Shown: piece after piece, positions 1 through 53,289 of the stretch
Layout of the letters: every line of letters begins with the position of its first letter
Position numbering within the stretch: the first letter of the stretch is position 1
DNA from: a virus
Lineage: Duplodnaviria > Caudoviricetes
IMG/VR virus record: IMGVR_UViG_3300039004_000002
Location: 1 to 53,289 of that record
Strand: one strand, 5' to 3'
Length of the DNA: 53,289 bases
Made by a program: the position numbers and the translations under genes
The notes under the pieces: generated by a model
Database searches by the model: none
What the model was told of the DNA's origin: nothing
What the model saw: the letters and a program-made list of their open reading frames with translations, nothing else

Positions 1-328
1 GTCCCCTACCCCTCACCCATATACCTATATATGTTGTAAAAAGAATCTTAATTTAATTAATTTTATAATAGTAGTAGTATTCTTCCCTGTAGCCCTTGCT
101 GTAGCTGGAGAGTCACTTTAATCCGGAAATATTAACAGGTAGAGCTTTATTCGCTGGTTTCAATATAATGGTGTGAAGGGGTGCCGGGTACCCTGGCCTA
201 CCTCACCATATTAAATTTATTGACGCACCTGAAAAGTGAAGATTAATTTCGAAGCCAGATCTTTAATAGCAGATTAATGCAAATAGCAAGAAGCATCGTG
301 AGTTCATGTTTTTATAATAAAGTAATAT

Positions 329-356
329 TTGCTAATTATCAGATGTGTCTTATAAT
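329..356 (+). promoter_or_regulatory. sigma70-type early promoter P1 (TTGCTA-16-TATAAT)
   Basis: Perfect -10 box. 329-376 is a near copy of 991-1039 (TTATCAGATG...TATAATTAC.TTAACAGTTAAGCAAT). Confidence 0.75.
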
Positions 357-393
357 TACATTAACAGTTAAGCAATTACATGAGGACAGCAAA

Positions 394-486
394 ATGGCTA
401 ACATCAGAACTCAATTACAAATCGCTAATGACTCATTCGCCAACGCTATGACCCTGATCGCGATGTTACGTGCAGCGCGAGGCTAA
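394..486 (+). CDS. 30-aa early peptide (MANIRTQLQ...)
   Basis: GAGGAC RBS upstream of ATG 394, directly after P1; the longer ORF call from 277 runs through the promoter. Confidence 0.55.
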   Translation: MANIRTQLQIANDSFANAMTLIAMLRAARG

Positions 487-490
487 GAGA

Positions 491-976
491 ATGAACCAGA
501 AGTTACTTGACAACATCCGATCTATGAACGAAGCTGAGTTGTATGCCGCTATATACAAGGACGCATTAACTGGCGCTAACAATCGACGCGCTTTCGACCA
601 GAAGAACGACTATTCAACTGTGGCTATTGTTGATATGGATTCGCTTAAATATCTGAACGACAAATATGGGCATCGCACAGGTGACCAGTACATGATCAAT
701 CTGGTGGACATACTGCGCACCCATTTCGGGGACGACAATGTCTATCGATTGGGAGGAGATGAGTTTGCGGTGACTTCGTATCTGAGTTGTGAAGCTCTTA
801 CTGTAAAGTTAACCCATATCCAGCGCAAAGTAGAATTCTTCACTTTTGGGACTGGGGTGTACTTGGCTGAAGCGGACGATCAGTTGAACAGGAATAAGGA
901 ACGACGTGAGAAGTGTGGTCAACGTGCATCACGAGGTGAGTGCCCACCTTGGGAAATCAAAAATATTTGCGCCTAG
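491..976 (+). CDS. GGDEF-domain diguanylate cyclase
   Basis: Motifs DALTGANNRRAF, DMDSLKYLNDKYGHRTGD and RLGGDEF; ATG 491 follows the stop of the upstream peptide. Confidence 0.92.
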   Translation: MNQKLLDNIRSMNEAELYAAIYKDALTGANNRRAFDQKNDYSTVAIVDMDSLKYLNDKYGHRTGDQYMINLVDILRTHFGDDNVYRLGGDEFAVTSYLSCEALTVKLTHIQRKVEFFTFGTGVYLAEADDQLNRNKERREKCGQRASRGECPPWEIKNICA

Positions 977-990
977 TTTTGCGAAAGTCG

Positions 991-1019
991 TTGCATTTAT
1001 CAGATGCTTCTATTATAAT
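991..1019 (+). promoter_or_regulatory. sigma70-type early promoter P2 (TTGCAT-17-TATAAT)
   Basis: Consensus -10 with 17-bp spacer; duplicate of P1. Confidence 0.8.
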
Positions 1020-1055
1020 TACTTTAACAGTTAAGCAATCAGCGGAGTAGATCAA

Positions 1056-1208
1056 ATGAAAACAGTTAAATACAAGCGTTTCGGAAAAGAGTTTGAAGGT
1101 GAAGTTGTTTGTACTTTTACTGTCGAAACCACTGGGGAACGCTATTATTCTTTGAAGTGTATTCATTCAGGCAAGTCTTTCTCTGCTCCTGTCAACGAAT
1201 GTTATTAA
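1056..1208 (+). CDS. 50-aa hypothetical protein (MKTVKYKRFGKEFEGEVV...ECY), not in ORF track
   Basis: GGAG RBS, follows P2, fills the gap before the helicase. Confidence 0.7.
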   Translation: MKTVKYKRFGKEFEGEVVCTFTVETTGERYYSLKCIHSGKSFSAPVNECY

Positions 1209-1232
1209 TTCAACTAACTAGGAACCAACACT

Positions 1233-2678
1233 ATGAAATGGTCCAACTATCAGTCCGACATCTTTAACTTCGTCGAAAACCAATTCGGCAATGCCATAAT
1301 CGAGGCAGTCGCTGGCAGCGGCAAGACGACAACTATTGTGGAAGCGATCAATCGAGTTCCATCTCACCAATCAGCAATCTTTCTGGCTTTCAATAAGTCT
1401 ATCGCTGAGGAGTTGAAATCCCGCGGTGTTAACGCCAAGACATTCCATTCCCTGTGCTGCTCTGCTGCAATGCGTGCAGTCAATGCCAACGGTATCAGCG
1501 GAGACAAGCTCAATCGACTTATGCGTGAGAACTTCTCCGAGGATGACAATTTCAAATACTGCACGTTCGTCACCCGTCTTGTTGGCCTGGGCAAGCAAGT
1601 AGGCGTTGGCTGTTTGGTACCTGACACCCAGAACGTCTGGTATGACATCATTGATCATCACGATCTGGAGCTTGATAAGGAAGACACATCTATTACACGC
1701 GCCATTGAGATTGCCGCTGAGTTGCTTACCCTTAGCAATAGCAGCAACATGATTGACTTCGACGACATGCTGTATCTGCCAGTTCTGTTTGGGTTAAGCC
1801 TACCGAAGTTTTATTTTATCTTTGTGGATGAGGCACAGGATACCAACGCTATTCAACGCGCAATCCTTCGGAAGATAATGGGCCCGAAATCCCGTCTGGT
1901 AGCTGTGGGCGATCCCGCACAAGCGATCTATGGTTTCCGTGGGGCGGACAGCAATTCCCTGAACCGCATTCAGAAGGAATTCAATTGTAAGCGTTTCCCA
2001 TTGTCAGTCAGCTATCGCTGCTCCACCAACATTGTGGAACATGCCCGCAACTGGGTTGACCATATACAGCCAGCTGACGGGGCGCCTGCAGGCGAGGTAC
2101 TGCACCTGAACTATGAATGGGAAGTGGATTGCTTTGATCCAGAAGATCTCGTCGTGTGCCGCACTACACGGCCGCTCATCGCATTGGCATTCAAGATGCT
2201 TCGTGCCCGTATCCCTGTCACTGTAATGGGCCGGGAAATTGGAACAGGACTTGTGAAGCTGATCCGCAAATTCAGAACGAATGATATTGACGAGCTGGAG
2301 AAGAAGATTGAGATGTGGGCGCGACGTGAGACCGAGAAAGCTGTGGCCAAGATGGATGAGTCCAAGGCAGCAGCGATCGAGGACAAATCACAATGCTTGA
2401 TGATGCTGTGCGGGGAGATAGGTGAAGAGGGTGGAGATGTTCAATCTCTCATCAACACTATCGAACAACTGTTCACACCTACGCGCAACAGCACAACCCT
2501 GGCAACTATCCATAAAGCGAAAGGCCTGGAAGCAGATACCGTCTATTGGTTGAACTCTTCCCAGTGCCCCAGCAAGTGGGCACGTCAACGATGGCAGAAA
2601 GTTCAGGAAAATAATCTTTGCTATGTAGCAACTACCCGGGCCAAGTCTAAACTGGTCCTCATTGAGATGGGGGACTGA
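1233..2678 (+). CDS. UvrD/Rep-like SF1 DNA helicase
   Basis: AVAGSGKTT (Walker A), VDEAQD, VGDPAQAIYGFRGA, TIHKAKGLE, YVATTRAK. Confidence 0.93.
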   Translation: MKWSNYQSDIFNFVENQFGNAIIEAVAGSGKTTTIVEAINRVPSHQSAIFLAFNKSIAEELKSRGVNAKTFHSLCCSAAMRAVNANGISGDKLNRLMRENFSEDDNFKYCTFVTRLVGLGKQVGVGCLVPDTQNVWYDIIDHHDLELDKEDTSITRAIEIAAELLTLSNSSNMIDFDDMLYLPVLFGLSLPKFYFIFVDEAQDTNAIQRAILRKIMGPKSRLVAVGDPAQAIYGFRGADSNSLNRIQKEFNCKRFPLSVSYRCSTNIVEHARNWVDHIQPADGAPAGEVLHLNYEWEVDCFDPEDLVVCRTTRPLIALAFKMLRARIPVTVMGREIGTGLVKLIRKFRTNDIDELEKKIEMWARRETEKAVAKMDESKAAAIEDKSQCLMMLCGEIGEEGGDVQSLINTIEQLFTPTRNSTTLATIHKAKGLEADTVYWLNSSQCPSKWARQRWQKVQENNLCYVATTRAKSKLVLIEMGD

Positions 2679-2679
2679 T

Positions 2680-2877
2680 ATGGCGCTAGGGGATAGCAAC
2701 TACCAAAGGCTCAAGGATGAGCTGGAGGCGCTGAAATGCACGAAGTGTCATGGATCAGGTAAAGTTGATGACGCTGAACCTGGAGATATATCATTCAACG
2801 AGTATACGTGCCCTCGATGTGGCGGTACTGGACTCAAAGATGGGGTTGAGGCAAAGCTCCGGGAGTGTTACGAATGA
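2680..2877 (+). CDS. small zinc-finger protein with two DnaJ-type CxxCxGxG motifs
   Basis: CTKCHGSG and CPRCGGTG. Confidence 0.75.
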   Translation: MALGDSNYQRLKDELEALKCTKCHGSGKVDDAEPGDISFNEYTCPRCGGTGLKDGVEAKLRECYE

Positions 2878-3239
2878 GATCGCTCACTTACTGCTGGGCC
2901 CAGGACCAGTGCTTACAGAACGCAGAGATAGCAGAAAAGGGAGCTATCATACTTTTATTGATGATAGCGTCTATTGCTGTGCTAGTATGTGCCGCAATTA
3001 TCTTGCATCAGGCGTATAAGTTCTTTATAGTGCTTGCTGACGCCGTTGGGGCGCACATTCTGCATCTCTGGAGAGGACAAATGTATCTGAAACTGGCCTG
3101 GATCATCATTGGTCTGATCGCCATGTACCTGTTAGGGCATTACTGGAACAAAGGACTCGTTCCTTTCGTATTCTTCTGGTGTGTTGTGTATTCTTACATG
3201 ATACGCCCAAAAGGTAAGAAGCGTGAAGACCAACGGTGA
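2874..3239 (+). CDS. membrane protein (a second start at 3081 with a strong RBS is possible)
   Basis: Several hydrophobic segments; ATGA overlap with the upstream gene; GAGAGGA before ATG 3081. Confidence 0.6.
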   Translation: MRSLTYCWAQDQCLQNAEIAEKGAIILLLMIASIAVLVCAAIILHQAYKFFIVLADAVGAHILHLWRGQMYLKLAWIIIGLIAMYLLGHYWNKGLVPFVFFWCVVYSYMIRPKGKKREDQR

Positions 3240-3564
3240 GCGTGAAGAGTGGGACACACCCTGTCGAGGGGTGTGTTCTACGACTAACGTAGGCGATTCA
3301 ATATGCAGAGGATGCGGGCGCACTGCGGAAGAAGTTATCAACTGGAACTCGTACACCCGTGATCAGAAGGTCGCGGTCAATCGGAGGCTCAAAATTCAAA
3401 AATCAATCTGGCCCATAAAGGAGAATCCAGACTGGCCAAAAATCGAGCCTGAGTATCTAGAGCAGTTACAGGCGGTGCCGAATGAAGAACGTCGTAAATT
3501 TCTTGAAGGTGATTGGAATGGACCGGATAATCAATTGGGAGGGGACGTACATTCCACCGAGTGA
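3223..3564 (+). CDS. DUF1289-like Cys-rich protein with C-terminal terminase-like peptide
   Basis: PCRGVC...CRGCGRT.EE..NW is typical of DUF1289; the C-terminus KENP..PEY...RR..LEGDW matches a TerL segment. Confidence 0.8.
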   Translation: MKTNGEREEWDTPCRGVCSTTNVGDSICRGCGRTAEEVINWNSYTRDQKVAVNRRLKIQKSIWPIKENPDWPKIEPEYLEQLQAVPNEERRKFLEGDWNGPDNQLGGDVHSTE

Positions 3565-3754
3565 CAAAGAGGACGTCATTCGTGCGGAGTTTGCGCTCAA
3601 AGGTTGGAAACGGGATTCCCTTGGACGTATGAACAAGGGTAATCTCCAGATCGTGTTTATATTCGATAAGGTGTGCCTTAAGAAGTACGAGGATGGGCAG
3701 TGGCGAACTGTGCAGAAAGCATCTATTGACCGTTTATATGAGAAGCTGAAATGA
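3518..3754 (+). CDS. hypothetical protein
   Basis: ORF in the early operon, ATGA-coupled to the next gene. Confidence 0.6.
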   Translation: MDRIINWEGTYIPPSDKEDVIRAEFALKGWKRDSLGRMNKGNLQIVFIFDKVCLKKYEDGQWRTVQKASIDRLYEKLK

Positions 3755-3999
3755 AATACCTTATTCTGGCATGTGCTGTGCTTGTAGGCTGCGAGGCCAA
3801 AGACGTGCGCGGCAAATACCACTATCCATATAAAGGGACTCACATTGTATGCAGGGACGGGGAGACTTGGCAGATGGGCGCTGTGCGCTATAAGCTCAAA
3901 GGACCTGTACCCTGCACTATAACGGACCCAGCAACAGGAAAGACAGAGTTCAAAGGTGTTGAACCTGATATTGTCGTCTTTATACAGGAATCGAAATAA
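3751..3999 (+). CDS. putative lipoprotein
   Basis: Signal peptide with lipobox: MKYLILACAVLVG-C. Confidence 0.7.
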   Translation: MKYLILACAVLVGCEAKDVRGKYHYPYKGTHIVCRDGETWQMGAVRYKLKGPVPCTITDPATGKTEFKGVEPDIVVFIQESK

Positions 4000-4526
4000 T
4001 GCTTGACTTCATGATTATTGGATTACCAAGATCCGGAACTACCTGGGCAGCCAACTGGTTGACTACTAAGGACACCTTCTGTCTTCATGACCCTTTGTAC
4101 AAACTGCACTATTCGGAATGGGACACAGACCGGAAGCACTTTCCGCATCCGATGGATTATCGTTTAATTGGCGCAAGCTGCACAGCCATATGGCGGTTCC
4201 CGGACTATGTGAACGCGCACCCTGCGAACAAGATTGTGGTCATGCGGGACTTCCAGGAGATTCAGGATAGCTTAGATCAACTTGGTTTGCCTCAGCTTAA
4301 TGACGACGCACCTTTCCAGTTAGAGGACATTGAAGCGCCTCGGGTGCAGTATACAGACTTATTCGATCCCGAGCGTGCGCCCCTTATATGGGAGAAGCTA
4401 GTCGGCCCTGGGTATTGTCCGCATAGACATAAGGCGTTGAGTGAAATTCATATCGAACCCCATTTCGAACGTATTGAACCTGACTTCGAGGTGACGAAAA
4501 GGCTTTACGAAGAACTTAACGGATAG
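3999..4526 (+). CDS. sulfotransferase-like P-loop protein
   Basis: N-terminal FMIIGLPRSGTTW (PAPS 5'-PSB-like loop), LHDP, IVVMRD. Confidence 0.7.
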   Translation: MLDFMIIGLPRSGTTWAANWLTTKDTFCLHDPLYKLHYSEWDTDRKHFPHPMDYRLIGASCTAIWRFPDYVNAHPANKIVVMRDFQEIQDSLDQLGLPQLNDDAPFQLEDIEAPRVQYTDLFDPERAPLIWEKLVGPGYCPHRHKALSEIHIEPHFERIEPDFEVTKRLYEELNG

Positions 4527-4534
4527 TTTAATTC

Positions 4535-4563
4535 TTGCAACATCTGAAGACTTGTGTAATACT
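4535..4563 (+). promoter_or_regulatory. putative promoter (TTGCAA-16/17-TAATAC(T))
   Basis: Intergenic; CATCTGA (reverse complement of the TCAGATG motif in P1/P2) lies in the spacer. Confidence 0.55.
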
Positions 4564-4595
4564 TAAATGGAATTCATCACTGCGAGGTAATAAAG

Positions 4596-4829
4596 ATGAA
4601 TACAGAGTTGACAAGCCAACAGAAAGGCAGACTGACAGAACTATCGGATGCGAGCCGGGATCTGATGCAGATTATTCAGCTAGTGTATATCGAAGATGGG
4701 CACCAGAAGGATCTTGAGAAAGCGTTAGGCGACCTTTATGCAGTAGCAGGGCACATGGCGGTTGAACAGGATATTTCATGGACTGGGTTGTGTGAATGTG
4801 CCCAGAAGCATTATGAGGAGGCAGAGTGA
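4596..4829 (+). CDS. hypothetical protein (weak MazG-like helix, LEKALGDL)
   Basis: GAGG RBS; ORF track. Confidence 0.65.
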   Translation: MNTELTSQQKGRLTELSDASRDLMQIIQLVYIEDGHQKDLEKALGDLYAVAGHMAVEQDISWTGLCECAQKHYEEAE

Positions 4830-5248
4830 TTCTAGTGAAGGTACGGGCCGACGGAGTCGACTCGTACTACCTTGTGAATCAGATAACTCAAGTATATCAG
4901 AAAATAGCGAAAGAAGGCTTATCCCCTGAGAGTGTAGAAACCCTCACTGATAATGTGATAGTTGATCTGCACCCAGAACGAGAAACTCCTGAAACCTTCC
5001 TTACTAAATGCTGTCTTGAGTTTGAGATCACTCTTGCTGACTTGCGCGGGCCCGACAGGAAGAAGCGTATTGTCTCTATCCGAAAGGTGGTGTCTTATCA
5101 GCTTCGTAAGAAGTTCGATTTATCCCTTCCGGATATTGGCGACATGTTACATCGTGACCACACTAGCATCATCTACAACCTGGAGTCCGTCGAGAAGCAG
5201 CTTAAAGACGGTGGACCATTAATAAACCTACTTGAGAGGATTCAATAA
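4826..5248 (+). CDS. DnaA C-terminal (domain IV) HTH-containing protein
   Basis: ADLRGPDRKKRIVSIRKVVSYQLRKKFDLSLPDIGDMLHRDHTSII matches the Bac_DnaA_C pattern. Confidence 0.85.
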   Translation: MILVKVRADGVDSYYLVNQITQVYQKIAKEGLSPESVETLTDNVIVDLHPERETPETFLTKCCLEFEITLADLRGPDRKKRIVSIRKVVSYQLRKKFDLSLPDIGDMLHRDHTSIIYNLESVEKQLKDGGPLINLLERIQ

Positions 5249-5682
5249 TGAACAGACGTAATTTCATCAAGAATGTGCTTTATGGGATGGCAGCAATTAG
5301 CGCCTTTCCTACTAAGGCAGCAGAACTCTATCCCGAAGCATTCACTATTGATCCGGTACCTGCTGATCCTACCTATACAGGGCACACAAACCCGGCACGC
5401 TGTATGCTTGATCTTCTTCGGACTGTGTATGACCCCGAAGACATAGATTATGAATCTTTCGAGGATGTTGCACAGCAATTAGAAGGAACTATTCCACCTG
5501 AAGTAATAGCGGACGGATTCATTATAGGTGAAGGACATCTTACTTTTGACGAGGGCGCAAACCGCCTCTGCGATATAGGTGACTTCTTTGTTTATGTTGA
5601 CGGTGAAAACGATCACTTAGTGAAGGCTAAGAAGGTGGATAAATATGACACAGACGCAATACTGCACCCTCTGCGGTCGTGA
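5248..5682 (+). CDS. Tat-signal protein carrying a stand-alone tail-tip (gpJ-like) hub domain
   Basis: MNRRNFIK...AxA signal; NPARCMLDLL..DIDYESF..VYVD..DKYDTD aligns with this genome's tail-tip protein. Confidence 0.75.
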   Translation: MNRRNFIKNVLYGMAAISAFPTKAAELYPEAFTIDPVPADPTYTGHTNPARCMLDLLRTVYDPEDIDYESFEDVAQQLEGTIPPEVIADGFIIGEGHLTFDEGANRLCDIGDFFVYVDGENDHLVKAKKVDKYDTDAILHPLRS

Positions 5683-5707
5683 AGGGCATTATCCAAAAGA
5701 TTGCCCC

Positions 5708-5737
5708 TTGCGCCCGCCAACAGAAGCATCTTATAAT
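5708..5737 (+). promoter_or_regulatory. putative promoter (TTGCGC-18-TATAAT)
   Basis: Perfect -10; AGAAGCATCT in the spacer is the reverse complement of AGATGCTTCT in P2. Confidence 0.6.
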
Positions 5738-5768
5738 GAGCTTTCTGAACATAACAAAGGAAACAAAA

Positions 5769-5957
5769 GTGAAGACTAAGATCAAGAAGATTAAGTCCTC
5801 GTCAGATTTCACAGAGCGCCTGAATGGTGTAGGAACTTTCCGTATTACTGGTCCCAGTGCTAAGGATGGAAAGCGAATTACCATTAACTTCAACGGAACA
5901 CGCGCCCAAGCAGAAAAGGTCGCAGCCAGCCCATTGGTATTGGAGCACGGGGTATGA
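5769..5957 (+). CDS. small basic protein, integrase-Arm/AP2-like beta-sheet DNA-binding pattern
   Basis: AAGGA RBS with GTG start; DGKRITINFNGTRAQAEK. Confidence 0.55.
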   Translation: MKTKIKKIKSSSDFTERLNGVGTFRITGPSAKDGKRITINFNGTRAQAEKVAASPLVLEHGV

Positions 5958-6466
5958 GTAAGATTCATGACAAGATGCGAAAGCTCTTAGCACTTGCCGA
6001 GCGCGGTGAAGGCGGGGAGAAAGATAACGCCCAGCGGATGCTGGAAAAGATGATGGAGAAATATGGTATCTCCTTAGACGACCTTGGGGTCGAGACAACA
6101 TCCATTCACTATTGGAACTATGACAGTATGCACGAACGGACTATATTGTTTCAGACGTTCGGCAAGGTGTGCAACACATCAGAAATCACCTACTATAAGG
6201 GTGATCGGAAATGCGGATTCGAGCTTACGCCTTCCCAGTATATCGAGATGGATCTGCATTATAGCATCCTTCGCAAGGACCTGAAGAAACATATTGAACG
6301 CGCTGTGCGTGCTTTCATACACGCCAATGAACTGTTTTCAAACCATCCTTCCGAGAAGCAGAAGGAATACACTCAGGAAGAGCTTGAAGAAATAGAAGCG
6401 ATGTTGCGTATGGCTCGCAGTATTGCACCCTCACAAGTTAACCGGCAACTGGAGTACAAGGCATGA
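5954..6466 (+). CDS. DUF2786-domain protein
   Basis: KIHDKMRKLLALAERG.GGEKDNA..MLEKMMEKYGI. Confidence 0.8.
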   Translation: MSKIHDKMRKLLALAERGEGGEKDNAQRMLEKMMEKYGISLDDLGVETTSIHYWNYDSMHERTILFQTFGKVCNTSEITYYKGDRKCGFELTPSQYIEMDLHYSILRKDLKKHIERAVRAFIHANELFSNHPSEKQKEYTQEELEEIEAMLRMARSIAPSQVNRQLEYKA

Positions 6467-6717
6467 CAGATGAATTTCTTGTCACCATTGCAGATGCAGT
6501 TCTCAAGCACGTTGACGAAGTGGAACGTAATGGGCGCACGTCTCATCCTATTGTTGTCTTCAATTATGAGGGTAGGCAGAGGGCACATGCTGACCGCAAA
6601 TTTTATGAGTTCTTTGAGCCTCGTATAACGGAAGTAGAGGATCTGTCTTTTATGGGGTATCCGACGAAAGTGGATACAGAACAGACCGCACTATTTACAG
6701 TGAGAGAAACCGAATGA
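6463..6717 (+). CDS. hypothetical protein, possible HK97 capsid A-domain-like
   Basis: ATGA coupling on both sides; SFMGYPTKVD motif. Confidence 0.7.
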   Translation: MTDEFLVTIADAVLKHVDEVERNGRTSHPIVVFNYEGRQRAHADRKFYEFFEPRITEVEDLSFMGYPTKVDTEQTALFTVRETE

Positions 6718-7124
6718 AGATAGCTTTTGCATACCCACCTAATTTCCGGAAGATTGTAAAAGTCTTCCCAGCCGCAAGGGGTCATGGTGTCATTTACACA
6801 TACGGTGACACCATATTCAACCCTGGGCGCGTAGACATTCCACCTTCATTGCTTGCACATGAGGAAGTCCATTCCAAGCGACAGGGCACAAACCCGGATA
6901 TCATTGAGGAATGGTGGAATCGGTATCTTGTTGACAAGCAATTTCGCTTCGATGAGGAATTGCTTGCACATCAGGAGGAGTTTCGTTGGTATATTAACTC
7001 CAGCCTCAAAGAGAAGCGCGTCGCGCTCAACTACATTGCCCGCAGGCTGTCCTCCCCGCTATATGGGAAGCTGACAGATATCAAGCAGGCTAAAGCCATC
7101 CTTGAAAAGGTACACAAATCATGA
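6714..7124 (+). CDS. HEXXH zincin-like metallopeptidase
   Basis: LLAHEEVHSKRQ followed by FDEELLAH (third-ligand Glu region). Confidence 0.7.
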   Translation: MKIAFAYPPNFRKIVKVFPAARGHGVIYTYGDTIFNPGRVDIPPSLLAHEEVHSKRQGTNPDIIEEWWNRYLVDKQFRFDEELLAHQEEFRWYINSSLKEKRVALNYIARRLSSPLYGKLTDIKQAKAILEKVHKS

Positions 7125-7522
7125 CAGATCAAATCAACGAACATTTATTCAATTTTAAGCTGCCCATGTTTCCGAACCAGTCGATCAGCGAGAATGGTAT
7201 GCAGTGCGTGCTCGAGATGGATGGTATGCAGATGAAAGGTGTCACAGGTGGGCACCTTAGATTCGGCGCCAATGGATTCACCAATGTGGTCATTGAGTAT
7301 GAGGCAAGCTGTGCAGCAGAGTTCGCAGGGCACCTGGTAGCGCACATGACCGGATTCACGCATGAGGAGCAGCAGCTTCAGCTCGCTGAGATCTTTCGTG
7401 ATGTGAATAATGAGATCATGGCCGAGCTTGAATCGGAGGGTGCAAACTTGATGGACGAATATATGGCCCAAGCCGATTTCGTGCGCCGCATCATCGAATT
7501 GACAATTGAGAGAATTAAGTAA
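7121..7522 (+). CDS. hypothetical protein
   Basis: ATGA-coupled ORF. Confidence 0.75.
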   Translation: MTDQINEHLFNFKLPMFPNQSISENGMQCVLEMDGMQMKGVTGGHLRFGANGFTNVVIEYEASCAAEFAGHLVAHMTGFTHEEQQLQLAEIFRDVNNEIMAELESEGANLMDEYMAQADFVRRIIELTIERIK

Positions 7523-7525
7523 CTG

Positions 7526-7555
7526 TTGCGATACGAGCGCCTGACGCTGTATAGT
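7526..7555 (+). promoter_or_regulatory. putative promoter (TTGCGA-18-TATAGT) upstream of structured non-coding segment
   Basis: Directly after the stop at 7522; same TTGC class as the other promoters. Confidence 0.6.
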
Positions 7556-7561
7556 ATGCAA

Positions 7562-7822
7562 TGTCAGCCGGCGGAGTAACTGATAGCCTTCCCATACACC
7601 GGAAGTGAACCAGCCAGGACGCCGGACACCCGGGCACCAGCGGGATATGACAATCAATATATTGGTGCCGTAAACTGAGTGAATCAGATATGAGTGCAAG
7701 CGCCCAAGTCCCGGGCGGTCGGCGTGACCCGGCGAAGGTATATGTCACGATGTATTCGACTTGTACAAGGATCTGAGTAGCTTGCCCCAAGGTGGGCACC
7801 CGGGCATGGTTCTGGGTGTCTA
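7562..7822 (+). ncRNA. candidate ~260-nt structured ncRNA or long structured leader
   Basis: Only long gene-free stretch in a tightly coupled region; many nested helices, with G-U pairs consistent with the + strand (see findings). Confidence 0.55.
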
Positions 7823-7846
7823 CCTACTTAACAAAGAGGACCCAGT

Positions 7847-8173
7847 ATGAGCGGCGATGACCTTTATATGGACGCCCATCTTCTTAACGATGAACCGTCC
7901 AGAGAATTTCAAGCGGGTATGAAGCCTGCACGAAAACACAATCACTATTTCAAAGATGTAAACAACCTCACAGAAGTTGACGTGTATCGGGTTTGCCAAC
8001 TGTTCAATGTTGACGATCCGAGCGGAGCAATCCAACACGCCATCAAGAAACTTCTCCTTCCAGGTCAGCGTGGAGCTGGCAAAAATCGTCGCAAGGACAT
8101 TCAGGAAGCTATTGACACCTTGAAACGTCGGCTTGAGATGATGGACGAGGACGGGGAGGTTCCACCTACTTAG
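7847..8173 (+). CDS. conserved phage protein (DUF3310/SaV-like)
   Basis: HNHY..DVYRV..F....AIQHAIKKLL.PGQRG.K...DIQEA; GAGGAC RBS. Confidence 0.7.
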   Translation: MSGDDLYMDAHLLNDEPSREFQAGMKPARKHNHYFKDVNNLTEVDVYRVCQLFNVDDPSGAIQHAIKKLLLPGQRGAGKNRRKDIQEAIDTLKRRLEMMDEDGEVPPT

Positions 8174-8181
8174 AGACTACT

Positions 8182-8415
8182 ATGGACTATCAAGAATTCT
8201 TTGGGCGCTTAGCCTTCTTTGCCTTCCTGGGACTTATATGCTCAGGTGTCATTACTCACATTTTGATGAATGTTGAAGAGAAGCGCGGATTCCCCTTCTC
8301 CCAAGAATTCTGGAAGGAACTGAAAATTGGCGTGTGGGTACTTGTATTCGCATTTGGAATTGGTGTCGATGTTTGGCTTGTTATGTGCATCATCGACTGG
8401 CTAGGTACAGACTAA
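8182..8415 (+). CDS. two-TM membrane protein
   Basis: Two hydrophobic helices. Confidence 0.7.
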   Translation: MDYQEFFGRLAFFAFLGLICSGVITHILMNVEEKRGFPFSQEFWKELKIGVWVLVFAFGIGVDVWLVMCIIDWLGTD

Positions 8416-8957
8416 TGAACTATGGACAATCTAAATTCGCCTCATTTATTGAAGCATGTGCCAACGCTGCTGCTGGCCTGATCTTTTCTTATACGATACA
8501 AATCGTTCTTATCCATGCTTATGGCGTGGAAATGTCAAATACTACGGCGGCGCACTTTGTCTTCTGGTTTACGATCGCTTCTGTATTCCGCTCCTATGTT
8601 ATACGCCGAATCGGGAATCTCCCGTATTGGGCCCGTATACGCGAGCGTAGGCGCAAGGCTAAACTGGCTCGGGAATGTGCGGAGCGCGGTCATTTGCCGA
8701 TTAGCAGCATTACAGGGCACACGTATTGCGAGCACTGCGAAGACTTACTACATACAGACCCAAAGGCTGTTGAGGAATTCGAGCGCGATCCCTTTAGTAT
8801 TGAGCCAACGGTCACTCTTATCAAACAGAAAGAGGGTGAACGTACAATCGTTCTGAAGAACTGCTTTGCTGACGAACAACAAATACAAGAGTTCTTGAAT
8901 AGCGAGCGCGGTGAGCGTCTAGTGATGGATATCATTAATGGAAAAAGAATCAACTAA
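8415..8957 (+). CDS. membrane protein with Zn-knuckle and C-terminal tape-measure-like peptide
   Basis: TAATG coupling; N-terminal QSK.ASFIEACAN...RSYVIRR two-TM family; C..GH..CEHC; C-terminus resembles the TMP end. Confidence 0.75.
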   Translation: MNYGQSKFASFIEACANAAAGLIFSYTIQIVLIHAYGVEMSNTTAAHFVFWFTIASVFRSYVIRRIGNLPYWARIRERRRKAKLARECAERGHLPISSITGHTYCEHCEDLLHTDPKAVEEFERDPFSIEPTVTLIKQKEGERTIVLKNCFADEQQIQEFLNSERGERLVMDIINGKRIN

Positions 8958-9303
8958 GAGTTGTCCGAAATGCGGTTGCACAGCTCTAGTTCTGTTGACC
9001 ACATTAAACAAGAAGATCTGCGGCGATTGCGGGGAACACATACCATGGTTCCTCGAGAAAGGGCAGAAGTCACTATTAACAAATAAAACAGGCGGTTCCG
9101 ATGACGATCAATGTACGACAAAAGGGCCAGGAGGGAGAACGCGAGATAGCGAAGATCCTGAACTCAATTGTGGCCAAGGTAAGGGACGAGTTCAAGCTGA
9201 AGCAGTACGCCAAGGAAGACGAACTGTTCCAGCGCAACCAGAACCAAAGCGCAGTTGGTGGATCAGACTTATCAAACCCACTCTATTTAGAAATCGAAGT
9301 TAA
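8938..9303 (+). CDS. zinc-ribbon protein (C-terminal part overlaps the resolvase gene)
   Basis: CPKC...CGDC. Confidence 0.55.
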   Translation: MEKESTKSCPKCGCTALVLLTTLNKKICGDCGEHIPWFLEKGQKSLLTNKTGGSDDDQCTTKGPGGRTRDSEDPELNCGQGKGRVQAEAVRQGRRTVPAQPEPKRSWWIRLIKPTLFRNRS

Positions 9304-9586
9304 GCGCCAAGAAGACCTCTCGGTGAATAGTTGGTGGAAGCAGTGTATAACTTCTGCAGAGCGCACCGGTGGAATACCAATATTAATATTCCGCCAGAAT
9401 AGAAAGAAATGGCGCGTGTGTATGCAAGCCGAGCTTCCCTTGTTTCCTGAGTGCTCAAAGAAGTATCTTGCTATGCCAAGAGTTCGAGTAGAAGTAGAAC
9501 TGGACACGTTTAAAGAATGGTTCAAGATGTATTATTCAGAATGGGTGAAGCATAATGCTGATAGAGAAGCGGGAACAGAAGATTGA
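9101..9586 (+). CDS. Hjc-type Holliday junction resolvase (PD-(D/E)xK)
   Basis: RQKGQEGERE, GGSDL, IEVKRQE, PILIFRQNRKKW. Confidence 0.85.
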   Translation: MTINVRQKGQEGEREIAKILNSIVAKVRDEFKLKQYAKEDELFQRNQNQSAVGGSDLSNPLYLEIEVKRQEDLSVNSWWKQCITSAERTGGIPILIFRQNRKKWRVCMQAELPLFPECSKKYLAMPRVRVEVELDTFKEWFKMYYSEWVKHNADREAGTED

Positions 9587-9962
9587 TAAAGAAGTGTGTC
9601 GCTATGTGCGCTCACGCTACACGATGATTGATGTTGAACCTGTGCAAGGCATGTTCAACTTTCGCTGCCATGAGAACTGTGTGCAGTGGGCAAAAAGTCG
9701 TCCTGATTTTGGTATAGCTGAAGTCATCTATATCGAGGATGACAAACCAATCCTTCATTATATCAATACGAAAGATGGAAAGTTTTACGAAACGACTCTT
9801 GGTTGGCGTGCTGATAATATTGAATATTATAAGATCAGGGATATACACGAATCCGACTGGATGCGCATACATTCTGAATTCTCACGTTCATTAGAATCTT
9901 GGCTTATGCAGTTCACGACATGGTTTGATCGGAAGGTTTTACGAATAGATCGAATTATGTGA
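9555..9962 (+). CDS. hypothetical protein with possible transglutaminase/papain-like C-H-E triad
   Basis: RCHENCV ... ILHYIN ... FYETT. Confidence 0.7.
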   Translation: MLIEKREQKIDKEVCRYVRSRYTMIDVEPVQGMFNFRCHENCVQWAKSRPDFGIAEVIYIEDDKPILHYINTKDGKFYETTLGWRADNIEYYKIRDIHESDWMRIHSEFSRSLESWLMQFTTWFDRKVLRIDRIM

Positions 9963-9966
9963 ATTG

Positions 9967-9996
9967 TTGCTAACCTCGAGAACCTTAGCCTATACT
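9967..9996 (+). promoter_or_regulatory. putative promoter (TTGCTA-18-TATACT) for TerS
   Basis: Intergenic, near-consensus. Confidence 0.6.
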
Positions 9997-10048
9997 CTAA
10001 GCGTATCATTATCACGGCCGGTGGCGGCATGAACGCGGAGTATTGGGC

Positions 10049-10549
10049 ATGGGTCCATCACAATTTATAGATCCCTTACTTAGAGAGAAAGAATTAAGCG
10101 AAGAAGAATTCCTTCTCAGAAAAGAATTTGTTCGCTGGTTCATGGAAACCAGGAACGCTTATGAAGCCTGTATCAAACTCGGATTCCTGGAAGCCTATGC
10201 TGTTGACTGGGCTAAAGCGTTCATGGCTGAAGGATATGTGCGCAGGCTTATATCTGAAGCTGAACGTGAGGAAGACACAGAAGAGGCCAGCTTAGAGCGA
10301 CAGCGTCGCTATAGGGCCCTGATGGAAAAAGAGGCGACATATTACGGCCCTGGATCGTCGCACGGCTCCAGGGTCTCTGCTATTGCCCACCTAATGAAAA
10401 TGGAGGGTATGGAAGCACCTGTTAAAACTGAAACTGAGTTTACTTATAAGGGTGGCGTGATGATGGTTCCCGCACTTACCAATCCAGACGAATGGGGCAA
10501 CCTTGCAGCCAAGTCTCAAGCACAATTGAAGGAAACTGTCAAGGATTAA
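10049..10549 (+). CDS. terS: terminase small subunit
   Basis: N-terminal HTH (EFVRWFMETRNAYEACIKLGF), RVSAIAHLMKMEGM, GGVMMVP; start of the late module; GGAG RBS before ATG 10049. Confidence 0.75.
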   Translation: MGPSQFIDPLLREKELSEEEFLLRKEFVRWFMETRNAYEACIKLGFLEAYAVDWAKAFMAEGYVRRLISEAEREEDTEEASLERQRRYRALMEKEATYYGPGSSHGSRVSAIAHLMKMEGMEAPVKTETEFTYKGGVMMVPALTNPDEWGNLAAKSQAQLKETVKD

Positions 10550-10552
10550 GTA

Positions 10553-10582
10553 TTGCCAGATGTTGCTTTTTTGCGCTAGTAT
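10553..10582 (+). promoter_or_regulatory. putative promoter (TTGCCA-18-TAGTAT) for the lysis cassette
   Basis: Intergenic; AGATG motif overlaps the -35. Confidence 0.45.
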
Positions 10583-10650
10583 TATCGCAATCGGAAACGG
10601 TCAGCCTCTGTGGTGGGGCGACTACCTACCATAAAGTATGAGGCTGTATT

Positions 10651-11022
10651 GTGAATGAAATGGGCGAAACCTTATCAAAATTAGTTGAAGCGGGTCTGGG
10701 CTATGTATGGTTTGTTATTCTTGCTGTATGGGGCGGAACGGTGAATTACCTGAGTCGTATAAAGCAAGGTAAAGTTGAAGCGTTTTCTTTCGTGGAGTTA
10801 ATGGGTGAATGGGCGGTCAGTGGGTTTGCGGGCTTACTGACGGCCTTTATATGTACCGAGATGGAAATGTCCTGGCACATGACAGCCTTCTTCACAGGTA
10901 TATCGGGGCATCTAGGTGGACGAGCTATTTACATGCTTGAGTCATATGCTAAAAGACATCTACCATTCCTTGATAAAGAAGTCCAGAAGCAGCGAACCAA
11001 AAAGGACGATGACAATGTTTGA
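10651..11022 (+). CDS. holin (LydA-like)
   Basis: Three TM segments, SGFAGLL and GISGHLGGRAI motifs, charged C-terminus, upstream of the endolysin. Confidence 0.85.
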   Translation: MNEMGETLSKLVEAGLGYVWFVILAVWGGTVNYLSRIKQGKVEAFSFVELMGEWAVSGFAGLLTAFICTEMEMSWHMTAFFTGISGHLGGRAIYMLESYAKRHLPFLDKEVQKQRTKKDDDNV

Positions 11023-11527
11023 TAAAGCATTCGATCGGGTATTTACCAATGAGGGCGGGTATCAGGATGATCCTGCTGATCGTGGGAACTGGACTTCTGG
11101 TGTTGTTGGGCAAGGGGAGTTGAAAGGTACAAAGTATGGCCTTGCAGCAATGACCTATCCCGACTTGGACATCAAGAACTTAACACTGGCAGAGGCCAAA
11201 GCTATTTACAAGCGTGATTGGTGGGACAAACTCGGAATGGAAAGTTTCCGTCCGGCAATGTCATATCAGATGTTTGATGCTGCTATCAATCACGGAATGT
11301 ACAATGCCACAAAGATCCTCCAATACGCCATAGGTGCAAAGGCGGATGGCATCATCGGTCCCAAGACGCGAGGCGCGGCTGCCAGTATGGAGCTCAACGA
11401 CTTGCTGATGTGTTTCCTGGCCGAGCGGCTTGTGTTTATGACAGATGTCCGCACCTGGGAGCGCTACGGGAAAGGGTGGGCACGACGTATCGCTCACAAT
11501 CTCAAACTGGCCTCAAACGACAACTAG
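11015..11527 (+). CDS. endolysin, glycoside hydrolase family 108 with PG-binding domain
   Basis: [41 protein letters not shown] (alternative start at 11009). Confidence 0.93.
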
Positions 11528-11535
11528 GAGTTCCT

Positions 11536-11820
11536 ATGAAACTGTTACACTTTCTATCTATCCTCGTTATGACTTTCTTCTCTGCAATGGCACTGGCGCA
11601 AACCGGTGAAGAGGGAAGCTCGTTCATGACATCCGTGTTCGCATTCTTCGACGCCTTCCCAGGCTGGTTGGTTGCGATCACAAGTGTGGTCACTGCTGCG
11701 ACTGCCGTCACTGCACTCACGCCGACGAAATCGGACGACGCCATTGTAAACGCCATTCTGAAGTTTCTCAACCTACTGGCGGGGAATTTTGGGCTCAACA
11801 AGAACGCGGACGATAAATAA
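11536..11820 (+). CDS. membrane protein in lysis cassette (holin-like/accessory)
   Basis: AGGAG RBS; signal-like N-terminus; [14 protein letters not shown] motif. Confidence 0.7.
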
Positions 11821-12050
11821 TGAACTGGCTCGCAATACTGCGGGCCCTGCTGGGCCTTGCCTCTTCCCTGACTTCTTATCTACAGAATAAGCAGCTCATT
11901 GAAGCAGGTGAGGCCCAAGCTATTGCGGAGGGTCTTAAGAATGCACAAGCTGCAACAGAAAAAGCGCGTAAGGCTCGTCGTGATGCTTTGCGTAAGTTTG
12001 ATGATTCTGGCGGGGTGCCAGATGATGAAGACCCAAACCTCCGCGATTGA
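11820..12050 (+). CDS. inner-membrane spanin (Rz-like)
   Basis: N-terminal hydrophobic anchor plus coiled coil; overlapped by a lipoprotein gene. Confidence 0.7.
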   Translation: MNWLAILRALLGLASSLTSYLQNKQLIEAGEAQAIAEGLKNAQAATEKARKARRDALRKFDDSGGVPDDEDPNLRD

Positions 12051-12171
12051 CGATGTTGCCGTCGCTTGCAACAGCTTTGAGCCTATTTCATATTCCCGGA
12101 CGGACACAGTTGAAACTCGAAGACAGATCGTCGCACATAATGCAGCCTATGCGGCTTTGTGCGGGGATTAA
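11941..12171 (+). CDS. outer-membrane spanin lipoprotein (Rz1-like)
   Basis: GGAGG RBS, lipobox LAG-C, overlaps the Rz-like gene in another frame; IVAHNAAYAALC ending. Confidence 0.75.
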   Translation: MHKLQQKKRVRLVVMLCVSLMILAGCQMMKTQTSAIDDVAVACNSFEPISYSRTDTVETRRQIVAHNAAYAALCGD

Positions 12172-12174
12172 TGA

Positions 12175-13728
12175 ATGCTTCCGGCAGTACAGACCCAGAC
12201 TCCAGAAGCGCCAGATGTAGTTTGGAGCCCATTAGACGGTTCCCAAGTCCTAGCGATATCCTGTCCCTGTAACCACATTCTATATGAGGGCACACGCGGC
12301 CCAGGTAAGACTGATGCTCAGCTCATGTACTTCCGACGCTTTGTTGGCATCGGATACGGACAGTTCTGGCGCGGTGTCATCTTCGATCGCGAATATAAAA
12401 ACCTTGACGACCTTATATCCAAGTCAAAACGCTGGTTCAGGCAGTTTGGGGATGGTGCCAAGTTTATCGCAAGCACAAGCCACCTGAAATGGATCTGGCC
12501 CACTGGGGAGGAACTTTGGTTCCGTGTAATGAAGACGGAACAAGACTATTGGAATTATCACGGGCACGAATTTCCATTCATTGGATGGAACGAGCTTACC
12601 AAGCAACCTAACTCCGAATTGTATGATATGGCGATGTCCTTGAACCGGACTTCGTTCCTACCTGACAAACACAGCCCGAAAGACCCTAAGACAGGTGAGA
12701 TGCAGATCCTGCCTGAAATTCCTCTTGTGGTATTCAGCACAACGAACCCTTATGGTGTTGGGCACAACTGGGTCAAGCAGCGTTTCATTGATGCAGCTCC
12801 TCCAGGTGTTATCGTACCTATCACAAGCGAAGTATTCAACCCGCGTACACAGCAGCGCGAACCCATTACCAAGACACAGGTGCGCCTGTTTGGGTCATAC
12901 AAAGAGAATATCTATCTATCCCCTGAATACATCTTAGAGCTGGAAAACATTCAGGACCCTAACAAGCGCCGAGCTTGGTTGTGGGGTGACTGGGATATCA
13001 CGAGCGGTGGCATGTTTGACGATGTGTGGTCAACTGAGCATAACATAGTCGAGCCTTTCCAAATTCCACCTGGTTGGAAGATCTTTCGTTCTTTTGACTG
13101 GGGGTCAAGTAAGCCATTCAGCGTTGGTTGGTGGGCTGAAAGTGACGGGTCAGATGTCATGCTTCCCAATGGCCAATGGAAGTCTACAGTACGAGGGGAT
13201 CTGTTTAGAATAGCAGAGTGGTATGGTTGGACTGGTGCAGCGAACCAGGGCGTCAAGATGCTCGCTACACAGATCGCAAAAGGAATCGTTGAACGAGAGA
13301 TCAGAATGGGCTATTATGGGCGGGTCAAAGCTGGCCCCGCTGATAGCTCTATCAACGATGTTGAGAATGGGAACTGCATTGCCACTGACATGGCGAAGAA
13401 AGTCACTATTAACGGGAAGCAGTATAAAGGGGTGACATGGACCCGAAGTATTAAGTCACCCGGCAGCAGAAAGAACGGCTGGGAAAAGATGCGTATAGCA
13501 ATCTTCAACGCTCAGCCTGATAATGGGCCAAGGGAATACCCGGGTCTGTTTGTGTTCCGTAACTGCCAGGACGGGTTCATAAGAACTGTGCCAAGCCTGT
13601 CACGTGATCCTAAAGATATGGACGATGTCAATACTGAGGATGAAGATCACGTAGCAGATGAGTCACGCTATGTTATACTATCGATGGGCGATCGCTTCTC
13701 TAGCGGGTCCACCACAGGTCACTTCTAA
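12175..13728 (+). CDS. terL: terminase large subunit
   Basis: GTRGPGKT (Walker A), IGWNELT, TTNPYGVGHNWVK, FDWGSSKPF, EDHVADESRY. Confidence 0.95.
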   Translation: MLPAVQTQTPEAPDVVWSPLDGSQVLAISCPCNHILYEGTRGPGKTDAQLMYFRRFVGIGYGQFWRGVIFDREYKNLDDLISKSKRWFRQFGDGAKFIASTSHLKWIWPTGEELWFRVMKTEQDYWNYHGHEFPFIGWNELTKQPNSELYDMAMSLNRTSFLPDKHSPKDPKTGEMQILPEIPLVVFSTTNPYGVGHNWVKQRFIDAAPPGVIVPITSEVFNPRTQQREPITKTQVRLFGSYKENIYLSPEYILELENIQDPNKRRAWLWGDWDITSGGMFDDVWSTEHNIVEPFQIPPGWKIFRSFDWGSSKPFSVGWWAESDGSDVMLPNGQWKSTVRGDLFRIAEWYGWTGAANQGVKMLATQIAKGIVEREIRMGYYGRVKAGPADSSINDVENGNCIATDMAKKVTINGKQYKGVTWTRSIKSPGSRKNGWEKMRIAIFNAQPDNGPREYPGLFVFRNCQDGFIRTVPSLSRDPKDMDDVNTEDEDHVADESRYVILSMGDRFSSGSTTGHF

Positions 13729-13740
13729 GGAGGCGCAACA

Positions 13741-15234
13741 ATGTCAGCCAAAAGTGTACACCCTTTCTATACTGCTATGCTTGAACGCTGGCAGCTTGGT
13801 CGTGATAGCTATGAAGGTGAAGATGCTATCAAACAACAAGGCAAGACTTACCTTCCAGCCACCTCTGGACAGATTGCAGATGGTGCGTTAACAGATAAAC
13901 AATCCCTTGGCGCAAAAGCCTATGAAGCATATAAGATGCGAGCAGTTTACCCTGACATCTATGCGGATGCCGTTGAAGCTGCGATTGGTATTATGCACAG
14001 GGAACCTCCGAAGATTGACCTTCCAGAAGTGCTTGAGCCTATGCGCGAAGACTGTACACTGCTAGGTGAGTCTTTGGATATGTTACTCCGCAAGATTAAC
14101 GCGCAACAGTTAAAGACGGGTCGCCTTGGTTTGTTAGGTGACATTCGAACGGATGGCGGGGAAGACCGCCCGGTGATTGTTACTTATAACGAATTAGCGA
14201 TTCGTAACTGGGACGATACTTCTATTGACGACGACGATGTGGATGTCCGCTTGGTAGTGCTTGACGAATCCGGGTATGAAATGGATTCCAACCTTGCCTG
14301 GACGTATAAAAACAAATATCGAATTCTTGGGCTTGTTGGAGAAGACGGTACGCTCAGTGATATGGGGAACTATGCTTCTAAGGTGTTTAACGAGGACGAC
14401 GACATCATTGGAGCTGTGCTTAATAAGCCTCAAATTAAAGGACAAGAGCTTGATCAGATTCCTTTCGTGTTTATCAATAGTAAGGACCTTTCACCAACAC
14501 CTGACAAACCTCCGATGGACGGATTGGCAAAACTTTGCCTGGCTATTTATCGCGGTGAAGCTGACTATCGCCAGAACTTGTTTATGCAGGGACAAGACAC
14601 ACTGGTTCGGATTGGCGTGCAAGGTGGGGATGACGATGAAGCTGTCCGTACTGGTGCAGGTGCTCGAATTGACGTACCACTTGGCGGGGATGCAAAGTAT
14701 ATCGGGGTGAACTCTCAAGGCCTACCTGAGCAGCGACAAGCACTGGAGAATGATTATAACAGAGCGATTCGCAAAAGCGGTCAGCTAATTGACTCCACAA
14801 GCAGAGCCAAGGAAAGTGGCGACGCGCTTCGCATACGTGTGGCCGCACAGACCGCTACACTGCCGCAAATCGCAATGACCGGGGCTGCTGGGCTTGAGCG
14901 TGTTTTGCGTGCCCTAGCTGTGTGGTACGGGGCGAATCCCGACGATGTAAAAGTAACACCCAACACTAACTTCACTGAAGCTGACCTTAACGGTCAGACT
15001 CTTGTGCAAATTGTTCAAGCCAAGATGCTTGGTGCTAAGCTGTCTGACGAATCAATCCATGAGTGGATGCAGGATCAAGGGTTTACGAAACAAACCTACG
15101 AAGACGAGCTCAAGCGAATGGACAAAGAGGAGCCTCTACCTGGCGCGGGGCTTCCCAGTCCAGCTGACCAGAATAACAATCAACCTGGGCAGCAACAGCA
15201 AGGCGGACCAGTAGATGGCAACACTGACCAGTAA
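13741..15234 (+). CDS. portal protein (DUF4055-like)
   Basis: Follows TerL, 497 aa; YLP..S, IPFVF, ADYRQNL, ESGDALRIR. Confidence 0.9.
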   Translation: MSAKSVHPFYTAMLERWQLGRDSYEGEDAIKQQGKTYLPATSGQIADGALTDKQSLGAKAYEAYKMRAVYPDIYADAVEAAIGIMHREPPKIDLPEVLEPMREDCTLLGESLDMLLRKINAQQLKTGRLGLLGDIRTDGGEDRPVIVTYNELAIRNWDDTSIDDDDVDVRLVVLDESGYEMDSNLAWTYKNKYRILGLVGEDGTLSDMGNYASKVFNEDDDIIGAVLNKPQIKGQELDQIPFVFINSKDLSPTPDKPPMDGLAKLCLAIYRGEADYRQNLFMQGQDTLVRIGVQGGDDDEAVRTGAGARIDVPLGGDAKYIGVNSQGLPEQRQALENDYNRAIRKSGQLIDSTSRAKESGDALRIRVAAQTATLPQIAMTGAAGLERVLRALAVWYGANPDDVKVTPNTNFTEADLNGQTLVQIVQAKMLGAKLSDESIHEWMQDQGFTKQTYEDELKRMDKEEPLPGAGLPSPADQNNNQPGQQQQGGPVDGNTDQ

Positions 15235-16402
15235 CGAGCAGATCCTCGATCGCTACATACGCCATCAGACTTATCTGTTGCGCTATGCAGGGGGCCTGCG
15301 AAACCAGGTCCTTCCAGATTTAGTATCTACCGAAAAGAAACTGTATGACGCGATTGTTGAGTGGATTGCTAAGGCTGACGGAAATCGAACTCTAACAGGT
15401 ACAAGTGGCCGGCAATGGCAGCGCGATTTCGCGGAGGTGTTAAATAATATCAGGATGCCCGCCTGGGATGCTGTGTCACAGGAGATAAGCGATCAACTAA
15501 AAGAACTTGCCATATCTGAGGCGGCAGTCGGAGCGACCATAGTTCAAAGTTCGCTACCTGTGGTCATAGGAATGAATCTTCCCCCTGCTGCAAAGCTGGT
15601 CGCTATTGTCAACAGTCAGCCTTTCGAAGGACGCACTCTTAAAGAATGGATGGAACGTACTGCACAAGCAGACGTTCAGAAGATGCTTACTTACGCCAAG
15701 ATTGGTATTGTGCAAGGGCAGACGCCTACACAGGTGGCGCGGGGTATTATAGGGACACAGGCGGCTGGATACCGTGATAGTATTGCACGCAAAGCATTCA
15801 AGGACGTTGAAAGTGTTATTCTGACACTCACTAACGGTATCCAGAACGAGGCAAAGCAGGCACTCTATGAAGAGAATGCCGATATCATTGAAGAGGAACT
15901 CTATGTAGCCACATTGGATGTCCGCACTACTATTGAGTGTGCTTCATTTGATGGGCAGATATTTCCGAGAGGTGAAGGTCCGATCCCGCCATTGCATTTC
16001 CGCTGCCGTTCCTTGCGTGTCCCATATATCAACCCCGAGGCATTGCGTAACAGGGGATTCGACAGCTCAACTGAGCGACAACTGTTGCAAGAGTATTCTG
16101 AACAAGCTAATATACCCAGAGTCGGCAAGCGCGACGCGCTGCCTTACGGTCATAAGACCTCATTTGATGATTTTGCACGTAAACGTCGGAGAGACCTAGT
16201 GGGTCAAGTACCAGCCCAGACAAGCTATAATGATTGGCTGAAAACGCAGACGAAAGAATTCCAGGATCAAGTCCTAGGACCTACCAGAGCGGAAATGTTC
16301 CGTAAAGGTGAAGTCAGCCTGGATAAGTTTGTGGCTCGCGATGGCGATGTCCTGACTTTGGACGAACTGCGCCGGAAGGGATTAGAAGTCCCTGAGGGCT
16401 GA
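15215..16402 (+). CDS. head morphogenesis protein (SPP1 gp7/MuF family)
   Basis: ATLDVRTT.EC...DG...PPLHFRCRS. Confidence 0.9.
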   Translation: MATLTSNEQILDRYIRHQTYLLRYAGGLRNQVLPDLVSTEKKLYDAIVEWIAKADGNRTLTGTSGRQWQRDFAEVLNNIRMPAWDAVSQEISDQLKELAISEAAVGATIVQSSLPVVIGMNLPPAAKLVAIVNSQPFEGRTLKEWMERTAQADVQKMLTYAKIGIVQGQTPTQVARGIIGTQAAGYRDSIARKAFKDVESVILTLTNGIQNEAKQALYEENADIIEEELYVATLDVRTTIECASFDGQIFPRGEGPIPPLHFRCRSLRVPYINPEALRNRGFDSSTERQLLQEYSEQANIPRVGKRDALPYGHKTSFDDFARKRRRDLVGQVPAQTSYNDWLKTQTKEFQDQVLGPTRAEMFRKGEVSLDKFVARDGDVLTLDELRRKGLEVPEG

Positions 16403-16446
16403 CCCAGACTGGCTAATGGTAGCCTAAACAATACGGAGTGATTCCT

Positions 16447-17253
16447 ATGTTCGAAGAAGAGTACGACGATTACGATTCCATCCCTGCTGCTGTAAAGCAT
16501 CTCTACAAAGAGGTGGATGGTAAATATGTTCTTATCAAAGCTGGCGAAATAAAGACTGCCCAGGATGTAACTAACGTCCAGGAAGGTCTTCGGAAAGAGC
16601 GCGAAGATCATAAAGAGACTAAGCGCAAGTTGGCAAAATTCAATAACCTTGACCCAGATGAAGTCCTTGAGAAATTGGACCGAATTGAAGAGCTGGAAGC
16701 TGCCGCAAGTGGTTCAATGGACGAAGAAAAGATCAACAAGATTGTTGAGTCACGTATCAAGTCTAAAACAGCTCCACTTGAACGCGAGCTTAATCAGGTA
16801 AAGGTCGAGCGGGACGAGTTGAAAGGTCAAGTCACAGACTTTCAAGTTAAGGACGTGCGCCGTACTATCCGCGATGACGTTCGCAAAGCTGCCACCACTG
16901 CTAAAGTTCGCGACACTGCATTGGAAGACGTTTTGCTCATCAGTGAGAACTTGTTCGAGCGTGACGAAGCTGGAAAAGTCGTTACCAAAGACGGAGTTGG
17001 TGTGACGCCAGGTATTTCGGCAGAAGTGTGGTTAACCGAAGCCAAGAATACACGTCCACACTGGTGGCCTGAATCCCAAGGTACTGGAGCACGCGGAGGC
17101 GACGGAGGTGCTGGCGGATCTAATCCCTTTACCAACGAAAATTGGAACCTTACTGAGCAGGGCCGTATCCAGCGTGAAAATCCTGATAAGGCGGCACAGT
17201 TGGCGAAAGCTGCTGGCACAAGTGTTGGCGGCGGTCGTCCACAGAAAAAATAG
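16447..17253 (+). CDS. capsid scaffolding protein
   Basis: Charged coiled coil upstream of MCP; NPF..ENWNLTEQG C-terminus. Confidence 0.8.
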   Translation: MFEEEYDDYDSIPAAVKHLYKEVDGKYVLIKAGEIKTAQDVTNVQEGLRKEREDHKETKRKLAKFNNLDPDEVLEKLDRIEELEAAASGSMDEEKINKIVESRIKSKTAPLERELNQVKVERDELKGQVTDFQVKDVRRTIRDDVRKAATTAKVRDTALEDVLLISENLFERDEAGKVVTKDGVGVTPGISAEVWLTEAKNTRPHWWPESQGTGARGGDGGAGGSNPFTNENWNLTEQGRIQRENPDKAAQLAKAAGTSVGGGRPQKK

Positions 17254-17283
17254 TTGCCCTTCTCTCTTATCTCTGCTTATAAT
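17254..17283 (+). promoter_or_regulatory. putative promoter (TTGCCC-18-TATAAT) for the major capsid gene
   Basis: Perfect -10 in the intergenic region. Confidence 0.55.
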
Positions 17284-17316
17284 AACGGCAACCTCGATGA
17301 TGGGGTTGCCGTTTTT
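17284..17316 (+). terminator. hairpin plus U-tract (terminator/attenuator) in capsid leader
   Basis: AACGGCAACC...GGTTGCCGTT followed by TTT. Confidence 0.6.
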
Positions 17317-17394
17317 CATTTTGGGCTTGCGGTCATGGGATTCGCGGCTCTGGATTAAAACCCTAGGCCAACATTCCAATTAGGAGGAAATCTC

Positions 17395-18450
17395 ATGGCT
17401 ACCGGACCAATCACTGCGATTGCTGATATCGTCGTACCCGAGGTCTTCAACCCTTACGTGCAGCAAATGACTGAGGAGAAATCCCGTCTTATTGCTTCCG
17501 GAGCGGTTGTACGTTCACAACAATTGGACGATGACCTTGCAGGCGGTGGTATTACATTTAATGCACCCTCTTTCAAAGACCTTGATAATGAGGCGGAAAA
17601 TATTTCGTCTGACGAGGGTGATGATGACTACACTGGTGGATCTGACAACTCCACCCCCAAGAAAACAGGTACTGCGACTGAAATCGCTGTTCGCCTGTCT
17701 CGTAACCAATCCTGGTCTTCTTCAGACTTGGCTGCTGCGCTTGCAGGTGCTGATCCGATGGATAGCATTGCGAACCGTGTGTCCACTTATTGGGCGCGTC
17801 GTCTGCAGGCTGCCTTCGTTGCAACTGTAAACGGTATCTTTGCAGATAACGATGCAGCTCCGTCAGCGTCTGAGCACGTCCAGGGTGACTTGACTAACGA
17901 TGTATCCAGTGGAGGTTACTCTGCGGGTGTTACTGATTTCACTGCTGAAGCGTTTATCGATGCGGCGGTGACAATGGGTGACTCCATGGGTGATCTGTCA
18001 ATGGTATGTGTTCACTCCATCGTGTATTCACGTATGCAGAAGAACAACCTGATTGACTTCATTCCGGATTCTGAAGGTCGTGTGACTATCCCGACATTCC
18101 TCGGTCGTATTGTTATCGTTGACGACGGCGTGCCAAGTCCTTCCTCAGGTATTTACCACACTTGGTTGTTCGGTGCTGGTGCTGTACAACTGGGTATGGG
18201 CGCTCCGAAGGTTCCAACTGAAGTTGGTCGTAAGCCTGACGCTGGTAACGGTGGCGGTCAAGATGTGCTTTATAACCGTGTTGAGTGGTGTATCCACCCA
18301 ACTGGTCACGCCTTTGTTGCTGCTGCTTCAAAAGGGGGTCCTTCCAACGCGGCAACCTCTGCGCAACTGGCGCACGCTGATTCTTGGCAGCGTCGTTACT
18401 CAGAGCGGAAGCAAATCAAGATCGCTCGTCTGATCACACGAGAGTTCTAA
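17395..18450 (+). CDS. major capsid protein (HK97 fold)
   Basis: DIVVPEVFNPYV, ADPMDSIANRV, TFLGRIVIVDDG; AGGAGG RBS; followed by a terminator. Confidence 0.92.
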   Translation: MATGPITAIADIVVPEVFNPYVQQMTEEKSRLIASGAVVRSQQLDDDLAGGGITFNAPSFKDLDNEAENISSDEGDDDYTGGSDNSTPKKTGTATEIAVRLSRNQSWSSSDLAAALAGADPMDSIANRVSTYWARRLQAAFVATVNGIFADNDAAPSASEHVQGDLTNDVSSGGYSAGVTDFTAEAFIDAAVTMGDSMGDLSMVCVHSIVYSRMQKNNLIDFIPDSEGRVTIPTFLGRIVIVDDGVPSPSSGIYHTWLFGAGAVQLGMGAPKVPTEVGRKPDAGNGGGQDVLYNRVEWCIHPTGHAFVAAASKGGPSNAATSAQLAHADSWQRRYSERKQIKIARLITREF

Positions 18451-18452
18451 TT

Positions 18453-18473
18453 GAAGGGGCTTCGGCCCCTTTT
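18453..18473 (+). terminator. rho-independent terminator
   Basis: GAAGGGGC-TTCG-GCCCCTTTT. Confidence 0.85.
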
Positions 18474-18505
18474 CGGACTCCCCTTAACGATTTGAGGACA
18501 CAATC

Positions 18506-19033
18506 ATGAAAGGTTTAAAACGATCTCTATCCCGGGGCCCTGCTGCATTGCAGGAAGTCTTTCGGATGGATGTTGCCTTTGATCAGTCTATCGACATCAC
18601 TGGGGTTGACTCTGCAGTCGACGCTGGTAGCTTTGTCTTAGGCGGTCTGCCGCAAGGTAACCTCCTGTTCCTGGGTGCTGTTGTTTATGTCACTGTGGAT
18701 GCCACGGGCGATGCTCATGTCATTGACAACTGGGATGGCGACTTTGGTATTGGTACGATTCCGAACGCTGACGTAGATTTGGCGGATGCTGGGGATGACG
18801 ATATTATCGCTTCAACTGCACTGTCTGCTGGCGCAAGTGATAAGATCGCACCGCGTACCCGTGGGGCTTCAACTACTACCGAGCACGGTCTTATCGTTGA
18901 TAACACCGACGGTTCTTTGGAGCTGAACTTTAACTTGCTGATCGATGATAATGTTATCACCGATACCGAGGATGGAACTTTCCGCTGTTACGGTTCTTTC
19001 CACGCGGCATTCATTGTATTAGGTGACGACTGA
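18506..19033 (+). CDS. virion structural protein (possible head decoration)
   Basis: Directly after MCP; beta-rich. Confidence 0.65.
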   Translation: MKGLKRSLSRGPAALQEVFRMDVAFDQSIDITGVDSAVDAGSFVLGGLPQGNLLFLGAVVYVTVDATGDAHVIDNWDGDFGIGTIPNADVDLADAGDDDIIASTALSAGASDKIAPRTRGASTTTEHGLIVDNTDGSLELNFNLLIDDNVITDTEDGTFRCYGSFHAAFIVLGDD

Positions 19034-19075
19034 TCCTTGTGGTCAGTCTAACCTTTAATAACTGAGGACCCCGAA

Positions 19076-19681
19076 ATGAGCGATAAAATTCGTGAAGCAC
19101 TTGCTAAGCTCGACATTGACAACGACAACCACTGGACCACTGAAGGGGTTCCCCGCCTTGATGTAATGAAGGATCTTGTGGGCGACGCTGTTAGTCGATC
19201 GGACATCACTTCTGCCGCTAAAGGTTTCAGCCGTAAGACTCCAAACTTGGAGATCGAAAAACCTGAAAACACTGGTAGCGGGGAGGCAGCAGATGCGCCG
19301 GCAGAGACACCTGAAAAGACCGAAGACAGTCAAGAGACCCCCGATGAGCAAGCACCGGAAGAAACAGCTGAATCTGATCCAGCTCCATCGGAAACTACTG
19401 TAGCGGAAGATGAGGAAGTTGAACTTTCTGACGACGAAGCTGTTGAAGCTGAGTTGACTAATTCTCGTGTGGCGTTCGACAAAGCGAAGGTTCGCTTTGA
19501 AGCTGCTCAGAAAGCAATGGACGAGGTCATTCTCCGTCGCGATCAAGAAGCCAATGGTGGGCGTAACCCTGCGCACGATATCAAGGCTTATCAGGCATCT
19601 CAAGCAAAGCAGCGTGAAGCGACTGCTCAGAACCGACGTGCAATGGTTGCAGCTATCAACGCAACTAAAACCAAGTTCTAA
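19076..19681 (+). CDS. hypothetical head-region protein with acidic linker
   Basis: IREALAKLD..ND.HWT.EG.P N-terminal motif; GAGGAC RBS. Confidence 0.7.
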   Translation: MSDKIREALAKLDIDNDNHWTTEGVPRLDVMKDLVGDAVSRSDITSAAKGFSRKTPNLEIEKPENTGSGEAADAPAETPEKTEDSQETPDEQAPEETAESDPAPSETTVAEDEEVELSDDEAVEAELTNSRVAFDKAKVRFEAAQKAMDEVILRRDQEANGGRNPAHDIKAYQASQAKQREATAQNRRAMVAAINATKTKF

Positions 19682-19692
19682 GGAGATGGCTT

Positions 19693-19887
19693 ATGGCCCG
19701 CGGAATCTTCAAAAGCACCCCGGGTCGACGGGGCCTCTATCCTAACGGATGGCCTGGCAATATGCGGGCCGTTCTTTACCTTAATCAGAAGAAACGCAAA
19801 GCACAAGGCGCCTTTCCTTCTGTTACCTCACAATTGATCGCAAGTACACCGATCCAAGCAGATACGGAGATGTCAGATTATGGCTAG
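19693..19887 (+). CDS. small hypothetical protein
   Basis: AGGAG RBS; fills the gap in the operon. Confidence 0.55.
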   Translation: MARGIFKSTPGRRGLYPNGWPGNMRAVLYLNQKKRKAQGAFPSVTSQLIASTPIQADTEMSDYG

Positions 19888-20440
19888 ACAAGTCATCCCA
19901 ACGAGTGGACTATGGTCTGCCATTGCCGCTCTCCTTAATGGTAATTTCACAGAACTATATCGTCAGTCTGGTTGGGCTGATTATGACGACGATACCTATA
20001 CGTCAGGCAGCCCTTTTGCTATTGCAGCAACCACCGACACTGTTATTCCAAATGACGCTGGAACAACTCGTGAGCAAGAACTACCCGCAGACTATGCCTC
20101 AGGGTTCTATAATGCAGGTAAGTTTCTAGGTCTTGCTGGTGATGGGCTTCTTGTAACAATTGAAGCGCGTGTAGCACGTCAATCGGGTTCAGGTGCATAT
20201 AATGTTGACGTCTGGTTCGACATTGGGGGTGGAATTACTAACCTATATCGTCGTACAATAGGTCTTCGTGGGTCAGGTGCTAATTATCTGACTTTTACAA
20301 CAGCAGTTTACACTTTAGATACTTGGGAGACTAACGGTGGCGAAATTTATATCAACTCAGATGTCGCGATTAATATGTACGACATTCGATTTGTCGTACA
20401 TCGTCTACACAAAGGCTTCGGAACTTATCCGCCAGCATAA
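19880..20440 (+). CDS. virion structural protein (beta-sandwich)
   Basis: LNGNFTELY motif common in phage fiber/appendage proteins; context. Confidence 0.65.
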   Translation: MARQVIPTSGLWSAIAALLNGNFTELYRQSGWADYDDDTYTSGSPFAIAATTDTVIPNDAGTTREQELPADYASGFYNAGKFLGLAGDGLLVTIEARVARQSGSGAYNVDVWFDIGGGITNLYRRTIGLRGSGANYLTFTTAVYTLDTWETNGGEIYINSDVAINMYDIRFVVHRLHKGFGTYPPA

Positions 20441-20451
20441 GGTGAACCAGT

Positions 20452-20961
20452 ATGACCACATTCACAGTTGAAGACGGGACCGGATTAGAAGACTCAACCT
20501 CTTATGTGGATGTGGCCTTCTCCGAAGATTATTTAGGGAGCTCCTGGGCTGCTGACGATACAGCTAAGCAGAACGCGCTTATAGCCGCGACCGAGTATGC
20601 TGACGCACGCTGGGGAGAGAAAATAAAAAGTCGCCCCCTAGTCGAAACACAGGCCTTAGAGTTTCCACGTTATCAACTCTATGACCGTTATGGTAATCTT
20701 ATCGAGGATGCGATTCCTGATGACTGGAAGAAAGCGATCTGTCTCTATGCACAAGCATCGGTCGCAGGGACGCTCTATCCAACTCCGTCGACATCAAGCT
20801 CAAAGGATCTTAAGCGCAAGAAGACAGTGGTGGGTCCAATTACAACAGAAGTAGAATATCAAGGTTCTGCTACTGACGCCACTTGGTTGAAATTTCCGTT
20901 AGCGGATAGGCTGGTGAAACAGTTTATCTATGGTGCTGGCGGTGGTGTAATGAGGAACTAA
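20452..20961 (+). CDS. head-tail adaptor (DnaT-like domain family)
   Basis: VEDGTG...SYV, QALEFPR, VGPITTEVEY. Confidence 0.8.
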   Translation: MTTFTVEDGTGLEDSTSYVDVAFSEDYLGSSWAADDTAKQNALIAATEYADARWGEKIKSRPLVETQALEFPRYQLYDRYGNLIEDAIPDDWKKAICLYAQASVAGTLYPTPSTSSSKDLKRKKTVVGPITTEVEYQGSATDATWLKFPLADRLVKQFIYGAGGGVMRN

Positions 20962-20962
20962 T

Positions 20963-21325
20963 ATGGCGGCCTCAGATGCGTTCTATTTGGAAGTACAAGG
21001 GGAAGTCAACACAGTTCTTGACGAGCTTGGTACTGATTATACAGTTCGAGCCCCTGGAACATATGACGAGGACGAGCTGGAAAACGTACCTGGGGCGACG
21101 CGCACTGTCACCGGGCTAGTAGCAGACCAGCAAACTGTGCTCCAGCTTGCAGGTGATGCAGGGGCCACGTGGGTCGCTACAAAGACCCTTATTCTAAAGG
21201 CAGACGCTGCGCCCTTACCTGGAGAGGAAGTACAAGTGGACAGTCAATGGTTCCCTCTCTCCAAGTTGGTACCAATTAAACCGGCTGAAATTACAGTCGT
21301 TTATCTTCTGGATGTGAGTAGATGA
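20963..21325 (+). CDS. head closure/stopper protein
   Basis: Synteny; IKPA..TVVY C-terminus. Confidence 0.7.
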   Translation: MAASDAFYLEVQGEVNTVLDELGTDYTVRAPGTYDEDELENVPGATRTVTGLVADQQTVLQLAGDAGATWVATKTLILKADAAPLPGEEVQVDSQWFPLSKLVPIKPAEITVVYLLDVSR

Positions 21326-21729
21326 GTTTCGGAGATGATTTGGCAAAGTTTAGAAGGAGAACGCTTGATAAATACATTCGTGTCAAGCGACTCTCCGCCT
21401 TTGACTTATTCTCTGCAATCATTCTTGAGACCCCTGTAGATAAAGGTGTCCTTCGTAACAACTGGTTCGCTGAAATCGGAAATGGTAGCAGCGAGACAAC
21501 AGACTCGGAAGATCCTAGCGGTCAACGCGCTATCAATAGAACAAGATCCGTCCTAGAGGGCACAGATATTGCCCGGGACATCTTCTTCACAAATAACCTC
21601 CCATATGCAGTTCCAATTGAGTTTGACGGTATCTCCGGCAAAGCGCCAGAGGGTATGGTTCGTATCAATGCTCTACGCTGGGACAACATAGTTCGACGAA
21701 ATGTGAGGAAAGTGCAAAATGGCGGCTAA
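21322..21729 (+). CDS. neck/tail completion protein (HK97 gp10-like)
   Basis: TPVDKGVLRNNW, NNLPYAVPIEF, APEGMVR. Confidence 0.85.
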   Translation: MSFGDDLAKFRRRTLDKYIRVKRLSAFDLFSAIILETPVDKGVLRNNWFAEIGNGSSETTDSEDPSGQRAINRTRSVLEGTDIARDIFFTNNLPYAVPIEFDGISGKAPEGMVRINALRWDNIVRRNVRKVQNGG

Positions 21730-22141
21730 CTATACTGAGATTGAAAAGGCGCTAGTTGCAGCCGTTAATACGGTCGACGCAAGCACGCCACGCGGGTATC
21801 CGAACAAGCCCTTACCGGATGACGACAAGCCTGATGGATTGTGGTTACAACTGCACAACATGCGTTCAGAAAGTACGCCAGTGACTCTGGGCGATGCTGG
21901 GGAAGATAATCATCCTGGTTTTCTACAAGTGGATATTAATTACCCGCAAAATAAAGGTTCGAAGCAGGTGTTGGCGAAAGCTGATACTATTGCGGCGTTC
22001 TTTACAGCTGGCAAAACATTATCTTACAATGCACAGGAGGTCAAAGTTCTATCATGTTCTGTTGGCCCGGGGCGCGATGTAGGTGGCTACTATCGAGTCA
22101 GTGTAACTGTCAACTACTATGCGAGGACGACTCGCTCCTAA
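21719..22141 (+). CDS. tail terminator protein
   Basis: G.LQVDI.YP...G, AD.IAA.F.AG; precedes the tail tube gene. Confidence 0.8.
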   Translation: MAANYTEIEKALVAAVNTVDASTPRGYPNKPLPDDDKPDGLWLQLHNMRSESTPVTLGDAGEDNHPGFLQVDINYPQNKGSKQVLAKADTIAAFFTAGKTLSYNAQEVKVLSCSVGPGRDVGGYYRVSVTVNYYARTTRS

Positions 22142-22155
22142 TAGGAGGATAAGAC

Positions 22156-23328
22156 ATGGCAGACGGTAGCCGCCACTCTATGTACGCCGTTGAAGAGGCG
22201 ACATATGGCACCACTCCAAACAACCCCGCTCTGGACACTGTTCGGATCACTGGGACTACTTTGGGACTTTCCAAAGACAGCCTCCAGTCAGAAGAGATTC
22301 GATCGGATCGTCAGATTGCTGATTACCGACAAGGTGCAAACCAGGTCGCGGGTGATATCAACTTCGAATTGAGCTATGGTTCTTTTGACCAATTCCTTGA
22401 AGCTGTACTTCTGTCAGCTGATTGGGCAGCTCCAGCAACTACTGGCACAACTACTCTGAGCCAGACTGCAACTACTATCACTCGGGCGTCAGGTAGCTTT
22501 ATCACTGACGGATTTACCGCGGGCATGGAAGTTGAGGTTTCAGGTTTTGCTGGGTCTGGCGCCAATGGTCAGATGCTTGTAACAATGGTAGAGGCGCTCA
22601 CTCTTACCTTAACCGCGCTTGAAGGTCAGACATTGGCTATTGAGGCGGGTGATGGTGATGAGTTGGTAGTTGCTTCCAACCGTGCAGCATCTGGAACCGA
22701 ACGACGTTCATTCAGCTTCATTCGTTACTTCGCAGACATCCAATCTTCAGACAAACCATACCACATCTTCCGTGGTTGTGAGTTGAACTCGCTTCAGTTA
22801 ACTATTGCAGCGAACTCAATGATCACCGGAACAATGAGTGTGGTCGGTCAGAGCATGGCGACTGCACAAGACCTCACAGGTCTTGGAACTCCTACTTATA
22901 ACTCGGTCTCAACTACTTCCCCATTCGATTCCTTTACAGGCTCGCTGGATGAAGGTGGTACCAGTATTGCAGTGATCACTGAAATCTCTTTGACATTGCA
23001 GAATGGTATTGAGCCGCGCTTTGTTGTGGGAAGCACCAACTCGATCTATCCGTCAATTGGTCGTTCAAACCTCACCGGTCAGATTACAGCCTACTTCGAA
23101 GATTCAACTCTTATTGATAAGTTTATCAACGAGACTGAGTCAAGCATTACCTTCAGGCTGCCTGACAGTGCGGGGAACGCCCAACGCTACACGATTCCAC
23201 GAATCAAGTACACTGGCGGTCAGCCCGACGTATCCGGAGAGGGTCCGATTACTCTAGCAATGCCCTTCCAGGCTTTGTTGGATGCAACTGAAGCGACTAA
23301 CTTAGTCATTCAGCGGACACCTGCTTAA
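22156..23328 (+). CDS. major tail tube protein with inserted accessory domain
   Basis: EEATYGTTP, SEEIRSDRQ, GDINFELS, YFED, ITLAMPFQAL. Confidence 0.9.
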   Translation: MADGSRHSMYAVEEATYGTTPNNPALDTVRITGTTLGLSKDSLQSEEIRSDRQIADYRQGANQVAGDINFELSYGSFDQFLEAVLLSADWAAPATTGTTTLSQTATTITRASGSFITDGFTAGMEVEVSGFAGSGANGQMLVTMVEALTLTLTALEGQTLAIEAGDGDELVVASNRAASGTERRSFSFIRYFADIQSSDKPYHIFRGCELNSLQLTIAANSMITGTMSVVGQSMATAQDLTGLGTPTYNSVSTTSPFDSFTGSLDEGGTSIAVITEISLTLQNGIEPRFVVGSTNSIYPSIGRSNLTGQITAYFEDSTLIDKFINETESSITFRLPDSAGNAQRYTIPRIKYTGGQPDVSGEGPITLAMPFQALLDATEATNLVIQRTPA

Positions 23329-23360
23329 TCCCAAACCGTAAACTCTGAGGACCCAGAATT

Positions 23361-23798
23361 ATGAAAGAGTTTTACACAAGACAAACCGCAAATGAGGGAG
23401 TTCAACTCCCTCTTTATTATCCCGATGGCACAGTGTCCGAACATTGGATCAAGGTGCGCGGGGTGGACTCTGATCATTTTCGACAAGCTGAAGCAAAGGC
23501 TAAACGATCGGCCGTAGAGCTGGCGCAAATCAAAGATGAACAGAAACGGGCAGAAGCTGTCCGTGAAACGGAACTTGAGTGTATCGCTGCACTCGTATCA
23601 GGTTGGTCCTTCCCGGAAGAGGCGACTCACAATAATGTGGTCAACTTCTTACGTGAGGCTCCACAAATTGCGGACATGGTGAATCGGTTTGCTGCACGTC
23701 GAGCAGAGTTCTTTGGAAAAAAGTCCACGAGCTCTGCAAATGGGTCGAAGCGGAAGTCAAGCTCGAAAAGATCCCCAAAGGCTCGAAAGTCAAGCTAA
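23361..23798 (+). CDS. tail assembly chaperone (gpG-like)
   Basis: Between tube and TMP genes; slippery site near its 3' end. Confidence 0.85.
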   Translation: MKEFYTRQTANEGVQLPLYYPDGTVSEHWIKVRGVDSDHFRQAEAKAKRSAVELAQIKDEQKRAEAVRETELECIAALVSGWSFPEEATHNNVVNFLREAPQIADMVNRFAARRAEFFGKKSTSSANGSKRKSSSKRSPKARKSS

Positions 23799-24043
23799 GG
23801 GATCATCTCAAGCAAGTCGAAAAGACCTTAGGACGCAAACCGAAAGAGCTCGCAGAAATACCTGATTTCCCAGAAGAGCTTCGGTATATCTGGGAATGGT
23901 TTTTGGAGATGCGTACTGGCGATCCACTTACGTTCACTGAAATTAAGAGTTGGGCGGAACTAACCTATCAGACCTTGCTTGCTTGGGAGGTTGACTTGAT
24001 TAGGACCCTTGACAGAGTTTATTGGAGAACCTTAGGTGGATGA
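23717..24043 (+). CDS. -1 frameshift extension of tail chaperone (gpGT-like), missing from ORF track
   Basis: A AAA AAG at 23717-23723 is in frame; the -1 frame is open to TGA 24041-24043 and encodes ELRYIWEWFLEM..PLTFTEIKSWAEL..WEVDLIRTLD. Confidence 0.85.
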   Translation, partial: KKVHELCKWVEAEVKLEKIPKGSKVKLRDHLKQVEKTLGRKPKELAEIPDFPEELRYIWEWFLEMRTGDPLTFTEIKSWAELTYQTLLAWEVDLIRTLDRVYWRTLGG

Positions 24044-26444
24044 TTTAGCACGCCTTCAGATACGGGTACAGTCGCTTGAGGCTGAGGTCGCTGACCAACG
24101 CCTTAAGGGTCTCGAGCGCACAGGCCGGCGTACAGAACGCGCCACAGACGGCCTTACTGCTGCCTTTAAAAGATTTGCCGGGCCTGTAGCTGCTGCTGCT
24201 GGCGCTGTAGCGACCTTACGCAAGGTCGTCAGCGTGACCCGCGAGTTTGAAGTCCTGAATGCCCAGTTGGTGACTGCTACTGGGTCCGCAGAATCCGCCG
24301 GGGTAGCCTTTGAGGCCATTCAGGACTTCGCCTCTTCAACCCCTTATGACTTGCAACAGGTCACTGAGGGGTTTGTCAAGCTCGTTAACTTGGGCCTGAC
24401 ACCTTCCGAAGCTGCACTGACTTCCTACGGTAACACAGCATCTGCAATGGGTAAAGACCTCAACCAGTTGATTGAGGCTGTTGCAGATGCGGCGACAGGT
24501 GAGTTTGAACGTCTGAAGGAGTTTGGTATTCGTGCCAAGTCCCAGGGCGATGAAGTATCATTTACCTTCCGCGGTGTGACCACAACAGTTGGCAAGAACG
24601 CTGCCGAGATTGAAGCCTATCTACAAGCACTCGGAGAAAACGAATTTGCTGGTGCTATGCAACAGCGCGTCGAAACGCTGGATGGTGCATTGTCCAATCT
24701 TGGGGACGAATGGGATAAGCTCTTCCTGAATATCAGCAACACTGGAATCGGAGAAGTAATTGAAGACAGTGTGCGCGTCGCAATTGACATCCTAGCTGAA
24801 TTGAATGCGATGTTGGCGTCAGGACAGATTGAAGGATACTTGGACGCAATTGCGGGCAAGTTTGAAGGCTTCGGACGTGATGTTGCAACCACCATTGATA
24901 TCTTGACAGAGTTGTGGAACGACTTCCTTGGCACGCCTGAAGGTGAAGGGCTTGCTGGTGCAACTGGGGAGACACTCAAATTTATTATAGCAGCGTTCAA
25001 GAACTTGCCAGAGAATATCCGTGCAGTGATCCAGCTAATGGCTGTCGAGATTGGTGCGCTTGTTGACTACGGTAAAGCCTACGGGCAAGCATTCGGTGAA
25101 GTGTTAGGTTCTGAGTTTGCCAAGATTGTTGAGAAGTCAAAAGCGTATGGTCAAGCAATCGGACAAGCTATCAATCCATTTGATGACAACGATTTCGATC
25201 TTGAAGCACGTCTGCGTGAGCTTGATGCTATTGCTGCGGATATGGCTGATAACGCATTTAGTCGGGCTGAGAAGCAGGCTGCTATTACTACACAGGCGCG
25301 TCGGGATAGTATTGTAGCGATTCTCGAAGAGCGCGATGCAGCATTAGCATCCTTCGACACCCAGATCACAGCAGCTGAAACTCTTCGTAAGAAGTATGAC
25401 GAGGAATTGGCTGCACGTAAGGCAGCTGGCGAGGATAGGCTTGCACAGTTCAGAACAGGTGCTGATCCTACCGAAGGCGGGGAAACTGACGCTGAGCGTA
25501 AAGCACGTGAAGCCCGTGAGAAGGAATTTGAGAACCTACGTCAGTCATTGCGCTCCGAGGAAGAAGTTATCCAGGAGAGCTATGATAAACGACTCGCAAT
25601 CATTCTCAACAATACTGAAGAAGGGTCTAAGCAGCAAGCGGATCTGAAACAGCGCTTGGATGAAGAGTTTGCAACACAAGCTCTAGGCGATCTTGCTGCA
25701 CCAGATACATTCGAAGAGCAACTCAACCAGCTTGAAGAGTTCTACAATGCACGCCGTGAGTTGATTCTCAACAATACAGCAATCACTGAAGAACAACGCA
25801 CACAGCTCGAGGAGGAGCTCACTAAGCAGCGCAACGAACGCCTGGCAGCTTTAGAGCAACAGCGTATGTCTGTCATCTTTAGCAGCAGCGCGCAACTGTT
25901 CGACGGATTAGCTGGACTTGCTAAACAGTTCGCTGGCGAACAAAGCACCACATTCAAACTCCTGTTCGCAGCCAGCAAGGCCTTTGCGATTGCGGAAGCT
26001 GTGGTCAAGATTCAGCAAGGTATCGCGAACGCTGCATCACTACCGTTCCCAGCTAACCTTCCTGCAATGGCATCAGTAATTTCAGCCACAGCAGGTATCG
26101 TCAGCACGATTTCAGGAACGAACTATAATGCTGGCGCCTTTGACTCTGGTGGTACAATCCCTCAAGGTAAGATCGGTCTTGTAGGTGAGTTTGGTCCAGA
26201 GCTTGTTGAAGGTCCTGCTAACGTGCGCAGCCGACGTGAGACTGCTGCAATGTTTAAAGAGGCTTCTAATGATGACGGTGGCTCAGGAGCAGTCGCACCA
26301 AATATGCAAAACAACATAAGAATCGTCAATAATGTAGACCCAGCAGTATTTGAAGACTTCCTAGGTTCAACAGCAGGCGAAGAATTAATCATGAACACTA
26401 TCAGGAACAACCCTGAGACGGTTAGAGCAGTGAGCGGATCCTAA
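24036..26444 (+). CDS. tape measure protein
   Basis: 802-aa Ala-rich helical protein; TPYDLQQV, GEFERLKEFGI, GLVGEFGPELV. Confidence 0.92.
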   Translation: MDDLARLQIRVQSLEAEVADQRLKGLERTGRRTERATDGLTAAFKRFAGPVAAAAGAVATLRKVVSVTREFEVLNAQLVTATGSAESAGVAFEAIQDFASSTPYDLQQVTEGFVKLVNLGLTPSEAALTSYGNTASAMGKDLNQLIEAVADAATGEFERLKEFGIRAKSQGDEVSFTFRGVTTTVGKNAAEIEAYLQALGENEFAGAMQQRVETLDGALSNLGDEWDKLFLNISNTGIGEVIEDSVRVAIDILAELNAMLASGQIEGYLDAIAGKFEGFGRDVATTIDILTELWNDFLGTPEGEGLAGATGETLKFIIAAFKNLPENIRAVIQLMAVEIGALVDYGKAYGQAFGEVLGSEFAKIVEKSKAYGQAIGQAINPFDDNDFDLEARLRELDAIAADMADNAFSRAEKQAAITTQARRDSIVAILEERDAALASFDTQITAAETLRKKYDEELAARKAAGEDRLAQFRTGADPTEGGETDAERKAREAREKEFENLRQSLRSEEEVIQESYDKRLAIILNNTEEGSKQQADLKQRLDEEFATQALGDLAAPDTFEEQLNQLEEFYNARRELILNNTAITEEQRTQLEEELTKQRNERLAALEQQRMSVIFSSSAQLFDGLAGLAKQFAGEQSTTFKLLFAASKAFAIAEAVVKIQQGIANAASLPFPANLPAMASVISATAGIVSTISGTNYNAGAFDSGGTIPQGKIGLVGEFGPELVEGPANVRSRRETAAMFKEASNDDGGSGAVAPNMQNNIRIVNNVDPAVFEDFLGSTAGEELIMNTIRNNPETVRAVSGS

Positions 26445-27586
26445 TGAGCGTATGGCCATTCGTACCCCAAAGACGCATGAAGGAGCTAATGGAGTGGAAG
26501 ACAGAAGTCATCCGCTGCCGTTCGGCTGAACAGCGTCTATGCTTGCGCAATGTTCCCCGCACCACAGTTGAATACGACTTCCAACTGTTACCCCAGGAAA
26601 TTGAAGCGGCGACAGTGTTGGCCCGACAATATGGAGCGGATGAGTTCTTACTTCCATTCTGGCATGAACTTGAGTATGTTGGGACAGTAGCTTCAAGCGC
26701 GACAAACATTGTAGTCGATACAACAACCAAGCGTTATAAAGTAGGTGGTTCAGGTTTCATAATAGGGTCTGATGGTAAGTACGAGACGTTTACTATCGAC
26801 ACTGTCAACCCAGGCTCAATAGACATTGCCGCGCCAGGTATTGCCCTTGGATTCGCAGGAGCTGTGGTAATGCCAGCACATCCTGCCCGTGTGAAGAAAC
26901 CTTTCAACTTTCGTAAGTATTCAGCTGAATATTTTACGGCGGATATGGAATATATCTTGACTGAGGACTTTGGAATCACAGCTTCTAATCCTTACCCCTC
27001 TTTCAATAGTTCTTATGTACTAACCGATAGGCCTTTGGCGCTTGGTAGCGCACGTGAAAGCCATACCCGTGAGTTCGAAGGCTTTGGTAATTTATCAGGC
27101 CCTCTTTTTTATTCTAAGACCCATACTTATGCAGTCGGAACGGGAACTATGAGCTGGAGTTTTAATACTGTAGCTGAAGCCTGGGCGTTCCGGTTATGGA
27201 TGTATGATGTAAAAGGAAAACAGGAATCGTTCTATGCTCCACGCTGGACACGCGATTTCCCAATGAACACTGACGCATTGACAGCAGACGATTTTCTTAT
27301 CATAGATACTAATGATTGGCTTCAAGACACATACCTAGGGCCTATCTGTGTTGTGCTTAATGATGGGACTCAGCTCTACTATATTGTTGATTCCTGGCAA
27401 TCACACACCGCTGGCACGTACAGAATGAATTTGACCACGACACTGGGCCAAGATATTGCTGTGGCGGATGTCGAAATGATTACTCGGATGCCTAAGATGC
27501 GTTTCAATTCAGATAATATTGAGTTCGACTATCAGGATGCTAAAGTGGTAGACGTGCGCTTGCCTATTATGGAGGTGCCTGAATAA
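26444..27586 (+). CDS. tail protein (distal tail-like)
   Basis: Follows TMP; E..EWKT.V..EQR..LR.VPR motif. Confidence 0.75.
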   Translation: MSVWPFVPQRRMKELMEWKTEVIRCRSAEQRLCLRNVPRTTVEYDFQLLPQEIEAATVLARQYGADEFLLPFWHELEYVGTVASSATNIVVDTTTKRYKVGGSGFIIGSDGKYETFTIDTVNPGSIDIAAPGIALGFAGAVVMPAHPARVKKPFNFRKYSAEYFTADMEYILTEDFGITASNPYPSFNSSYVLTDRPLALGSARESHTREFEGFGNLSGPLFYSKTHTYAVGTGTMSWSFNTVAEAWAFRLWMYDVKGKQESFYAPRWTRDFPMNTDALTADDFLIIDTNDWLQDTYLGPICVVLNDGTQLYYIVDSWQSHTAGTYRMNLTTTLGQDIAVADVEMITRMPKMRFNSDNIEFDYQDAKVVDVRLPIMEVPE

Positions 27587-28434
27587 TGGCATACGCAGAT
27601 CAAGAAAATTCTATTCAAGATGGAGCTCCTTATTTTTTATATGAATTTACAGTGGGCTCAGATAGTTATAGGTTTTCAGATTATCCTGAAGACATCACTT
27701 GGAATAGTTTGCTATGGAGTAGTTTTTCCATAAAACATACAGAAGTTAAACAGTCCAACGAACTATCAAAGAATGCGATGACTGTCACAATACCTCTGTC
27801 AGGTGATTTCGCTGATATTTTTAAAGGATGGTCACCTGACCAGATGATTTCTTTTACACTTAGAAGAGGTCATTTTGGCGCGTCTGATACTCTGGTGTAT
27901 TGGAAAGGTAGAATCGCTTCCCATAATCTGAAGAAACAAACAGTTGAGTTGAAATGTGAATCTATTTTTACGTCCATGAGAAGACCTGGGATTAGAGCTA
28001 GATACCAAAGAAATTGTAGGCATCCTTTATATGGAAGAGGTTGTAATTTAGATAAATCTGATTTCGCATTAGCTGGAGCTGTCACTTCAGTTAGCGGGCT
28101 GACTTTAACTATTAGTGCAGCCTCTGGAGAAAGTGATGGTTGGTTTGATGGCGGAATTGCTGAATTTGCGGATGGATCATATAGGCTTATATTATCGCAT
28201 GTTGGTAATCAAATAGTGATTAATAGAAGTTCCCGTTATATTGTTAACGGAGCTGCTTCATCAGGTTATGGTAATAACTACGGATTGTACTATGGGGGTA
28301 TTGGCGTTATACTTTATCCTGGATGCGACCGTACATTAACCACATGCCTTAATAAGTTTAATAATCTTGATAATAATGGCGGATATAAATGGATCCCCTC
28401 TAAAAACCCTATGGGCGGATCTTCAATTGTATAG
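27586..28434 (+). CDS. baseplate hub/tail-tip protein (GTA BR0599/DUF2163-like)
   Basis: YQRNCRHPLY...C and PGCDRTLTTC..KFNNLDN.GG...IP..NP. Confidence 0.85.
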   Translation: MAYADQENSIQDGAPYFLYEFTVGSDSYRFSDYPEDITWNSLLWSSFSIKHTEVKQSNELSKNAMTVTIPLSGDFADIFKGWSPDQMISFTLRRGHFGASDTLVYWKGRIASHNLKKQTVELKCESIFTSMRRPGIRARYQRNCRHPLYGRGCNLDKSDFALAGAVTSVSGLTLTISAASGESDGWFDGGIAEFADGSYRLILSHVGNQIVINRSSRYIVNGAASSGYGNNYGLYYGGIGVILYPGCDRTLTTCLNKFNNLDNNGGYKWIPSKNPMGGSSIV

Positions 28435-28442
28435 GTATTAGA

Positions 28443-28676
28443 ATGGCCTGGATTTATGTGATTGTTTGGGTGGTGGCTTTAGTCGCAGCTTATGCAATGA
28501 TGCCAAAACCTCAGAGTCAGCCACCAGCTGGGTTAGGTGATATTAAGGCACCTACTGCGGACGAGGGGAGGGAAATACCGGTTTTATTCGGAACTCGCGA
28601 CATGCGTGGTCCAAATATAGTCTGGTATGGGCATTTAAGAAGCGTCGCGATTCGTAAGAAAGGCGGTAAGAAATAA
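28443..28676 (+). CDS. small tail assembly protein
   Basis: PTADEGREIPVLFGT...GPNIVWYG. Confidence 0.8.
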   Translation: MAWIYVIVWVVALVAAYAMMPKPQSQPPAGLGDIKAPTADEGREIPVLFGTRDMRGPNIVWYGHLRSVAIRKKGGKK

Positions 28677-28873
28677 TGAGTGAAGTAAGAGTCTTCATGA
28701 AAGATATAAGGTCCGCTAAAATGTGCTCTAAAGGGGCACGCGCATTCTTTTCTCGCCATCACCTTGATTGGGAAGATTTTCTAAGAAATGGAATAAACTC
28801 GGATAAGCTCGAAGCCACTGGTGATGCAATGGCCTTAGAAGTCGTGGAGGTGGCCCGTGGGCGGAAGCAGTAA
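28676..28873 (+). CDS. small tail assembly protein
   Basis: MCSKGAR.FF.RH.LDW.DFL.NGI...L.ATGDAMA. Confidence 0.75.
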   Translation: MSEVRVFMKDIRSAKMCSKGARAFFSRHHLDWEDFLRNGINSDKLEATGDAMALEVVEVARGRKQ

Positions 28874-31800
28874 AAAAGTTACCGTAGGCTATAAATACTA
28901 TCTTGGTATGCACATGGTACTATGTCATGGGCCTATCGATTCTATTACTGAAATTCATGTTGATAAAAGACTAGCTTGGCAAGGGAACGAAACTGGTGGA
29001 ACTCTCTCAATAGACAATGAAGGTCTATTTGGGGGAGAAGATCGTGAAGGAGGTATCAGCGGTGATGTTGATATCTTAATGGGTGGCCCATCACAGACTA
29101 AGAATTCTTACCTTCAAGCCCGCCTTGGTACTAATATTCCAGCCTTCAGGGGTGTCGTTAGTGCAGTTCTGAAACAAGTCTATCTTGGTCTTAATCCTTA
29201 CCTTAAAGCATGGGCGTTTCGAGGTACAAGAATTTATGTGACATCTGAAGGTGAGGAACAATGGTATCCTGATAAAGCACGAATCGCGAACCCTGTGGTT
29301 GGTGTATTATTGAATGAGCAATTTTCCTCATTATCAAGCTACACCACATATGAAGGAAGTTCTTCGGCTTTCTCTATTGTTTCAGATGATTATGGAAATG
29401 CTCTGAATATTGCAGCAGGGGTCTCAACTAACGACAGTATTCAAAGACAGTTTGCACAAGAAGCCTCTGTCTATTCAGTTAGGGGTAAATTCAAAGTTCT
29501 ATCATCAGGGACGGATGATTCTGGGGTTATCAGACTTCAGGACGATTCAAATAATCAGGTATTCTTTTTTAATCCGAGAAGAGCTGTAGCGCAAGACGCT
29601 TCACGCCGTCCTCATTTTGCTACCACTGGAACAAGTCAGCAATTCACTACACCAGGAGGAGCTTTAGACTTAGATCATTGGTATCAATTGGAAGCGTCAT
29701 ATAATAGTTTCTCAGATAATTGGGTATTTTCAGTATATGACTTGGATGATGATAGCTTAATACATAGCCAAACTATTGCTGGCACCCCTTCAGGTACGGC
29801 TTCGAACTTAAGATGGGCAATACAAAATGATGGAGTAAATGGAAGCCCTACTAGATGGGCCGACGTGCAAATCACCTCAGGCTTTGCTGATATGAATCCT
29901 ATTCATATTTTACGTGAATGTCTGACGGATAAGACCTGGGGCATGGGTTATTTATCAGCTGATATAGATGATACTTCTTTCACGACTGCTGCAAATACTC
30001 TGGTAGACGAGAAAATGGGAATGAGTCTTCTTTGGGATAGGCAAATTCCAATTGAAGATTTTGTAGGTGAAGTCTTAAGACATATCAATGCGGTACTTTT
30101 CGTTGATAGGATATCAGGAAAGTTTGTTGTTAAACTAATCAGGGATGATTATGACGTAGACGACCTTATAACTCTGGACGAAACTAATATATTAACGGTA
30201 AGTGATTATAGTAGAGTCGATCAGGGCGATGCTGTGAATTCTGTGACGGTGATATATTGGGATTCTGCTAAAGGGGAGAACGCTGGCATCACTGCGGATG
30301 ATATTGCAATGATCCAGGCTTATGGAACTGTGGTCAATACGACAATACAGTATCCAGGTTTCACGAATAGCTTCATTGCGGGTAAAGCTGCCCAGAGAGA
30401 CCTTAAGTCATTATCATCGCCTTTATTAAGTTGCACAATTGAAGCAAATAGAGAGGCTTCTAATTTGAATATTGGGGACGTTTTTAAGTTTCAATATTCA
30501 GATTATCATGATGGGTATATTGTAATGCGAGTCCATCAAATTGCACTTGGTGACGGAAAGAACAATAGAGTCAAAATTGTAGCTTCTGAAGATGTTTTTG
30601 CGTTACCCACTACCTCAGTTCTAGCTGAAGAGGATCCCGGTTGGGTAGAACCAGGAGGAGAACCCGTTGAAGCTACAGATCGTCTAGTAGTCGAAGCGCC
30701 TTATTATGAGATGGTTCAATCTCTAGGACAAACTGATATAGATAATCAAATTTCTACTACACCTGAGATAGGATACCTTATTGCAGCGGCCGCAAGGCCA
30801 ACTAATGGTCTTAATGCCAAAGTATGGGTCGACGATGGTTCAGGTTATGAGGAATCTGCTGTATTAGATTTTTCACCTTCTTTAGAATTAGCCACAACTG
30901 TTGATAGAAACTCCACCACTTGGGACTTTATAAATGGTCAGGATTTGGATCAGGTCATTATAGGGACACATGGACAAATCGGGAATGAATTAATTCGTAT
31001 AGATTCTATTGATGAAGGTACCGGGGAGATTACTGTTGGTAGAGGTGTCTTGGATACTGTACCTGAACCACATACTTCTGGAGACATCCTTATCTTCTGG
31101 GATGTATATGCAGCCAGCGATAATACTGAATATGTAGATGCAGAAGAGATAGATGTTAAAATACTTCCCAATACTAACCAAGGGGGCCTTGCTTTAGCCG
31201 ATGCGACCGCTGACGCATTAATATTTGACTCGCGGGCAGTGAGACCTTATCCTCCAGGGAAATTACAGTTCAATAGTGAATATTTTCCTGATGCTATTGT
31301 AGGAACTTTGACACTTGATTGGGCTCATAGGGATAGACTACAACAGACATCTGGTTCCTTATATGATTTTCTTGATAACAGTATAGGTCCCGAAGCAAGT
31401 ACCACTTATAATTTATACCTGTATGATGAGGATAATACATTAGCCGAAACCGTCACCGGACTTACCGGGACTACATATACGTGGTCATCTGAGGTTAGTT
31501 TCTCAACTATTGGTATTAAAACTCCGACACTTCATTACGCAATGAATGATGATTCTGGTGGAACTTTAGTAGATGAACAAGCAACTCAGAATGGAACTAT
31601 CACAGGGGCCACTCTTGTATCTGGTGGAATTAAGAATTCTAATTGCCTTGATTTTGATGGTTCAAGTGATCATTGTAATGTTTCATATGCTATAACAATA
31701 ACGAGTTATCTTGGAGTATCCTTATGGATAGACCCAGATCATGATGCTAGTGATGGTCGTATGGTAGGGTGGCGGGATGTAGGAACCCCGAATATAATTT

Positions 31801-32297
31801 TACGGGTCGTCAACGGGGATGTGTATTGGTCCGTCAGATCTTCATCCGCTGCTTCTTCCGTCTCTTGTAATTCAACAGGAAGTGCAGTAGCTACTTCCGT
31901 TTCCGGTTGGACTCATGTGTTTGCTGAAGCTATAAGAAGCGGAACGAATGTCACTGTTAACTTATATCTTAACGGATCATTAGTTGCTACTAATAGTGAT
32001 ACAGGCCAATCTGGAAATTTCAATATTAGTAATCTGAACATTGGGGAATCATATATAGGAGGCCTCAGGTATAACGGTCTGATGGATCAGATTAGAATAT
32101 ATGACGATACTACTGCCCTGAGCGCGAGTGAGATAACAGCGTTGGCCAACGAAAATACGCCAGCAGGTTTAAATTCTTCGGTCCGGGCTGTTGTTGAATC
32201 ACAACGAGATGGCTATACTAGCTATCAGCAACACGACTATACTGTAGACAGAGCTGGATACGGTTTACAGTATGGAAAATATTATGGTGGAATTTAA
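28857..32297 (+). CDS. tail tip / host-specificity protein with two LamG(ConA)-like insertions
   Basis: VGYKYYLGMH, FGGEDREGG, MNPIHILRE, RGVLDTVP, RAVRPYPPG, WAHRDRL; LamG signature at ~31520-32150. Confidence 0.88.
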   Translation: MGGSSKKVTVGYKYYLGMHMVLCHGPIDSITEIHVDKRLAWQGNETGGTLSIDNEGLFGGEDREGGISGDVDILMGGPSQTKNSYLQARLGTNIPAFRGVVSAVLKQVYLGLNPYLKAWAFRGTRIYVTSEGEEQWYPDKARIANPVVGVLLNEQFSSLSSYTTYEGSSSAFSIVSDDYGNALNIAAGVSTNDSIQRQFAQEASVYSVRGKFKVLSSGTDDSGVIRLQDDSNNQVFFFNPRRAVAQDASRRPHFATTGTSQQFTTPGGALDLDHWYQLEASYNSFSDNWVFSVYDLDDDSLIHSQTIAGTPSGTASNLRWAIQNDGVNGSPTRWADVQITSGFADMNPIHILRECLTDKTWGMGYLSADIDDTSFTTAANTLVDEKMGMSLLWDRQIPIEDFVGEVLRHINAVLFVDRISGKFVVKLIRDDYDVDDLITLDETNILTVSDYSRVDQGDAVNSVTVIYWDSAKGENAGITADDIAMIQAYGTVVNTTIQYPGFTNSFIAGKAAQRDLKSLSSPLLSCTIEANREASNLNIGDVFKFQYSDYHDGYIVMRVHQIALGDGKNNRVKIVASEDVFALPTTSVLAEEDPGWVEPGGEPVEATDRLVVEAPYYEMVQSLGQTDIDNQISTTPEIGYLIAAAARPTNGLNAKVWVDDGSGYEESAVLDFSPSLELATTVDRNSTTWDFINGQDLDQVIIGTHGQIGNELIRIDSIDEGTGEITVGRGVLDTVPEPHTSGDILIFWDVYAASDNTEYVDAEEIDVKILPNTNQGGLALADATADALIFDSRAVRPYPPGKLQFNSEYFPDAIVGTLTLDWAHRDRLQQTSGSLYDFLDNSIGPEASTTYNLYLYDEDNTLAETVTGLTGTTYTWSSEVSFSTIGIKTPTLHYAMNDDSGGTLVDEQATQNGTITGATLVSGGIKNSNCLDFDGSSDHCNVSYAITITSYLGVSLWIDPDHDASDGRMVGWRDVGTPNIILRVVNGDVYWSVRSSSAASSVSCNSTGSAVATSVSGWTHVFAEAIRSGTNVTVNLYLNGSLVATNSDTGQSGNFNISNLNIGESYIGGLRYNGLMDQIRIYDDTTALSASEITALANENTPAGLNSSVRAVVESQRDGYTSYQQHDYTVDRAGYGLQYGKYYGGI

Positions 32298-32309
32298 GAG
32301 GGTACACTA

Positions 32310-32786
32310 ATGGCTGAACAAAATACACCCAACCTTTCTTTGAGCTTTAGATATACTTTAGGTGAAAGTGGTTGGAACACAGGGTATGACACAAACTGGC
32401 GTCTTCTAGAGATGCTGTTACAAGGAAATGTCTTGTCTGCTAGTACAACAGCTGAACCAGGTTCACCAAATGACGGAGACCTTTATATTGTACCAGCGTC
32501 AGCTACTGGTACGGATTGGGCTGGAGAGGATGAAAAATTAGCTTACTATGATGGTTCAGCAAGCGGTGGAGCAGATGAATGGGTCTTTGTCACACCACTT
32601 GAAGGAATGAGGTTCTTCGCGGCTGACGAATCTCAACCTTATTTATTTGACGGCACAAATTGGGACTATGAAGCAAATTATTATGGCTCATATGCTGATG
32701 ACACTGCTGCAAGTGGTGGAAGCGTACCTATAGGAGGTTGGTATATCAACTCTTCTACAGGCGCCTTGACAAAACGTCTTTCTTAG
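32310..32786 (+). CDS. DUF2793-domain tail fiber/appendage protein
   Basis: PGSPNDGDLYIVPASATGTDWAG...LAYY...WVFVTP.EG. Confidence 0.85.
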   Translation: MAEQNTPNLSLSFRYTLGESGWNTGYDTNWRLLEMLLQGNVLSASTTAEPGSPNDGDLYIVPASATGTDWAGEDEKLAYYDGSASGGADEWVFVTPLEGMRFFAADESQPYLFDGTNWDYEANYYGSYADDTAASGGSVPIGGWYINSSTGALTKRLS

Positions 32787-33012
32787 GGCAATCTTCTTTA
32801 TATCTTGATTCATAATCAGGCCAGCCAATTACCCCATTACTGGCCTGATATTTTTGTACCATATCACAATAATGGCGGTCAGCCTGTATAGCATCCTCTA
32901 GGTCCATTTTACCTACCCAGCCAAGGCCAAGTACAAGCAAAATAAGGATCCAAAATACAGGACTGACCGCCGTACGAAATACCCACCACTTGATCTCTTC
33001 CTTATCAAACAT
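32755..33012 (-). CDS. small membrane protein
   Basis: AGGAG RBS, one TM helix, YCDMV...GWPDY. Confidence 0.65.
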   Translation of the reverse strand: MFDKEEIKWWVFRTAVSPVFWILILLVLGLGWVGKMDLEDAIQADRHYCDMVQKYQASNGVIGWPDYESRYKEDCPKKDVLSRRL

Positions 33013-33042
33013 TCCAGGTCTCCTGCGGCGGGTGTCCATAGG

Positions 33043-33468
33043 TTAGTCCTCGCCGTCTTTCTCTGTCGTTGTAATGGCAGGTGCTGAAATTGGGGTTGAC
33101 TCAGCTCTGCGAGAAACAAACCTCGCTAACTGACGATCCCATTCAAGCAGCTTGCCGCTTTTGCGCTCGCTGTAGCCATTTTCTTTGTCGAAGAGTACTG
33201 TACCAGGGAGCAATTTTGCAAAGGCTAAGCGCACGTCCTCGGCCTTACGGGCCGGGTCAAACTCACCTCGGACTTGCATGTGCTCAACAATTGCGCGAGG
33301 ACCATTTCCAGGTGCAATATACTTGACTTTCACTTTCCCATCATTGACAGAAGTGTGATCGTCTACCGAGAAGACCATTCCGGCCATTGGTCCTGTGGTT
33401 ACAGTAACAGGTCCGAACGGTCTATTACGGTCGACACTTGCTTTCACTGCTGGTTTTTTACTTGTCAT
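33043..33468 (-). CDS. hypothetical protein
   Basis: GAGGA RBS and its own promoter. Confidence 0.7.
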   Translation of the reverse strand: MTSKKPAVKASVDRNRPFGPVTVTTGPMAGMVFSVDDHTSVNDGKVKVKYIAPGNGPRAIVEHMQVRGEFDPARKAEDVRLAFAKLLPGTVLFDKENGYSERKSGKLLEWDRQLARFVSRRAESTPISAPAITTTEKDGED

Positions 33469-33486
33469 AACTTAATCCTCAGATGT

Positions 33487-33515
33487 ACTATAGTTGAAAG
33501 ACGTTCATGATGCAA
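33487..33515 (-). promoter_or_regulatory. promoter (TTGCAT-17-TATAGT)
   Basis: Near-consensus; CATCTGA motif at the predicted +1. Confidence 0.65.
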
Positions 33516-35724
33516 TAGCATAATCTACCTTTTTCAAGATTTTTAACGTCTCGCGTTCATACCACTCATAATCCACATCAGACGGGAATACATCAGGCAA
33601 GTCCATAAGTGGTTGTGCCCCGTCAGATTTTGGAACTTTGTTGCCTGACTTAGCATACACGATCTCACCGGGAATGTCTTTCCCGTAGTACCAGCGAATC
33701 GCCTTACCTAAAAAGGTGCCAGGTTGACCTTGTTCATATAGTTTAACTGCACCCCCTTTTACTGTGCGCACGTTGACGAACTTGGTGATATCGTTACACC
33801 CGCGAATCGTCTGCTCGATTGGTTTATTGTTGATAAGAAGTTCTTTGATTGCATCCACGCAAATTTCGTTCTGTGGGTTCTTGGATAGCCCAGGCTTAGC
33901 GAATACACCTTTAGTCTTAACACGATCCTCAAGCTCATCGTCTTCGCGCCAGGTGGTTGGGTCTTTCACTGCGATGTAGTTATTAACATCACGACTGAAC
34001 AACGCCTTATAAAGTGTTTCTTCAGTGTCAAACCCTGTATCACGTTCCCATTGCGCAACAATCTCATCCATCATAGATTCCATGTGTTTGGGACACTTGA
34101 TAACGATCCCGTCAGTGTTTGCACTGACCACGGGGATTCCAGCTAACTCTAGACGCTCAATGAGTAGCAGCAAGCTCAGCTGACCTGTCAAGGTCACTTG
34201 TATTAGCAAGTCAGGAGAGTACAAGATAGAGAAGGCGCTTCCGAGCTTACCGTATGTTCCGTTGATAACGATCTTTAAGCTGTCCGCTATAGTCTTCCAG
34301 AACTTCTCTTGATCTTTATCACCTGCGTCTTTAGCGTGCTTGGCTCTGTTCTTAGCTTCAACCCGACGTTCAACAATGTCACGGAATACAATAAGGAAGT
34401 TCGGACCCAAGTGATGCGGATACAGACCAAGGTTTAGAATGATATATGGGTAATATGAAGTAACATCCACGTCCTTCAATATTGTGTTAGGTCCTGCGAA
34501 GTGTGCCGTACTCTTCTCCGTACTGTGCAACCCACCAATCCGCAATGTATAGACGCTCTGATTAATGCGAATAGACATTTCCTTCAGTTCTTCGGGTAGA
34601 CCTATATTACCAAACTCCGACACGATGAAATTGGTGTTGCACACTGTATTCAACACGCCTTGCATGAGTGGGGTGCGAAACTGAAGAAACGCTGGGGCCC
34701 TGTAGCGGTACACAGTGCCAGGATCGATCGTCGGGCTATGTGCGCGGCAGTGATTCAGTTTCTCTACCTCTGCACCAATTACAGCCTCCGCAATCTGGGC
34801 ATCAGACTTGGACCTAAGGTCAGTACCATACTCCCGACCCATCTCCTCGCGCAATGCTAATTCCTTCAAGAGCTCGTTATGTAGCTCAACAGTAGTACGC
34901 AAGTCGTTCACACAGTACCAACGCACAATAGCGCGTTGAGGTTCTGTTAATACCGTATCAGGATGGAAAGGCAAGTCCTGCATTCTGCGCGTGTGCATAC
35001 GCCCGCCGTAAATCTTCAGACTTGCGAATAGCGGGGCCACTTCAACGATATCAATGTGGTCACACTTTAGCTTCTTCACTTTGTAATGGCGCAACACATC
35101 CCAGCCGCGTTCATTTTGCTCAATGATAGCACTTGTGGCAGACTTCATCATTGCAGTTGAGCAGCCATGCACAGCCATAGACGCGATGTTTATATCGTAC
35201 GAATTAGAGTTAAACCCTATCACACAGAAGTGGTCGAAGATCCATTGGAGCTTTGGTATATTGAGAAGTGAATCATCACTAAGCTCAAGGTAGGTCACTT
35301 TCCCTCTGGTGAGGGATATAAAAGCGATCAGAAAATAGTTGCCATAACACTCAATATCGAATACGAGCTTATGCTTCTTCCCAGTCGTAAACAACTCGTG
35401 AGCCATGTCAACTAGCTCATCGTCTGTCAACTGAGGTATATTGAAGGCACGCGCTTCTTCTAGACCTGGGAGATAGTCAGGAGCTAACCACACAGGTTCA
35501 GGTGGTGTTCGTTTCTCACCTGTTTTGTTGGCGCGGGCTAACTTGTAAGCACTATCAAGACCCATGCAAATAGTGCGAGGGTCTTCAACAGTTTCCAGCT
35601 TCCATTCTTCAGCCCAGAAGCCTGGGAACACTTGTACCCAACCTTCCTCAGTAAGTAATGTCTGCTTCTTTTCTGTTTTATAGTCGGTGTCTTCCCAGAA
35701 TAGACCATGGGAGTCTAATCTCAT
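33505..35724 (-). CDS. family B DNA polymerase with 3'-5' exonuclease
   Basis: FDIECY, GFNSNSYD, YCVND (Exo I-III); DVTSYYP, KIVINGTYGK, NTDG (Pol A-C). Confidence 0.92.
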   Translation of the reverse strand: MRLDSHGLFWEDTDYKTEKKQTLLTEEGWVQVFPGFWAEEWKLETVEDPRTICMGLDSAYKLARANKTGEKRTPPEPVWLAPDYLPGLEEARAFNIPQLTDDELVDMAHELFTTGKKHKLVFDIECYGNYFLIAFISLTRGKVTYLELSDDSLLNIPKLQWIFDHFCVIGFNSNSYDINIASMAVHGCSTAMMKSATSAIIEQNERGWDVLRHYKVKKLKCDHIDIVEVAPLFASLKIYGGRMHTRRMQDLPFHPDTVLTEPQRAIVRWYCVNDLRTTVELHNELLKELALREEMGREYGTDLRSKSDAQIAEAVIGAEVEKLNHCRAHSPTIDPGTVYRYRAPAFLQFRTPLMQGVLNTVCNTNFIVSEFGNIGLPEELKEMSIRINQSVYTLRIGGLHSTEKSTAHFAGPNTILKDVDVTSYYPYIILNLGLYPHHLGPNFLIVFRDIVERRVEAKNRAKHAKDAGDKDQEKFWKTIADSLKIVINGTYGKLGSAFSILYSPDLLIQVTLTGQLSLLLLIERLELAGIPVVSANTDGIVIKCPKHMESMMDEIVAQWERDTGFDTEETLYKALFSRDVNNYIAVKDPTTWREDDELEDRVKTKGVFAKPGLSKNPQNEICVDAIKELLINNKPIEQTIRGCNDITKFVNVRTVKGGAVKLYEQGQPGTFLGKAIRWYYGKDIPGEIVYAKSGNKVPKSDGAQPLMDLPDVFPSDVDYEWYERETLKILKKVDYAIAS

Positions 35725-36674
35725 GTTCTCATTCCTATAATCGCTCCACGTAAACGTTCCCCGTAAAAAATACAGGGTTTCGGGTAGCTTGTAAAGTCTA
35801 TTGAATTGGCGATACCTTTAAGAAGGTTCAATATACGCAACTGGTAGACGCCTTCATATGGGAAGTCGGGAATCTCAAAACTAGCTCCTTCCCCTTCAAC
35901 AAGTGTAGTCGACATAACTCCATCAGTGATATAGACGCGCTCTAATTTGTCAACGAAGGGTTTAATGCTATCAAGCCCTTCAAAGATGCGTTCGTCAATG
36001 ACTGTTGCGTCACACGCTACATCAAGGATCTTGTTCAAGTCCGGCCATCGTATATCAAGCAGTGCAGTTCTAATCCAACGACCATCACTGTAGTGAAATG
36101 AAATACTCTGATCGTTAACTTGCGCACGTTCAGGTGGCTCGTTAATACGAATCATTTCACGGATTGCTATTTTCGGGACATTACATACGATCGGAAATGT
36201 ACTGCCAACCCAATACTCGATGACAGATACGTTATTGGTCGCGAATGCGCTTTGCCCCTTTAGAAGCACCCCGTTAGACCAAGGGCGTGAAGCATCGTCC
36301 CCAATAAATGGGCTGATCACCTTTAGTGCTTTAAGAAGTGCATCCCCGTCAATTTCGAACTCCTCACCTTCTGGCATCACGTGCGGGGTCTCTTCTTCCA
36401 CACACTCAATGAATGCCTTGAATGACCCAGACTTAATACCAAGCCGGCCAGCTGCGGTCATACTCATCGTCACGGTGTCTTTGCAGTTTTGAATCGCCTT
36501 TACAAAGGGCTCAGCCCTGGGAGTACAGTCAATATCTAAGTTGATAGGGCAACACAAAGCCAGCGTTCCGTTATAGCTGCGCACTGTGCCACCTTCAATT
36601 CGAAAGTGTGTCAGGGTAGGTATCAGCTCCTTCTTAGCAACTGCACCCTGAACGAATTTAAGTTCTGCTAACAT
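35721..36674 (-). CDS. DNA polymerase beta-clamp-like protein
   Basis: Adjacent to PolB; IPTLTHFRIEG, DASRPWSNGV..ATN, PCIF..RGAIIGMR. Confidence 0.75.
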   Translation of the reverse strand: MLAELKFVQGAVAKKELIPTLTHFRIEGGTVRSYNGTLALCCPINLDIDCTPRAEPFVKAIQNCKDTVTMSMTAAGRLGIKSGSFKAFIECVEEETPHVMPEGEEFEIDGDALLKALKVISPFIGDDASRPWSNGVLLKGQSAFATNNVSVIEYWVGSTFPIVCNVPKIAIREMIRINEPPERAQVNDQSISFHYSDGRWIRTALLDIRWPDLNKILDVACDATVIDERIFEGLDSIKPFVDKLERVYITDGVMSTTLVEGEGASFEIPDFPYEGVYQLRILNLLKGIANSIDFTSYPKPCIFYGERLRGAIIGMRT

Positions 36675-36855
36675 GATTATGATTATCCTCTTTCTCGGAT
36701 TCGTTTGCGAATGCCTTATGATATTTCTTTTCAATCTCCCTTAACTTATCTCTAGCGGCTTGCTTGGCCTCACTGTCCGGTAAGTGTGCCATAGACGCTA
36801 CAATAGCATTAAACTTGATGTAGTCGGCTAGAATTTCCCTCTGTATTTTATTCAT
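36658..36855 (-). CDS. hypothetical protein
   Basis: Fills the gap between dpdA and the clamp gene. Confidence 0.5.
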   Translation of the reverse strand: MNKIQREILADYIKFNAIVASMAHLPDSEAKQAARDKLREIEKKYHKAFANESEKEDNHNHVSRT

Positions 36856-36866
36856 TCGGCATATCA

Positions 36867-37784
36867 TTAGAAGAGCTCCGGTTGGCATGATTTGAAATTG
36901 CCTGGGTTGTCGCGATCAATCTGTTTGTTAATTTCACCAAATGCCCAGAGGTTGTATGCAGCACGCGATTCATAAACTGTGGACAGGCGCTCATAGTTGA
37001 ACCCCTGTAACTCAAACAAGTCAAGAACTTGCTTTTGCTGTATAGCGGGAAGGTTGCATACATGCTGGCCAGCATCGTGACGGCTCGGAGACTTTTCGGA
37101 TACGGACATAGGACCGTGATCCGGCATAATCACTGAGCCATATGCAGCGGACTGAATCCACGAAGATGAGTCACAACTCCACCAAGGATAACGCTCCATG
37201 ATGGGGATTGACGTAATACCAAATCCATGAACCTTGATACGCGGATTCCCGCTACCATCTGTCAGATACTTATCCCACATCCGGTCCAGCCAGATCATGA
37301 GCTGCTTGGTACTGGAACCCACCATACCACCTAGCGTGATATATTCGTAGTTCTTGACGTACCACTCTAGATAGCGTTCATCCTCACCAGCGTGGAAACA
37401 TGGAAGCGGGCGCACGCCCTGCCTTTCCATTTCCATCTGGTTTTCATAGGTAAGCTGTGGGTCACCAATACCATCCAGCACAGACGCCATCACTATACCA
37501 TCGTCCACACGTATTATATCAGAGTTCCTTTTAATATAATCGCAGTAGGCAGTGATATCTAAATCAACGCCCAATGTGTATGCAGAGAATGCACCGGAGT
37601 CAAGAAAGATCAGGTCACCTTTCTCGCGTATAGCATTCACGAAGCTCTCTTTGTGAATGTAGTGATATGACTCTAGCAGGTGCGGCAGGTTGTCAACGAC
37701 GTGCTTTTCACGGTCGTTTAACTTCACATAACGGTTCGTATGACGGTATCCGTTGGAGTGAAGCGCCGCCATGTAAATGTACAT
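36867..37784 (-). CDS. dpdA: DpdA, TGT-family DNA-guanine transglycosylase
   Basis: FLDSGAFSA, LDGIGD, PCFHAGE, VHGFG, PWWSCDSSSW; adjacent to the que genes. Confidence 0.88.
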   Translation of the reverse strand: MYIYMAALHSNGYRHTNRYVKLNDREKHVVDNLPHLLESYHYIHKESFVNAIREKGDLIFLDSGAFSAYTLGVDLDITAYCDYIKRNSDIIRVDDGIVMASVLDGIGDPQLTYENQMEMERQGVRPLPCFHAGEDERYLEWYVKNYEYITLGGMVGSSTKQLMIWLDRMWDKYLTDGSGNPRIKVHGFGITSIPIMERYPWWSCDSSSWIQSAAYGSVIMPDHGPMSVSEKSPSRHDAGQHVCNLPAIQQKQVLDLFELQGFNYERLSTVYESRAAYNLWAFGEINKQIDRDNPGNFKSCQPELF

Positions 37785-37830
37785 AAGGCCTCCTCGGGTA
37801 AAAGAGGACTGGATAACCAGCCCTCATAAT

Positions 37831-37859
37831 ATTATAACGCCTGAGCTATTGTCTCGCAA
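37831..37859 (-). promoter_or_regulatory. promoter for dpdA (TTGCGA-17-TATAAT)
   Basis: Perfect -10 with 17-bp spacer. Confidence 0.7.
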
Positions 37860-38751
37860 GTGCCATAAACTCGGCGCGAGTCTCAGACTCCTCGAGGAAG
37901 ACGCCCTTCAATGCTGTGGTCACTGTGTGATGCCCCTGCTGACAAATACCACGAGACTCCATACACATATGACGCGCCTTGATCATTACTGCAACACCCT
38001 TTGGCTCAAGATGTTTAAACAAAGCGTCAGCGATCTGGTTAGTGAGGCGCTCTTGTACTTGCAACCGTCGCGCATACATATCAGCAAGCCTTGACAGCTT
38101 CGACAGCCCTACAATCTTTCCGTTCGGAATATAGGCGATAGTTGCTGTGCCAAAGATGTCAGCCATGTGGTGTTCACACTTACTGTAGATTGGGATGTCT
38201 TTAACCACAACCATCTGGTCGTATTTCTCGCCACCGTCTTCGAACACCTTTAACAAGTCTTCAGGTTTCTTGCCGTAACCGCTGAACCAGTGTTGCAGTG
38301 CCTTAGCTACTCGCGTAGGTGTTTCTTTAAGCCCTTCACGTGAGGCGTCATCCCCTGTGAATTCAATCAATCTGACAATATGATCTTCAATACCCCCTTC
38401 AGCTGTACCCTCCCAAGGAAATACGACCCACTTACCCCTGTATGGGCACGCTGGGTCGGTCTTGTCAATCAGCGCCAGAAAAGGTTTGCCCGGGTATTCA
38501 TCACACCAGCGTTCCATTGTAGCGCCACTATCAATAATGTCATCGAAGAAGAAGTCTGCTTCATTTGGATCGTCAACCACTTCAAGATTGTAGTTGGCAT
38601 CCAATGCGTAAGCAGCAGGAATCCCACCTCTTGGAATGGCATAAAGCTTGCCTGGTTTTTTCTTATCAAGCCAACCTTGCTTAGCAAGAGTATCACCTAA
38701 AGCGAGGCACAAGTTTTCGATATCAGAATGGGTTAGAATTATCTGTGACAT
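37846..38751 (-). CDS. folE: type I phosphoribosyltransferase fused to GTP cyclohydrolase I
   Basis: N-terminal AIPRGG, FDDIIDSGAT, WVVFPWE; C-terminal ETPTRVA, SKCEHH, GLSKLSR, QVQERLT, HMCMESRG. Confidence 0.92.
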   Translation of the reverse strand: MSQIILTHSDIENLCLALGDTLAKQGWLDKKKPGKLYAIPRGGIPAAYALDANYNLEVVDDPNEADFFFDDIIDSGATMERWCDEYPGKPFLALIDKTDPACPYRGKWVVFPWEGTAEGGIEDHIVRLIEFTGDDASREGLKETPTRVAKALQHWFSGYGKKPEDLLKVFEDGGEKYDQMVVVKDIPIYSKCEHHMADIFGTATIAYIPNGKIVGLSKLSRLADMYARRLQVQERLTNQIADALFKHLEPKGVAVMIKARHMCMESRGICQQGHHTVTTALKGVFLEESETRAEFMALARQ

Positions 38752-38752
38752 T

Positions 38753-39244
38753 TTATACTCCGTAAGAGGCGTGGCATTTAGCAGTTTCCTCGATCAGCAC
38801 TTCAGTCAGTACGACGCCAGTGCCAGCGAGCTGTTGTGGACCAATTACCTTGACAAGATGCTCGGCCATGTTTTCAGCGGTGGGGTTGAAAGGTACCCAC
38901 ACAATAGATTCCTTCCACTTACCAAAGCCGTCATCCCCTCCGACAGCTTGTTTTCCAACTGCACCGTCAATGGCGCGTATCAGTGGATCCTTCTCCCAGG
39001 CTAGAAACTTGTGATCCCATTCGTCTTCAAGCCACATACACAGCTTCTCCTTGACGACACTGAAATCAATCACTCGACCAACGGTATCAAGACCTGAACC
39101 AAGCTCTTTGCTGATACGTGACTCATCCACAACACAAGTGAAGTGGACTCGATAATTGTGCCCGTGCAAGTGTTGGCACTTGCTTTCATGCCCTGTGACG
39201 CGATGCCCAGCGCAGATGTCGTGATAGCGATGTACTTTGTGCAT
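38753..39244 (-). CDS. queD: 6-carboxytetrahydropterin synthase
   Basis: AGHRV...CQHLHGHNY, DHKFL, PTAEN, ET. Confidence 0.92.
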   Translation of the reverse strand: MHKVHRYHDICAGHRVTGHESKCQHLHGHNYRVHFTCVVDESRISKELGSGLDTVGRVIDFSVVKEKLCMWLEDEWDHKFLAWEKDPLIRAIDGAVGKQAVGGDDGFGKWKESIVWVPFNPTAENMAEHLVKVIGPQQLAGTGVVLTEVLIEETAKCHASYGV

Positions 39245-39247
39245 TGA

Positions 39248-40678
39248 TTATTCCTCGTATAGGATGACTTCGGTTAGCTCGTTGATCATAAACGCTGTGC
39301 GCCGCATATAGCAGGGCCCACACTTGCCGCAATGCAACTCGCCATTCTTATAGCAGCTCCAGGTCAAGTGCATAGGTGCGCCAACACTGTGCCCCAGGGC
39401 GACGATTTCGTGCTTCATAAGATCACCCACTGGCATGAGTACGCGCACACGCTTACCGTCGCCAACAGCAAACGGAAGGATCTCATTAAAACGGCGAATG
39501 AACTCAGGCTCGTTATCTGGATAGGCACCTGCTTCCTCCATATTGTTACCGAGCACAATATAGTCGAATCCGTTGGCCTCTGCGTATGCTGTGGCCACAC
39601 TTAACATCACAAGGTTCCGCGCTGGGACCCATTCATGTGCAAACTCAGCACCAGCTTCGCCTCCAGCGATTTCACTATTCTTATCAAACAGTCTTGAGTC
39701 TTTAGGGTCATAGATGTTAAGTGGGAAAGCACGGACATTGACTTCCAATTCACGCGCAATTTCAAAGATCGCGCTGACTTCTTTTTCCTCAGCTCTGCAA
39801 CCATACTCAAAATGAAGCAGTTCCACGTCGTATCCCTGCTTCTTACAGACTGCGGCCGCAACAGTGCTATCAAGGCCACCGCTGGCAACTACTAGGGCGC
39901 GAGGTTTCTTTTCAGGATCTGGTACTTGCAAGAAGTCGGTCTGGATAATGAGCTCACTAGGACTCCAGCGATCGTCATACATAAAGCGATTCACTGTGTA
40001 AGGCTCAAGCGCAACAGGTGTCAAGTTATTAGGGAAGTATTCCTTGGCACTTGCAAAGAACACTCCAACATCTGTCTTCGCATACCAGACTGGTCTATAA
40101 TTGGCTGCGACCAATAACTGTTCTGGATATTGCTCATGTGCTCCCAGGATGGCAAAGCTGCCAACGATGTTTCGTACTGTATTGTCAAAGACAGCGTATG
40201 CAGCGTCCGCGTTCTCGAATAGCTGCCCCTGTACGCCGAGAGCTTCGACGATCGCAGCAGAGTCAATATCTGTGTCAACCTCGTGCGTCCGCAATTCCTT
40301 GTCGTTTGCTATCGTACCGTTATGCACAATAGACCAGGCGATGTTGCTGTAAGGTTGTTGGTCTTGCTTGCGCTTGTGACGTACATACTCAGTGGTCGGT
40401 TCAGCCCGGAAGTTACCAATGATGATTCCCTTATTGATTGTCTGTGCAAGGTCAGCCAGGATAGGTGTTTCAACTCCACCAACTTCGCAGCGCGTAACAT
40501 CTTTCAACTCGTCAGTCCATTTCTGTTCCCCGACCATATCATAGATCAGTTTCCATCCATAGCCATCACGCCCACGCGCACGACTGGCGGCCAGTATATG
40601 CGTGAGGATGTTTTCAGCCTTCAACGCCTTGTCAGGCGAGTCAATACGATTGAGTAGTGCTCCAATAATTGCGCACAT
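39248..40678 (-). CDS. queC: Gat-QueC: Ntn glutamine amidotransferase fused to preQ0 synthase
   Basis: N-terminal MC, RGRDG, RAEPT, VHNGTI, DSA; C-terminal SGGLDS, VPARN, YPD, SCY...HCGKCGPC. Confidence 0.93.
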   Translation of the reverse strand: MCAIIGALLNRIDSPDKALKAENILTHILAASRARGRDGYGWKLIYDMVGEQKWTDELKDVTRCEVGGVETPILADLAQTINKGIIIGNFRAEPTTEYVRHKRKQDQQPYSNIAWSIVHNGTIANDKELRTHEVDTDIDSAAIVEALGVQGQLFENADAAYAVFDNTVRNIVGSFAILGAHEQYPEQLLVAANYRPVWYAKTDVGVFFASAKEYFPNNLTPVALEPYTVNRFMYDDRWSPSELIIQTDFLQVPDPEKKPRALVVASGGLDSTVAAAVCKKQGYDVELLHFEYGCRAEEKEVSAIFEIARELEVNVRAFPLNIYDPKDSRLFDKNSEIAGGEAGAEFAHEWVPARNLVMLSVATAYAEANGFDYIVLGNNMEEAGAYPDNEPEFIRRFNEILPFAVGDGKRVRVLMPVGDLMKHEIVALGHSVGAPMHLTWSCYKNGELHCGKCGPCYMRRTAFMINELTEVILYEE

Positions 40679-41367
40679 TATTCAACTCCTAAGATTTTGT
40701 GAATTTGTAATTGAAGGATATAGCCGTTCTTGATACAACTATCTTTGACGGCCATCATGTTACGGTGATTCTGTGCAATGTTCTGTGAATCCATAGGCTG
40801 GAGATATACAGTCATCCCAGCAGGTGGACGCGCCACTTTTGGCGAAGCACTGTGGTCAAGTGCAAGAATAGGAAGCCCGTCTTTAGGATCAACGCTGTCA
40901 GCGTGCATCACGTACTTATAGCAGTTAGCCCGGGATGTCATTTTGGTATTGACGCTTCCGGTCTTAGGGCTGCACACCACAACGACACGGTCGTCAAGAT
41001 TCTTACTGGGAGGGAGTGTTCCATTAGTTTCGACTTGGACGCGGAAACCTGCTTTCAACAGTGTGTTAGCAAGAATCGAAATGTTCTGTCGAAAGGGTTC
41101 GCCCCCAGTGATGACCACAAGCCTTGGGCCTGCACATTGCTCGCTGACCATGGTGTTATAAATCTCTTCGAGGGACATACGCTGACGCCCTTGTGTATAC
41201 TCGGTGTCACAGCCAGGACATTGTAGGTTGCATCCAGCGAGGCGGATAAAGATTGCAGGGAATCCGGTGAAAGGACCTTCACCTTGAATGGTACGAAAGA
41301 TGGAGTGGACTTCTAATTCTTTGCCTGTGCTTGAGGCAATACTTTTTTCACGTTCTTGAGTGTTCAT
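40678..41367 (-). CDS. queE: 7-carboxy-7-deazaguanine synthase (radical SAM)
   Basis: TIQGEG, GCNLQCPGCDT, ITGGEP, ETNG, SPK, QIHK. Confidence 0.93.
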   Translation of the reverse strand: MNTQEREKSIASSTGKELEVHSIFRTIQGEGPFTGFPAIFIRLAGCNLQCPGCDTEYTQGRQRMSLEEIYNTMVSEQCAGPRLVVITGGEPFRQNISILANTLLKAGFRVQVETNGTLPPSKNLDDRVVVVCSPKTGSVNTKMTSRANCYKYVMHADSVDPKDGLPILALDHSASPKVARPPAGMTVYLQPMDSQNIAQNHRNMMAVKDSCIKNGYILQLQIHKILGVE

Positions 41368-41465
41368 TGAACCTCCGGGAAGTTTAACGGCAGAGCCGAT
41401 GGGTTACGGAGTCCGGAATTGCCGGACCCTGCATACTGTAGCAGGGTCAGCAGGCAGAAGCTAGA

Positions 41466-42050
41466 TTATTCAGTAGCAGCTTCTTCCTTCGGCAAAGCTA
41501 CGCGGCCAGTGATGCCGTAAAACTTACGCCAGCGGGCGTATTCAGCCTTGACATTACCGGCGTTCAAGCCTTCAGCTTCAGCAGCTTCAAGCAGATCCTT
41601 GATAGGGGTAGGCTGGCCAAACTTCGCAGACAAGTCATCTGCAATCTGCCAGGCACGTCCACACAGGGTATCGGGCTTCGGACGACGGATGCCATTCTGT
41701 TCGGGCATACGATTGGCTTCGCGTTCAGCAGCTTTAGCCGCCTTCGCTTCTTCACGTGCTTTTGCCTTTGCATCGCGCTCAGCTTGCTTGGCAGCTTTCT
41801 CAGCTTCCTTTTCAGCTTTCTTGGCTTCGCGTTCTGCATTGCGCTCAATGGTAGCTTCTTCCTTGGTGACAGCCGTGTTGGCTTTCTTCAAGGCGCTTTC
41901 AGCTTTGCGCAAATCAGCCTTCTTTGCCTTCACTGCATCCTTGTCCACAGTTTCAGCGGATTCAATGGCGGACAGCTCGGCCTTCAGGTTTTCAACAGTA
42001 CCTTCCGCTTCGATAGCGGCATTCTTCAGTTCAGACAGTTTGTCAGACAT
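41466..42050 (-). CDS. Ala/Lys/Glu coiled-coil protein with conserved C-terminal domain
   Basis: C-terminus PEQNGIRRP...W..AD...Y.RWRKFYGITGR. Confidence 0.85.
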   Translation of the reverse strand: MSDKLSELKNAAIEAEGTVENLKAELSAIESAETVDKDAVKAKKADLRKAESALKKANTAVTKEEATIERNAEREAKKAEKEAEKAAKQAERDAKAKAREEAKAAKAAEREANRMPEQNGIRRPKPDTLCGRAWQIADDLSAKFGQPTPIKDLLEAAEAEGLNAGNVKAEYARWRKFYGITGRVALPKEEAATE

Positions 42051-42109
42051 GGTGGGTCTCCAGTAGGTTGGGTCAACTATACAAATCGCGTTCTACAGAA
42101 CGGAAGTGC

Positions 42110-42138
42110 AATGTAACAGTTCAGCTCGAGGATTGCAA
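42110..42138 (-). promoter_or_regulatory. promoter (TTGCAA-17-TACATT)
   Basis: Intergenic, 17-bp spacer. Confidence 0.55.
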
Positions 42139-42141
42139 CCC

Positions 42142-42882
42142 CTAATAGGGCGCCCGGGCTTTATGCCACTGGCCGAGCTCAGAGCTTGAACTCGCTCGCT
42201 TGATACCCTCCTCGGTTTCAAGATGTACCATGATATCCTTACGAAGTGAAAGGACTGTTTCCTTGTCTGTAGGCTTACCTGAGTCCTCCCACATTTTGTC
42301 GGCAGTTTGCCAGATGATAGCTTTAGCTGTGCCGCGCTTGGGGCCGCTGCGCACTTTTACTGGCTGCTGTACACTGACCCCAGGCCGATCCTGGCCTGTG
42401 CGTGGCGTAGCGACCGGCGCTGCACGTTTCAAAGCAGGGAGCTTGCCGGCCATTGCATTTTGCTCTTCCACCTCGTTCCTAAGTGCTTGCCTGCACTGCG
42501 GTTCAAAAAGATCAGCTTGCTGCGCAGGCCTGGACGCACCCTTCACGTAGAGCCACCGACGTTCATCGCCTTCCTTGATATATTCTGCCTGACGGTCTAC
42601 TTCAAAGGCATTGATATCAGACTCAGAGATACGACTACACAAATCATAGATGACTTGCAGAACCTGAGGGCGACTGAATGTGTGGTCATCCTGTCCAGTG
42701 ATATTCCGGTACAGTATCTTCAGCTCCATATCAGTGAAGTCTTTGAAGCCGGTGGTATCATCTACGGGAAAGATGGAATACGGAGCGTTATGACATTCAA
42801 TCCAGGCCACATTAGCAAGGACGTCAACGTCGCTGTGCTTGTGCAGCAAGGCCATTCGCTCTCTGTCAATTAAGATGTACAT
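42142..42882 (-). CDS. hypothetical protein with diverged copy of the neighbouring genes' C-terminal domain
   Basis: GGAG RBS before ATG 42882; PKRGTAKAIIWQTAD...ELGQWHK. Confidence 0.8.
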   Translation of the reverse strand: MYILIDRERMALLHKHSDVDVLANVAWIECHNAPYSIFPVDDTTGFKDFTDMELKILYRNITGQDDHTFSRPQVLQVIYDLCSRISESDINAFEVDRQAEYIKEGDERRWLYVKGASRPAQQADLFEPQCRQALRNEVEEQNAMAGKLPALKRAAPVATPRTGQDRPGVSVQQPVKVRSGPKRGTAKAIIWQTADKMWEDSGKPTDKETVLSLRKDIMVHLETEEGIKRASSSSELGQWHKARAPY

Positions 42883-42940
42883 AATCACTCCTAGAGGTGT
42901 GGCGGGTGTCCAGCACCCGCCTTCTCTTGTTTGGGTCAGA

Positions 42941-43468
42941 TTACTTCTGACGACCGTTGATACCGTGGAACTTGCGCCATTGATACATCTCGATGACTGC
43001 ATTGTTCTCATTGACGTCTACTTCCCTTGCCCATTCACGCATCTGCTTAGGCATTGGCAGCTGACCGCCAGCGTATACTGAATCGCAGAAGTCCCATACT
43101 TGGCGACACTTGCCACCAACTGAAGGGCGCACAATACCGTTCTGCTCAGGGCGATCTTTTTCAATCTTGATACCCTTTCCAGTTTCTACCATATCGGTTA
43201 CTTCAACTGGTGCAGGCTTGCGTGTAGCACGTCCAACCTGCTGAACATGTAAAGCACGTTCTTCTTTGAGTTCGACTTCCTTCTCTTCGCTAACGACGCC
43301 AACTCGGTCGCTGTTGAAGTGCGGATAGAAACCGTTTTCTTTATCACCTTCAATGGTGAAGAACTTGTCTTCGTCGCCTTTGATAGCTGCTTCAGTAAGA
43401 CTACGGTCTTTAACCAGCATACGAATAGCGGCGCGTTTTGCATTAGACTTGTTTGAGTAAGTTTTCAT
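42941..43468 (-). CDS. hypothetical protein, paralog of 41466-42050 C-terminal domain
   Basis: PEQNGIVRP...VWDFCD...YQWRKFHGINGR; AGGAG RBS. Confidence 0.85.
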   Translation of the reverse strand: MKTYSNKSNAKRAAIRMLVKDRSLTEAAIKGDEDKFFTIEGDKENGFYPHFNSDRVGVVSEEKEVELKEERALHVQQVGRATRKPAPVEVTDMVETGKGIKIEKDRPEQNGIVRPSVGGKCRQVWDFCDSVYAGGQLPMPKQMREWAREVDVNENNAVIEMYQWRKFHGINGRQK

Positions 43469-43528
43469 TTCGTATCTCCTAGTTGAGTCTGATTATTCAT
43501 GTGCTGCTTTATTGCTACACATGAATAC

Positions 43529-43556
43529 AGTATAGGCATCTTACTCAAATATGCAA
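43529..43556 (-). promoter_or_regulatory. promoter (TTGCAT-16-TATACT) with AGATG in spacer
   Basis: Same architecture as P1/P2. Confidence 0.65.
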
Positions 43557-43585
43557 GCGATAATGACAATTATTTTTGATTTATT

Positions 43586-45394
43586 TTAAAATGGGATGTC
43601 GTCATCCCATGAATCATCAGGTAAGTTCTTGTTTTCAAACGGAACATTGATCTTATCAGACTGCACGCTAGGCCCTCCAAAAGGATCAGCTTCTTCCTTG
43701 CCAAAGTGTGTTCCGTCAAAACAATGTGCCATTATTTCCGGATATTTCTTGTTTGTCCATACGCGCAAGCTGGTACAGGTTTGCAGAGTTTCTGCTTTAT
43801 TTAAGGCTTCCTCAATAGTCACTGGAACATCATCTGAGCCAGAACGCTGTGTCCACCATTTGCGTGCTCTATGGATAATAGGGGGTTGGTGTTCAAGACA
43901 CACGTACTCAGTAAACTTGCTCAGATTACAATAATACGTCACCTTCATGCTATTTGGTGCGCCTAACTTTGTATGCAGGCTGTAGGTAATATGGTCTACC
44001 TTAAACTCCTCGACTATAGGGAGGTCACCTTTGATCAGCTCGTCTGTGCTTGCACCCTGCTTGAGCTTAGTCTGGAACTTGAATTCATTACCACATTCTG
44101 GGCATATCCTCACGCTTGCGTGTACCCAGGTGTCGCAGACTTTGTTGGTCTCTTTGACTATGCCCTCGCACAGCTTAACAGGTGCGTCGCCAGATTTCTT
44201 TCCCTTTCTATTAGGGAGGACGGGATCGTTAATTGGCCCCAGGCGCTTTGTATTGCCTCCAAAGTCAAGTACAAGGCAATTCTTCTTTCCTCCTGCTTCA
44301 ATTGCAGCAAGCCGACCTTCTAATAAGTCCAGATCATACCCTGGCGCATATACTGGGCGCGTACCTCTTCCAAGCATCTGAACCCACAATCCAGGTGAGC
44401 TGGTTGGTCGTAGGCCAAGAATCATATCGATAGGAGGGTGATCAAATCCTGTGGTCAGTACATTATTGTTCACTAAAGCTGTAAACTCACCCGCCTTGTA
44501 TGCTTCGATATTATCATCACGTTCCTTATCGGTCATCTTATAGTCTTTGGTCGAACTGTACACAGCCCGCGCAGAAACACCCATTGCATTCAGTATCTCT
44601 GTGGTGTGTATTGCATGTTCAACCCCTGCTGTAAATACCAACCAGCAATTTCGATCATAACCGACTTCCATTGCCTCTCTGACAGCAGCTTCAGTGAGCT
44701 CATATTTGTCAACAGCATTCTGGAGCTCCTTGGGAATGAACTCTCCCCCGCGCATATGAACCCCATCCACGTTCAGACGAAGTTCTGTTTTCTTTGGCAC
44801 AAGCGGACACAAGTACCCTTCAGCTATCAGCTTGTTGAACTCTTCGAGTGTAGTGATGTCATAGCAGATGTCAGTGAAGAGTCCGCCTTCCTCGATGATC
44901 TTTCCTTGCCCTAGGCGGTATGGTGTAGCCGTAAGGCCGACCACTTTTAGATGTGGGTTGTATTGTCTTAATGCTAGAATGAACTTCTGATACATTGTCG
45001 CATCGTTAGGGCTGACAAGGTGTGCTTCGTCAATTAATATGAGATCAATATGACCGAACTCGTGCGCACGCTTTGCAACAGATGCAATTCCACCGAATGT
45101 GATATTGTTGTAGATATCGCGTCGGTTTAATCCGGAACTGTAAATCCCAGCTGGCGCAGTAGGCCAGATCTGATACAGCTTGTCAAAGTTCTGCTCAATG
45201 AGCTCCTTGACGTGTGTTAGTACCATTACACGCTGATTCGGAAACGCATCGAATACCGTTCGGATAAACCCACCGATGACAACAGATTTACCTGTGCCTG
45301 TGGGCATGGCGACAACAGGATTCCCAGTGCCACCATTTCTGAAGTAATCCCAGATAGAACAGATTCCATCCCATTGATAAGGCCTCAGCTTCAT
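43586..45394 (-). CDS. SF2 DEAH helicase (RadD/YejH-like) with Zn finger and SSB-like acidic tail
   Basis: LRPYQ, PTGTGKS, DEAH, TATPYR, TTGFD, QMLGRGTR, CPEC; ends DDSWDDDIPF. Confidence 0.92.
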   Translation of the reverse strand: MKLRPYQWDGICSIWDYFRNGGTGNPVVAMPTGTGKSVVIGGFIRTVFDAFPNQRVMVLTHVKELIEQNFDKLYQIWPTAPAGIYSSGLNRRDIYNNITFGGIASVAKRAHEFGHIDLILIDEAHLVSPNDATMYQKFILALRQYNPHLKVVGLTATPYRLGQGKIIEEGGLFTDICYDITTLEEFNKLIAEGYLCPLVPKKTELRLNVDGVHMRGGEFIPKELQNAVDKYELTEAAVREAMEVGYDRNCWLVFTAGVEHAIHTTEILNAMGVSARAVYSSTKDYKMTDKERDDNIEAYKAGEFTALVNNNVLTTGFDHPPIDMILGLRPTSSPGLWVQMLGRGTRPVYAPGYDLDLLEGRLAAIEAGGKKNCLVLDFGGNTKRLGPINDPVLPNRKGKKSGDAPVKLCEGIVKETNKVCDTWVHASVRICPECGNEFKFQTKLKQGASTDELIKGDLPIVEEFKVDHITYSLHTKLGAPNSMKVTYYCNLSKFTEYVCLEHQPPIIHRARKWWTQRSGSDDVPVTIEEALNKAETLQTCTSLRVWTNKKYPEIMAHCFDGTHFGKEEADPFGGPSVQSDKINVPFENKNLPDDSWDDDIPF

Positions 45395-45402
45395 TTAAGG
45401 CC

Positions 45403-46017
45403 TCACGAAATATATGGATCAGATTGCCATGGGCGAATTGTCACCGTTGGTGGTGCAACAGGGACTTCCCCTGTGTACTTAGCCTTATCAAGAATGTCAA
45501 GGCTGAGCTTCATTATCTCAAGGGCTTCTTTCGCGTGTCCGACCTTATGTAACAGCTCAGCTAGATTGTGATTAAGCCCACGTAACATTAGAGGCGGGCA
45601 GTCGGTATGCTCAATCAGGTATTCAATACGCTCAATCTCACTCTCGAACTTCTTCTTGTCTTGAGTACATTGGCGCAAAGTATTCTGAACAGCCATAGTC
45701 ACATCCTTCAGATAATTCTTTCTGACATAGTTGTGCTGTTTAGCCATCTGAGCGTAGATTTCACCTATGGTCTGATAGGCACGCATTTCCACCCAATTAT
45801 CTTCACGCCCTGTTTCATCATAGTTCTTACGTTTTACAGGGTCTTTCAAGACTTCATATGCGTGCTTGACTTCCTTGAACTTGTTTTCAGCATCGGGATC
45901 GTCTGGGTTCTTATCCGGATGCACCTTTTGGCTCATTGACTTATAAGCCTTCTTTAACTGCTCTGCGGTAGCGTTAGGTTCAACACCTAAGATTTCATAA
46001 AGCGTTTTATCTTCCAT
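45403..46017 (-). CDS. J-domain (DnaJ class C) protein
   Basis: LYEILGV...LKKAYK...HPDKN...FKEVKHAYEVL.D...RKNYD. Confidence 0.9.
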   Translation of the reverse strand: MEDKTLYEILGVEPNATAEQLKKAYKSMSQKVHPDKNPDDPDAENKFKEVKHAYEVLKDPVKRKNYDETGREDNWVEMRAYQTIGEIYAQMAKQHNYVRKNYLKDVTMAVQNTLRQCTQDKKKFESEIERIEYLIEHTDCPPLMLRGLNHNLAELLHKVGHAKEALEIMKLSLDILDKAKYTGEVPVAPPTVTIRPWQSDPYIS

Positions 46018-46922
46018 CAGAATTTCCTGCTATACGCGCCGCACGCTGCAAGCTGTTCTTCTTTGCTCAGCACATGCGGTTCATCTGTGACATTGTTGCA
46101 GCACCAGGTTCCATCGGGTAACGGCTGAGAGTTTGCGCACGTCCGGCAATTAATATCCGGAGCGCCTTTAAGATGGCAGACCTTTCTGTGGTCACACCAT
46201 TTGCATTCAAACCAACCTGGGCTATTGCTAATTCGGGTAGGCTGGTCATCCATCCAAACAAGGTTCACACCTCTGGCAATAAACTCGTCAGCGACTGTAG
46301 CATTAAAAGGAACGATCTCTGCATACAGCTCGTCATCATTCTTATTGACTACCATATACAGTGCAACAGCAAGGCCCATCTTCCTCATATACACCTGCAT
46401 TTGAACATAGTGTTCAAACTTCGCAGACTGCACACCTTCTTTCTTTACTTTCTGAAAAGGCTTGTCACCACTTGTTTTGAACTCACTGAGTGCAGGGACC
46501 CCAGGATCTAAGTCCGGGATGTTGACCACAACTCCATCACCGCTGCCACCGAAGTGTCCTCCAGCGTCACTGATACGAAATTGCTTTCCGTTCTCATCCT
46601 GTTGGTATACGTCAGCCCCAATCATCAGGAGCATTGCCAAGAAGCGTGCTTCTTCTAAGTGCCCACGATTGAATAGACGTAGAAGTCTTCCGCCGTGCCT
46701 TTGGCGGGTGGCCCATCGAAAACCATACCAGATCTTTCTAGCGCAGTCGTCTCCGACACCTGATGCGCCTAGATGAGTTCGAAAAGGGAATTCATCCGTT
46801 CTGTATGCGTCATCCATGTGGCCGATGACTTTGCCGAGCCAACCACGGAATGAAGCGCCTTGATCTGCTTGTATAGTATCCTCGATTAGCGCCAGGGTCT
46901 TGGTGGCGAGATAGACACCCAT
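46017..46922 (-). CDS. Cas4-like PD-(D/E)xK exonuclease
   Basis: LGAS..G.DCARK.WY, GSGDG, EFKT, QMQVYM, CKWC...VC. Confidence 0.85.
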   Translation of the reverse strand: MGVYLATKTLALIEDTIQADQGASFRGWLGKVIGHMDDAYRTDEFPFRTHLGASGVGDDCARKIWYGFRWATRQRHGGRLLRLFNRGHLEEARFLAMLLMIGADVYQQDENGKQFRISDAGGHFGGSGDGVVVNIPDLDPGVPALSEFKTSGDKPFQKVKKEGVQSAKFEHYVQMQVYMRKMGLAVALYMVVNKNDDELYAEIVPFNATVADEFIARGVNLVWMDDQPTRISNSPGWFECKWCDHRKVCHLKGAPDINCRTCANSQPLPDGTWCCNNVTDEPHVLSKEEQLAACGAYSRKF

Positions 46923-46943
46923 AATATCCCCTCTTGTTAGAAT

Positions 46944-46969
46944 AAAAAAGACCCGCCCGAAGGCGGGTC
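46944..46969 (-). terminator. rho-independent terminator after SSB gene
   Basis: GACCCGCC-TTCG-GGCGGGTC-TTTTTT on the minus strand. Confidence 0.88.
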
Positions 46970-46984
46970 AAGACGGCGCGTGGA

Positions 46985-47785
46985 TTACTGGCCTTGAGCC
47001 CAGGGAGGCATTCCAGCCCCGGCAGCAGGGGGCTGAGCTGTCGTCTGCGGCTGCTGCGCTGGTTGCTGTGCAGGTTGTTGAGCGGGTTGCTGAACAGGGG
47101 CCTGCTGTGCGGGCGCTTGCTGCTGTGCAGGCGGTTGCTGTTGCTGCGCTGGCTGTTGGGCCGGCGCTTGCTGGGCTGGCTGTTGCCAGGGTTGCTGCGC
47201 CGCAGGTTGCTGCCAAGTCTGCTGAGCATTGTTAACAGGTGCCTGCTGTGGAGCTTGTTGTACAGGTGCCTGCTGTTGTGCTGCCCAAGGCTGCTGGGCA
47301 GGTTGCTGCGGCTGCGCTTGGTTCGCAGGCGGAGCCTGATAGGATGGAGCTGCACCCCCAGCCGGAGCACCAGCGTCACCAACCTGTTCGTTGATATGCT
47401 TGTATGAAGTGACCTCGTTAGAGGCTTCGTACTCACCATCTGCTGGGCGGAGCTTCACTTTGATTTTCATCGGAATGTTGTGAAGCTGTTGGCTGTCCTG
47501 CACCTGCATAATACCAGTCGCGTGACAGATAGCTGAGAGCTCACCGTAGGCGATTTCCTGGGCCACCTGGCTGCTGTTGCGCAGGTTCAGACGTGCGTAG
47601 ACTTTGCGATTGGCATACTGTCCGTCAACTACGCTGAAGCGAAGCTGGAGATAGGTGCCGGTACCGTCTTTGGTTGGCTTCATTTCCGACTCGTCAATTG
47701 CGGCATTGTACCAACCAGCAGGGATTGGATCCGGTTGACCGCTATTGGGAGCGACGGATGAAGCGTCGAAGTTTAACTGAGCCAT
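46985..47785 (-). CDS. single-stranded DNA-binding protein (DUF669-like) with Q/P/A-rich tail
   Basis: PIPAGWY.A.I..SEMKPTK.G.G.YLQL.F.V.DG.Y.NRK; ends MPPWAQGQ. Confidence 0.8.
   Translation of the reverse strand: MAQLNFDASSVAPNSGQPDPIPAGWYNAAIDESEMKPTKDGTGTYLQLRFSVVDGQYANRKVYARLNLRNSSQVAQEIAYGELSAICHATGIMQVQDSQQLHNIPMKIKVKLRPADGEYEASNEVTSYKHINEQVGDAGAPAGGAAPSYQAPPANQAQPQQPAQQPWAAQQQAPVQQAPQQAPVNNAQQTWQQPAAQQPWQQPAQQAPAQQPAQQQQPPAQQQAPAQQAPVQQPAQQPAQQPAQQPQTTAQPPAAGAGMPPWAQGQ
47035..47340 (-). repeat. coding low-complexity repeats (QQPAQQ / QQAP / QQPW)
   Basis: Imperfect CTG/TTG-rich repeats encoding the SSB tail. Confidence 0.8.
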
Positions 47786-47795
47786 ATTAGGTCTC

Positions 47796-48623
47796 CTATG
47801 TGTTAAAGATATTAATACCAGATGATTGGTAGATAGCGTTCGCGAAATGGTTCCATCCGTCTACCTTCGGAATGGAGACCTCGCCTTCGAAGCCATAGCG
47901 GTTGCCGGCCACGTACGAAGGAGTTCTACTAAGCCCAAGAACGCGCCCTTTGTTTGCGCTCATGCCCTTAGCAATATTCTCACCTTTAGTGACGAACATA
48001 GGTTCATAGAGGAATCCTACAATGTCCGCCCACTGTGTGATCATTTCCCGTTTACCGTAAGTCTTCTGATTCTTAGGGCTATGCAATAACAAGTCCCAGC
48101 AATCAAACTCACCAGAGTTCGGGTCAATAAGTTTAGCGGCGAATACATGGCAGGTCATAATAATGTTGATCCCTCCATATACTGCCAGTTGATCGCATGT
48201 GTTCAGAAAGCGTCCAAACATTTCATTCGCATAGGTGTAGGCTTTACCATACCCACCCAGGGCGCTTTCCATAGTAACAGCTTTCTTATTCCCTTGGCTG
48301 TATGAGCTATCCATACGAAGTACCTTGTCGTGAATCATTCTTTCCAATGCTGTTGCACTATCAAAGATAAGGCTTCTGTAAGGGAATTGGCCTGCTTGCG
48401 CAGTTTGCATGATTTCTGCGAGGAGTTGTTCCACTTCATCGAACGATTGAAGCATGGGCGTCTTGTTAACAGTGACACCGCTGTATCCGATTTCAAGTGG
48501 TACAAGAAGTGGCGCAGGAGCGAGGCAGGTAAGAGTCGTCTTACCCATCTTCTCCTGCCCAGCGATAACAATACGCAGACCTTCTTGTCGTCTGGTATTG
48601 TTGACTTGGCTTAGTATCTGCAT
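47796..48623 (-). CDS. Sak4-like AAA ATPase / ssDNA-annealing protein
   Basis: GQEKMGKTT, IFDSAT, GGYGKAY, WADIVGF, AGNRY; next to SSB and exonuclease. Confidence 0.85.
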   Translation of the reverse strand: MQILSQVNNTRRQEGLRIVIAGQEKMGKTTLTCLAPAPLLVPLEIGYSGVTVNKTPMLQSFDEVEQLLAEIMQTAQAGQFPYRSLIFDSATALERMIHDKVLRMDSSYSQGNKKAVTMESALGGYGKAYTYANEMFGRFLNTCDQLAVYGGINIIMTCHVFAAKLIDPNSGEFDCWDLLLHSPKNQKTYGKREMITQWADIVGFLYEPMFVTKGENIAKGMSANKGRVLGLSRTPSYVAGNRYGFEGEVSIPKVDGWNHFANAIYQSSGINIFNT

Positions 48624-48649
48624 ATTGTGCTCCGTTTAATGGTCTGCTA

Positions 48650-48678
48650 ATTGTATGGGTTGAGCCATGTGAATACAA
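48650..48678 (-). promoter_or_regulatory. promoter (TTGTAT-17-TACAAT)
   Basis: Intergenic, near-consensus. Confidence 0.6.
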
Positions 48679-48685
48679 GATATTT

Positions 48686-49627
48686 CTACATATCCACAGG
48701 ATCCCGGAACCCTTGAAACGTCGGGAAACGGGGCTTGTCTTTCACACCTATCGGAAAGAACTGAAACTTCGCAATCTTGCCAATAATTTGGTCCTGATTC
48801 TCAAAGAAATATCTACGCTCATCATGCGTCATTTTCCCAGGCGATACTTCTATTTCCTGATCCTTATGCAGCACAATAAGATCACCCATCTTCTCTTCTT
48901 TGAGAGCACGCCCACAAATAGTTCCGACCATACCGTTTGGCACCATGTTCTCTGCCAGCGTGGATCGTTCAGCGTAGCCGTGCGGGTTGTGCTTGAGCTC
49001 ATTCTGGTTTGACTGACCTTCTATTATGTGGGTGACCACAATTTCAGAATCCATGAATCGCTTCAACCTGAGATAATTTGATTCCTTTGCAGTGCAGCGC
49101 CCATACTTATAGGTCCCAGCCGGATCACGTAGAATAAGGCCTTCATACTGCTCATGCAAGTATTCAAGTTCAAGCTCATTGACTTCTTCCTGGGAAGAAA
49201 CACGCTCATACGGTATTACCCAGAGCCTGTCCTGGAGTTCGGGATACTCAGCAAACAGACATGACACCTTATTCACGAGCTGATGATAGCGCGTGCTGTA
49301 TGGCTCATGATTGTTTACTCCGTCAACTACATAGTCAAACAAGCACCAACGAGTCGGAATGACCCCTTTAATGGTACCAAGGGCACTTGTGGTCTCATTG
49401 CAGATCCCGTACCCAGTTATTCGATTGACAACCATCTCCCCATCAAACCCATTGAAACGCTCGTCACTGAAGAAGTTGGTGTTGAGCTCGTTCTTGAAGC
49501 GTTTCCCAGTGCGCCCGACAAGTCTGTTGTCAATGTTGAGCGCACGCACCCCGTCAATCTTGGGGAAGCACATATAAGGGAAAGCAGCTTTCTCGACTTC
49601 GTAATCGCAGGCTAGAATAGGTTTCAT
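48686..49627 (-). CDS. ATP-dependent DNA ligase
   Basis: PKIDGVRA, FDGE, LFD, EGLILR, YKYGR, KPRFP. Confidence 0.93.
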   Translation of the reverse strand: MKPILACDYEVEKAAFPYMCFPKIDGVRALNIDNRLVGRTGKRFKNELNTNFFSDERFNGFDGEMVVNRITGYGICNETTSALGTIKGVIPTRWCLFDYVVDGVNNHEPYSTRYHQLVNKVSCLFAEYPELQDRLWVIPYERVSSQEEVNELELEYLHEQYEGLILRDPAGTYKYGRCTAKESNYLRLKRFMDSEIVVTHIIEGQSNQNELKHNPHGYAERSTLAENMVPNGMVGTICGRALKEEKMGDLIVLHKDQEIEVSPGKMTHDERRYFFENQDQIIGKIAKFQFFPIGVKDKPRFPTFQGFRDPVDM

Positions 49628-50367
49628 GGAAGTCTCCGATGCTGATCGTACAGCTCCATAGAGTTCGGGAGGTACTTGCGCAGCATTTTATCGATCGCCA
49701 TGGCGTACTTCTGAGCCTCGATCTGCGCATGACTGTGGTCACGGAGAGATAGGAAGTGGAGTAGATTGTGCAAGTCCTGTTTCCAGAGCCAGTGTGTATA
49801 ATGGTTCACATGAAGGAATAGGCGTGCGTGCTCAGGCGCAACCCCTTCCGCTATAGCAGCAGAATATTCCATATAGCTCTTCTGGCACTGGTTATCAAGA
49901 CGGGATTTAAACTTGTCCTGAATTTCCTGGGGCAATGTATCTTCCTGCCCTTGCTTTGCGTTCACAGGCTTGCCGCCAACTACTTCGGGCACATACCACT
50001 CTTCAGGAAGCTGGATGTAACGCCCAGAGACTTCGTTGATCGTTGCTGTACGGTGGCGCACAAACTGCCTGGCCACAAAGATAGGCATCTTCATTTCAAC
50101 CCAGCACTCAATCATCTCGATTGGTGTGGTATGCTTATTCTTCATAAGATAGTTGCACAGCTTCAGATCTGCTTCACGTGTGCGCCCACTGTCCATGCTT
50201 TCGAAAGACATTCGAGCACTGTTAGCGGGATCAGTATCGTCCGCATCAAAGTCTTGATAAATGCGTCGCGTTGGTCCTGCCAGGTTGCGTAGTGCAACGA
50301 ACCCATGGTCCAGGACATCACAGGCAATAACTGCTTGGCCTTTATAGTTTGGTTCCGGATTGGTCAT
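49624..50367 (-). CDS. thyX: FAD-dependent thymidylate synthase
   Basis: SARMS, HTTP.E, RQFVRHRTATINEVSGRY, LR..SHAQ.E. Confidence 0.95.
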   Translation of the reverse strand: MTNPEPNYKGQAVIACDVLDHGFVALRNLAGPTRRIYQDFDADDTDPANSARMSFESMDSGRTREADLKLCNYLMKNKHTTPIEMIECWVEMKMPIFVARQFVRHRTATINEVSGRYIQLPEEWYVPEVVGGKPVNAKQGQEDTLPQEIQDKFKSRLDNQCQKSYMEYSAAIAEGVAPEHARLFLHVNHYTHWLWKQDLHNLLHFLSLRDHSHAQIEAQKYAMAIDKMLRKYLPNSMELYDQHRRLP

Positions 50368-50845
50368 TTAAGAACTCCCGTATCTGTTGGTCTTTGTATT
50401 CGTCACGCGCTTGCCTCATGTTGCGTCGCGCTTTACGATCACAAATATTGTTGACGACATACCTGGCATCCTCTTTATCAGAATGACCTTTTACATGCTT
50501 CAATCTGATGTGTAAACTATGTTCTTCACAGAACGATTCATAGTGTGCTACCAGGTTCATTTCTTGTTCCGTGATGCTTTGTCTCTGCCTGCGAAGGGCG
50601 TCGATAGCGGGCTGGCAATCAGTCTGCAGAAGCACGGAGTCATTCTGCAACACCAGTTCGGACTTGCGTGCAGCGTGTAAAGCATTCAGAAGCGCCATGA
50701 TCTCTGCGGCAATGTTGTTTTCGACAATACCTTTAAGAACACCGTCTCCGCCCATCTTTCCACGCTGCGACGCAATCCAAAAACCATAACCGGCTTTCCC
50801 TGTGTCGGGACAGAAAGAAGCATCGGCTATGATTGTCACCCACAT
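50342..50845 (-). CDS. ribonuclease H family protein
   Basis: ADAS, NNIAAE, QTDC, HVKGH, N.ICD. Confidence 0.88.
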   Translation of the reverse strand: MWVTIIADASFCPDTGKAGYGFWIASQRGKMGGDGVLKGIVENNIAAEIMALLNALHAARKSELVLQNDSVLLQTDCQPAIDALRRQRQSITEQEMNLVAHYESFCEEHSLHIRLKHVKGHSDKEDARYVVNNICDRKARRNMRQARDEYKDQQIREFLNDQSGTKL

Positions 50846-51276
50846 TAACTGGACTCCTTCGCCTTGTTTTTGGCGGGGAGTACAATCTCCAGACCGGGGC
50901 TTCCAGGTTTGATAATCAAGCATTGGTCGAACAACTGCTTCTGATCTTCCGTCAACTTGTTATACTCAGCTTTCGCGAGCTCTGGTTTGTAGCGCACCAA
51001 GTCATCTGGACGCATACCATCTTCGCGGAGCTTTTCCTTCAAGGCGTTAAACGCACCAACATCGATATCACGGTTGATATTGTGCTTACCTTTTAACACA
51101 TATCCATCCGCCAGATCATAGTTGTTTGTTCCTTCTTTTGGATCGTCGAACGCCAGGTCGAATATCTTTTTCCGTAGCAAGGACTCTTTGGCCTTCAGGA
51201 TTTTTAAATCCGCCGCCATCTTGTACCATTCGGAAAGCATGGCCTGGGTCAATTCATTCTCAGGTATCTCAGCCAT
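50845..51276 (-). CDS. conserved phage hypothetical protein
   Basis: TAATG coupling; PKEGTN, KPEL...Y, IKPGSP.L. Confidence 0.8.
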   Translation of the reverse strand: MAEIPENELTQAMLSEWYKMAADLKILKAKESLLRKKIFDLAFDDPKEGTNNYDLADGYVLKGKHNINRDIDVGAFNALKEKLREDGMRPDDLVRYKPELAKAEYNKLTEDQKQLFDQCLIIKPGSPGLEIVLPAKNKAKESS

Positions 51277-51533
51277 TAGTGATGCTCCTCATGAAAGGAC
51301 TCAACCATTGCTTCGGCTGCCTCCATGGTTACTGTTTTCAGAGTAACTGTCTTTTCTTCGTAATTGACTTCGACAGACACTCCACCCATATTGCCGCCAT
51401 CTTCAAGCACACTGAATGGAACGACAACAGACTTATCCTCAGTCTGATCAATAATATGATACAGAGCTTGATTCAGAAGCTGTTGCCGCGCCTGGTTTTC
51501 CAGGTGCTGGGCGATCATTTTGCCCAGGTCCAT
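51276..51533 (-). CDS. hypothetical protein
   Basis: GGAG RBS before ATG 51533. Confidence 0.7.
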   Translation of the reverse strand: MDLGKMIAQHLENQARQQLLNQALYHIIDQTEDKSVVVPFSVLEDGGNMGGVSVEVNYEEKTVTLKTVTMEAAEAMVESFHEEHH

Positions 51534-51534
51534 A

Positions 51535-52074
51535 TTACTCTCCGTCAGCCTTGTCAGCGCGGGCTTTGGCAGCAGCATCAGAATAGTTGAAATCCTGATA
51601 ACGCTTGCCCAGCTTGTTGATATTAGCTGCCAGAGCTTCAGCGTGTGTGAATTCCGCTGCGGCGTAGAACTTATCGATCGCATTGCGGAAACGCTGCATC
51701 TCAACAGTCAGCTCAGGCCATTTGCTGCGATCGTTATACACAGCAATCTTCTTCGCGATGTCCAGCATATTACCTGCCTGGATAAGCACGTCAGTCAGCG
51801 GGTCGGCTGTCAACGTCGACGGGTCAATTACTTCATGCACAATTAACGCATTGGCGCCTTGGCACAAGCCTTCAAAGTAGAACTCAATGTCGCCAAGCTC
51901 TTCAAGGCAGTTATCACGATCGTCGTTCACGACTGCTGTTAACAGTTCAGCCACCTCTCCGCTAACACCAACAGCCATGTGCAGTGCGTGCGCAGACTCC
52001 GCGCTCAGCTGTGCTGCAATGTCCGCTCCAGGCTTAGCAAGTTTGGCGACCATGTCTTTGTGGTCTATATCCAT
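51535..52074 (-). CDS. MazG/dimeric dUTPase-like nucleotide pyrophosphohydrolase
   Basis: G.SGEVAEL...EELGD..FY, a second degenerate repeat, AN..KL.KRY. Confidence 0.8.
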   Translation of the reverse strand: MDIDHKDMVAKLAKPGADIAAQLSAESAHALHMAVGVSGEVAELLTAVVNDDRDNCLEELGDIEFYFEGLCQGANALIVHEVIDPSTLTADPLTDVLIQAGNMLDIAKKIAVYNDRSKWPELTVEMQRFRNAIDKFYAAAEFTHAEALAANINKLGKRYQDFNYSDAAAKARADKADGE

Positions 52075-52187
52075 TTCTGATTCCTCAGTTGATTGAAAGG
52101 GTTAGCGGCCCATCCAGAACTGTCGGGTGCTTTGTGGGTACGGAAGTATCGTGTAAACATCGCCCGCGCCTGTTGGACCGCTAACTT

Positions 52188-52216
52188 AATATACACACTT
52201 TCGCAGGCGTATGCAA
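52188..52216 (-). promoter_or_regulatory. promoter (TTGCAT-17-TATATT)
   Basis: Intergenic, 17-bp spacer. Confidence 0.6.
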
Positions 52217-52233
52217 ACATAAACATCTGATAA

Positions 52234-53289
52234 CTAACGCGAAATATCGAGGACGCGGAAACAGCGCCCATGATAGCCAAACAGTTCGACCGCCTTGTCT
52301 TTAGATACCTCCATGACATATCCGCTATCGAGCGCGGTCTTAAGTGTGTGGTCAAGTGCAAGCGCAGCCCCTAGCCTGTAATTCTGGAAACAACGAACCT
52401 GAGCTGTGCGTCGTTGCAAGAAGCTACGGGGCACAATACCGTCTGCGACCATACGTGGGTCAAGCCCATAGCTGGCAGGTATTTTACCTTTGATATAATC
52501 AGCCAGAATTGTTTGCAGTTTCTTGAAGCGTGAGGTGTCGTCGATCCCAATATCACCTCCCTGCACTTTCTCAAGCATTGACTTGGCATCGCTTTCAATT
52601 AAGCTGATCGCCCACTTTGTATGCTCGGCAGTCATTACAGGTGTGATATGGTTGTCCGAAGCTGCTAATACCCCTCCAACACGCACAGCCTTAAGGTGAG
52701 CCCTGTTCCAGATCTGTCGTATTGACTCATCCCCGCCGGCCTCACGAATGTTGTTATCACACACTTCGTTGAACGCATCTAGCATCTGCTGTGCTTCTTG
52801 GCTGAGTTGTATTTGAACTGAGTTTGGGCTGTGCTGGATGGACGCGGCGTGACTTGCAATGTGAGAAAGGACATCTGTGATCTGCTGTGGAACTTGTAAT
52901 AGTTGATTCTTATTCTCAGCTGGCCGCTCACCATGATATTCAACGATGTTAAAACGTGATAAGAAACCATCTTCCATCATGGTTTGTGTCAACGCATCAT
53001 AGAACGTCCCAGGTGTAGTTTCACCGATCATACTATATGCAACAGCATTGACAGAGTTGACATTCTGCTCCCTGTTAGAGTAACCTATACCGCCAGCAAC
53101 AGAAGCAGCACCAGACTTCTGATAGAGGTGTGTCATTACAGTGCGGAGCTGCTGCATTGGTCCGTCGCGTCTATCATCGGCCATACGCTGTAATTTGCGC
53201 CCCCACTCACCAGACACGTTCACAAACGAATTAGAGCTCTCCATTGCTTTCGTAAGTGCGGGGCCAGATGCACAGTGGAATCGGACACA
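52234..53289 (-). CDS. primase-helicase C-terminal part (DUF3987-like), truncated by window edge
   Basis: Frame open to 53289; ASGPAL, GETTP, DGFLSRF. Confidence 0.75.
   Translation of the reverse strand, partial: CVRFHCASGPALTKAMESSNSFVNVSGEWGRKLQRMADDRRDGPMQQLRTVMTHLYQKSGAASVAGGIGYSNREQNVNSVNAVAYSMIGETTPGTFYDALTQTMMEDGFLSRFNIVEYHGERPAENKNQLLQVPQQITDVLSHIASHAASIQHSPNSVQIQLSQEAQQMLDAFNEVCDNNIREAGGDESIRQIWNRAHLKAVRVGGVLAASDNHITPVMTAEHTKWAISLIESDAKSMLEKVQGGDIGIDDTSRFKKLQTILADYIKGKIPASYGLDPRMVADGIVPRSFLQRRTAQVRCFQNYRLGAALALDHTLKTALDSGYVMEVSKDKAVELFGYHGRCFRVLDISR

What the first reader, a model, noticed from the sequence alone, without database searches (positions are those of the whole stretch)
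3223..8957. Candidate new system: early genes carrying detached fragments of virion/packaging proteins (structural-protein decoys)
SEEN: within 6 kb of the early region, three unrelated small genes each contain a segment that aligns by eye with a different late protein of this genome. These are the TerL peptide (3418-3519 vs 12901-12996), the tail-tip hub domain (5248-5682 vs ~29892-30167) and the tape-measure C-terminus (8844-8945 vs ~26313-26411). A weaker fourth case is the capsid A-domain (6463-6717). Each of the three is grafted onto a different carrier (DUF1289, Tat signal, two-TM anchor). The protein segments are strongly diverged, so these are old or foreign captures whose key motif residues were kept. 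KNOWN: terminase, capsid and tail proteins trigger or are targeted by bacterial immunity (Avs, CapRel, DSR2, prophage tail-assembly blockers), and DSAD1 inhibits DSR2 by competing with the tail tube protein. INFERENCE: the phage expresses non-assembling mimics early, either to soak up immune sensors or assembly inhibitors, or to poison injection or assembly of competing phages.
Basis: partly seen in the sequence, partly recalled or inferred. Interest (0 to 1): 0.92.

Follow-up and report, generated by a model that had tools for sequence, protein, structure and literature searches.

The report
Accessory genes built from virion-gene pieces
Three small accessory genes of a marine tailed phage really do carry short pieces resembling its DNA-packaging enzyme, tail-tip hub and tail ruler protein, but they come and go independently between close relatives, so they look like separately captured fragments (possibly interface mimics) rather than one organised decoy system.

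Summary
The window is a 53-kb Queuovirinae-like siphophage contig.

1. The DUF1289 protein (3223-3564) ends in a 56-aa tail matching the TerL helix-loop-helix just before the nuclease domain.
2. The protein at 5248-5682 belongs to a family of about 90-aa proteins that are remote sequence and fold relatives of a gpJ/central-hub subdomain.
3. The DUF7220 membrane protein (8415-8957) ends in a 25-aa motif like the tape-measure C-terminus. Support is at profile level only.

The capsid case is noise.

The TerL-like and TMP-like tails are missing from every homologue of their carriers that I found. Contigs of related phages drop or replace each gene separately, and one relative has the DUF1289 domain without the tail. 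I therefore read these as independent captures in a cassette hot-spot, not a co-inherited system.

I favour interface mimicry (portal or tail-tip competitors) as the function. This is inferred and untested. Neutral debris is nearly as likely, and immune decoys are unlikely.

The parts
3223..3564 (+). Gene for a 113-aa protein: DUF1289 four-Cys domain (residues 12-57) plus a C-terminal extension
   Evidence: Pfam PF06945 E 4.6e-15. GTG start fits the homologues' N-terminus 'MK.NGE'.
3394..3564 (+). TerL-like tail (residues 58-113) of the DUF1289 protein. Lineage-specific.
   Evidence: phrog_979 E 2.7e-5. Smith-Waterman z 6.9. hhalign P 2.6e-4, 0 of 150 shuffles. Absent in 30 of 30 related loci. 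An X2 contig fits up to 3387, then its remaining 119 letters lie nowhere on the stretch.
12913..13038 (+). Parent-like segment of the phage's own TerL (residues 247-288): helix-loop-helix plus linker just before the nuclease domain
   Evidence: Alignment. Terminase_6N profile positions 144-212 of 215. AF2 model has helices 250-257 and 262-269 and the first nuclease-domain strand at 302-308, but pLDDT is below 50 across 240-284.
5248..5682 (+). Gene for a 144-aa protein: Tat-like signal (RRNFIK, h-region, TKA/A) plus a hub-like domain
   Evidence: TIGR01409 15.2 bits versus cut-off 16.7. Family of small proteins. Gene exactly skipped in an X2 contig and in a minor X1 contig.
5371..5631 (+). Core (residues 42-128) resembling a gpJ/central-hub subdomain
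   Evidence: hhalign P 6.2e-5, 0 of 60 shuffles. AF2 pLDDT 73.6. Foldseek top hits are tail-hub proteins. Atlas structure rows TM 0.55-0.65 to tail proteins.
29877..30134 (+). Matching segment of the 1146-aa gpJ-like tail protein (residues 341-426), at the N-terminal edge of its Phage-tail_3 domain
   Evidence: hhalign alignment. Pfam Phage-tail_3 at residues 398-549.
8415..8957 (+). Gene for a 180-aa membrane protein: DUF7220 (residues 5-68), basic stretch, CxxC, then a lineage-specific extension of about 57 aa
   Evidence: PF23858 E 1.5e-16. Homologues P0012-14 are 123-137 aa and end before the extension. Hydropathy and K/R count.
8868..8942 (+). 25-residue motif resembling the tape-measure C-terminus
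   Evidence: HMM E 0.0012, rank 1 of 928 non-self ORFs. hhalign P 1.6e-5, 0 of 150 shuffles. Against.
26334..26402 (+). Conserved C-terminal motif of the tape-measure protein (residues 767-789)
   Evidence: Conserved in TMP C-termini from viral contigs. Smith-Waterman alignment.
6463..6717 (+). 84-aa ORF claimed to resemble the capsid A-domain. No resemblance found.
   Evidence: Smith-Waterman z -0.41, 202 of 300 shuffles reach it. No Pfam or PHROG family.

Best explanation
Three accessory genes of this Queuovirinae-like siphophage each hold a piece descended from a different packaging or virion protein.
1. A TerL helix-loop-helix-plus-linker segment replaces the 3' end of a DUF1289 gene.
2. 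A stand-alone copy of a gpJ/central-hub subdomain forms its own small-protein family, here behind a Tat-like signal.
3. A TMP-C-terminus-like motif sits in an extension of a DUF7220 membrane protein.

They are independent, individually mobile pieces in a cassette hot-spot, not a co-inherited system.

Most likely mechanism (inferred): each piece keeps the binding surface of its parent and acts as a competitor at that interface.
- The TerL hinge helix-loop-helix would compete at the portal.
- The hub subdomain and the TMP end would compete within the tail-tip complex, or at the envelope during DNA entry.
The effect would be to modulate or block packaging, tail assembly or injection, most plausibly of co-infecting or superinfecting relatives.

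Shown: the similarities, their absence from carrier homologues, and the cassette turnover. Inferred: descent rather than convergence for the 25-residue TMP motif, any binding, any phenotype, and the timing of expression.
For: The similarities are specific.
- In the hhalign cross-matrix, matched pairs give P 1.6e-5 to 2.6e-4 and mismatched pairs give 0.15 to 0.75.
- No shuffle reaches the real scores.

TerL piece:
- phrog_979 hit; 34 of 40 listed tblastn rows are terminase.
- It covers predicted helices 250-257 and 262-269 next to the inter-domain linker.
- In T4, a helix-loop-helix associated with the hinge is thought to contact the portal, and a peptide of it inhibits packaging in vitro (review PMC9958956, passages seen).

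Hub piece:
- Foldseek and the Atlas point to tail hubs.
- The family has 11 small members in a 1.84-billion-protein library.
- One member lies in the pre-terminase accessory region of another viral contig.

Independence and recency:
- The tail is found in 0 of 30 related DUF1289 loci.
- The extension is found in 0 of 3 diverged DUF7220 homologues.
- R7M lacks all three genes.
- Contig joints skip 3040-3806, 3068-3994, 5247-5662 and 5247-6713. An X2 contig that fits 3102-3387 with 12 differences has 119 further letters that lie nowhere on the stretch, and 3387 is the domain/tail boundary.

Not an assembly artefact: identical proteins occur on contigs from other assemblies.
Against: - No functional data of any kind.
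- The TerL and TMP pieces occur only in this phage and near-identical copies, so selection on them cannot be measured. Such singletons are what neutral recombination debris looks like.
- The TerL region in question is modelled with pLDDT below 50. Its equivalence to the T4 helix-loop-helix rests on position in the domain order, not on an alignment, because neither a sequence nor a profile search reached a solved TerL.
- The hub match has no Foldseek hit at E<=0.001 and TM 0.40-0.46 on the full query. No gpJ-size protein appears among the 16 HMMER hits.
- The TMP motif is only about 25 residues and fails database-wide searches.
- By the positive-inside rule the DUF7220 tail would be cytoplasmic (11 K/R in residues 64-110), whereas the Tat-like protein would be periplasmic. 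The two do not share a compartment.
- If these genes are co-transcribed with the late genes (no terminator-like site between them on the + strand), competitors would also hit the phage's own assembly.
Confidence: 0.42

Rival explanations
1. Neutral debris. The accessory region is a recombination hot-spot. Illegitimate joins dragged in bits of late genes from unknown phages, and two of them happen to be in frame behind small genes. They do nothing, and only the carriers are functional.
For: The tails are singletons absent from every carrier homologue. A relative about 96% identical over 3102-3387 breaks off exactly at the tail junction. There are gene-sized replacements all along 3-9 kb. No further TerL remnants flank the fragment and there is no DNA-level similarity to the phage's own TerL. 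No family or PADLOC hit suggests a function.
Against: The 5248 domain is not a singleton. It is a conserved family with 10 invariant positions across 12 members, so at least that piece is under selection. Both tails are complete in-frame units that begin right after the carrier domain and end at the stop codon. All three captured pieces are interface elements of assembly proteins rather than random parts.
Confidence: 0.35
2. One reading: early-expressed immune decoys that soak up sensors of terminase or tail proteins (Avs, DSR2-like), or bind tail-assembly inhibitors such as Tai.
For: Defence systems do target TerL and gpJ. [quoted passage not shown] Upx is modelled to bind unfolded strands of the TerL ATPase core (bioRxiv 10.64898/2026.04.30.721860, section 7 read), so fragment-level recognition is conceivable.
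Against: Avs2 is reported to use a large shape-complementary pocket plus ATP (abstract). The tail lacks the ATPase core and the nuclease domain, matching only profile positions 373-407 of 642. The hub-like piece corresponds to the N-terminal hub region, not the gpJ C-terminal region where the Tai escape mutations lie. A Tat-like signal would remove it from the cytoplasm. There is no co-occurrence of the three genes and no PADLOC family.
Confidence: 0.08
3. The resemblances are chance or compositional, or in the TMP case a convergent short motif, with no common descent.
For: The hub pair fails pairwise Smith-Waterman (40 of 300 shuffles). The TMP motif is 25 residues and fails tblastn, PHROG and Atlas searches. 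The narrow-family HMMs give only E 0.065 (TerL) and 0.5 (gpJ).
Against: Rank 1 of 928 in three separate searches. An independent PHROG hit for TerL. 34 of 40 listed tblastn rows are terminase. Profile-profile and fold evidence for the hub. No shuffle reaches the real scores.
Confidence: 0.05
4. Targeting tags. The borrowed peptides dock their carriers onto the portal or into the tail tip so that the carriers are built into virions or brought to the assembly site.
For: The pieces are C-terminal add-ons to otherwise complete small proteins. The TMP C-terminus sits inside the tail tip in lambda (PMC10721106, passages seen).
Against: There is no evidence of virion association. A two-TM membrane protein is an unlikely tail-lumen passenger. 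Carrier homologues do without any tag.
Confidence: 0.05

Closest known systems
T4 gp17 hinge-associated helix-loop-helix and its synthetic peptide (review PMC9958956, passages seen)
   Same: A short helix-loop-helix element next to the ATPase-nuclease hinge of a large terminase. In T4 it is thought to touch the portal, and the free peptide inhibits packaging in vitro. The tail of the 3223 protein matches the element at the same place in this phage's TerL.
   Different: Here the peptide is genome-encoded and fused to a DUF1289 metal-binding domain. Equivalence to the T4 element is by position only (no alignment to a solved TerL), and no activity is known.
Tai / Ati tail-assembly inhibition and its counter-defence (PMC11364771; abstract and sections 10 and 12 read)
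   Same: Small mobile-element proteins acting on the gpJ-dependent tail-assembly step. The counter-defence gene sits before the packaging module.
   Different: Tai and Ati are not described there as gpJ fragments. The escape mutations lie in the gpJ C-terminal region, whereas the 5248 domain resembles residues 341-426 of a 1146-aa protein and carries a Tat-like signal.
Superinfection-exclusion proteins that act on incoming tape-measure proteins (HK97 gp15, TP-J34 Ltp; recalled, not read here)
   Same: Small envelope-located phage proteins that interfere with DNA entry through the TMP. A membrane anchor and a Tat-like signal would place two of the window's proteins at the envelope.
   Different: Those proteins are, as far as I recall, not derived from virion proteins. 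Homology was not tested. The DUF7220 tail is predicted to be cytoplasmic.
DSAD1 inhibition of DSR2
   Same: A phage protein competing with a virion protein for a binding partner.
   Different: That is an anti-defence function in the cytoplasm. Nothing here links these genes to DSR2, and there is no PADLOC hit.
Ordinary phage mosaicism: moron-type cassettes and illegitimate recombination (general knowledge)
   Same: Gene-sized presence/absence and replacements at gene boundaries, as seen. The accessory region is not shared with the nearest cultured relative.
   Different: Three captured pieces, all from assembly-interface elements of different late proteins, within 6 kb. One of them is established as a conserved stand-alone family.

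Membership tests
DUF1289 (PF06945) | HMM above the gathering score, with the four conserved cysteines | tested here: met
   55.6 bits versus 27, residues 12-57. C14, C18, C28 and C31 are invariant in the alignment.
Large terminase (Terminase_6N / phrog_979) | ATPase core (Walker A/B, coupling motif) and nuclease domain | tested here: not met
   Only profile positions 373-407 of 642 are matched. tblastn of TerL on 3000-4600 finds one segment (E 1e-4), the next at 0.45. The 3223 protein is a carrier of a TerL fragment, not a terminase.
Large terminase (Terminase_6N / phrog_979) | Homology of the tail to the helix-loop-helix/linker segment at the end of the ATPase domain | tested here: met
   position.
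gpJ / central tail hub (PF13550 Phage-tail_3) | Pfam or PHROG model matched | tested here: not met
   0 families at E<=0.1. No gpJ-size protein among the 16 HMMER hits.
gpJ / central tail hub (PF13550 Phage-tail_3) | Profile-profile and fold similarity to a hub subdomain | tested here: met
   hhalign P 6.2e-5, 0 of 60 shuffles. Foldseek top hits probability 0.87-1.00, but E 4e-3 at best. Atlas TM 0.55-0.65.
gpJ / central tail hub (PF13550 Phage-tail_3) | Full hub architecture and position in the tail module | tested here: not met
   144 aa, in the accessory region 23 kb upstream of the tail module.
Tape-measure protein | TMP family models (TMP_3, TMP PHROGs) | tested here: not met
   None hit by the 8415 protein or its tail. 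The TMP's own C-terminus hits phrog_13338, 3336 and 2335, with no overlap.
Tape-measure protein | Conserved C-terminal motif | tested here: inconclusive
   For. Against. Only about 25 residues.
DUF7220 (PF23858) | HMM above the gathering score | tested here: met
   60.9 bits versus 28; phrog_4276.
Twin-arginine signal peptide (TIGR01409) | Model above cut-off; RR motif, h-region, AxA-like site | tested here: inconclusive
   15.2 bits versus 16.7 for the first 31 aa; homologue P0009 12.8 bits. RRNFIK and RRKFIK are visible in 2 of 12 family members. Export was not tested.
Known anti-phage defence proteins (PADLOC) | Any PADLOC model matched | tested here: not met
   0 families for 10 accessory proteins at E<=0.01.
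Anti-defence decoys / Ati-like counter-defence | Binding to a defence protein; rescue of a sensitive phage | not testable with these tools
   No library of anti-defence proteins was at hand. This needs experiments.

The most novel reading that the evidence does not exclude
The phage carries natural interface mimics of its own assembly line. These would be a genome-encoded version of the packaging-inhibiting TerL hinge peptide that blocks the portals of competitors, an exported stand-alone hub subdomain, and a membrane-tethered TMP-end mimic that intercept the tail tip or TMP of superinfecting relatives. That would make structural-fragment capture a general route by which phages invent exclusion or assembly-control factors.
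Probability: 0.12. Interest if true: 0.8.

Novelty: new variant of a known kind. Interest (0 to 1): 0.45.

Why it matters
If even one piece is active, it would show that phages recycle interface elements of their own virion and packaging proteins as small competitors. It would also supply a natural counterpart to the synthetic T4 TerL peptide that blocks packaging.

The 5248 family is a previously unnamed family of stand-alone hub-subdomain proteins. It has no Pfam, PHROG, NCBIfam or PADLOC model and can be tested directly, because natural variants with and without the gene exist.

If the pieces are inert, the locus is still a clean example of how 3'-end replacement and cassette exchange create chimeric small proteins. 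It is also a caution against reading function into such resemblances.

Tried and rejected
- megablast of 3000-9200 against phages: no match.
- The search for related loci in viral contigs with the 3223 and 8415 proteins: no relatives.
- tblastn of the downstream ORF 3518-3751 against phages: no match.
- Sequence and profile searches of TerL against solved structures: nothing. The TerL segment could therefore not be aligned to T4 gp17. Foldseek of the TerL model only confirms a TerL fold (D6E, Sf6, HK97, T4).
- Genome-contig scan with the 5248 family: none.
- Flanking direct repeats around the cassettes: only short two-copy matches, taken as chance.
- Other TerL remnants near 3223-3564, or DNA-level identity to the phage's own TerL: none.
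- Whether other accessory ORFs hit structural PHROGs: among those scanned, only the 3223 protein does at E<1e-3. The real TerS and spanin were also scanned.
- phrog_365 and phrog_23960 ('tail protein', E 0.04-0.12) for the 8415 tail: too weak. No late protein I scanned belongs to them.
- Complex prediction of the portal with the TerL-like tail: no answer, neither support nor evidence against.
- Sequencing runs: no RNA holder listed.
- In one search the bins 3414-3620 have no cover in X2, X3 and X5, and X5 has no cover after about 8654. A lack of cover is not counted as evidence; only the joints, the loose ends and the contig that runs on are used.
- Table 3 was cut, so the 5 differences in the X2 copy of the 8415 tail could not be classed as synonymous or not.
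- Literature searches listed no paper on a natural TerL-fragment fusion or on stand-alone hub-subdomain proteins. They were not exhaustive. Supplements were not consulted.

Full report
**What the window is.** It is a 53,289-base viral contig, estimated 93% complete. Its TerL is 81% identical to that of Alteromonas phage vB_AcoS-R7M (Queuovirinae, Amoyvirus).
- The minus strand carries GTP cyclohydrolase I, a GATase-QueC fusion, a helicase, a ligase and related genes.
- The plus strand runs from a UvrD-type helicase (1233-2678) and a Q-like zinc-finger protein (2662-2877) through about 25 small ORFs to a RusA-like resolvase, TerS, holin, endolysin, spanin, TerL (12175-13728), portal, capsid, TMP (24036-26444) and a 1146-aa gpJ-like tail protein (28857-32297).
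- The finding's genes lie among the small ORFs. Calling them 'early' is plausible but unproven. They are co-directional with the late genes, and the scan finds no terminator-like site on that strand between 3 and 10.8 kb.

**TerL piece.** The ORF at 3223-3564 encodes a DUF1289 domain (residues 12-57, E 4.6e-15) followed by a 56-residue tail.
- The tail aligns with the phage's own TerL residues 247-288: Smith-Waterman 68 versus 34.0 +/- 4.9 in shuffles, 0 of 300 reaching it; 36.6% identity over 41 aa by blastp.
- Independently, PHROG phrog_979 (terminase large subunit) matches residues 65-99 at E 9e-5 (2.7e-5 for the tail alone), at profile positions 373-407. The phage's own TerL spans positions 152-447 of the same profile.
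- tblastn of the tail alone gives 420 weak phage hits. Of the 40 listed, 34 are annotated terminase and 6 are unannotated or 'hypothetical'.
- hhalign against 18 TerL relatives gives P 2.6e-4, and none of 150 shuffles reaches it.
- The TerL segment is the end of the ATPase domain (Terminase_6N positions 144-212 of 215). In an AF2 model it forms two helices (250-257, 262-269) and a linker before the first nuclease-domain strand (302-308), but with pLDDT below 50.
- No other TerL remnant lies nearby and there is no DNA-level identity. The piece is therefore an isolated capture, either old or foreign.

**The TerL tail is lineage-specific.**
- All six homologous proteins lack it. Four are 62-74 aa, and two longer ones have an unrelated C-terminus.
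- In 30 related metagenome loci the DUF1289 frame stops 56-70 residues after the start of the match, and the tail finds nothing at E<=1e-3.
- Only identical copies from other assemblies share it.
- A contig of run X2 fits 3102-3387 with 12 differences, and its remaining 119 letters lie nowhere on the stretch. Position 3387 is the domain/tail boundary. Two X5 contigs join across the whole gene (3039 to 3807 and 3067 to 3995; shorter sides 30 and 58 letters).

**Hub piece.** The protein at 5248-5682 has no Pfam, PHROG or NCBIfam family, and its pairwise score against the tail protein is not significant.
- A profile of it and two homologues found 16 proteins in 1.84 billion. Five are large repetitive proteins (four shown by Pfam to be LRR, HYR-like or other repeat matches; the fifth, P0015, has 41 stretches) and I set these aside as spurious. 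Eleven are small proteins of 85-181 aa. No gpJ-size protein appeared.
- The 12-member alignment has 10 invariant positions.
- Against a 25-sequence alignment of the gpJ region, hhalign gives P 6.2e-5 (probability 64.6, 78 columns), aligning residues 42-128 with tail-protein residues 341-426. None of 60 column shuffles comes near (best 20.2 versus 34.5), and four unrelated families give P 0.45-0.75.
- An AF2 model (pLDDT 73.6) has no Foldseek hit at E<=0.001. Its best PDB hit is the Sf11 tail (E 0.08, probability 0.97), with the JBD30 baseplate at rank 4 and the lambda tip at rank 19.
- Its 19 best BFVD hits (probability 0.87-1.00, E from 4e-3) are almost all large tail proteins. Of the 11 that carry a description, 9 are tail or virion proteins, 1 is 'uncharacterized' and 1 is a 'cell wall amidase'.
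- The Atlas agrees by structure (TM 0.55-0.65).
- I accept a remote relationship to a hub subdomain at about 75%.
- The N-terminus looks like a Tat signal but scores 15.2 bits against a 16.7 cut-off. Only 2 of the 12 members have the RR motif.
- One homologue lies among small genes upstream of the terminase in another viral contig.
- The gene is a presence/absence cassette. An X2 contig joins 5246 to 5663 with 13 other letters between (side 135). A minor contig of the probable source run does the same (depth 26.9 against about 100, side only 30). An X3 contig replaces 5247-6713 by 388 letters.

**TMP piece.** The real gene is 8415-8957 (180 aa), because the homologues start at MNYGQ. It comprises DUF7220 (E 1.5e-16), a basic stretch, a CxxC and an extension of about 57 residues that the three diverged homologues (123-137 aa) lack.
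- In favour: within the extension, about 25 residues resemble the conserved TMP C-terminal motif. Smith-Waterman gives z 3.2 (2 of 300 shuffles). An HMM of nine TMP ends ranks this ORF first of 928 non-self six-frame ORFs (E 0.0012, next best 0.44; 0.0017 without the phage's own TMP). hhalign gives P 1.6e-5, with 0 of 150 shuffles reaching it.
- Against: tblastn against 50,697 phage records finds 8 hits, none a TMP. The tail and the TMP end hit different PHROGs. The Atlas gives nothing usable. The template was also cut to the motif after the fact.
- I put real relatedness at about 55%.
- The tail is present in an X2 relative (8785-8988, 5 differences), but an X3 contig runs on unlike after 8737.

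**Capsid piece.** There is nothing: the best local alignment is 6 residues, and 202 of 300 shuffles do as well.

**Is it a system?** No evidence says so, and several results say otherwise.
- R7M has none of the three genes.
- The carriers' relatives lack the tails.
- In X2 the three features occur in the combination domain-without-tail / gene absent / tail present.
- No PADLOC family is hit.
- The region behaves as a cassette hot-spot with replacements at gene boundaries.

**How it might work.** The three pieces are not random parts of their parents.
- The first is a hinge-side helix-loop-helix of TerL. In T4, the element at that place is thought to touch the portal, and its free peptide inhibits packaging in vitro (PMC9958956, passages).
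- The second is a hub subdomain.
- The third is the TMP end, which in lambda sits in the tip lumen held by gpI (PMC10721106, passages).
- Interface mimicry is therefore my preferred mechanism, but binding, phenotype and timing are all inferred.
- Neutral debris is nearly as likely for the two singleton tails.
- Immune decoys are less likely. Avs2 is described as reading the terminase through a large shape-complementary pocket plus ATP (bioRxiv 10.64898/2026.04.30.721860, abstract and section 7). The Tai escape mutations lie in the gpJ C-terminal region (PMC11364771, sections 10 and 12). And two of the three proteins appear directed to the envelope.

**Verdict.**
- 'One new system' is not supported.
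- Function is open.
- The stand-alone hub-subdomain family and the natural TerL hinge-peptide fusion are the parts worth a bench test.

Noticed in passing
window 5645-5779 (+): A 44-aa ORF with a CCHC zinc-knuckle-like spacing (C-x2-C-x4-H-x4-C) overlaps the 3' end of gene 5248-5682. The joint of the natural variant lacking gene 5248 (5246 to 5663) falls inside it.
   Followed up: no
window 3000-9200: Cassette mosaic in related metagenome contigs. Besides the joints that remove the finding's genes, there are joints at 4564 to 4809, 6462 to 6714, 7348 to 7490 (also in the probable source run), 7847 to 7971, 7851 to 7940 and 8151 to 8181.
   Followed up: partly
window 470-976 (+): A 168-aa protein with a visible GGDEF motif (RLGGDEF). 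It matches phrog_5594 of unknown function at E 3.3e-33. This may be a phage diguanylate-cyclase-like domain.
   Followed up: no
window 37846-38751 and 39248-40678 (-): GTP cyclohydrolase I and a glutamine-amidotransferase-QueC fusion. These are 7-deazaguanine pathway genes, as expected for Queuovirinae.
   Followed up: partly
window 41466-42050, 42142-43011, 42941-43468 (-): Three neighbouring paralogous ORFs. blastp gives 31% over 123 aa (E 4e-14) and 25% over 155 aa (E 8e-4). They were not scanned against families.
   Followed up: no
window 27586-28434 (residues 226-239) and 28857-32297 (residues 1133-1146): The gpL-like protein and the very end of the gpJ-like protein share a glycine/tyrosine-rich 14-residue motif (71% identity).
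   Followed up: no
window 10916-11527 and 18506-19033 (+): The endolysin ORF and the 175-aa protein after the capsid gene (phrog_11997, unknown function) align at 27% over 142 aa (E about 6e-4 within the window).
   Followed up: no
L126 4001-4586: In a 42-kb metagenome contig, the short DUF1289 gene is followed directly by homologues of the window's 2662-2877 (Q-like zinc finger) and 8938-9303 (zinc ribbon). These small zinc-binding genes are therefore reshuffled between relatives.
   Followed up: no
window 7523-7846: A 325-nt gap without a listed ORF on the + strand, holding two promoter-like matches (7526-7555 and 7647-7676).
   Followed up: no

Follow-up and report, generated by a model that had tools for sequence, protein, structure and literature searches.

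The open reading frame at positions 3223-3564 raises the question of why a small phage gene should carry a piece resembling the large terminase (TerL) behind a domain of the DUF1289 family, and whether that piece has any role of its own. The window, that is the whole stretch of DNA that was analysed, is an entire IMG/VR virus record of 53,289 bases, estimated by CheckV to be 93% complete. The ORF is referred to below as the chimera and its C-terminal part as the tail; the features discussed are collected in Table 1.

Table 1. Features of the chimeric locus and of the large terminase gene of the same phage
Feature	Position (nt)	Strand	Evidence
Chimeric ORF, 113 aa, GTG start, DUF1289 domain + TerL-lid-like tail	3223..3564	+	Pfam, PHROGs, BLASTP
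DUF1289 four-Cys domain, residues 12-57	3256..3393	+	Pfam PF06945; invariant alignment columns
TerL ATPase-lid-like segment, residues 65-100, ENP...PEY...RR.FLEGDW	3415..3522	+	Profile, BLASTP, tblastn, shuffles
Dual-coding overlap, 83 nt: chimera residues 87-113 (frame 0), next gene residues 1-28 (frame +1)	3482..3564	+	
Downstream conserved gene, 90 aa	3482..3754	+	Homologues; coding score
Large terminase of the phage itself, 517 aa	12175..13728	+	phrog_979; Foldseek
Lid motif of own TerL, residues 243-288	12901-13038	+	Alignment with tail; model

Genomic context

The genome is that of a marine siphovirus, and the ORF lies in its variable early region. In TerL comparisons, the closest named phages are Alteromonas phage vB_AcoS-R7M, with 81.4% identity, and Vibrio phage VpKK5, with 71.8%; each has a genome of about 56 kb. 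The chimera gene belongs to a series of small genes, all on the same strand, and is flanked on the 5' side by genes of a UvrD-like helicase, a DnaJ-type zinc-finger protein and a membrane protein, and on the 3' side by the 90-aa gene, a small secreted-looking protein and a phrog_10855 'hydrolase'. Positions 470-7522 of the window have almost nothing in common with five complete related phage genomes. A tblastn search (23 queries in all, extending to 11527) found a match in these genomes for 2 of the 16 ORFs tested from 470-7522, namely a 170-aa ORF (genome G004) and a 133-aa ORF (genome G001); the chimera gene is absent from all five. The terminase and lysis genes beyond the early region are common to the window and the five related phages.

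Several neighbouring features were recorded. The 71-aa CxxCxGxG zinc-finger protein (2662-2877) matches phrog_6060 'anti-termination protein Q-like' (E 1.1e-19), while its match to the Pfam DnaJ central domain is below the cut-off. At L003, the viral DUF1289 locus closest to that of the window, a zinc-finger gene (6182-6313) whose product is 37% identical to it lies directly 3' of the DUF1289 gene, and this is the only synteny found with the four nearest DUF1289 loci, L003-L006, and with L021. The 175-aa protein at 3999-4526 gives a full-length match to phrog_10855 'hydrolase' (E 3.3e-54) and weak matches only to sulfotransferase Pfam families. An exact 10-nt direct repeat, AGCGTGAAGA, occurs at 3220-3229, over the GTG start, and at 3239-3248, 19 nt downstream; nothing informative was found among other repeats or terminators around the fusion joint.

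The DUF1289 domain

The 113-aa product was called identically in two source collections. The cysteine cluster that the original prediction assigned to DUF1289 was borne out by Pfam: the match to PF06945 (E 4.6e-15; 55.6 bits against a cut-off of 27) aligns residues 12-57 with positions 1-44 of the 47 in the profile, and C14, C18, C28 and C31 are invariant in an alignment of seven DUF1289 sequences. This four-cysteine domain is presumably metal-binding. No paper on the function of DUF1289 was found in the literature search, judging by titles.

The N-terminus of the chimera, MKxNGER, is common to its homologues. The four closest DUF1289 proteins are 66-74% identical to it over the domain, have 62-74 aa and end near residue 60, and two bacterial-type homologues carry a different C-terminal domain. 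Among the viral DUF1289 loci, 78 of 80 end 30-72 residues past the first Cys motif. Two near-identical loci (L013 and L014) end at 101, like the chimera, with a basic tail unlike terminase, and a TerL-HMM match beside the DUF1289 gene was found at none of the 80. The complete fusion is known from a single instance.

Resemblance of the tail to the large terminase

The alignment with TerL that was proposed from the sequence in the original prediction can be reproduced: the terminase string quoted there corresponds to residues 243-274 of the phage's own TerL, and BLASTP aligns residues 74-113 of the chimera with residues 248-288 of that protein (17 identities in 42 positions, E 3e-5). Chance has to be considered here, since the tail is a short, helical and charged peptide and the terminase motif is a common one. 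The match is only 35-45 residues long, a Pfam search of the tail gives nothing at E <= 1, and the case was selected from a very large scan. The comparison by hhalign with an alignment of 36 TerL sequences places chimera residues 65-109 on 242-284 with E 5.6e-4 and a probability of only 30%.

Other searches argue against chance. When the whole protein was compared with the 38,880 PHROG families, the sole match below E 1 was phrog_979 'terminase large subunit' (E 9e-5; residues 65-99 on positions 373-407 of the 642 in the profile; E 2.7e-5 for the tail alone), and this is the family of the phage's own TerL (E 9.1e-22). The link of the tail to terminase profiles was found in PHROGs and not in Pfam. 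None of 5000 shuffled tails reached the observed Smith-Waterman score of 68 (mean 31.6, maximum 62), and among the 125 frames of at least 100 aa in the window the tail matches TerL only, the next best score being 38.

The most telling result is the tblastn search of the 55-aa tail against 50,697 phage records, in which 461 records were matched at E <= 10. The individual E-values, from 0.007 to 10, would by themselves suit a chance resemblance, but the sampled matches are found nearly all in terminase-annotated genes (34 of the 40 best, and 49 of 60 spread evenly over the ranking), the rest lying in hypothetical, unannotated or oddly named genes. The matched terminase genes span many lineages, and the hosts include Pseudomonas, Escherichia, Vibrio, Bacillus and Arthrobacter. 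Ungapped matches to TerL with 47% identity across 34-36 residues, and the coincidence of the predicted helices of the tail with those of TerL, point the same way. The likeness of residues about 62-100 to TerL is more than chance, and an accidental resemblance appears very improbable.

Searches outside the phage records gave little. Among 1.84 billion representative proteins, nothing matched the tail at E <= 0.001 except protein P0008, which was rejected as a homologue: it is the translation of a 1038-aa tandem repeat, and its match is a false positive because the score sums over the repeats. The PDB sequence search returned nothing for the chimera but a chance match to GST (E 0.38), and nothing for the phage's own TerL, either as a single sequence or as a profile. 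In ESM Atlas, residues 58-113 gave no usable feature match, and the structures returned were unrelated and below the threshold.

The part of TerL represented in the tail

The confident model of the phage's own TerL (pLDDT 85.9) matches large terminases of solved structure, the best Foldseek match being the D6E large terminase (E 3.4e-15). Residues 219-285 of TerL align with positions 144-212 of the 215 in the Pfam Terminase_6N profile, that is, with its last positions. In the model, residues 243-288 follow the last long strand (227-240) and form two helices (250-257 and 262-270), after which a low-confidence loop leads to the first strand of the nuclease domain (302-308). The placement of the motif at the end of the ATPase domain, as originally proposed, is supported by this alignment and model together. 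In the terms of PMC5727402, the stretch that the tail matches is the lid subdomain with the inter-domain linker. Excerpts of that paper describe the TerL lid as facing the ASCE subdomain and moving upon ATP hydrolysis, with a lid Tyr bonded to the P-loop Arg and a lid Arg that bridges to the nuclease domain.

The tail carries this motif of the lid and of the end of the ATPase domain. The monomer model of the chimera was made from a single sequence and has a pLDDT of 46, therefore only its secondary structure was used; its predicted helices, at 76-83 and 87-95, fall on the TerL helices 250-257 and 262-270. Large terminases possess an ASCE core with Walker A and B motifs and a nuclease domain, whereas the chimera has none of these. 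TerL profiles match residues 65-100 only, leaving no ASCE core; neither a terminase Pfam domain nor a P-loop was found in the 113-aa sequence; and the RNase H-like nuclease domain is absent, the ORF stopping at residue 113. The chimera therefore cannot be a terminase.

Origin of the tail

With identical BLASTP settings, the tail scores 28.9 bits, with a gap, against the phage's own TerL. It scores 36.2 bits against the TerL of Pseudomonas phage vB_PsaM_M1 (47% of 36 positions, ungapped), 36.6 bits against that of Bacillus phage PK1 (one gap) and 34.7 bits against that of Vibrio phage 1.063.O (ungapped). Of 81 TerLs from the phage's own clade, 72 match the tail, all with 27-33 bits. Since scores of 35-37 bits are found elsewhere against 28.9 gapped bits at home, the tail fits the general terminase motif better than it fits the phage's own TerL, in agreement with what had been noticed in the sequence at the outset.

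A recent duplication of the phage's own terL was rejected, the codon-aligned DNA identity being 61 of 129 positions (47%). A close donor was not found by a word-index search of residues 60-113 among longer proteins, nor was a close TerL donor found among the 1.84 billion representatives. It is highly probable that the ORF combines a DUF1289 domain with a diverged module from a large terminase of another lineage.

Overlap with the downstream gene

The 3' end of the chimera gene overlaps a second gene, and this gene is real. Its homologues have 84-92 aa and are 60-73% identical to it; its first 13 residues recur in two of these homologues. It matched no family of Pfam or PHROGs, and searches with it or with its alignment for relatives in a DNA context gave none in viral contigs, JGI metagenomes, GTDB genomes or phage records. 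The coding score of its unique part (3565-3754) is +21.9 bits, on a scale where in-frame sequence has a mean of 10.7 (sd 5.6) and off-frame sequence a mean of -21, and its ATG is preceded by a ribosome-binding-like AGGCGG, as at gene 9101. Given that this gene is real, chimera residues 87-113, including RRKFLEGDW, must be read from the same 83 nt in the other frame.

Both frames score about +4.6 in the overlap. The non-overlapping part of the tail (3397-3481) scores +10.4 bits in frame 0. The relation between the two readings was examined by redrawing the synonymous codons of downstream residues 2-28 5000 times and taking the TerL score of frame 0. Frame 0 remained open through all 27 codons in 1082 of the 5000 resamples, and its TerL score had a mean of 36.1 and a maximum of 59, so that none of the 5000 reached 68. 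Hence the TerL likeness is no by-product of the downstream protein but is encoded over and above it. The N-terminus MKNVVxFLKxIGM occurs in three of four distinct members of the downstream family (the window's own, P0010 and P0012), and P0011, with 84 aa, is without it; this N-terminal extension may stem from overprinting, as that part of the gene overprints the terminase-like frame.

A frameshifted terL fragment, in which the downstream gene would continue the TerL homology in frame +1 (TerL 243-350), was also considered and rejected. Its colinear basis was a GWK match seen by eye, together with residues 71-87, which BLASTP aligned with TerL 332-348 at E 0.15. The TerL HMM, when run on all frames, matches frame 0 only, PHROGs gave nothing, and hhalign of the downstream family against the TerL family gave a probability of 0.3%, and that elsewhere.

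Distribution and a second allele

Neither the tail nor the whole chimera was found in viral contigs or JGI metagenomes, megablast of 2600-4600 against phage records gave no match, and no RNA datasets carrying the region were present among the sequencing runs listed. A DUF1289-terminase fusion was not found in print either, the DUF1289 literature being judged from titles. Of the two points on which the original prediction made its refutation depend, significant TerL matches were found; conservation among phage DUF1289 homologues did not appear, the tail being absent from all four close ones.

A fusion with one complete instance might be suspected of being an assembly or frameshift artefact, the long ORF existing in this assembly only. 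The record is a metagenome assembly, and the sole full-length holder among the sequencing runs, X1, may be the source of the record itself. The X1 contig is nevertheless identical to the window, at a word depth of 118 and with no insertions or deletions, independent contigs from run X2 cover 3169-3387 and 3448-3520 without indels, and each of the reading frames has homology support of its own. An error of assembly is thus extremely improbable.

Run X2 belongs to another study. Its Logan contigs have a depth of about 2.5 and match four parts of 2900-3900; what is covered by runs X3 and X4 lies entirely outside the tail of the ORF. The X2 contig over 3169-3387 has four differences from the window; past these positions its sequence departs from the window while staying in frame, and the 10 codons visible contain no stop. 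The contig over 3448-3520 has two differences, one synonymous in frame 0 and one giving N87H. Before PEY, X2 reads N-P-I-W-P-E-P-N where the window reads N-P-D-W-P-K-I-E, and both Pro codons differ synonymously. A second, partly replaced allele thus retains the motif in frame, from NP as far as GDWN. After GDWN, the X2 frame 0 continues V-K-E-T and meets a stop four codons on, and frame +1 past 3520 shows a start region resembling that of the homologue P0010. The two contigs have no visible join, so the fusion to DUF1289 cannot be seen in X2.

In X2, blocks of 96-98% identity alternate with stretches below 80%, and the breakpoints (3387/3388, 3447/3448 and 3520/3521) coincide with the borders of the domain and of the motif in the chimera. 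Because of this mosaic of 96-98% blocks, the near-identity of 3448-3520 is by itself no evidence of selection.

Since a single complete instance is known, a tolerated relic is a serious rival to any functional explanation. Where recombination joined the DUF1289 gene to the downstream gene, a foreign piece of terL would have stayed behind, with its product made but without a role of its own; the stop of DUF1289 would have been lost, so that the ORF runs on, and the 3' half would be kept for the start of the next gene alone. The restriction of the complete fusion to one genome agrees with this, as do the mosaic early region, with almost no homologues in the five related genomes, and the block-wise replacement at the three X2 breakpoints. 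The overlap with a conserved gene constrains 3482-3520, and the C-terminal DVHSTE match to the phage's own TerL is lost in X2.

A neutral relic should, on the other hand, be either donor-like or decayed. The identity of the tail to every TerL is at most about 47%, and the motif positions of the TerL family are retained nevertheless. The non-overlapping 3397-3481 scores like normal coding sequence, NP.WP is kept in X2 in spite of synonymous changes, and the codons of the overlap yield a peptide far more TerL-like than their synonymous alternatives do. We regard a relic without function, and its emergence by loss of the DUF1289 stop, as possible, if doubtful.

Possible function of the chimera

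The ORF is a real, translated-looking chimeric accessory gene, and we tentatively propose that its tail mimics the TerL lid and acts on the packaging motor. A module of about 40 residues, which runs from the end of the last ATPase strand over both lid helices into the beginning of the inter-domain linker, has very probably been taken from the large terminase of another lineage and joined to the DUF1289 Cys4 domain. It has then diverged in place, its last 27 codons being read also as the start of the next gene. The tail may dock on the ATPase core of a terminase, or on the usual contact partner of the lid, and thereby modulate or block the assembly or firing of a motor. The motor concerned might belong to a competitor, or to the phage itself at a stage preceding late gene expression. 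The role of the Cys4 domain would be that of a stable or regulatory handle. A point against a lid mimic is that a lid taken from its domain may not fold, and a terminase-directed function as such must be called questionable.

The suggestion that the chimera could be a dominant-negative inhibitor of a packaging motor was followed with a predicted complex. Co-folding of TerL and the chimera, with custom alignments of 36 and 7 rows, respectively, gave an ipSAE of 0.47 (runs 0.11, 0.47 and 0.52), against 0.00 for the best of three controls; the runs agree in at least 37% of contacts and the partner pLDDT is at least 54, with no interface given. The mark applied is reached by 58 of 80 solved complexes and by 2 of 110 mismatched pairs, but passes at 0.60 or under comprise 7 of the 80 solved complexes and both of the passing mismatches. 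The value was accordingly graded as weak support, such a pass being more often wrong than right unless the interaction was likely beforehand. Binding of the chimera to TerL is weakly suggested by the model.

Counter-defence genes are common in the early accessory regions of phages, and the chimera gene lies in such a region. The tail might be an immune decoy, as was also raised in the original prediction: the lid peptide would occupy the terminase-sensing domain of Avs1-3, Upx or another host sensor early in infection, without triggering it. Its TerL likeness is generic across lineages, as a broad decoy would need, and terminase sensors do exist, at least one being modelled, in excerpts of PMC13601566, to bind unfolded ATPase segments.

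The portions of that paper at hand, however, describe other targets: EcAvs2 buries 2833.5 A2 of the ATPase domain and contacts the active site and the bridging ATP; SeAvs3 reads the folded nuclease as well as ATP and residues of the active site; and Upx is modelled as threading the unfolded core strands beta1, 4, 5 and 6. The tail lacks Walker motifs and holds the end of one strand at most. Because Avs2 and Avs3 thus read large ATPase surfaces and Upx reads core strands, a decoy made of the lid alone is unattractive. In the excerpted literature on large terminase, Avs and decoy, the latter word refers to mass-spectrometry databases only. We therefore consider an immune decoy improbable.

To return to the proposed lid mimic, its boldest form would be a foreign lid hairpin turned into a small trans-acting protein, which caps terminase ATPase cores, so as to poison the motor of a competitor or to time the phage's own, or blinds a host sensor that reads the terminase. 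Such a protein might be anchored by the Cys4 domain and expressed early, and its terminase module would be preserved because the start of the next gene is encoded in it as well. Both parts of this extension seem unlikely.

A functional tail would amount to a natural peptide directed against the machine that is most conserved among tailed phages, or against immune sensors of it. It would then offer a handle on motor assembly, phage-phage competition or terminase-based immunity, and for the first time a DUF1289 protein would be placed in a functional context. Even with a tail that is a mere relic, the locus is a clean example of domain-fragment capture and overprinting.

Comparison with known systems

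The lid of known large terminases (D6E, Sf6 and T4 gp17) resembles the tail in its motif, in the order of its elements and in its predicted helices; the common motif runs from ...(D/E)NP through a loop and a PEY helix to P..(R/K)R..L.GDW. The DUF1289 part is comparable to small phage proteins, such as those of Oceanospirillum phage vB_OliS_GJ44 and Pseudomonas phage ZRG1, which have the same domain with its four cysteines. Stand-alone phage copies of DUF1289 are likewise small genes among early or accessory genes. These copies have 56-74 aa and end after the domain, whereas the chimera continues for about 50 more residues of probable terminase origin.

Another comparable case is T4 vs.8, which, according to excerpts of PMC13601566, is an accessory protein derived from a piece of TerL and, like the chimera, encoded apart from the real terminase. 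T4 vs.8 is described there as retaining the ATPase fold with Walker A and B and as activating EcAvs2. Unlike it, the chimera carries the lid hairpin only, fused to an unrelated domain.

Follow-up and report, generated by a model that had tools for sequence, protein, structure and literature searches.

The window (the whole stretch of DNA analysed, 53,289 nt) contains a gap of 324 nt (7523-7846) between the ORFs 7121-7522 and 7847-8173 of the ORF list. The four ORFs that precede it overlap each other by 4 nt. This is in agreement with the preliminary description, in which a gap of about 320 bp amid overlapping genes was noted. The ORF 7121-7522 belongs to no family and has no relative in viral contigs. 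On the minus strand, ORFs of 94 and 184 amino acids span the gap.

The gap opens with a sigma-70-type promoter on the + strand (7526-7555), which consists of a -35 hexamer (TTGCGA, 7526-7531), an 18 nt spacer and a -10 hexamer (TATAGT, 7550-7555) and predicts a transcription start near 7560-7563. It matches nine of the 12 consensus positions in a consensus scan and taken alone is not above chance, as three such sites are found in 7000-8500 and 2.0 are expected. A promoter-like hexamer pair recurs by eye at an equal distance before the RNA described below in seven homologous loci (L003, L065, L067, L068, L071, L221 and L249), which upholds the promoter that had been proposed from the hexamers of the window. 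The two variants that relatives carry within it (7544 and 7545) are both located in the spacer. Directly upstream, contig comparison delimits a conserved + strand stretch (7490-7525) that forms the left mosaic joint: in contigs of two DNA runs the likeness to the window ends left of 7487-7490. In a contig of run X4 the module 7490-7851 shares 97.5% identity with the window; on its left a different gene takes the place of the one in the window, and the gene that follows shows 91.5% identity. Terminator prediction on 7000-8500 gave no + strand call.

The first downstream gene (7847-8173, + strand) is preceded by a purine-rich ribosome-binding site near 7834-7840 and encodes a protein of 108 amino acids. 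The protein contains a conserved domain of about 75 residues, and its match to PHROG 2452 and related families is confined to their C-terminal part. The protein belongs to no Pfam or NCBIfam family, and its 230 relatives in the protein collection are not informatively named ('hypothetical protein' where named). The AlphaFold model consists of three helices (pLDDT 78) and has no fold match in the PDB at E ≤ 0.001; the sequence has no PDB match below E 0.2. The RNA heads a co-directional unit that passes through a RusA-like nuclease gene to the small terminase (10043-10549), endolysin (10916-11527), large terminase (12175-13728) and structural genes, with co-directional genes extending to 32786. 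The order of small terminase, endolysin and large terminase is the same in phage R7M, and in all relatives the RNA is found at the same genome position and is always co-directional.

Twenty further copies of the RNA were found. The phages that carry them are uncultured, apart from the Alteromonas phage vB_AcoS-R7M, which belongs to a cultured and published phage-host pair and whose copy fills an unannotated gap of 411 nt. The RNA is found in marine phages that make 7-deazaguanine DNA. The main alignment consists of 21 rows (the window and the 20 copies) and 30 base pairs; one further candidate, L021 (E 0.18), was left out. Both sides have changed in 23 of the 30 pairs, and 90.3% of the cells can pair compared with 66.3% after shuffling, a level that is reached by none of 500 shuffles. 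In an alignment made with MAFFT independently of any structure, both sides have changed in 16 of 31 pairs and 87.5% of the cells pair (74.6% when shuffled); none of 500 shuffles matches any of five measures, and slid controls give 28-48%. The covariation in homologs that had been named as a check is therefore present. G-U pairs outnumber A-C combinations (22 versus 10 among 461 cells), which points to the + strand, and + strand wobble preserves the pairs at four variants in relatives. The orientation of the promoter and of the genes is likewise that of the + strand.

From these comparisons we conclude that the gap 7523-7846 encodes a real structured RNA on the + strand. It extends over 7560-7826 (about 265 nt, ends approximate) within the conserved module 7490-7851. 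A close relative carries a 1 nt deletion at 7710 and a 1 nt insertion after 7784, and because these indels break the frame the region 7560-7826 is considered to be non-coding. The RNA is judged real on the comparison with its homologous copies and not on folding energy. The z-score of the minimum free energy (MFE) is -1.42 for 7560-7846, where 19 of 200 shuffles fold as well, and -0.62 for 7556-7825 (-0.72 on the minus strand). A folding energy beyond that of shuffled controls, which had been put forward as a test, is accordingly not observed, values of -0.6 to -1.4 being unremarkable. An RNA-library contig of 212 nt spans 7574-7785 only and is the sole contig of this kind.

The RNA is judged by sequence searches to be an uncatalogued family of phage RNAs. 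Rfam 15 (4227 models) gave no match at the gathering threshold in the whole window, and at E ≤ 10 the region 7400-7950 returned only one miRNA model (E 4.7). Sets of 12, 2 and 6 loci with homologous copies returned nothing beyond tRNAs and chance matches, and a tRNA/tmRNA scan of the window found none. The preliminary statements that the RNA is neither a tRNA nor a recognised riboswitch hold, and the suggested comparison with Rfam by Infernal yields no family for the window or its homologs. A BLASTN search of 7300-8200 against 50,697 phage records gave only a 149 nt match, between the downstream gene and a Delftia phage. A pattern scan of genome contigs returned 27 stretches, none of them true by nhmmer. 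Chance matches made up 21 of the 28 stretches from a second viral pattern (all in a coding region of one phage family), 24 of 34 from a third and 34 of 46 from a metagenome scan. A second match to the core in the window (720-753, E 0.029) is located inside a coding ORF and is also taken as chance. Three named Vibrio Queuovirinae have no convincing copy and contain other, repeat-rich gaps instead. No prior description was found in the literature; motif lists from RNA discovery are mostly placed in supplements, outside this search.

The 5' part of the RNA folds into a hairpin domain (7568-7625) built from the helices H2 (7568-7573/7620-7625), H2b (7580-7582/7611-7613) and H2c (7588-7592/7601-7605). 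All of their pairs have changed on both sides (six of six, three of three and five of five), with 97%, 100% and 93% of the cells pairing, respectively, and their covariation also holds on the MAFFT alignment. These three helices were absent from the preliminary list. A candidate helix H1 (7563-7566/7648-7651, possibly with 7562/7652) would enclose the domain. It is complementary in the window, but only 72.6% of its cells pair, none of its four pairs has changed on both sides and it is broken in L066, L134, L159, L219, L221 and L249.

The core of the RNA is an H-type pseudoknot (7629-7669) in which helix H3 is crossed by helix H4. Stem 1 (H3, 7629-7632/7641-7644) encloses a loop of 8 nt that provides the 5' strand of stem 2 (H4, 7633-7640/7662-7669), which also crosses H1. 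H3 is nearly invariant: 97.6% of its cells pair, one of its four pairs has changed on both sides (in L029) and two have changed on one side to a wobble. In H4 both members of all eight pairs vary, the 21 rows containing more than ten different versions of the stem, and this helix stands as it was first drawn. The A/U-rich single strand that leads from H3 to the 3' strand of H4 (7645-7661) is the most conserved unpaired stretch of the family and contains invariant columns. The second stem measures 5-8 bp and the linker 17 nt. A promoter-preceded, highly structured + strand RNA with some pseudoknot is in this way supported; the supported pseudoknot is formed by H3 and H4, whereas the helix 7607-7615/7803-7812 initially proposed does not rise above chance. 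For a shorter pairing between loop and junction (7607-7612/7807-7812) the best complementarity in eight sequences is 4-6 bp and is equalled by 5-97% of loop shuffles. This pairing was rejected, as it has no per-sequence support and the apparent compensatory case in L067 loses register.

Every helix of the preliminary description is fully complementary in the window. Downstream of the core, a three-way junction (7684-7776) is closed by 7684-7689/7771-7776 and 7694-7700/7760-7766 and carries the hairpins 7701-7705/7713-7717 and 7723-7728/7744-7749. It is present in the MFE fold of the window, and counterparts with other sequences, in the same order and fully complementary, are found in L123 and L003, also in their MFE folds. 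Variants at 7697 and 7765 in near-identical relatives keep the junction pairs as wobbles. The closing helices and the first hairpin are retained on this basis, and of the helix first drawn as 7718-7728/7744-7760 only the part 7723-7728/7744-7749 holds; this part further has counterparts with changed stems in L065, L067, L068 and L071. The junction is an optional domain and is missing from the short member L007.

Two hairpins follow towards the 3' end. The small hairpin H8 (7781-7784/7788-7791) is complementary and weak; L123 has a 5 bp hairpin at this place and the run X4 insertion after 7784 falls in its loop. The alternative 7783-7787/7794-7798 of the preliminary description is not supported. 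The terminal hairpin H9 (7794-7801/7814-7821, extended to 7790-7804/7811-7825 in the MFE fold) has a loop of 7802-7813 with an AUG at 7806-7808. All eight homologs examined have a perfect hairpin of 5-10 bp at this position; the stem differs in each, and the loop always contains an AUG. Variants at 7801 and 7819 keep or improve the H9 pairs. The distance from these terminal hairpins to the following start codon is 25-45 nt, and the ribosome-binding site of that gene comes right after the hairpin. In L003 the 9 bp stem is followed by a U run and partly U-rich tails are seen after the hairpin in L123, L007, L067 and L071 (all by eye); no U run follows H9 in the window. These 3' helices were judged by per-sequence complementarity without a shuffle control, and MAFFT and RNAalifold gave no usable registers for the 3' domain of three sequences or the terminal hairpins of eight.

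The size of the RNA ranges from about 185 nt (L007) to 600-900 nt, as peripheral domains come and go. The large variant stands directly before tRNA-Pro, tRNA-Thr and tRNA-Leu genes: L066 has its core motif at position 205 and its first tRNA at position 818, and L159 and L072 are alike. At 11 loci the first gene after the RNA is of one family in six and unrelated in five, and the most frequent neighbour gene mostly occurs without the RNA (which is beside it at 5 of 62 and 4 of 65 loci). The varied first gene argues against a gene-specific riboswitch and suits an element that regulates an operon better than one dedicated to a single gene. The RNA had been suggested to be a phage non-coding RNA or a regulatory leader for 7847. 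A non-coding RNA or downstream leader still fits, while the assignment to 7847 specifically is weakened by the five unrelated genes and by the tRNA genes after the large variant.

Our best guess, with a probability of roughly 45%, is that the RNA is a cis-acting leader of the late unit that controls read-through. The pseudoknot domain and the terminal hairpin would set how much transcription (or translation) enters the late region. This could occur through conditional termination or antitermination, governed by the binding of a factor or ligand or by an action on RNA polymerase like that of HK022 put, and the terminated product may persist as a stable small RNA. The hairpin in all eight homologs, the U run in L003, the co-directional late unit and the varied first gene speak for such a leader. 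Termination control is not demonstrable in the window, which has neither a U tract nor a called + strand terminator. Shared orientation is moreover to be expected when every gene of a phage arm runs the same way.

Leaders of this general kind are known. In the λ PR' leader a promoter is followed by a short terminated 6S RNA that ends at tR', and then by lysis and packaging genes. The window likewise has a promoter and a possible leader RNA before such genes. The λ leader depends on the Q protein encoded just upstream and has no known requirement for a conserved tertiary fold, whereas here the upstream gene is replaced in the run X4 relative and the promoter and RNA are unchanged. The put RNA of HK022 is about 70 nt long and has two stem-loops and no pseudoknot. 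Both are structured RNAs that directly follow the promoter of a long phage operon, with no dedicated neighbour gene. A comparison of descriptions sets put apart from the 185-900 nt, H-type pseudoknot and multi-branch domains of the present RNA. HK022 put is described as suppressing pausing and termination by means of a transcript that acts by itself (PMC9378689). That the present RNA might act on RNA polymerase as put does is suggested purely by this analogy.

The main rival, which we regard as possible, is a stand-alone stable RNA that acts in trans, whether as a scaffold or sponge for proteins, as an anti-defence RNA or ribozyme, or by self-assembly like ROOL and GOLLD. Its transcription from the start of the late region would then be incidental, and its release would depend on the terminal hairpin or, for the large variant, on processing of the tRNAs. 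ROOL and GOLLD are described as large ornate RNAs of unknown function, often located in prophages near tRNA genes (10.1101/2024.12.08.627333). The present family shares the large size, the elaborate conserved structure and the phage setting, and its 600-900 nt variant adjoins tRNA genes; it differs in that Rfam is unmatched and that the window copy has only about 265 nt, with no tRNA genes in the window. The complex, conserved tertiary-type architecture (the pseudoknot and the invariant unpaired linker) is in agreement with a trans-acting RNA, as are the terminator-like end in L003 and the inconstant following gene. The size range with its gain and loss of whole domains and the large variant beside tRNA genes look more like ROOL or GOLLD than like a cis-acting leader, and the RNA-library contig confined to the RNA body is explained no less well by a discrete stable RNA than by a leader. 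On the other hand, no partner protein is evident, the commonest neighbour gene being mostly without the RNA. The next ribosome-binding site follows immediately after the hairpin in every case, and a terminator that could release the RNA is lacking in the window.

It is unlikely that the RNA works like a riboswitch that senses preQ0, preQ1 or a related 7-deazaguanine intermediate and so couples late expression to DNA modification. The window does encode FolE, QueD, a GATase-QueC fusion and a QueE-like radical-SAM enzyme (37846-41367, minus strand). QueC is present in all five large RNA-bearing records and in two of five RNA-less records with the same neighbour gene, a small contrast that is confounded by common descent. 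The preQ1-I aptamers have an H-type pseudoknot topology with an A/U-rich third strand, as does the core described here. The likeness to the preQ1 riboswitches (I-III) is one of topology only, a short stem with a loop that base-pairs further downstream and an A/U-rich linker in phages that make 7-deazaguanine. Here, however, stem 2 has 5-8 bp, the linker has 17 nt and both are embedded in an RNA far larger than any preQ1 aptamer. The Rfam preQ1 models are unmatched even at E ≤ 10, and the RNA is not upstream of genes for queuosine synthesis or transport: the que genes are about 30 kb away on the other strand and the genes downstream of the RNA are varied. The lack of a convincing copy in the three Vibrio Queuovirinae also argues against such a sensor. 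The models of c-di-GMP riboswitches (I and II) gave no row at E ≤ 10 on 7400-7950, and a link to a GGDEF-like gene was rejected, as this gene is common to only two of five RNA-bearing records.

The preliminary description had further proposed a two-state switch in which 7813-7821 pairs either locally, in the terminal hairpin, or with 7624-7632, by means of a 10 nt direct repeat (7627-7636 and 7797-7806). The repeat is exact, is peculiar to the window and its near-identical relatives, and leaves both pairings fully complementary in the window; the switch built on it is not conserved, and we give it little credence. The long-range helix (7624-7632/7813-7821) destroys the conserved H3 (7629-7632/7641-7644) and also excludes H9 (7794-7801/7814-7821), and no counterpart is seen by eye in L003, L065, L067, L068 and L071. 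In L123 the invariant core is, by eye, an alternative partner for the 3' arm of the hairpin, with a 2 nt bulge. The run X4 variant at 7819 (U to C) gives a Watson-Crick pair locally and a mismatch in the long-range helix. No conserved alternative pairing of the antiterminator kind was found, the one proposed being confined to the window and partly L123.

A possible upstream ORF of 14 codons (7806-7850, + strand) starts in the H9 loop, and its stop overlaps the start codon of 7847. Its translation as a leader peptide, which would open the terminal hairpin and couple to the start of gene 7847, appears still more doubtful. The AUG is found in the loop of all eight homologs, the overlap of stop and start codons recurs in L067 (by eye) and the conserved module of run X4 ends at 7851, just past this stop. 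Against this, the loop AUG has no consistent ribosome-binding site and may be a mere part of a conserved loop motif. The short ORFs that begin at it in other homologs (5-18 codons, by eye) are conserved in neither length nor sequence, the frame runs into the next gene in L065 and L068, and 200 nt of conserved upstream structure would be left unexplained. Finally, the absence of any RNA element (a chance gap, a decayed gene or one split by an intron, or a DNA site such as an origin or packaging site) is refuted as far as sequence comparison reaches and retains next to no probability: the ordinary MFE stability, the minus-strand ORFs across the gap and the match of the downstream protein, confined to the C-terminal portion of longer PHROG profiles and initially taken as a hint of a split gene, are outweighed by the compensatory and wobble-keeping changes, the frame-breaking indels, an upstream ORF without relatives, the lack of any group I or II intron model and a downstream domain that is N-terminal or free-standing in other phages, so that nothing is missing.

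New families of large, richly covarying RNAs are rare, and earlier ones (riboswitch classes, ROOL, GOLLD, OLE and the guide RNAs of IscB and TnpB) have each opened new biochemistry. The present family offers a compact and well-supported pseudoknot core, a variable periphery and a constant position ahead of the late genes in a lineage of 7-deazaguanine phages. Because a copy is present in the cultured phage vB_AcoS-R7M, its function is directly testable. There is a slim chance that it constitutes a new class of large pseudoknotted RNA peculiar to 7-deazaguanine phages, which would read the state of the pathway or of the modified genome and gate the packaging, lysis and structural genes; if true, this would be an RNA checkpoint between DNA modification and late development. 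Control of late transcription, if real, would make it the second kind of phage RNA, after put, with this known role. If it acts in trans, it would be a small and tractable relative of the enigmatic large phage RNAs.

The + strand of the window carries a structured RNA of ∼265 nt (about 7560–7826) in a gap of 324 nt between the ORF 7121–7522, which stops at 7520–7522, and the following ORF, which begins at 7847. The four ORFs preceding this gap show 4 nt overlaps throughout, in line with the overlapping genes of the preliminary description. The promoter proposed there is recovered by a consensus scan at 7526–7555 (18 nt spacer, 9 of 12 positions). The scan finds three such promoter-like sites in 7000–8500 versus 2.0 expected, so that the promoter call alone is no evidence, and calls no + strand terminator in this region. 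Comparison of the loci shows that the position of the site before the RNA is conserved. Conservation at 7526–7540 extends past the −35 hexamer by about five bases into the spacer, is also seen in loci L003, L065, L068 and L071, and spans subfamilies with very different RNA bodies; this stretch could represent an operator, or a site for an activator, that overlaps the promoter.

At gathering scores, Rfam 15 gives no match in the entire window, and around the gap the sole row at E ≤ 10 is a miRNA (E = 4.7). ARAGORN finds neither a tRNA nor a tmRNA in the window, in line with the earlier statement that the RNA is not a tRNA. It was also called undescribed, and a full-text literature search indeed returned no description, although motif lists in supplements may name it otherwise. 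The minimum free energy of 7560–7846 corresponds to z = −1.42, with 19 of 200 shuffles folding equally well, and that of the minus strand to z = −0.72. For RNA-length cuts of eight homologs, with 60 dinucleotide shuffles each, z ranges from +0.66 to −3.01 (mean −1.28), with −0.62 for the window. Judged by folding energy relative to shuffled sequences, a measure that had been proposed beforehand, the RNA would be rejected. The deciding evidence is the comparison with homologs, not folding energy.

The protein encoded upstream (7121–7522) has no relative among viral contigs, and 62 loci were gathered via the 108 aa protein encoded downstream (7847–8173). Using nhmmer with the gap sequence, three of these match (L004, L027 and L003). 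Further copies were sought with DNA patterns drawn from the conserved core. All eight core-pattern stretches in viral contigs were true, as were seven of the 28 obtained with a less stringent one; 21 of these were chance matches within a coding region. In metagenome contigs 12 of 46 core-pattern stretches were true, an additional pattern gave two new ones out of 34, and in bacterial contigs (one genome per species) none of 27 pattern stretches was true. A covariance model of the 5′ domain (R1) added L007 and L029 from 75 sources, and L219, L221 and L249/L250 from 65 further loci fetched by a downstream-protein profile. The family thus totals 21 distinct rows in three groups: seven full-length copies resembling the window, to which one near-identical variant is added; five copies that are shorter or more divergent (minimum about 185 nt); and eight that belong to a large variant of 600–900 nt. 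Because only exact patterns and one neighbour gene were used, the sample is biased to copies keeping the core motif and the spread of the family is certainly underestimated. The large variant (L066, L134, L159, L176, L182, L072, L129 and L146) has in common with the window RNA the closing helix of the hairpin domain, the pseudoknot core and one hairpin loop, and contains several hundred extra nucleotides with blocks conserved among its members.

Evidence for the fold is strongest in the 5′ domain. In a plain MAFFT alignment of eight 5′ domains, with the structure written from window coordinates, 87.5% of cells pair versus 74.6% in shuffles and 16 of 31 pairs change both sides versus 7.8. None of 500 shuffles reaches any of five measures, and sliding the partners by 1–3 columns reduces pairing to 28–48%. 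The 21-row alignment is model-fitted, with a bias in favour of the nested helices though not of H1 or H3. Here 90.3% of cells pair (66.3% shuffled), 23 of 30 pairs change both sides (15.0 shuffled), 0 of 500 shuffles match and slid versions give 32–45%; a 20-row alignment agrees with this picture. The covariation check suggested in the preliminary description thus comes out in favour of the RNA. On the + strand, all pairs change both sides in H2 (7568–7573/7620–7625, six of six), H2b (7580–7582/7611–7613, three of three), H2c (7588–7592/7601–7605, five of five) and H4 (7633–7640/7662–7669, eight of eight), the last being a helix already found by hand. H3 (7629–7632/7641–7644) is nearly invariant, with 97.6% paired and one of four pairs changing both sides. 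The candidate H1 (7563–7566/7648–7651) is 72.6% paired, is broken in six rows and has no pair of four that changes both sides. H3 and H4 cross and hence form an H-type pseudoknot, whose 17 nt A/U-rich linker (7645–7661) is the best conserved unpaired stretch. Among 461 cells, G–U outnumber A–C by 22 to 10, which favours the + strand. Taken over the aligned homologs, covariation shows a + strand fold with this pseudoknot core. A different pseudoknot had been proposed earlier, through 7607–7615/7803–7812; this loop-to-junction complementarity reaches at best 4–6 bp in eight sequences and is equalled by 5–97% of shuffled loops.

The 3′ half could not be aligned by MAFFT and its evidence is therefore weaker: sequences were compared singly for complementarity at equivalent positions, with no shuffle control. 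A multi-branch domain with a long closing helix, and a terminal hairpin downstream of it, appear independently in the minimum free-energy folds of the window and L123. The closing helix (7684–7689/7771–7776 with 7694–7700/7760–7766) and the hairpins 7701–7705/7713–7717 and 7723–7728/7744–7749 are each matched in L123 and L003 by a helix of different sequence that is fully complementary. For the last hairpin, counterparts in L065, L067, L068 and L071 are complementary at 5/6 or 5/7 positions, and by eye its loop is recognizable in the large variant too. The whole domain is lacking in L007 and is thus optional. The terminal hairpin (7794–7801/7814–7821) is found in all eight homologs examined, with eight different stems and every time an AUG in the loop, and it adjoins the following ribosome-binding site. 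This AUG sits in a short conserved motif in the loop 7802–7813 and in those of seven homologs. In the window and, as judged by eye, in L067, the short ORF beginning at it has a stop codon that overlaps the start codon of the gene that follows.

All helices listed in the preliminary description, and its 10 nt direct repeat, occur in the window sequence exactly as described. The closing helix and the hairpin 7701–7705/7713–7717 are supported by these counterparts. Of 7718–7728/7744–7760 the inner six pairs are likewise supported; the 2 bp cap drawn within it is disrupted by a change at 7738 among near-identical relatives. The long-range helix 7624–7632/7813–7821 is not supported: it cannot form together with H3 or the terminal hairpin, nothing equivalent exists in L003 or in the second subfamily, and a change at 7819 speaks against it by creating a mismatch. 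Helix 7783–7787/7794–7798, incompatible with the terminal hairpin, is not supported either, and the switch based on the direct repeat is limited to the window and close relatives.

One near-identical relative is a 1115 nt contig from a public DNA run (X4) that matches 7490–7851 with nine differences and two one-base indels. To its left 141 nt of the window give way to 129 other letters; after 7851, 13 letters stand in place of 88 nt, and 18 differences fall in the 212 nt that follow. A contig from run X2 likewise loses likeness left of 7487. Sequence comparison thus shows a conserved module in which promoter and RNA travel with the next gene's start codon, better conserved than the adjoining genes. 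Differences at 7697, 7765, 7801 and 7819 fall within helices and either leave a + strand wobble pair or strengthen the pairing. No reading frame survives the two indels (at 7710 and after 7784), so the minus-strand ORFs crossing the gap are not genes. In a metatranscriptome library (X12) one contig of 212 nt lies wholly within 7574–7785, an isolated and weak indication that, as RNA, the body is more abundant than its flanks.

The large terminase shares 81.4% protein identity with that of the cultured Alteromonas phage vB_AcoS-R7M (Queuovirinae, Amoyvirus) and ∼71% with those of Vibrio phages of Queuovirinae; the phage of the window is a relative of R7M. R1 matches the R7M record at 4981–5102 with 98.5 bits. 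The RNA occupies an unannotated 411 nt gap there between CDS 13 and CDS 14, with the gene order as in the window; the passages searched of the R7M paper (PMC8265664) do not contain 'noncoding', 'intergenic' or 'promoter'. With R1, no convincing copy was found in three named Vibrio Queuovirinae, a weak match in one such phage falling in a coding region. The gaps of these three at the equivalent position are repeat-rich and differ from the RNA. In Vibrio phages VpKK5 (3297–3568) and 1.117.O (4309–4575) gaps of ∼270 nt contain short G-rich and C-rich repeats in inverted runs, with no relation to it. Elsewhere in the window, a 168 aa ORF (470–976, +) matches the first half of a GGDEF (diguanylate cyclase) domain (model positions 4–87 of 161, E = 7.9e-15). 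Such an ORF is present in two of five records, the window and its closest relative (L195, contig of L003), and is lacking in R7M and a large-variant phage. A weak partial match to the R1 pseudoknot core within it (720–753, +; 13.4 bits, E = 0.029) was taken as chance. The minus strand of the replication arm encodes a DnaJ-domain protein (45403–46017), a ThyX thymidylate synthase (49624–50367) and an RNase H-like protein (50342–50923).

On the + strand the RNA is preceded by a helicase and small genes and followed, in order, by the 108 aa gene, a DUF7220 gene, a RusA-like nuclease, the small terminase, endolysin, the large terminase and structural genes. The first gene after the RNA belongs to the 108 aa family in six of 11 loci. 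In the other five it is something else: an unrelated 203 aa protein, a protein with a weak Tat-signal match, a MazG-like protein, a 210 aa protein, or a 232 aa protein inserted ahead of a homolog of the 210 aa protein. The large variant is followed by tRNA-Pro, -Thr and -Leu genes. Downstream of it, tRNA matches of 118 nt (L146, 4311–4428) and 111 nt (L129, 3657–3767) are ∼40 nt longer than normal, receive no ARAGORN call and may carry an insertion or intron. Conversely, the 108 aa family mostly occurs without the RNA, which lies within the fetched flanks in five of 62 and four of 65 loci. The protein itself is predicted to form three helices and has no match in Pfam, NCBIfam, PDB sequences or by fold. 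These facts argue against a single-gene riboswitch as well as an obligate RNA–protein pair. They leave two readings, a leader of the whole unit or an independent RNA gene at a fixed place. The earlier proposal of a noncoding RNA or a leader for 7847 is therefore supported as regards a structured phage RNA and weakened as regards control of that one gene.

A stand-alone RNA is the main rival reading, somewhat less probable than the cis-acting one preferred below: the family varies widely in size, exchanges domains and can lie beside tRNA genes, features that recall such RNAs. An RNA that senses 7-deazaguanine is an attractive reading but improbable. The minus strand at 37846–41367 encodes GTP cyclohydrolase I, QueD, a glutamine amidotransferase–QueC fusion and a QueE-like radical-SAM protein, a full 7-deazaguanine precursor pathway, and these genes mark the window as a phage of the 7-deazaguanine-DNA kind. 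QueC occurs in five of five RNA-bearing and two of five RNA-less records, but these numbers are small and confounded by common descent, and no preQ1 model matches. A translational component, to which the loop AUG and its 14-codon ORF (7806–7850) with a stop overlapping the next start may point, is likewise improbable.

We slightly prefer cis-acting control of late read-through, to which we give a probability of roughly 0.45. The lack of a U tract after the terminal hairpin in the window counts against it, as does the finding of no conserved alternative pairing. We favour cis-acting control because several members, L003 most clearly, have a terminator-like hairpin, because the module takes in the next start codon and because the element always stands where the packaging, lysis and structural genes are entered. 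From there, the RNA would affect read-through to the late region in cis.
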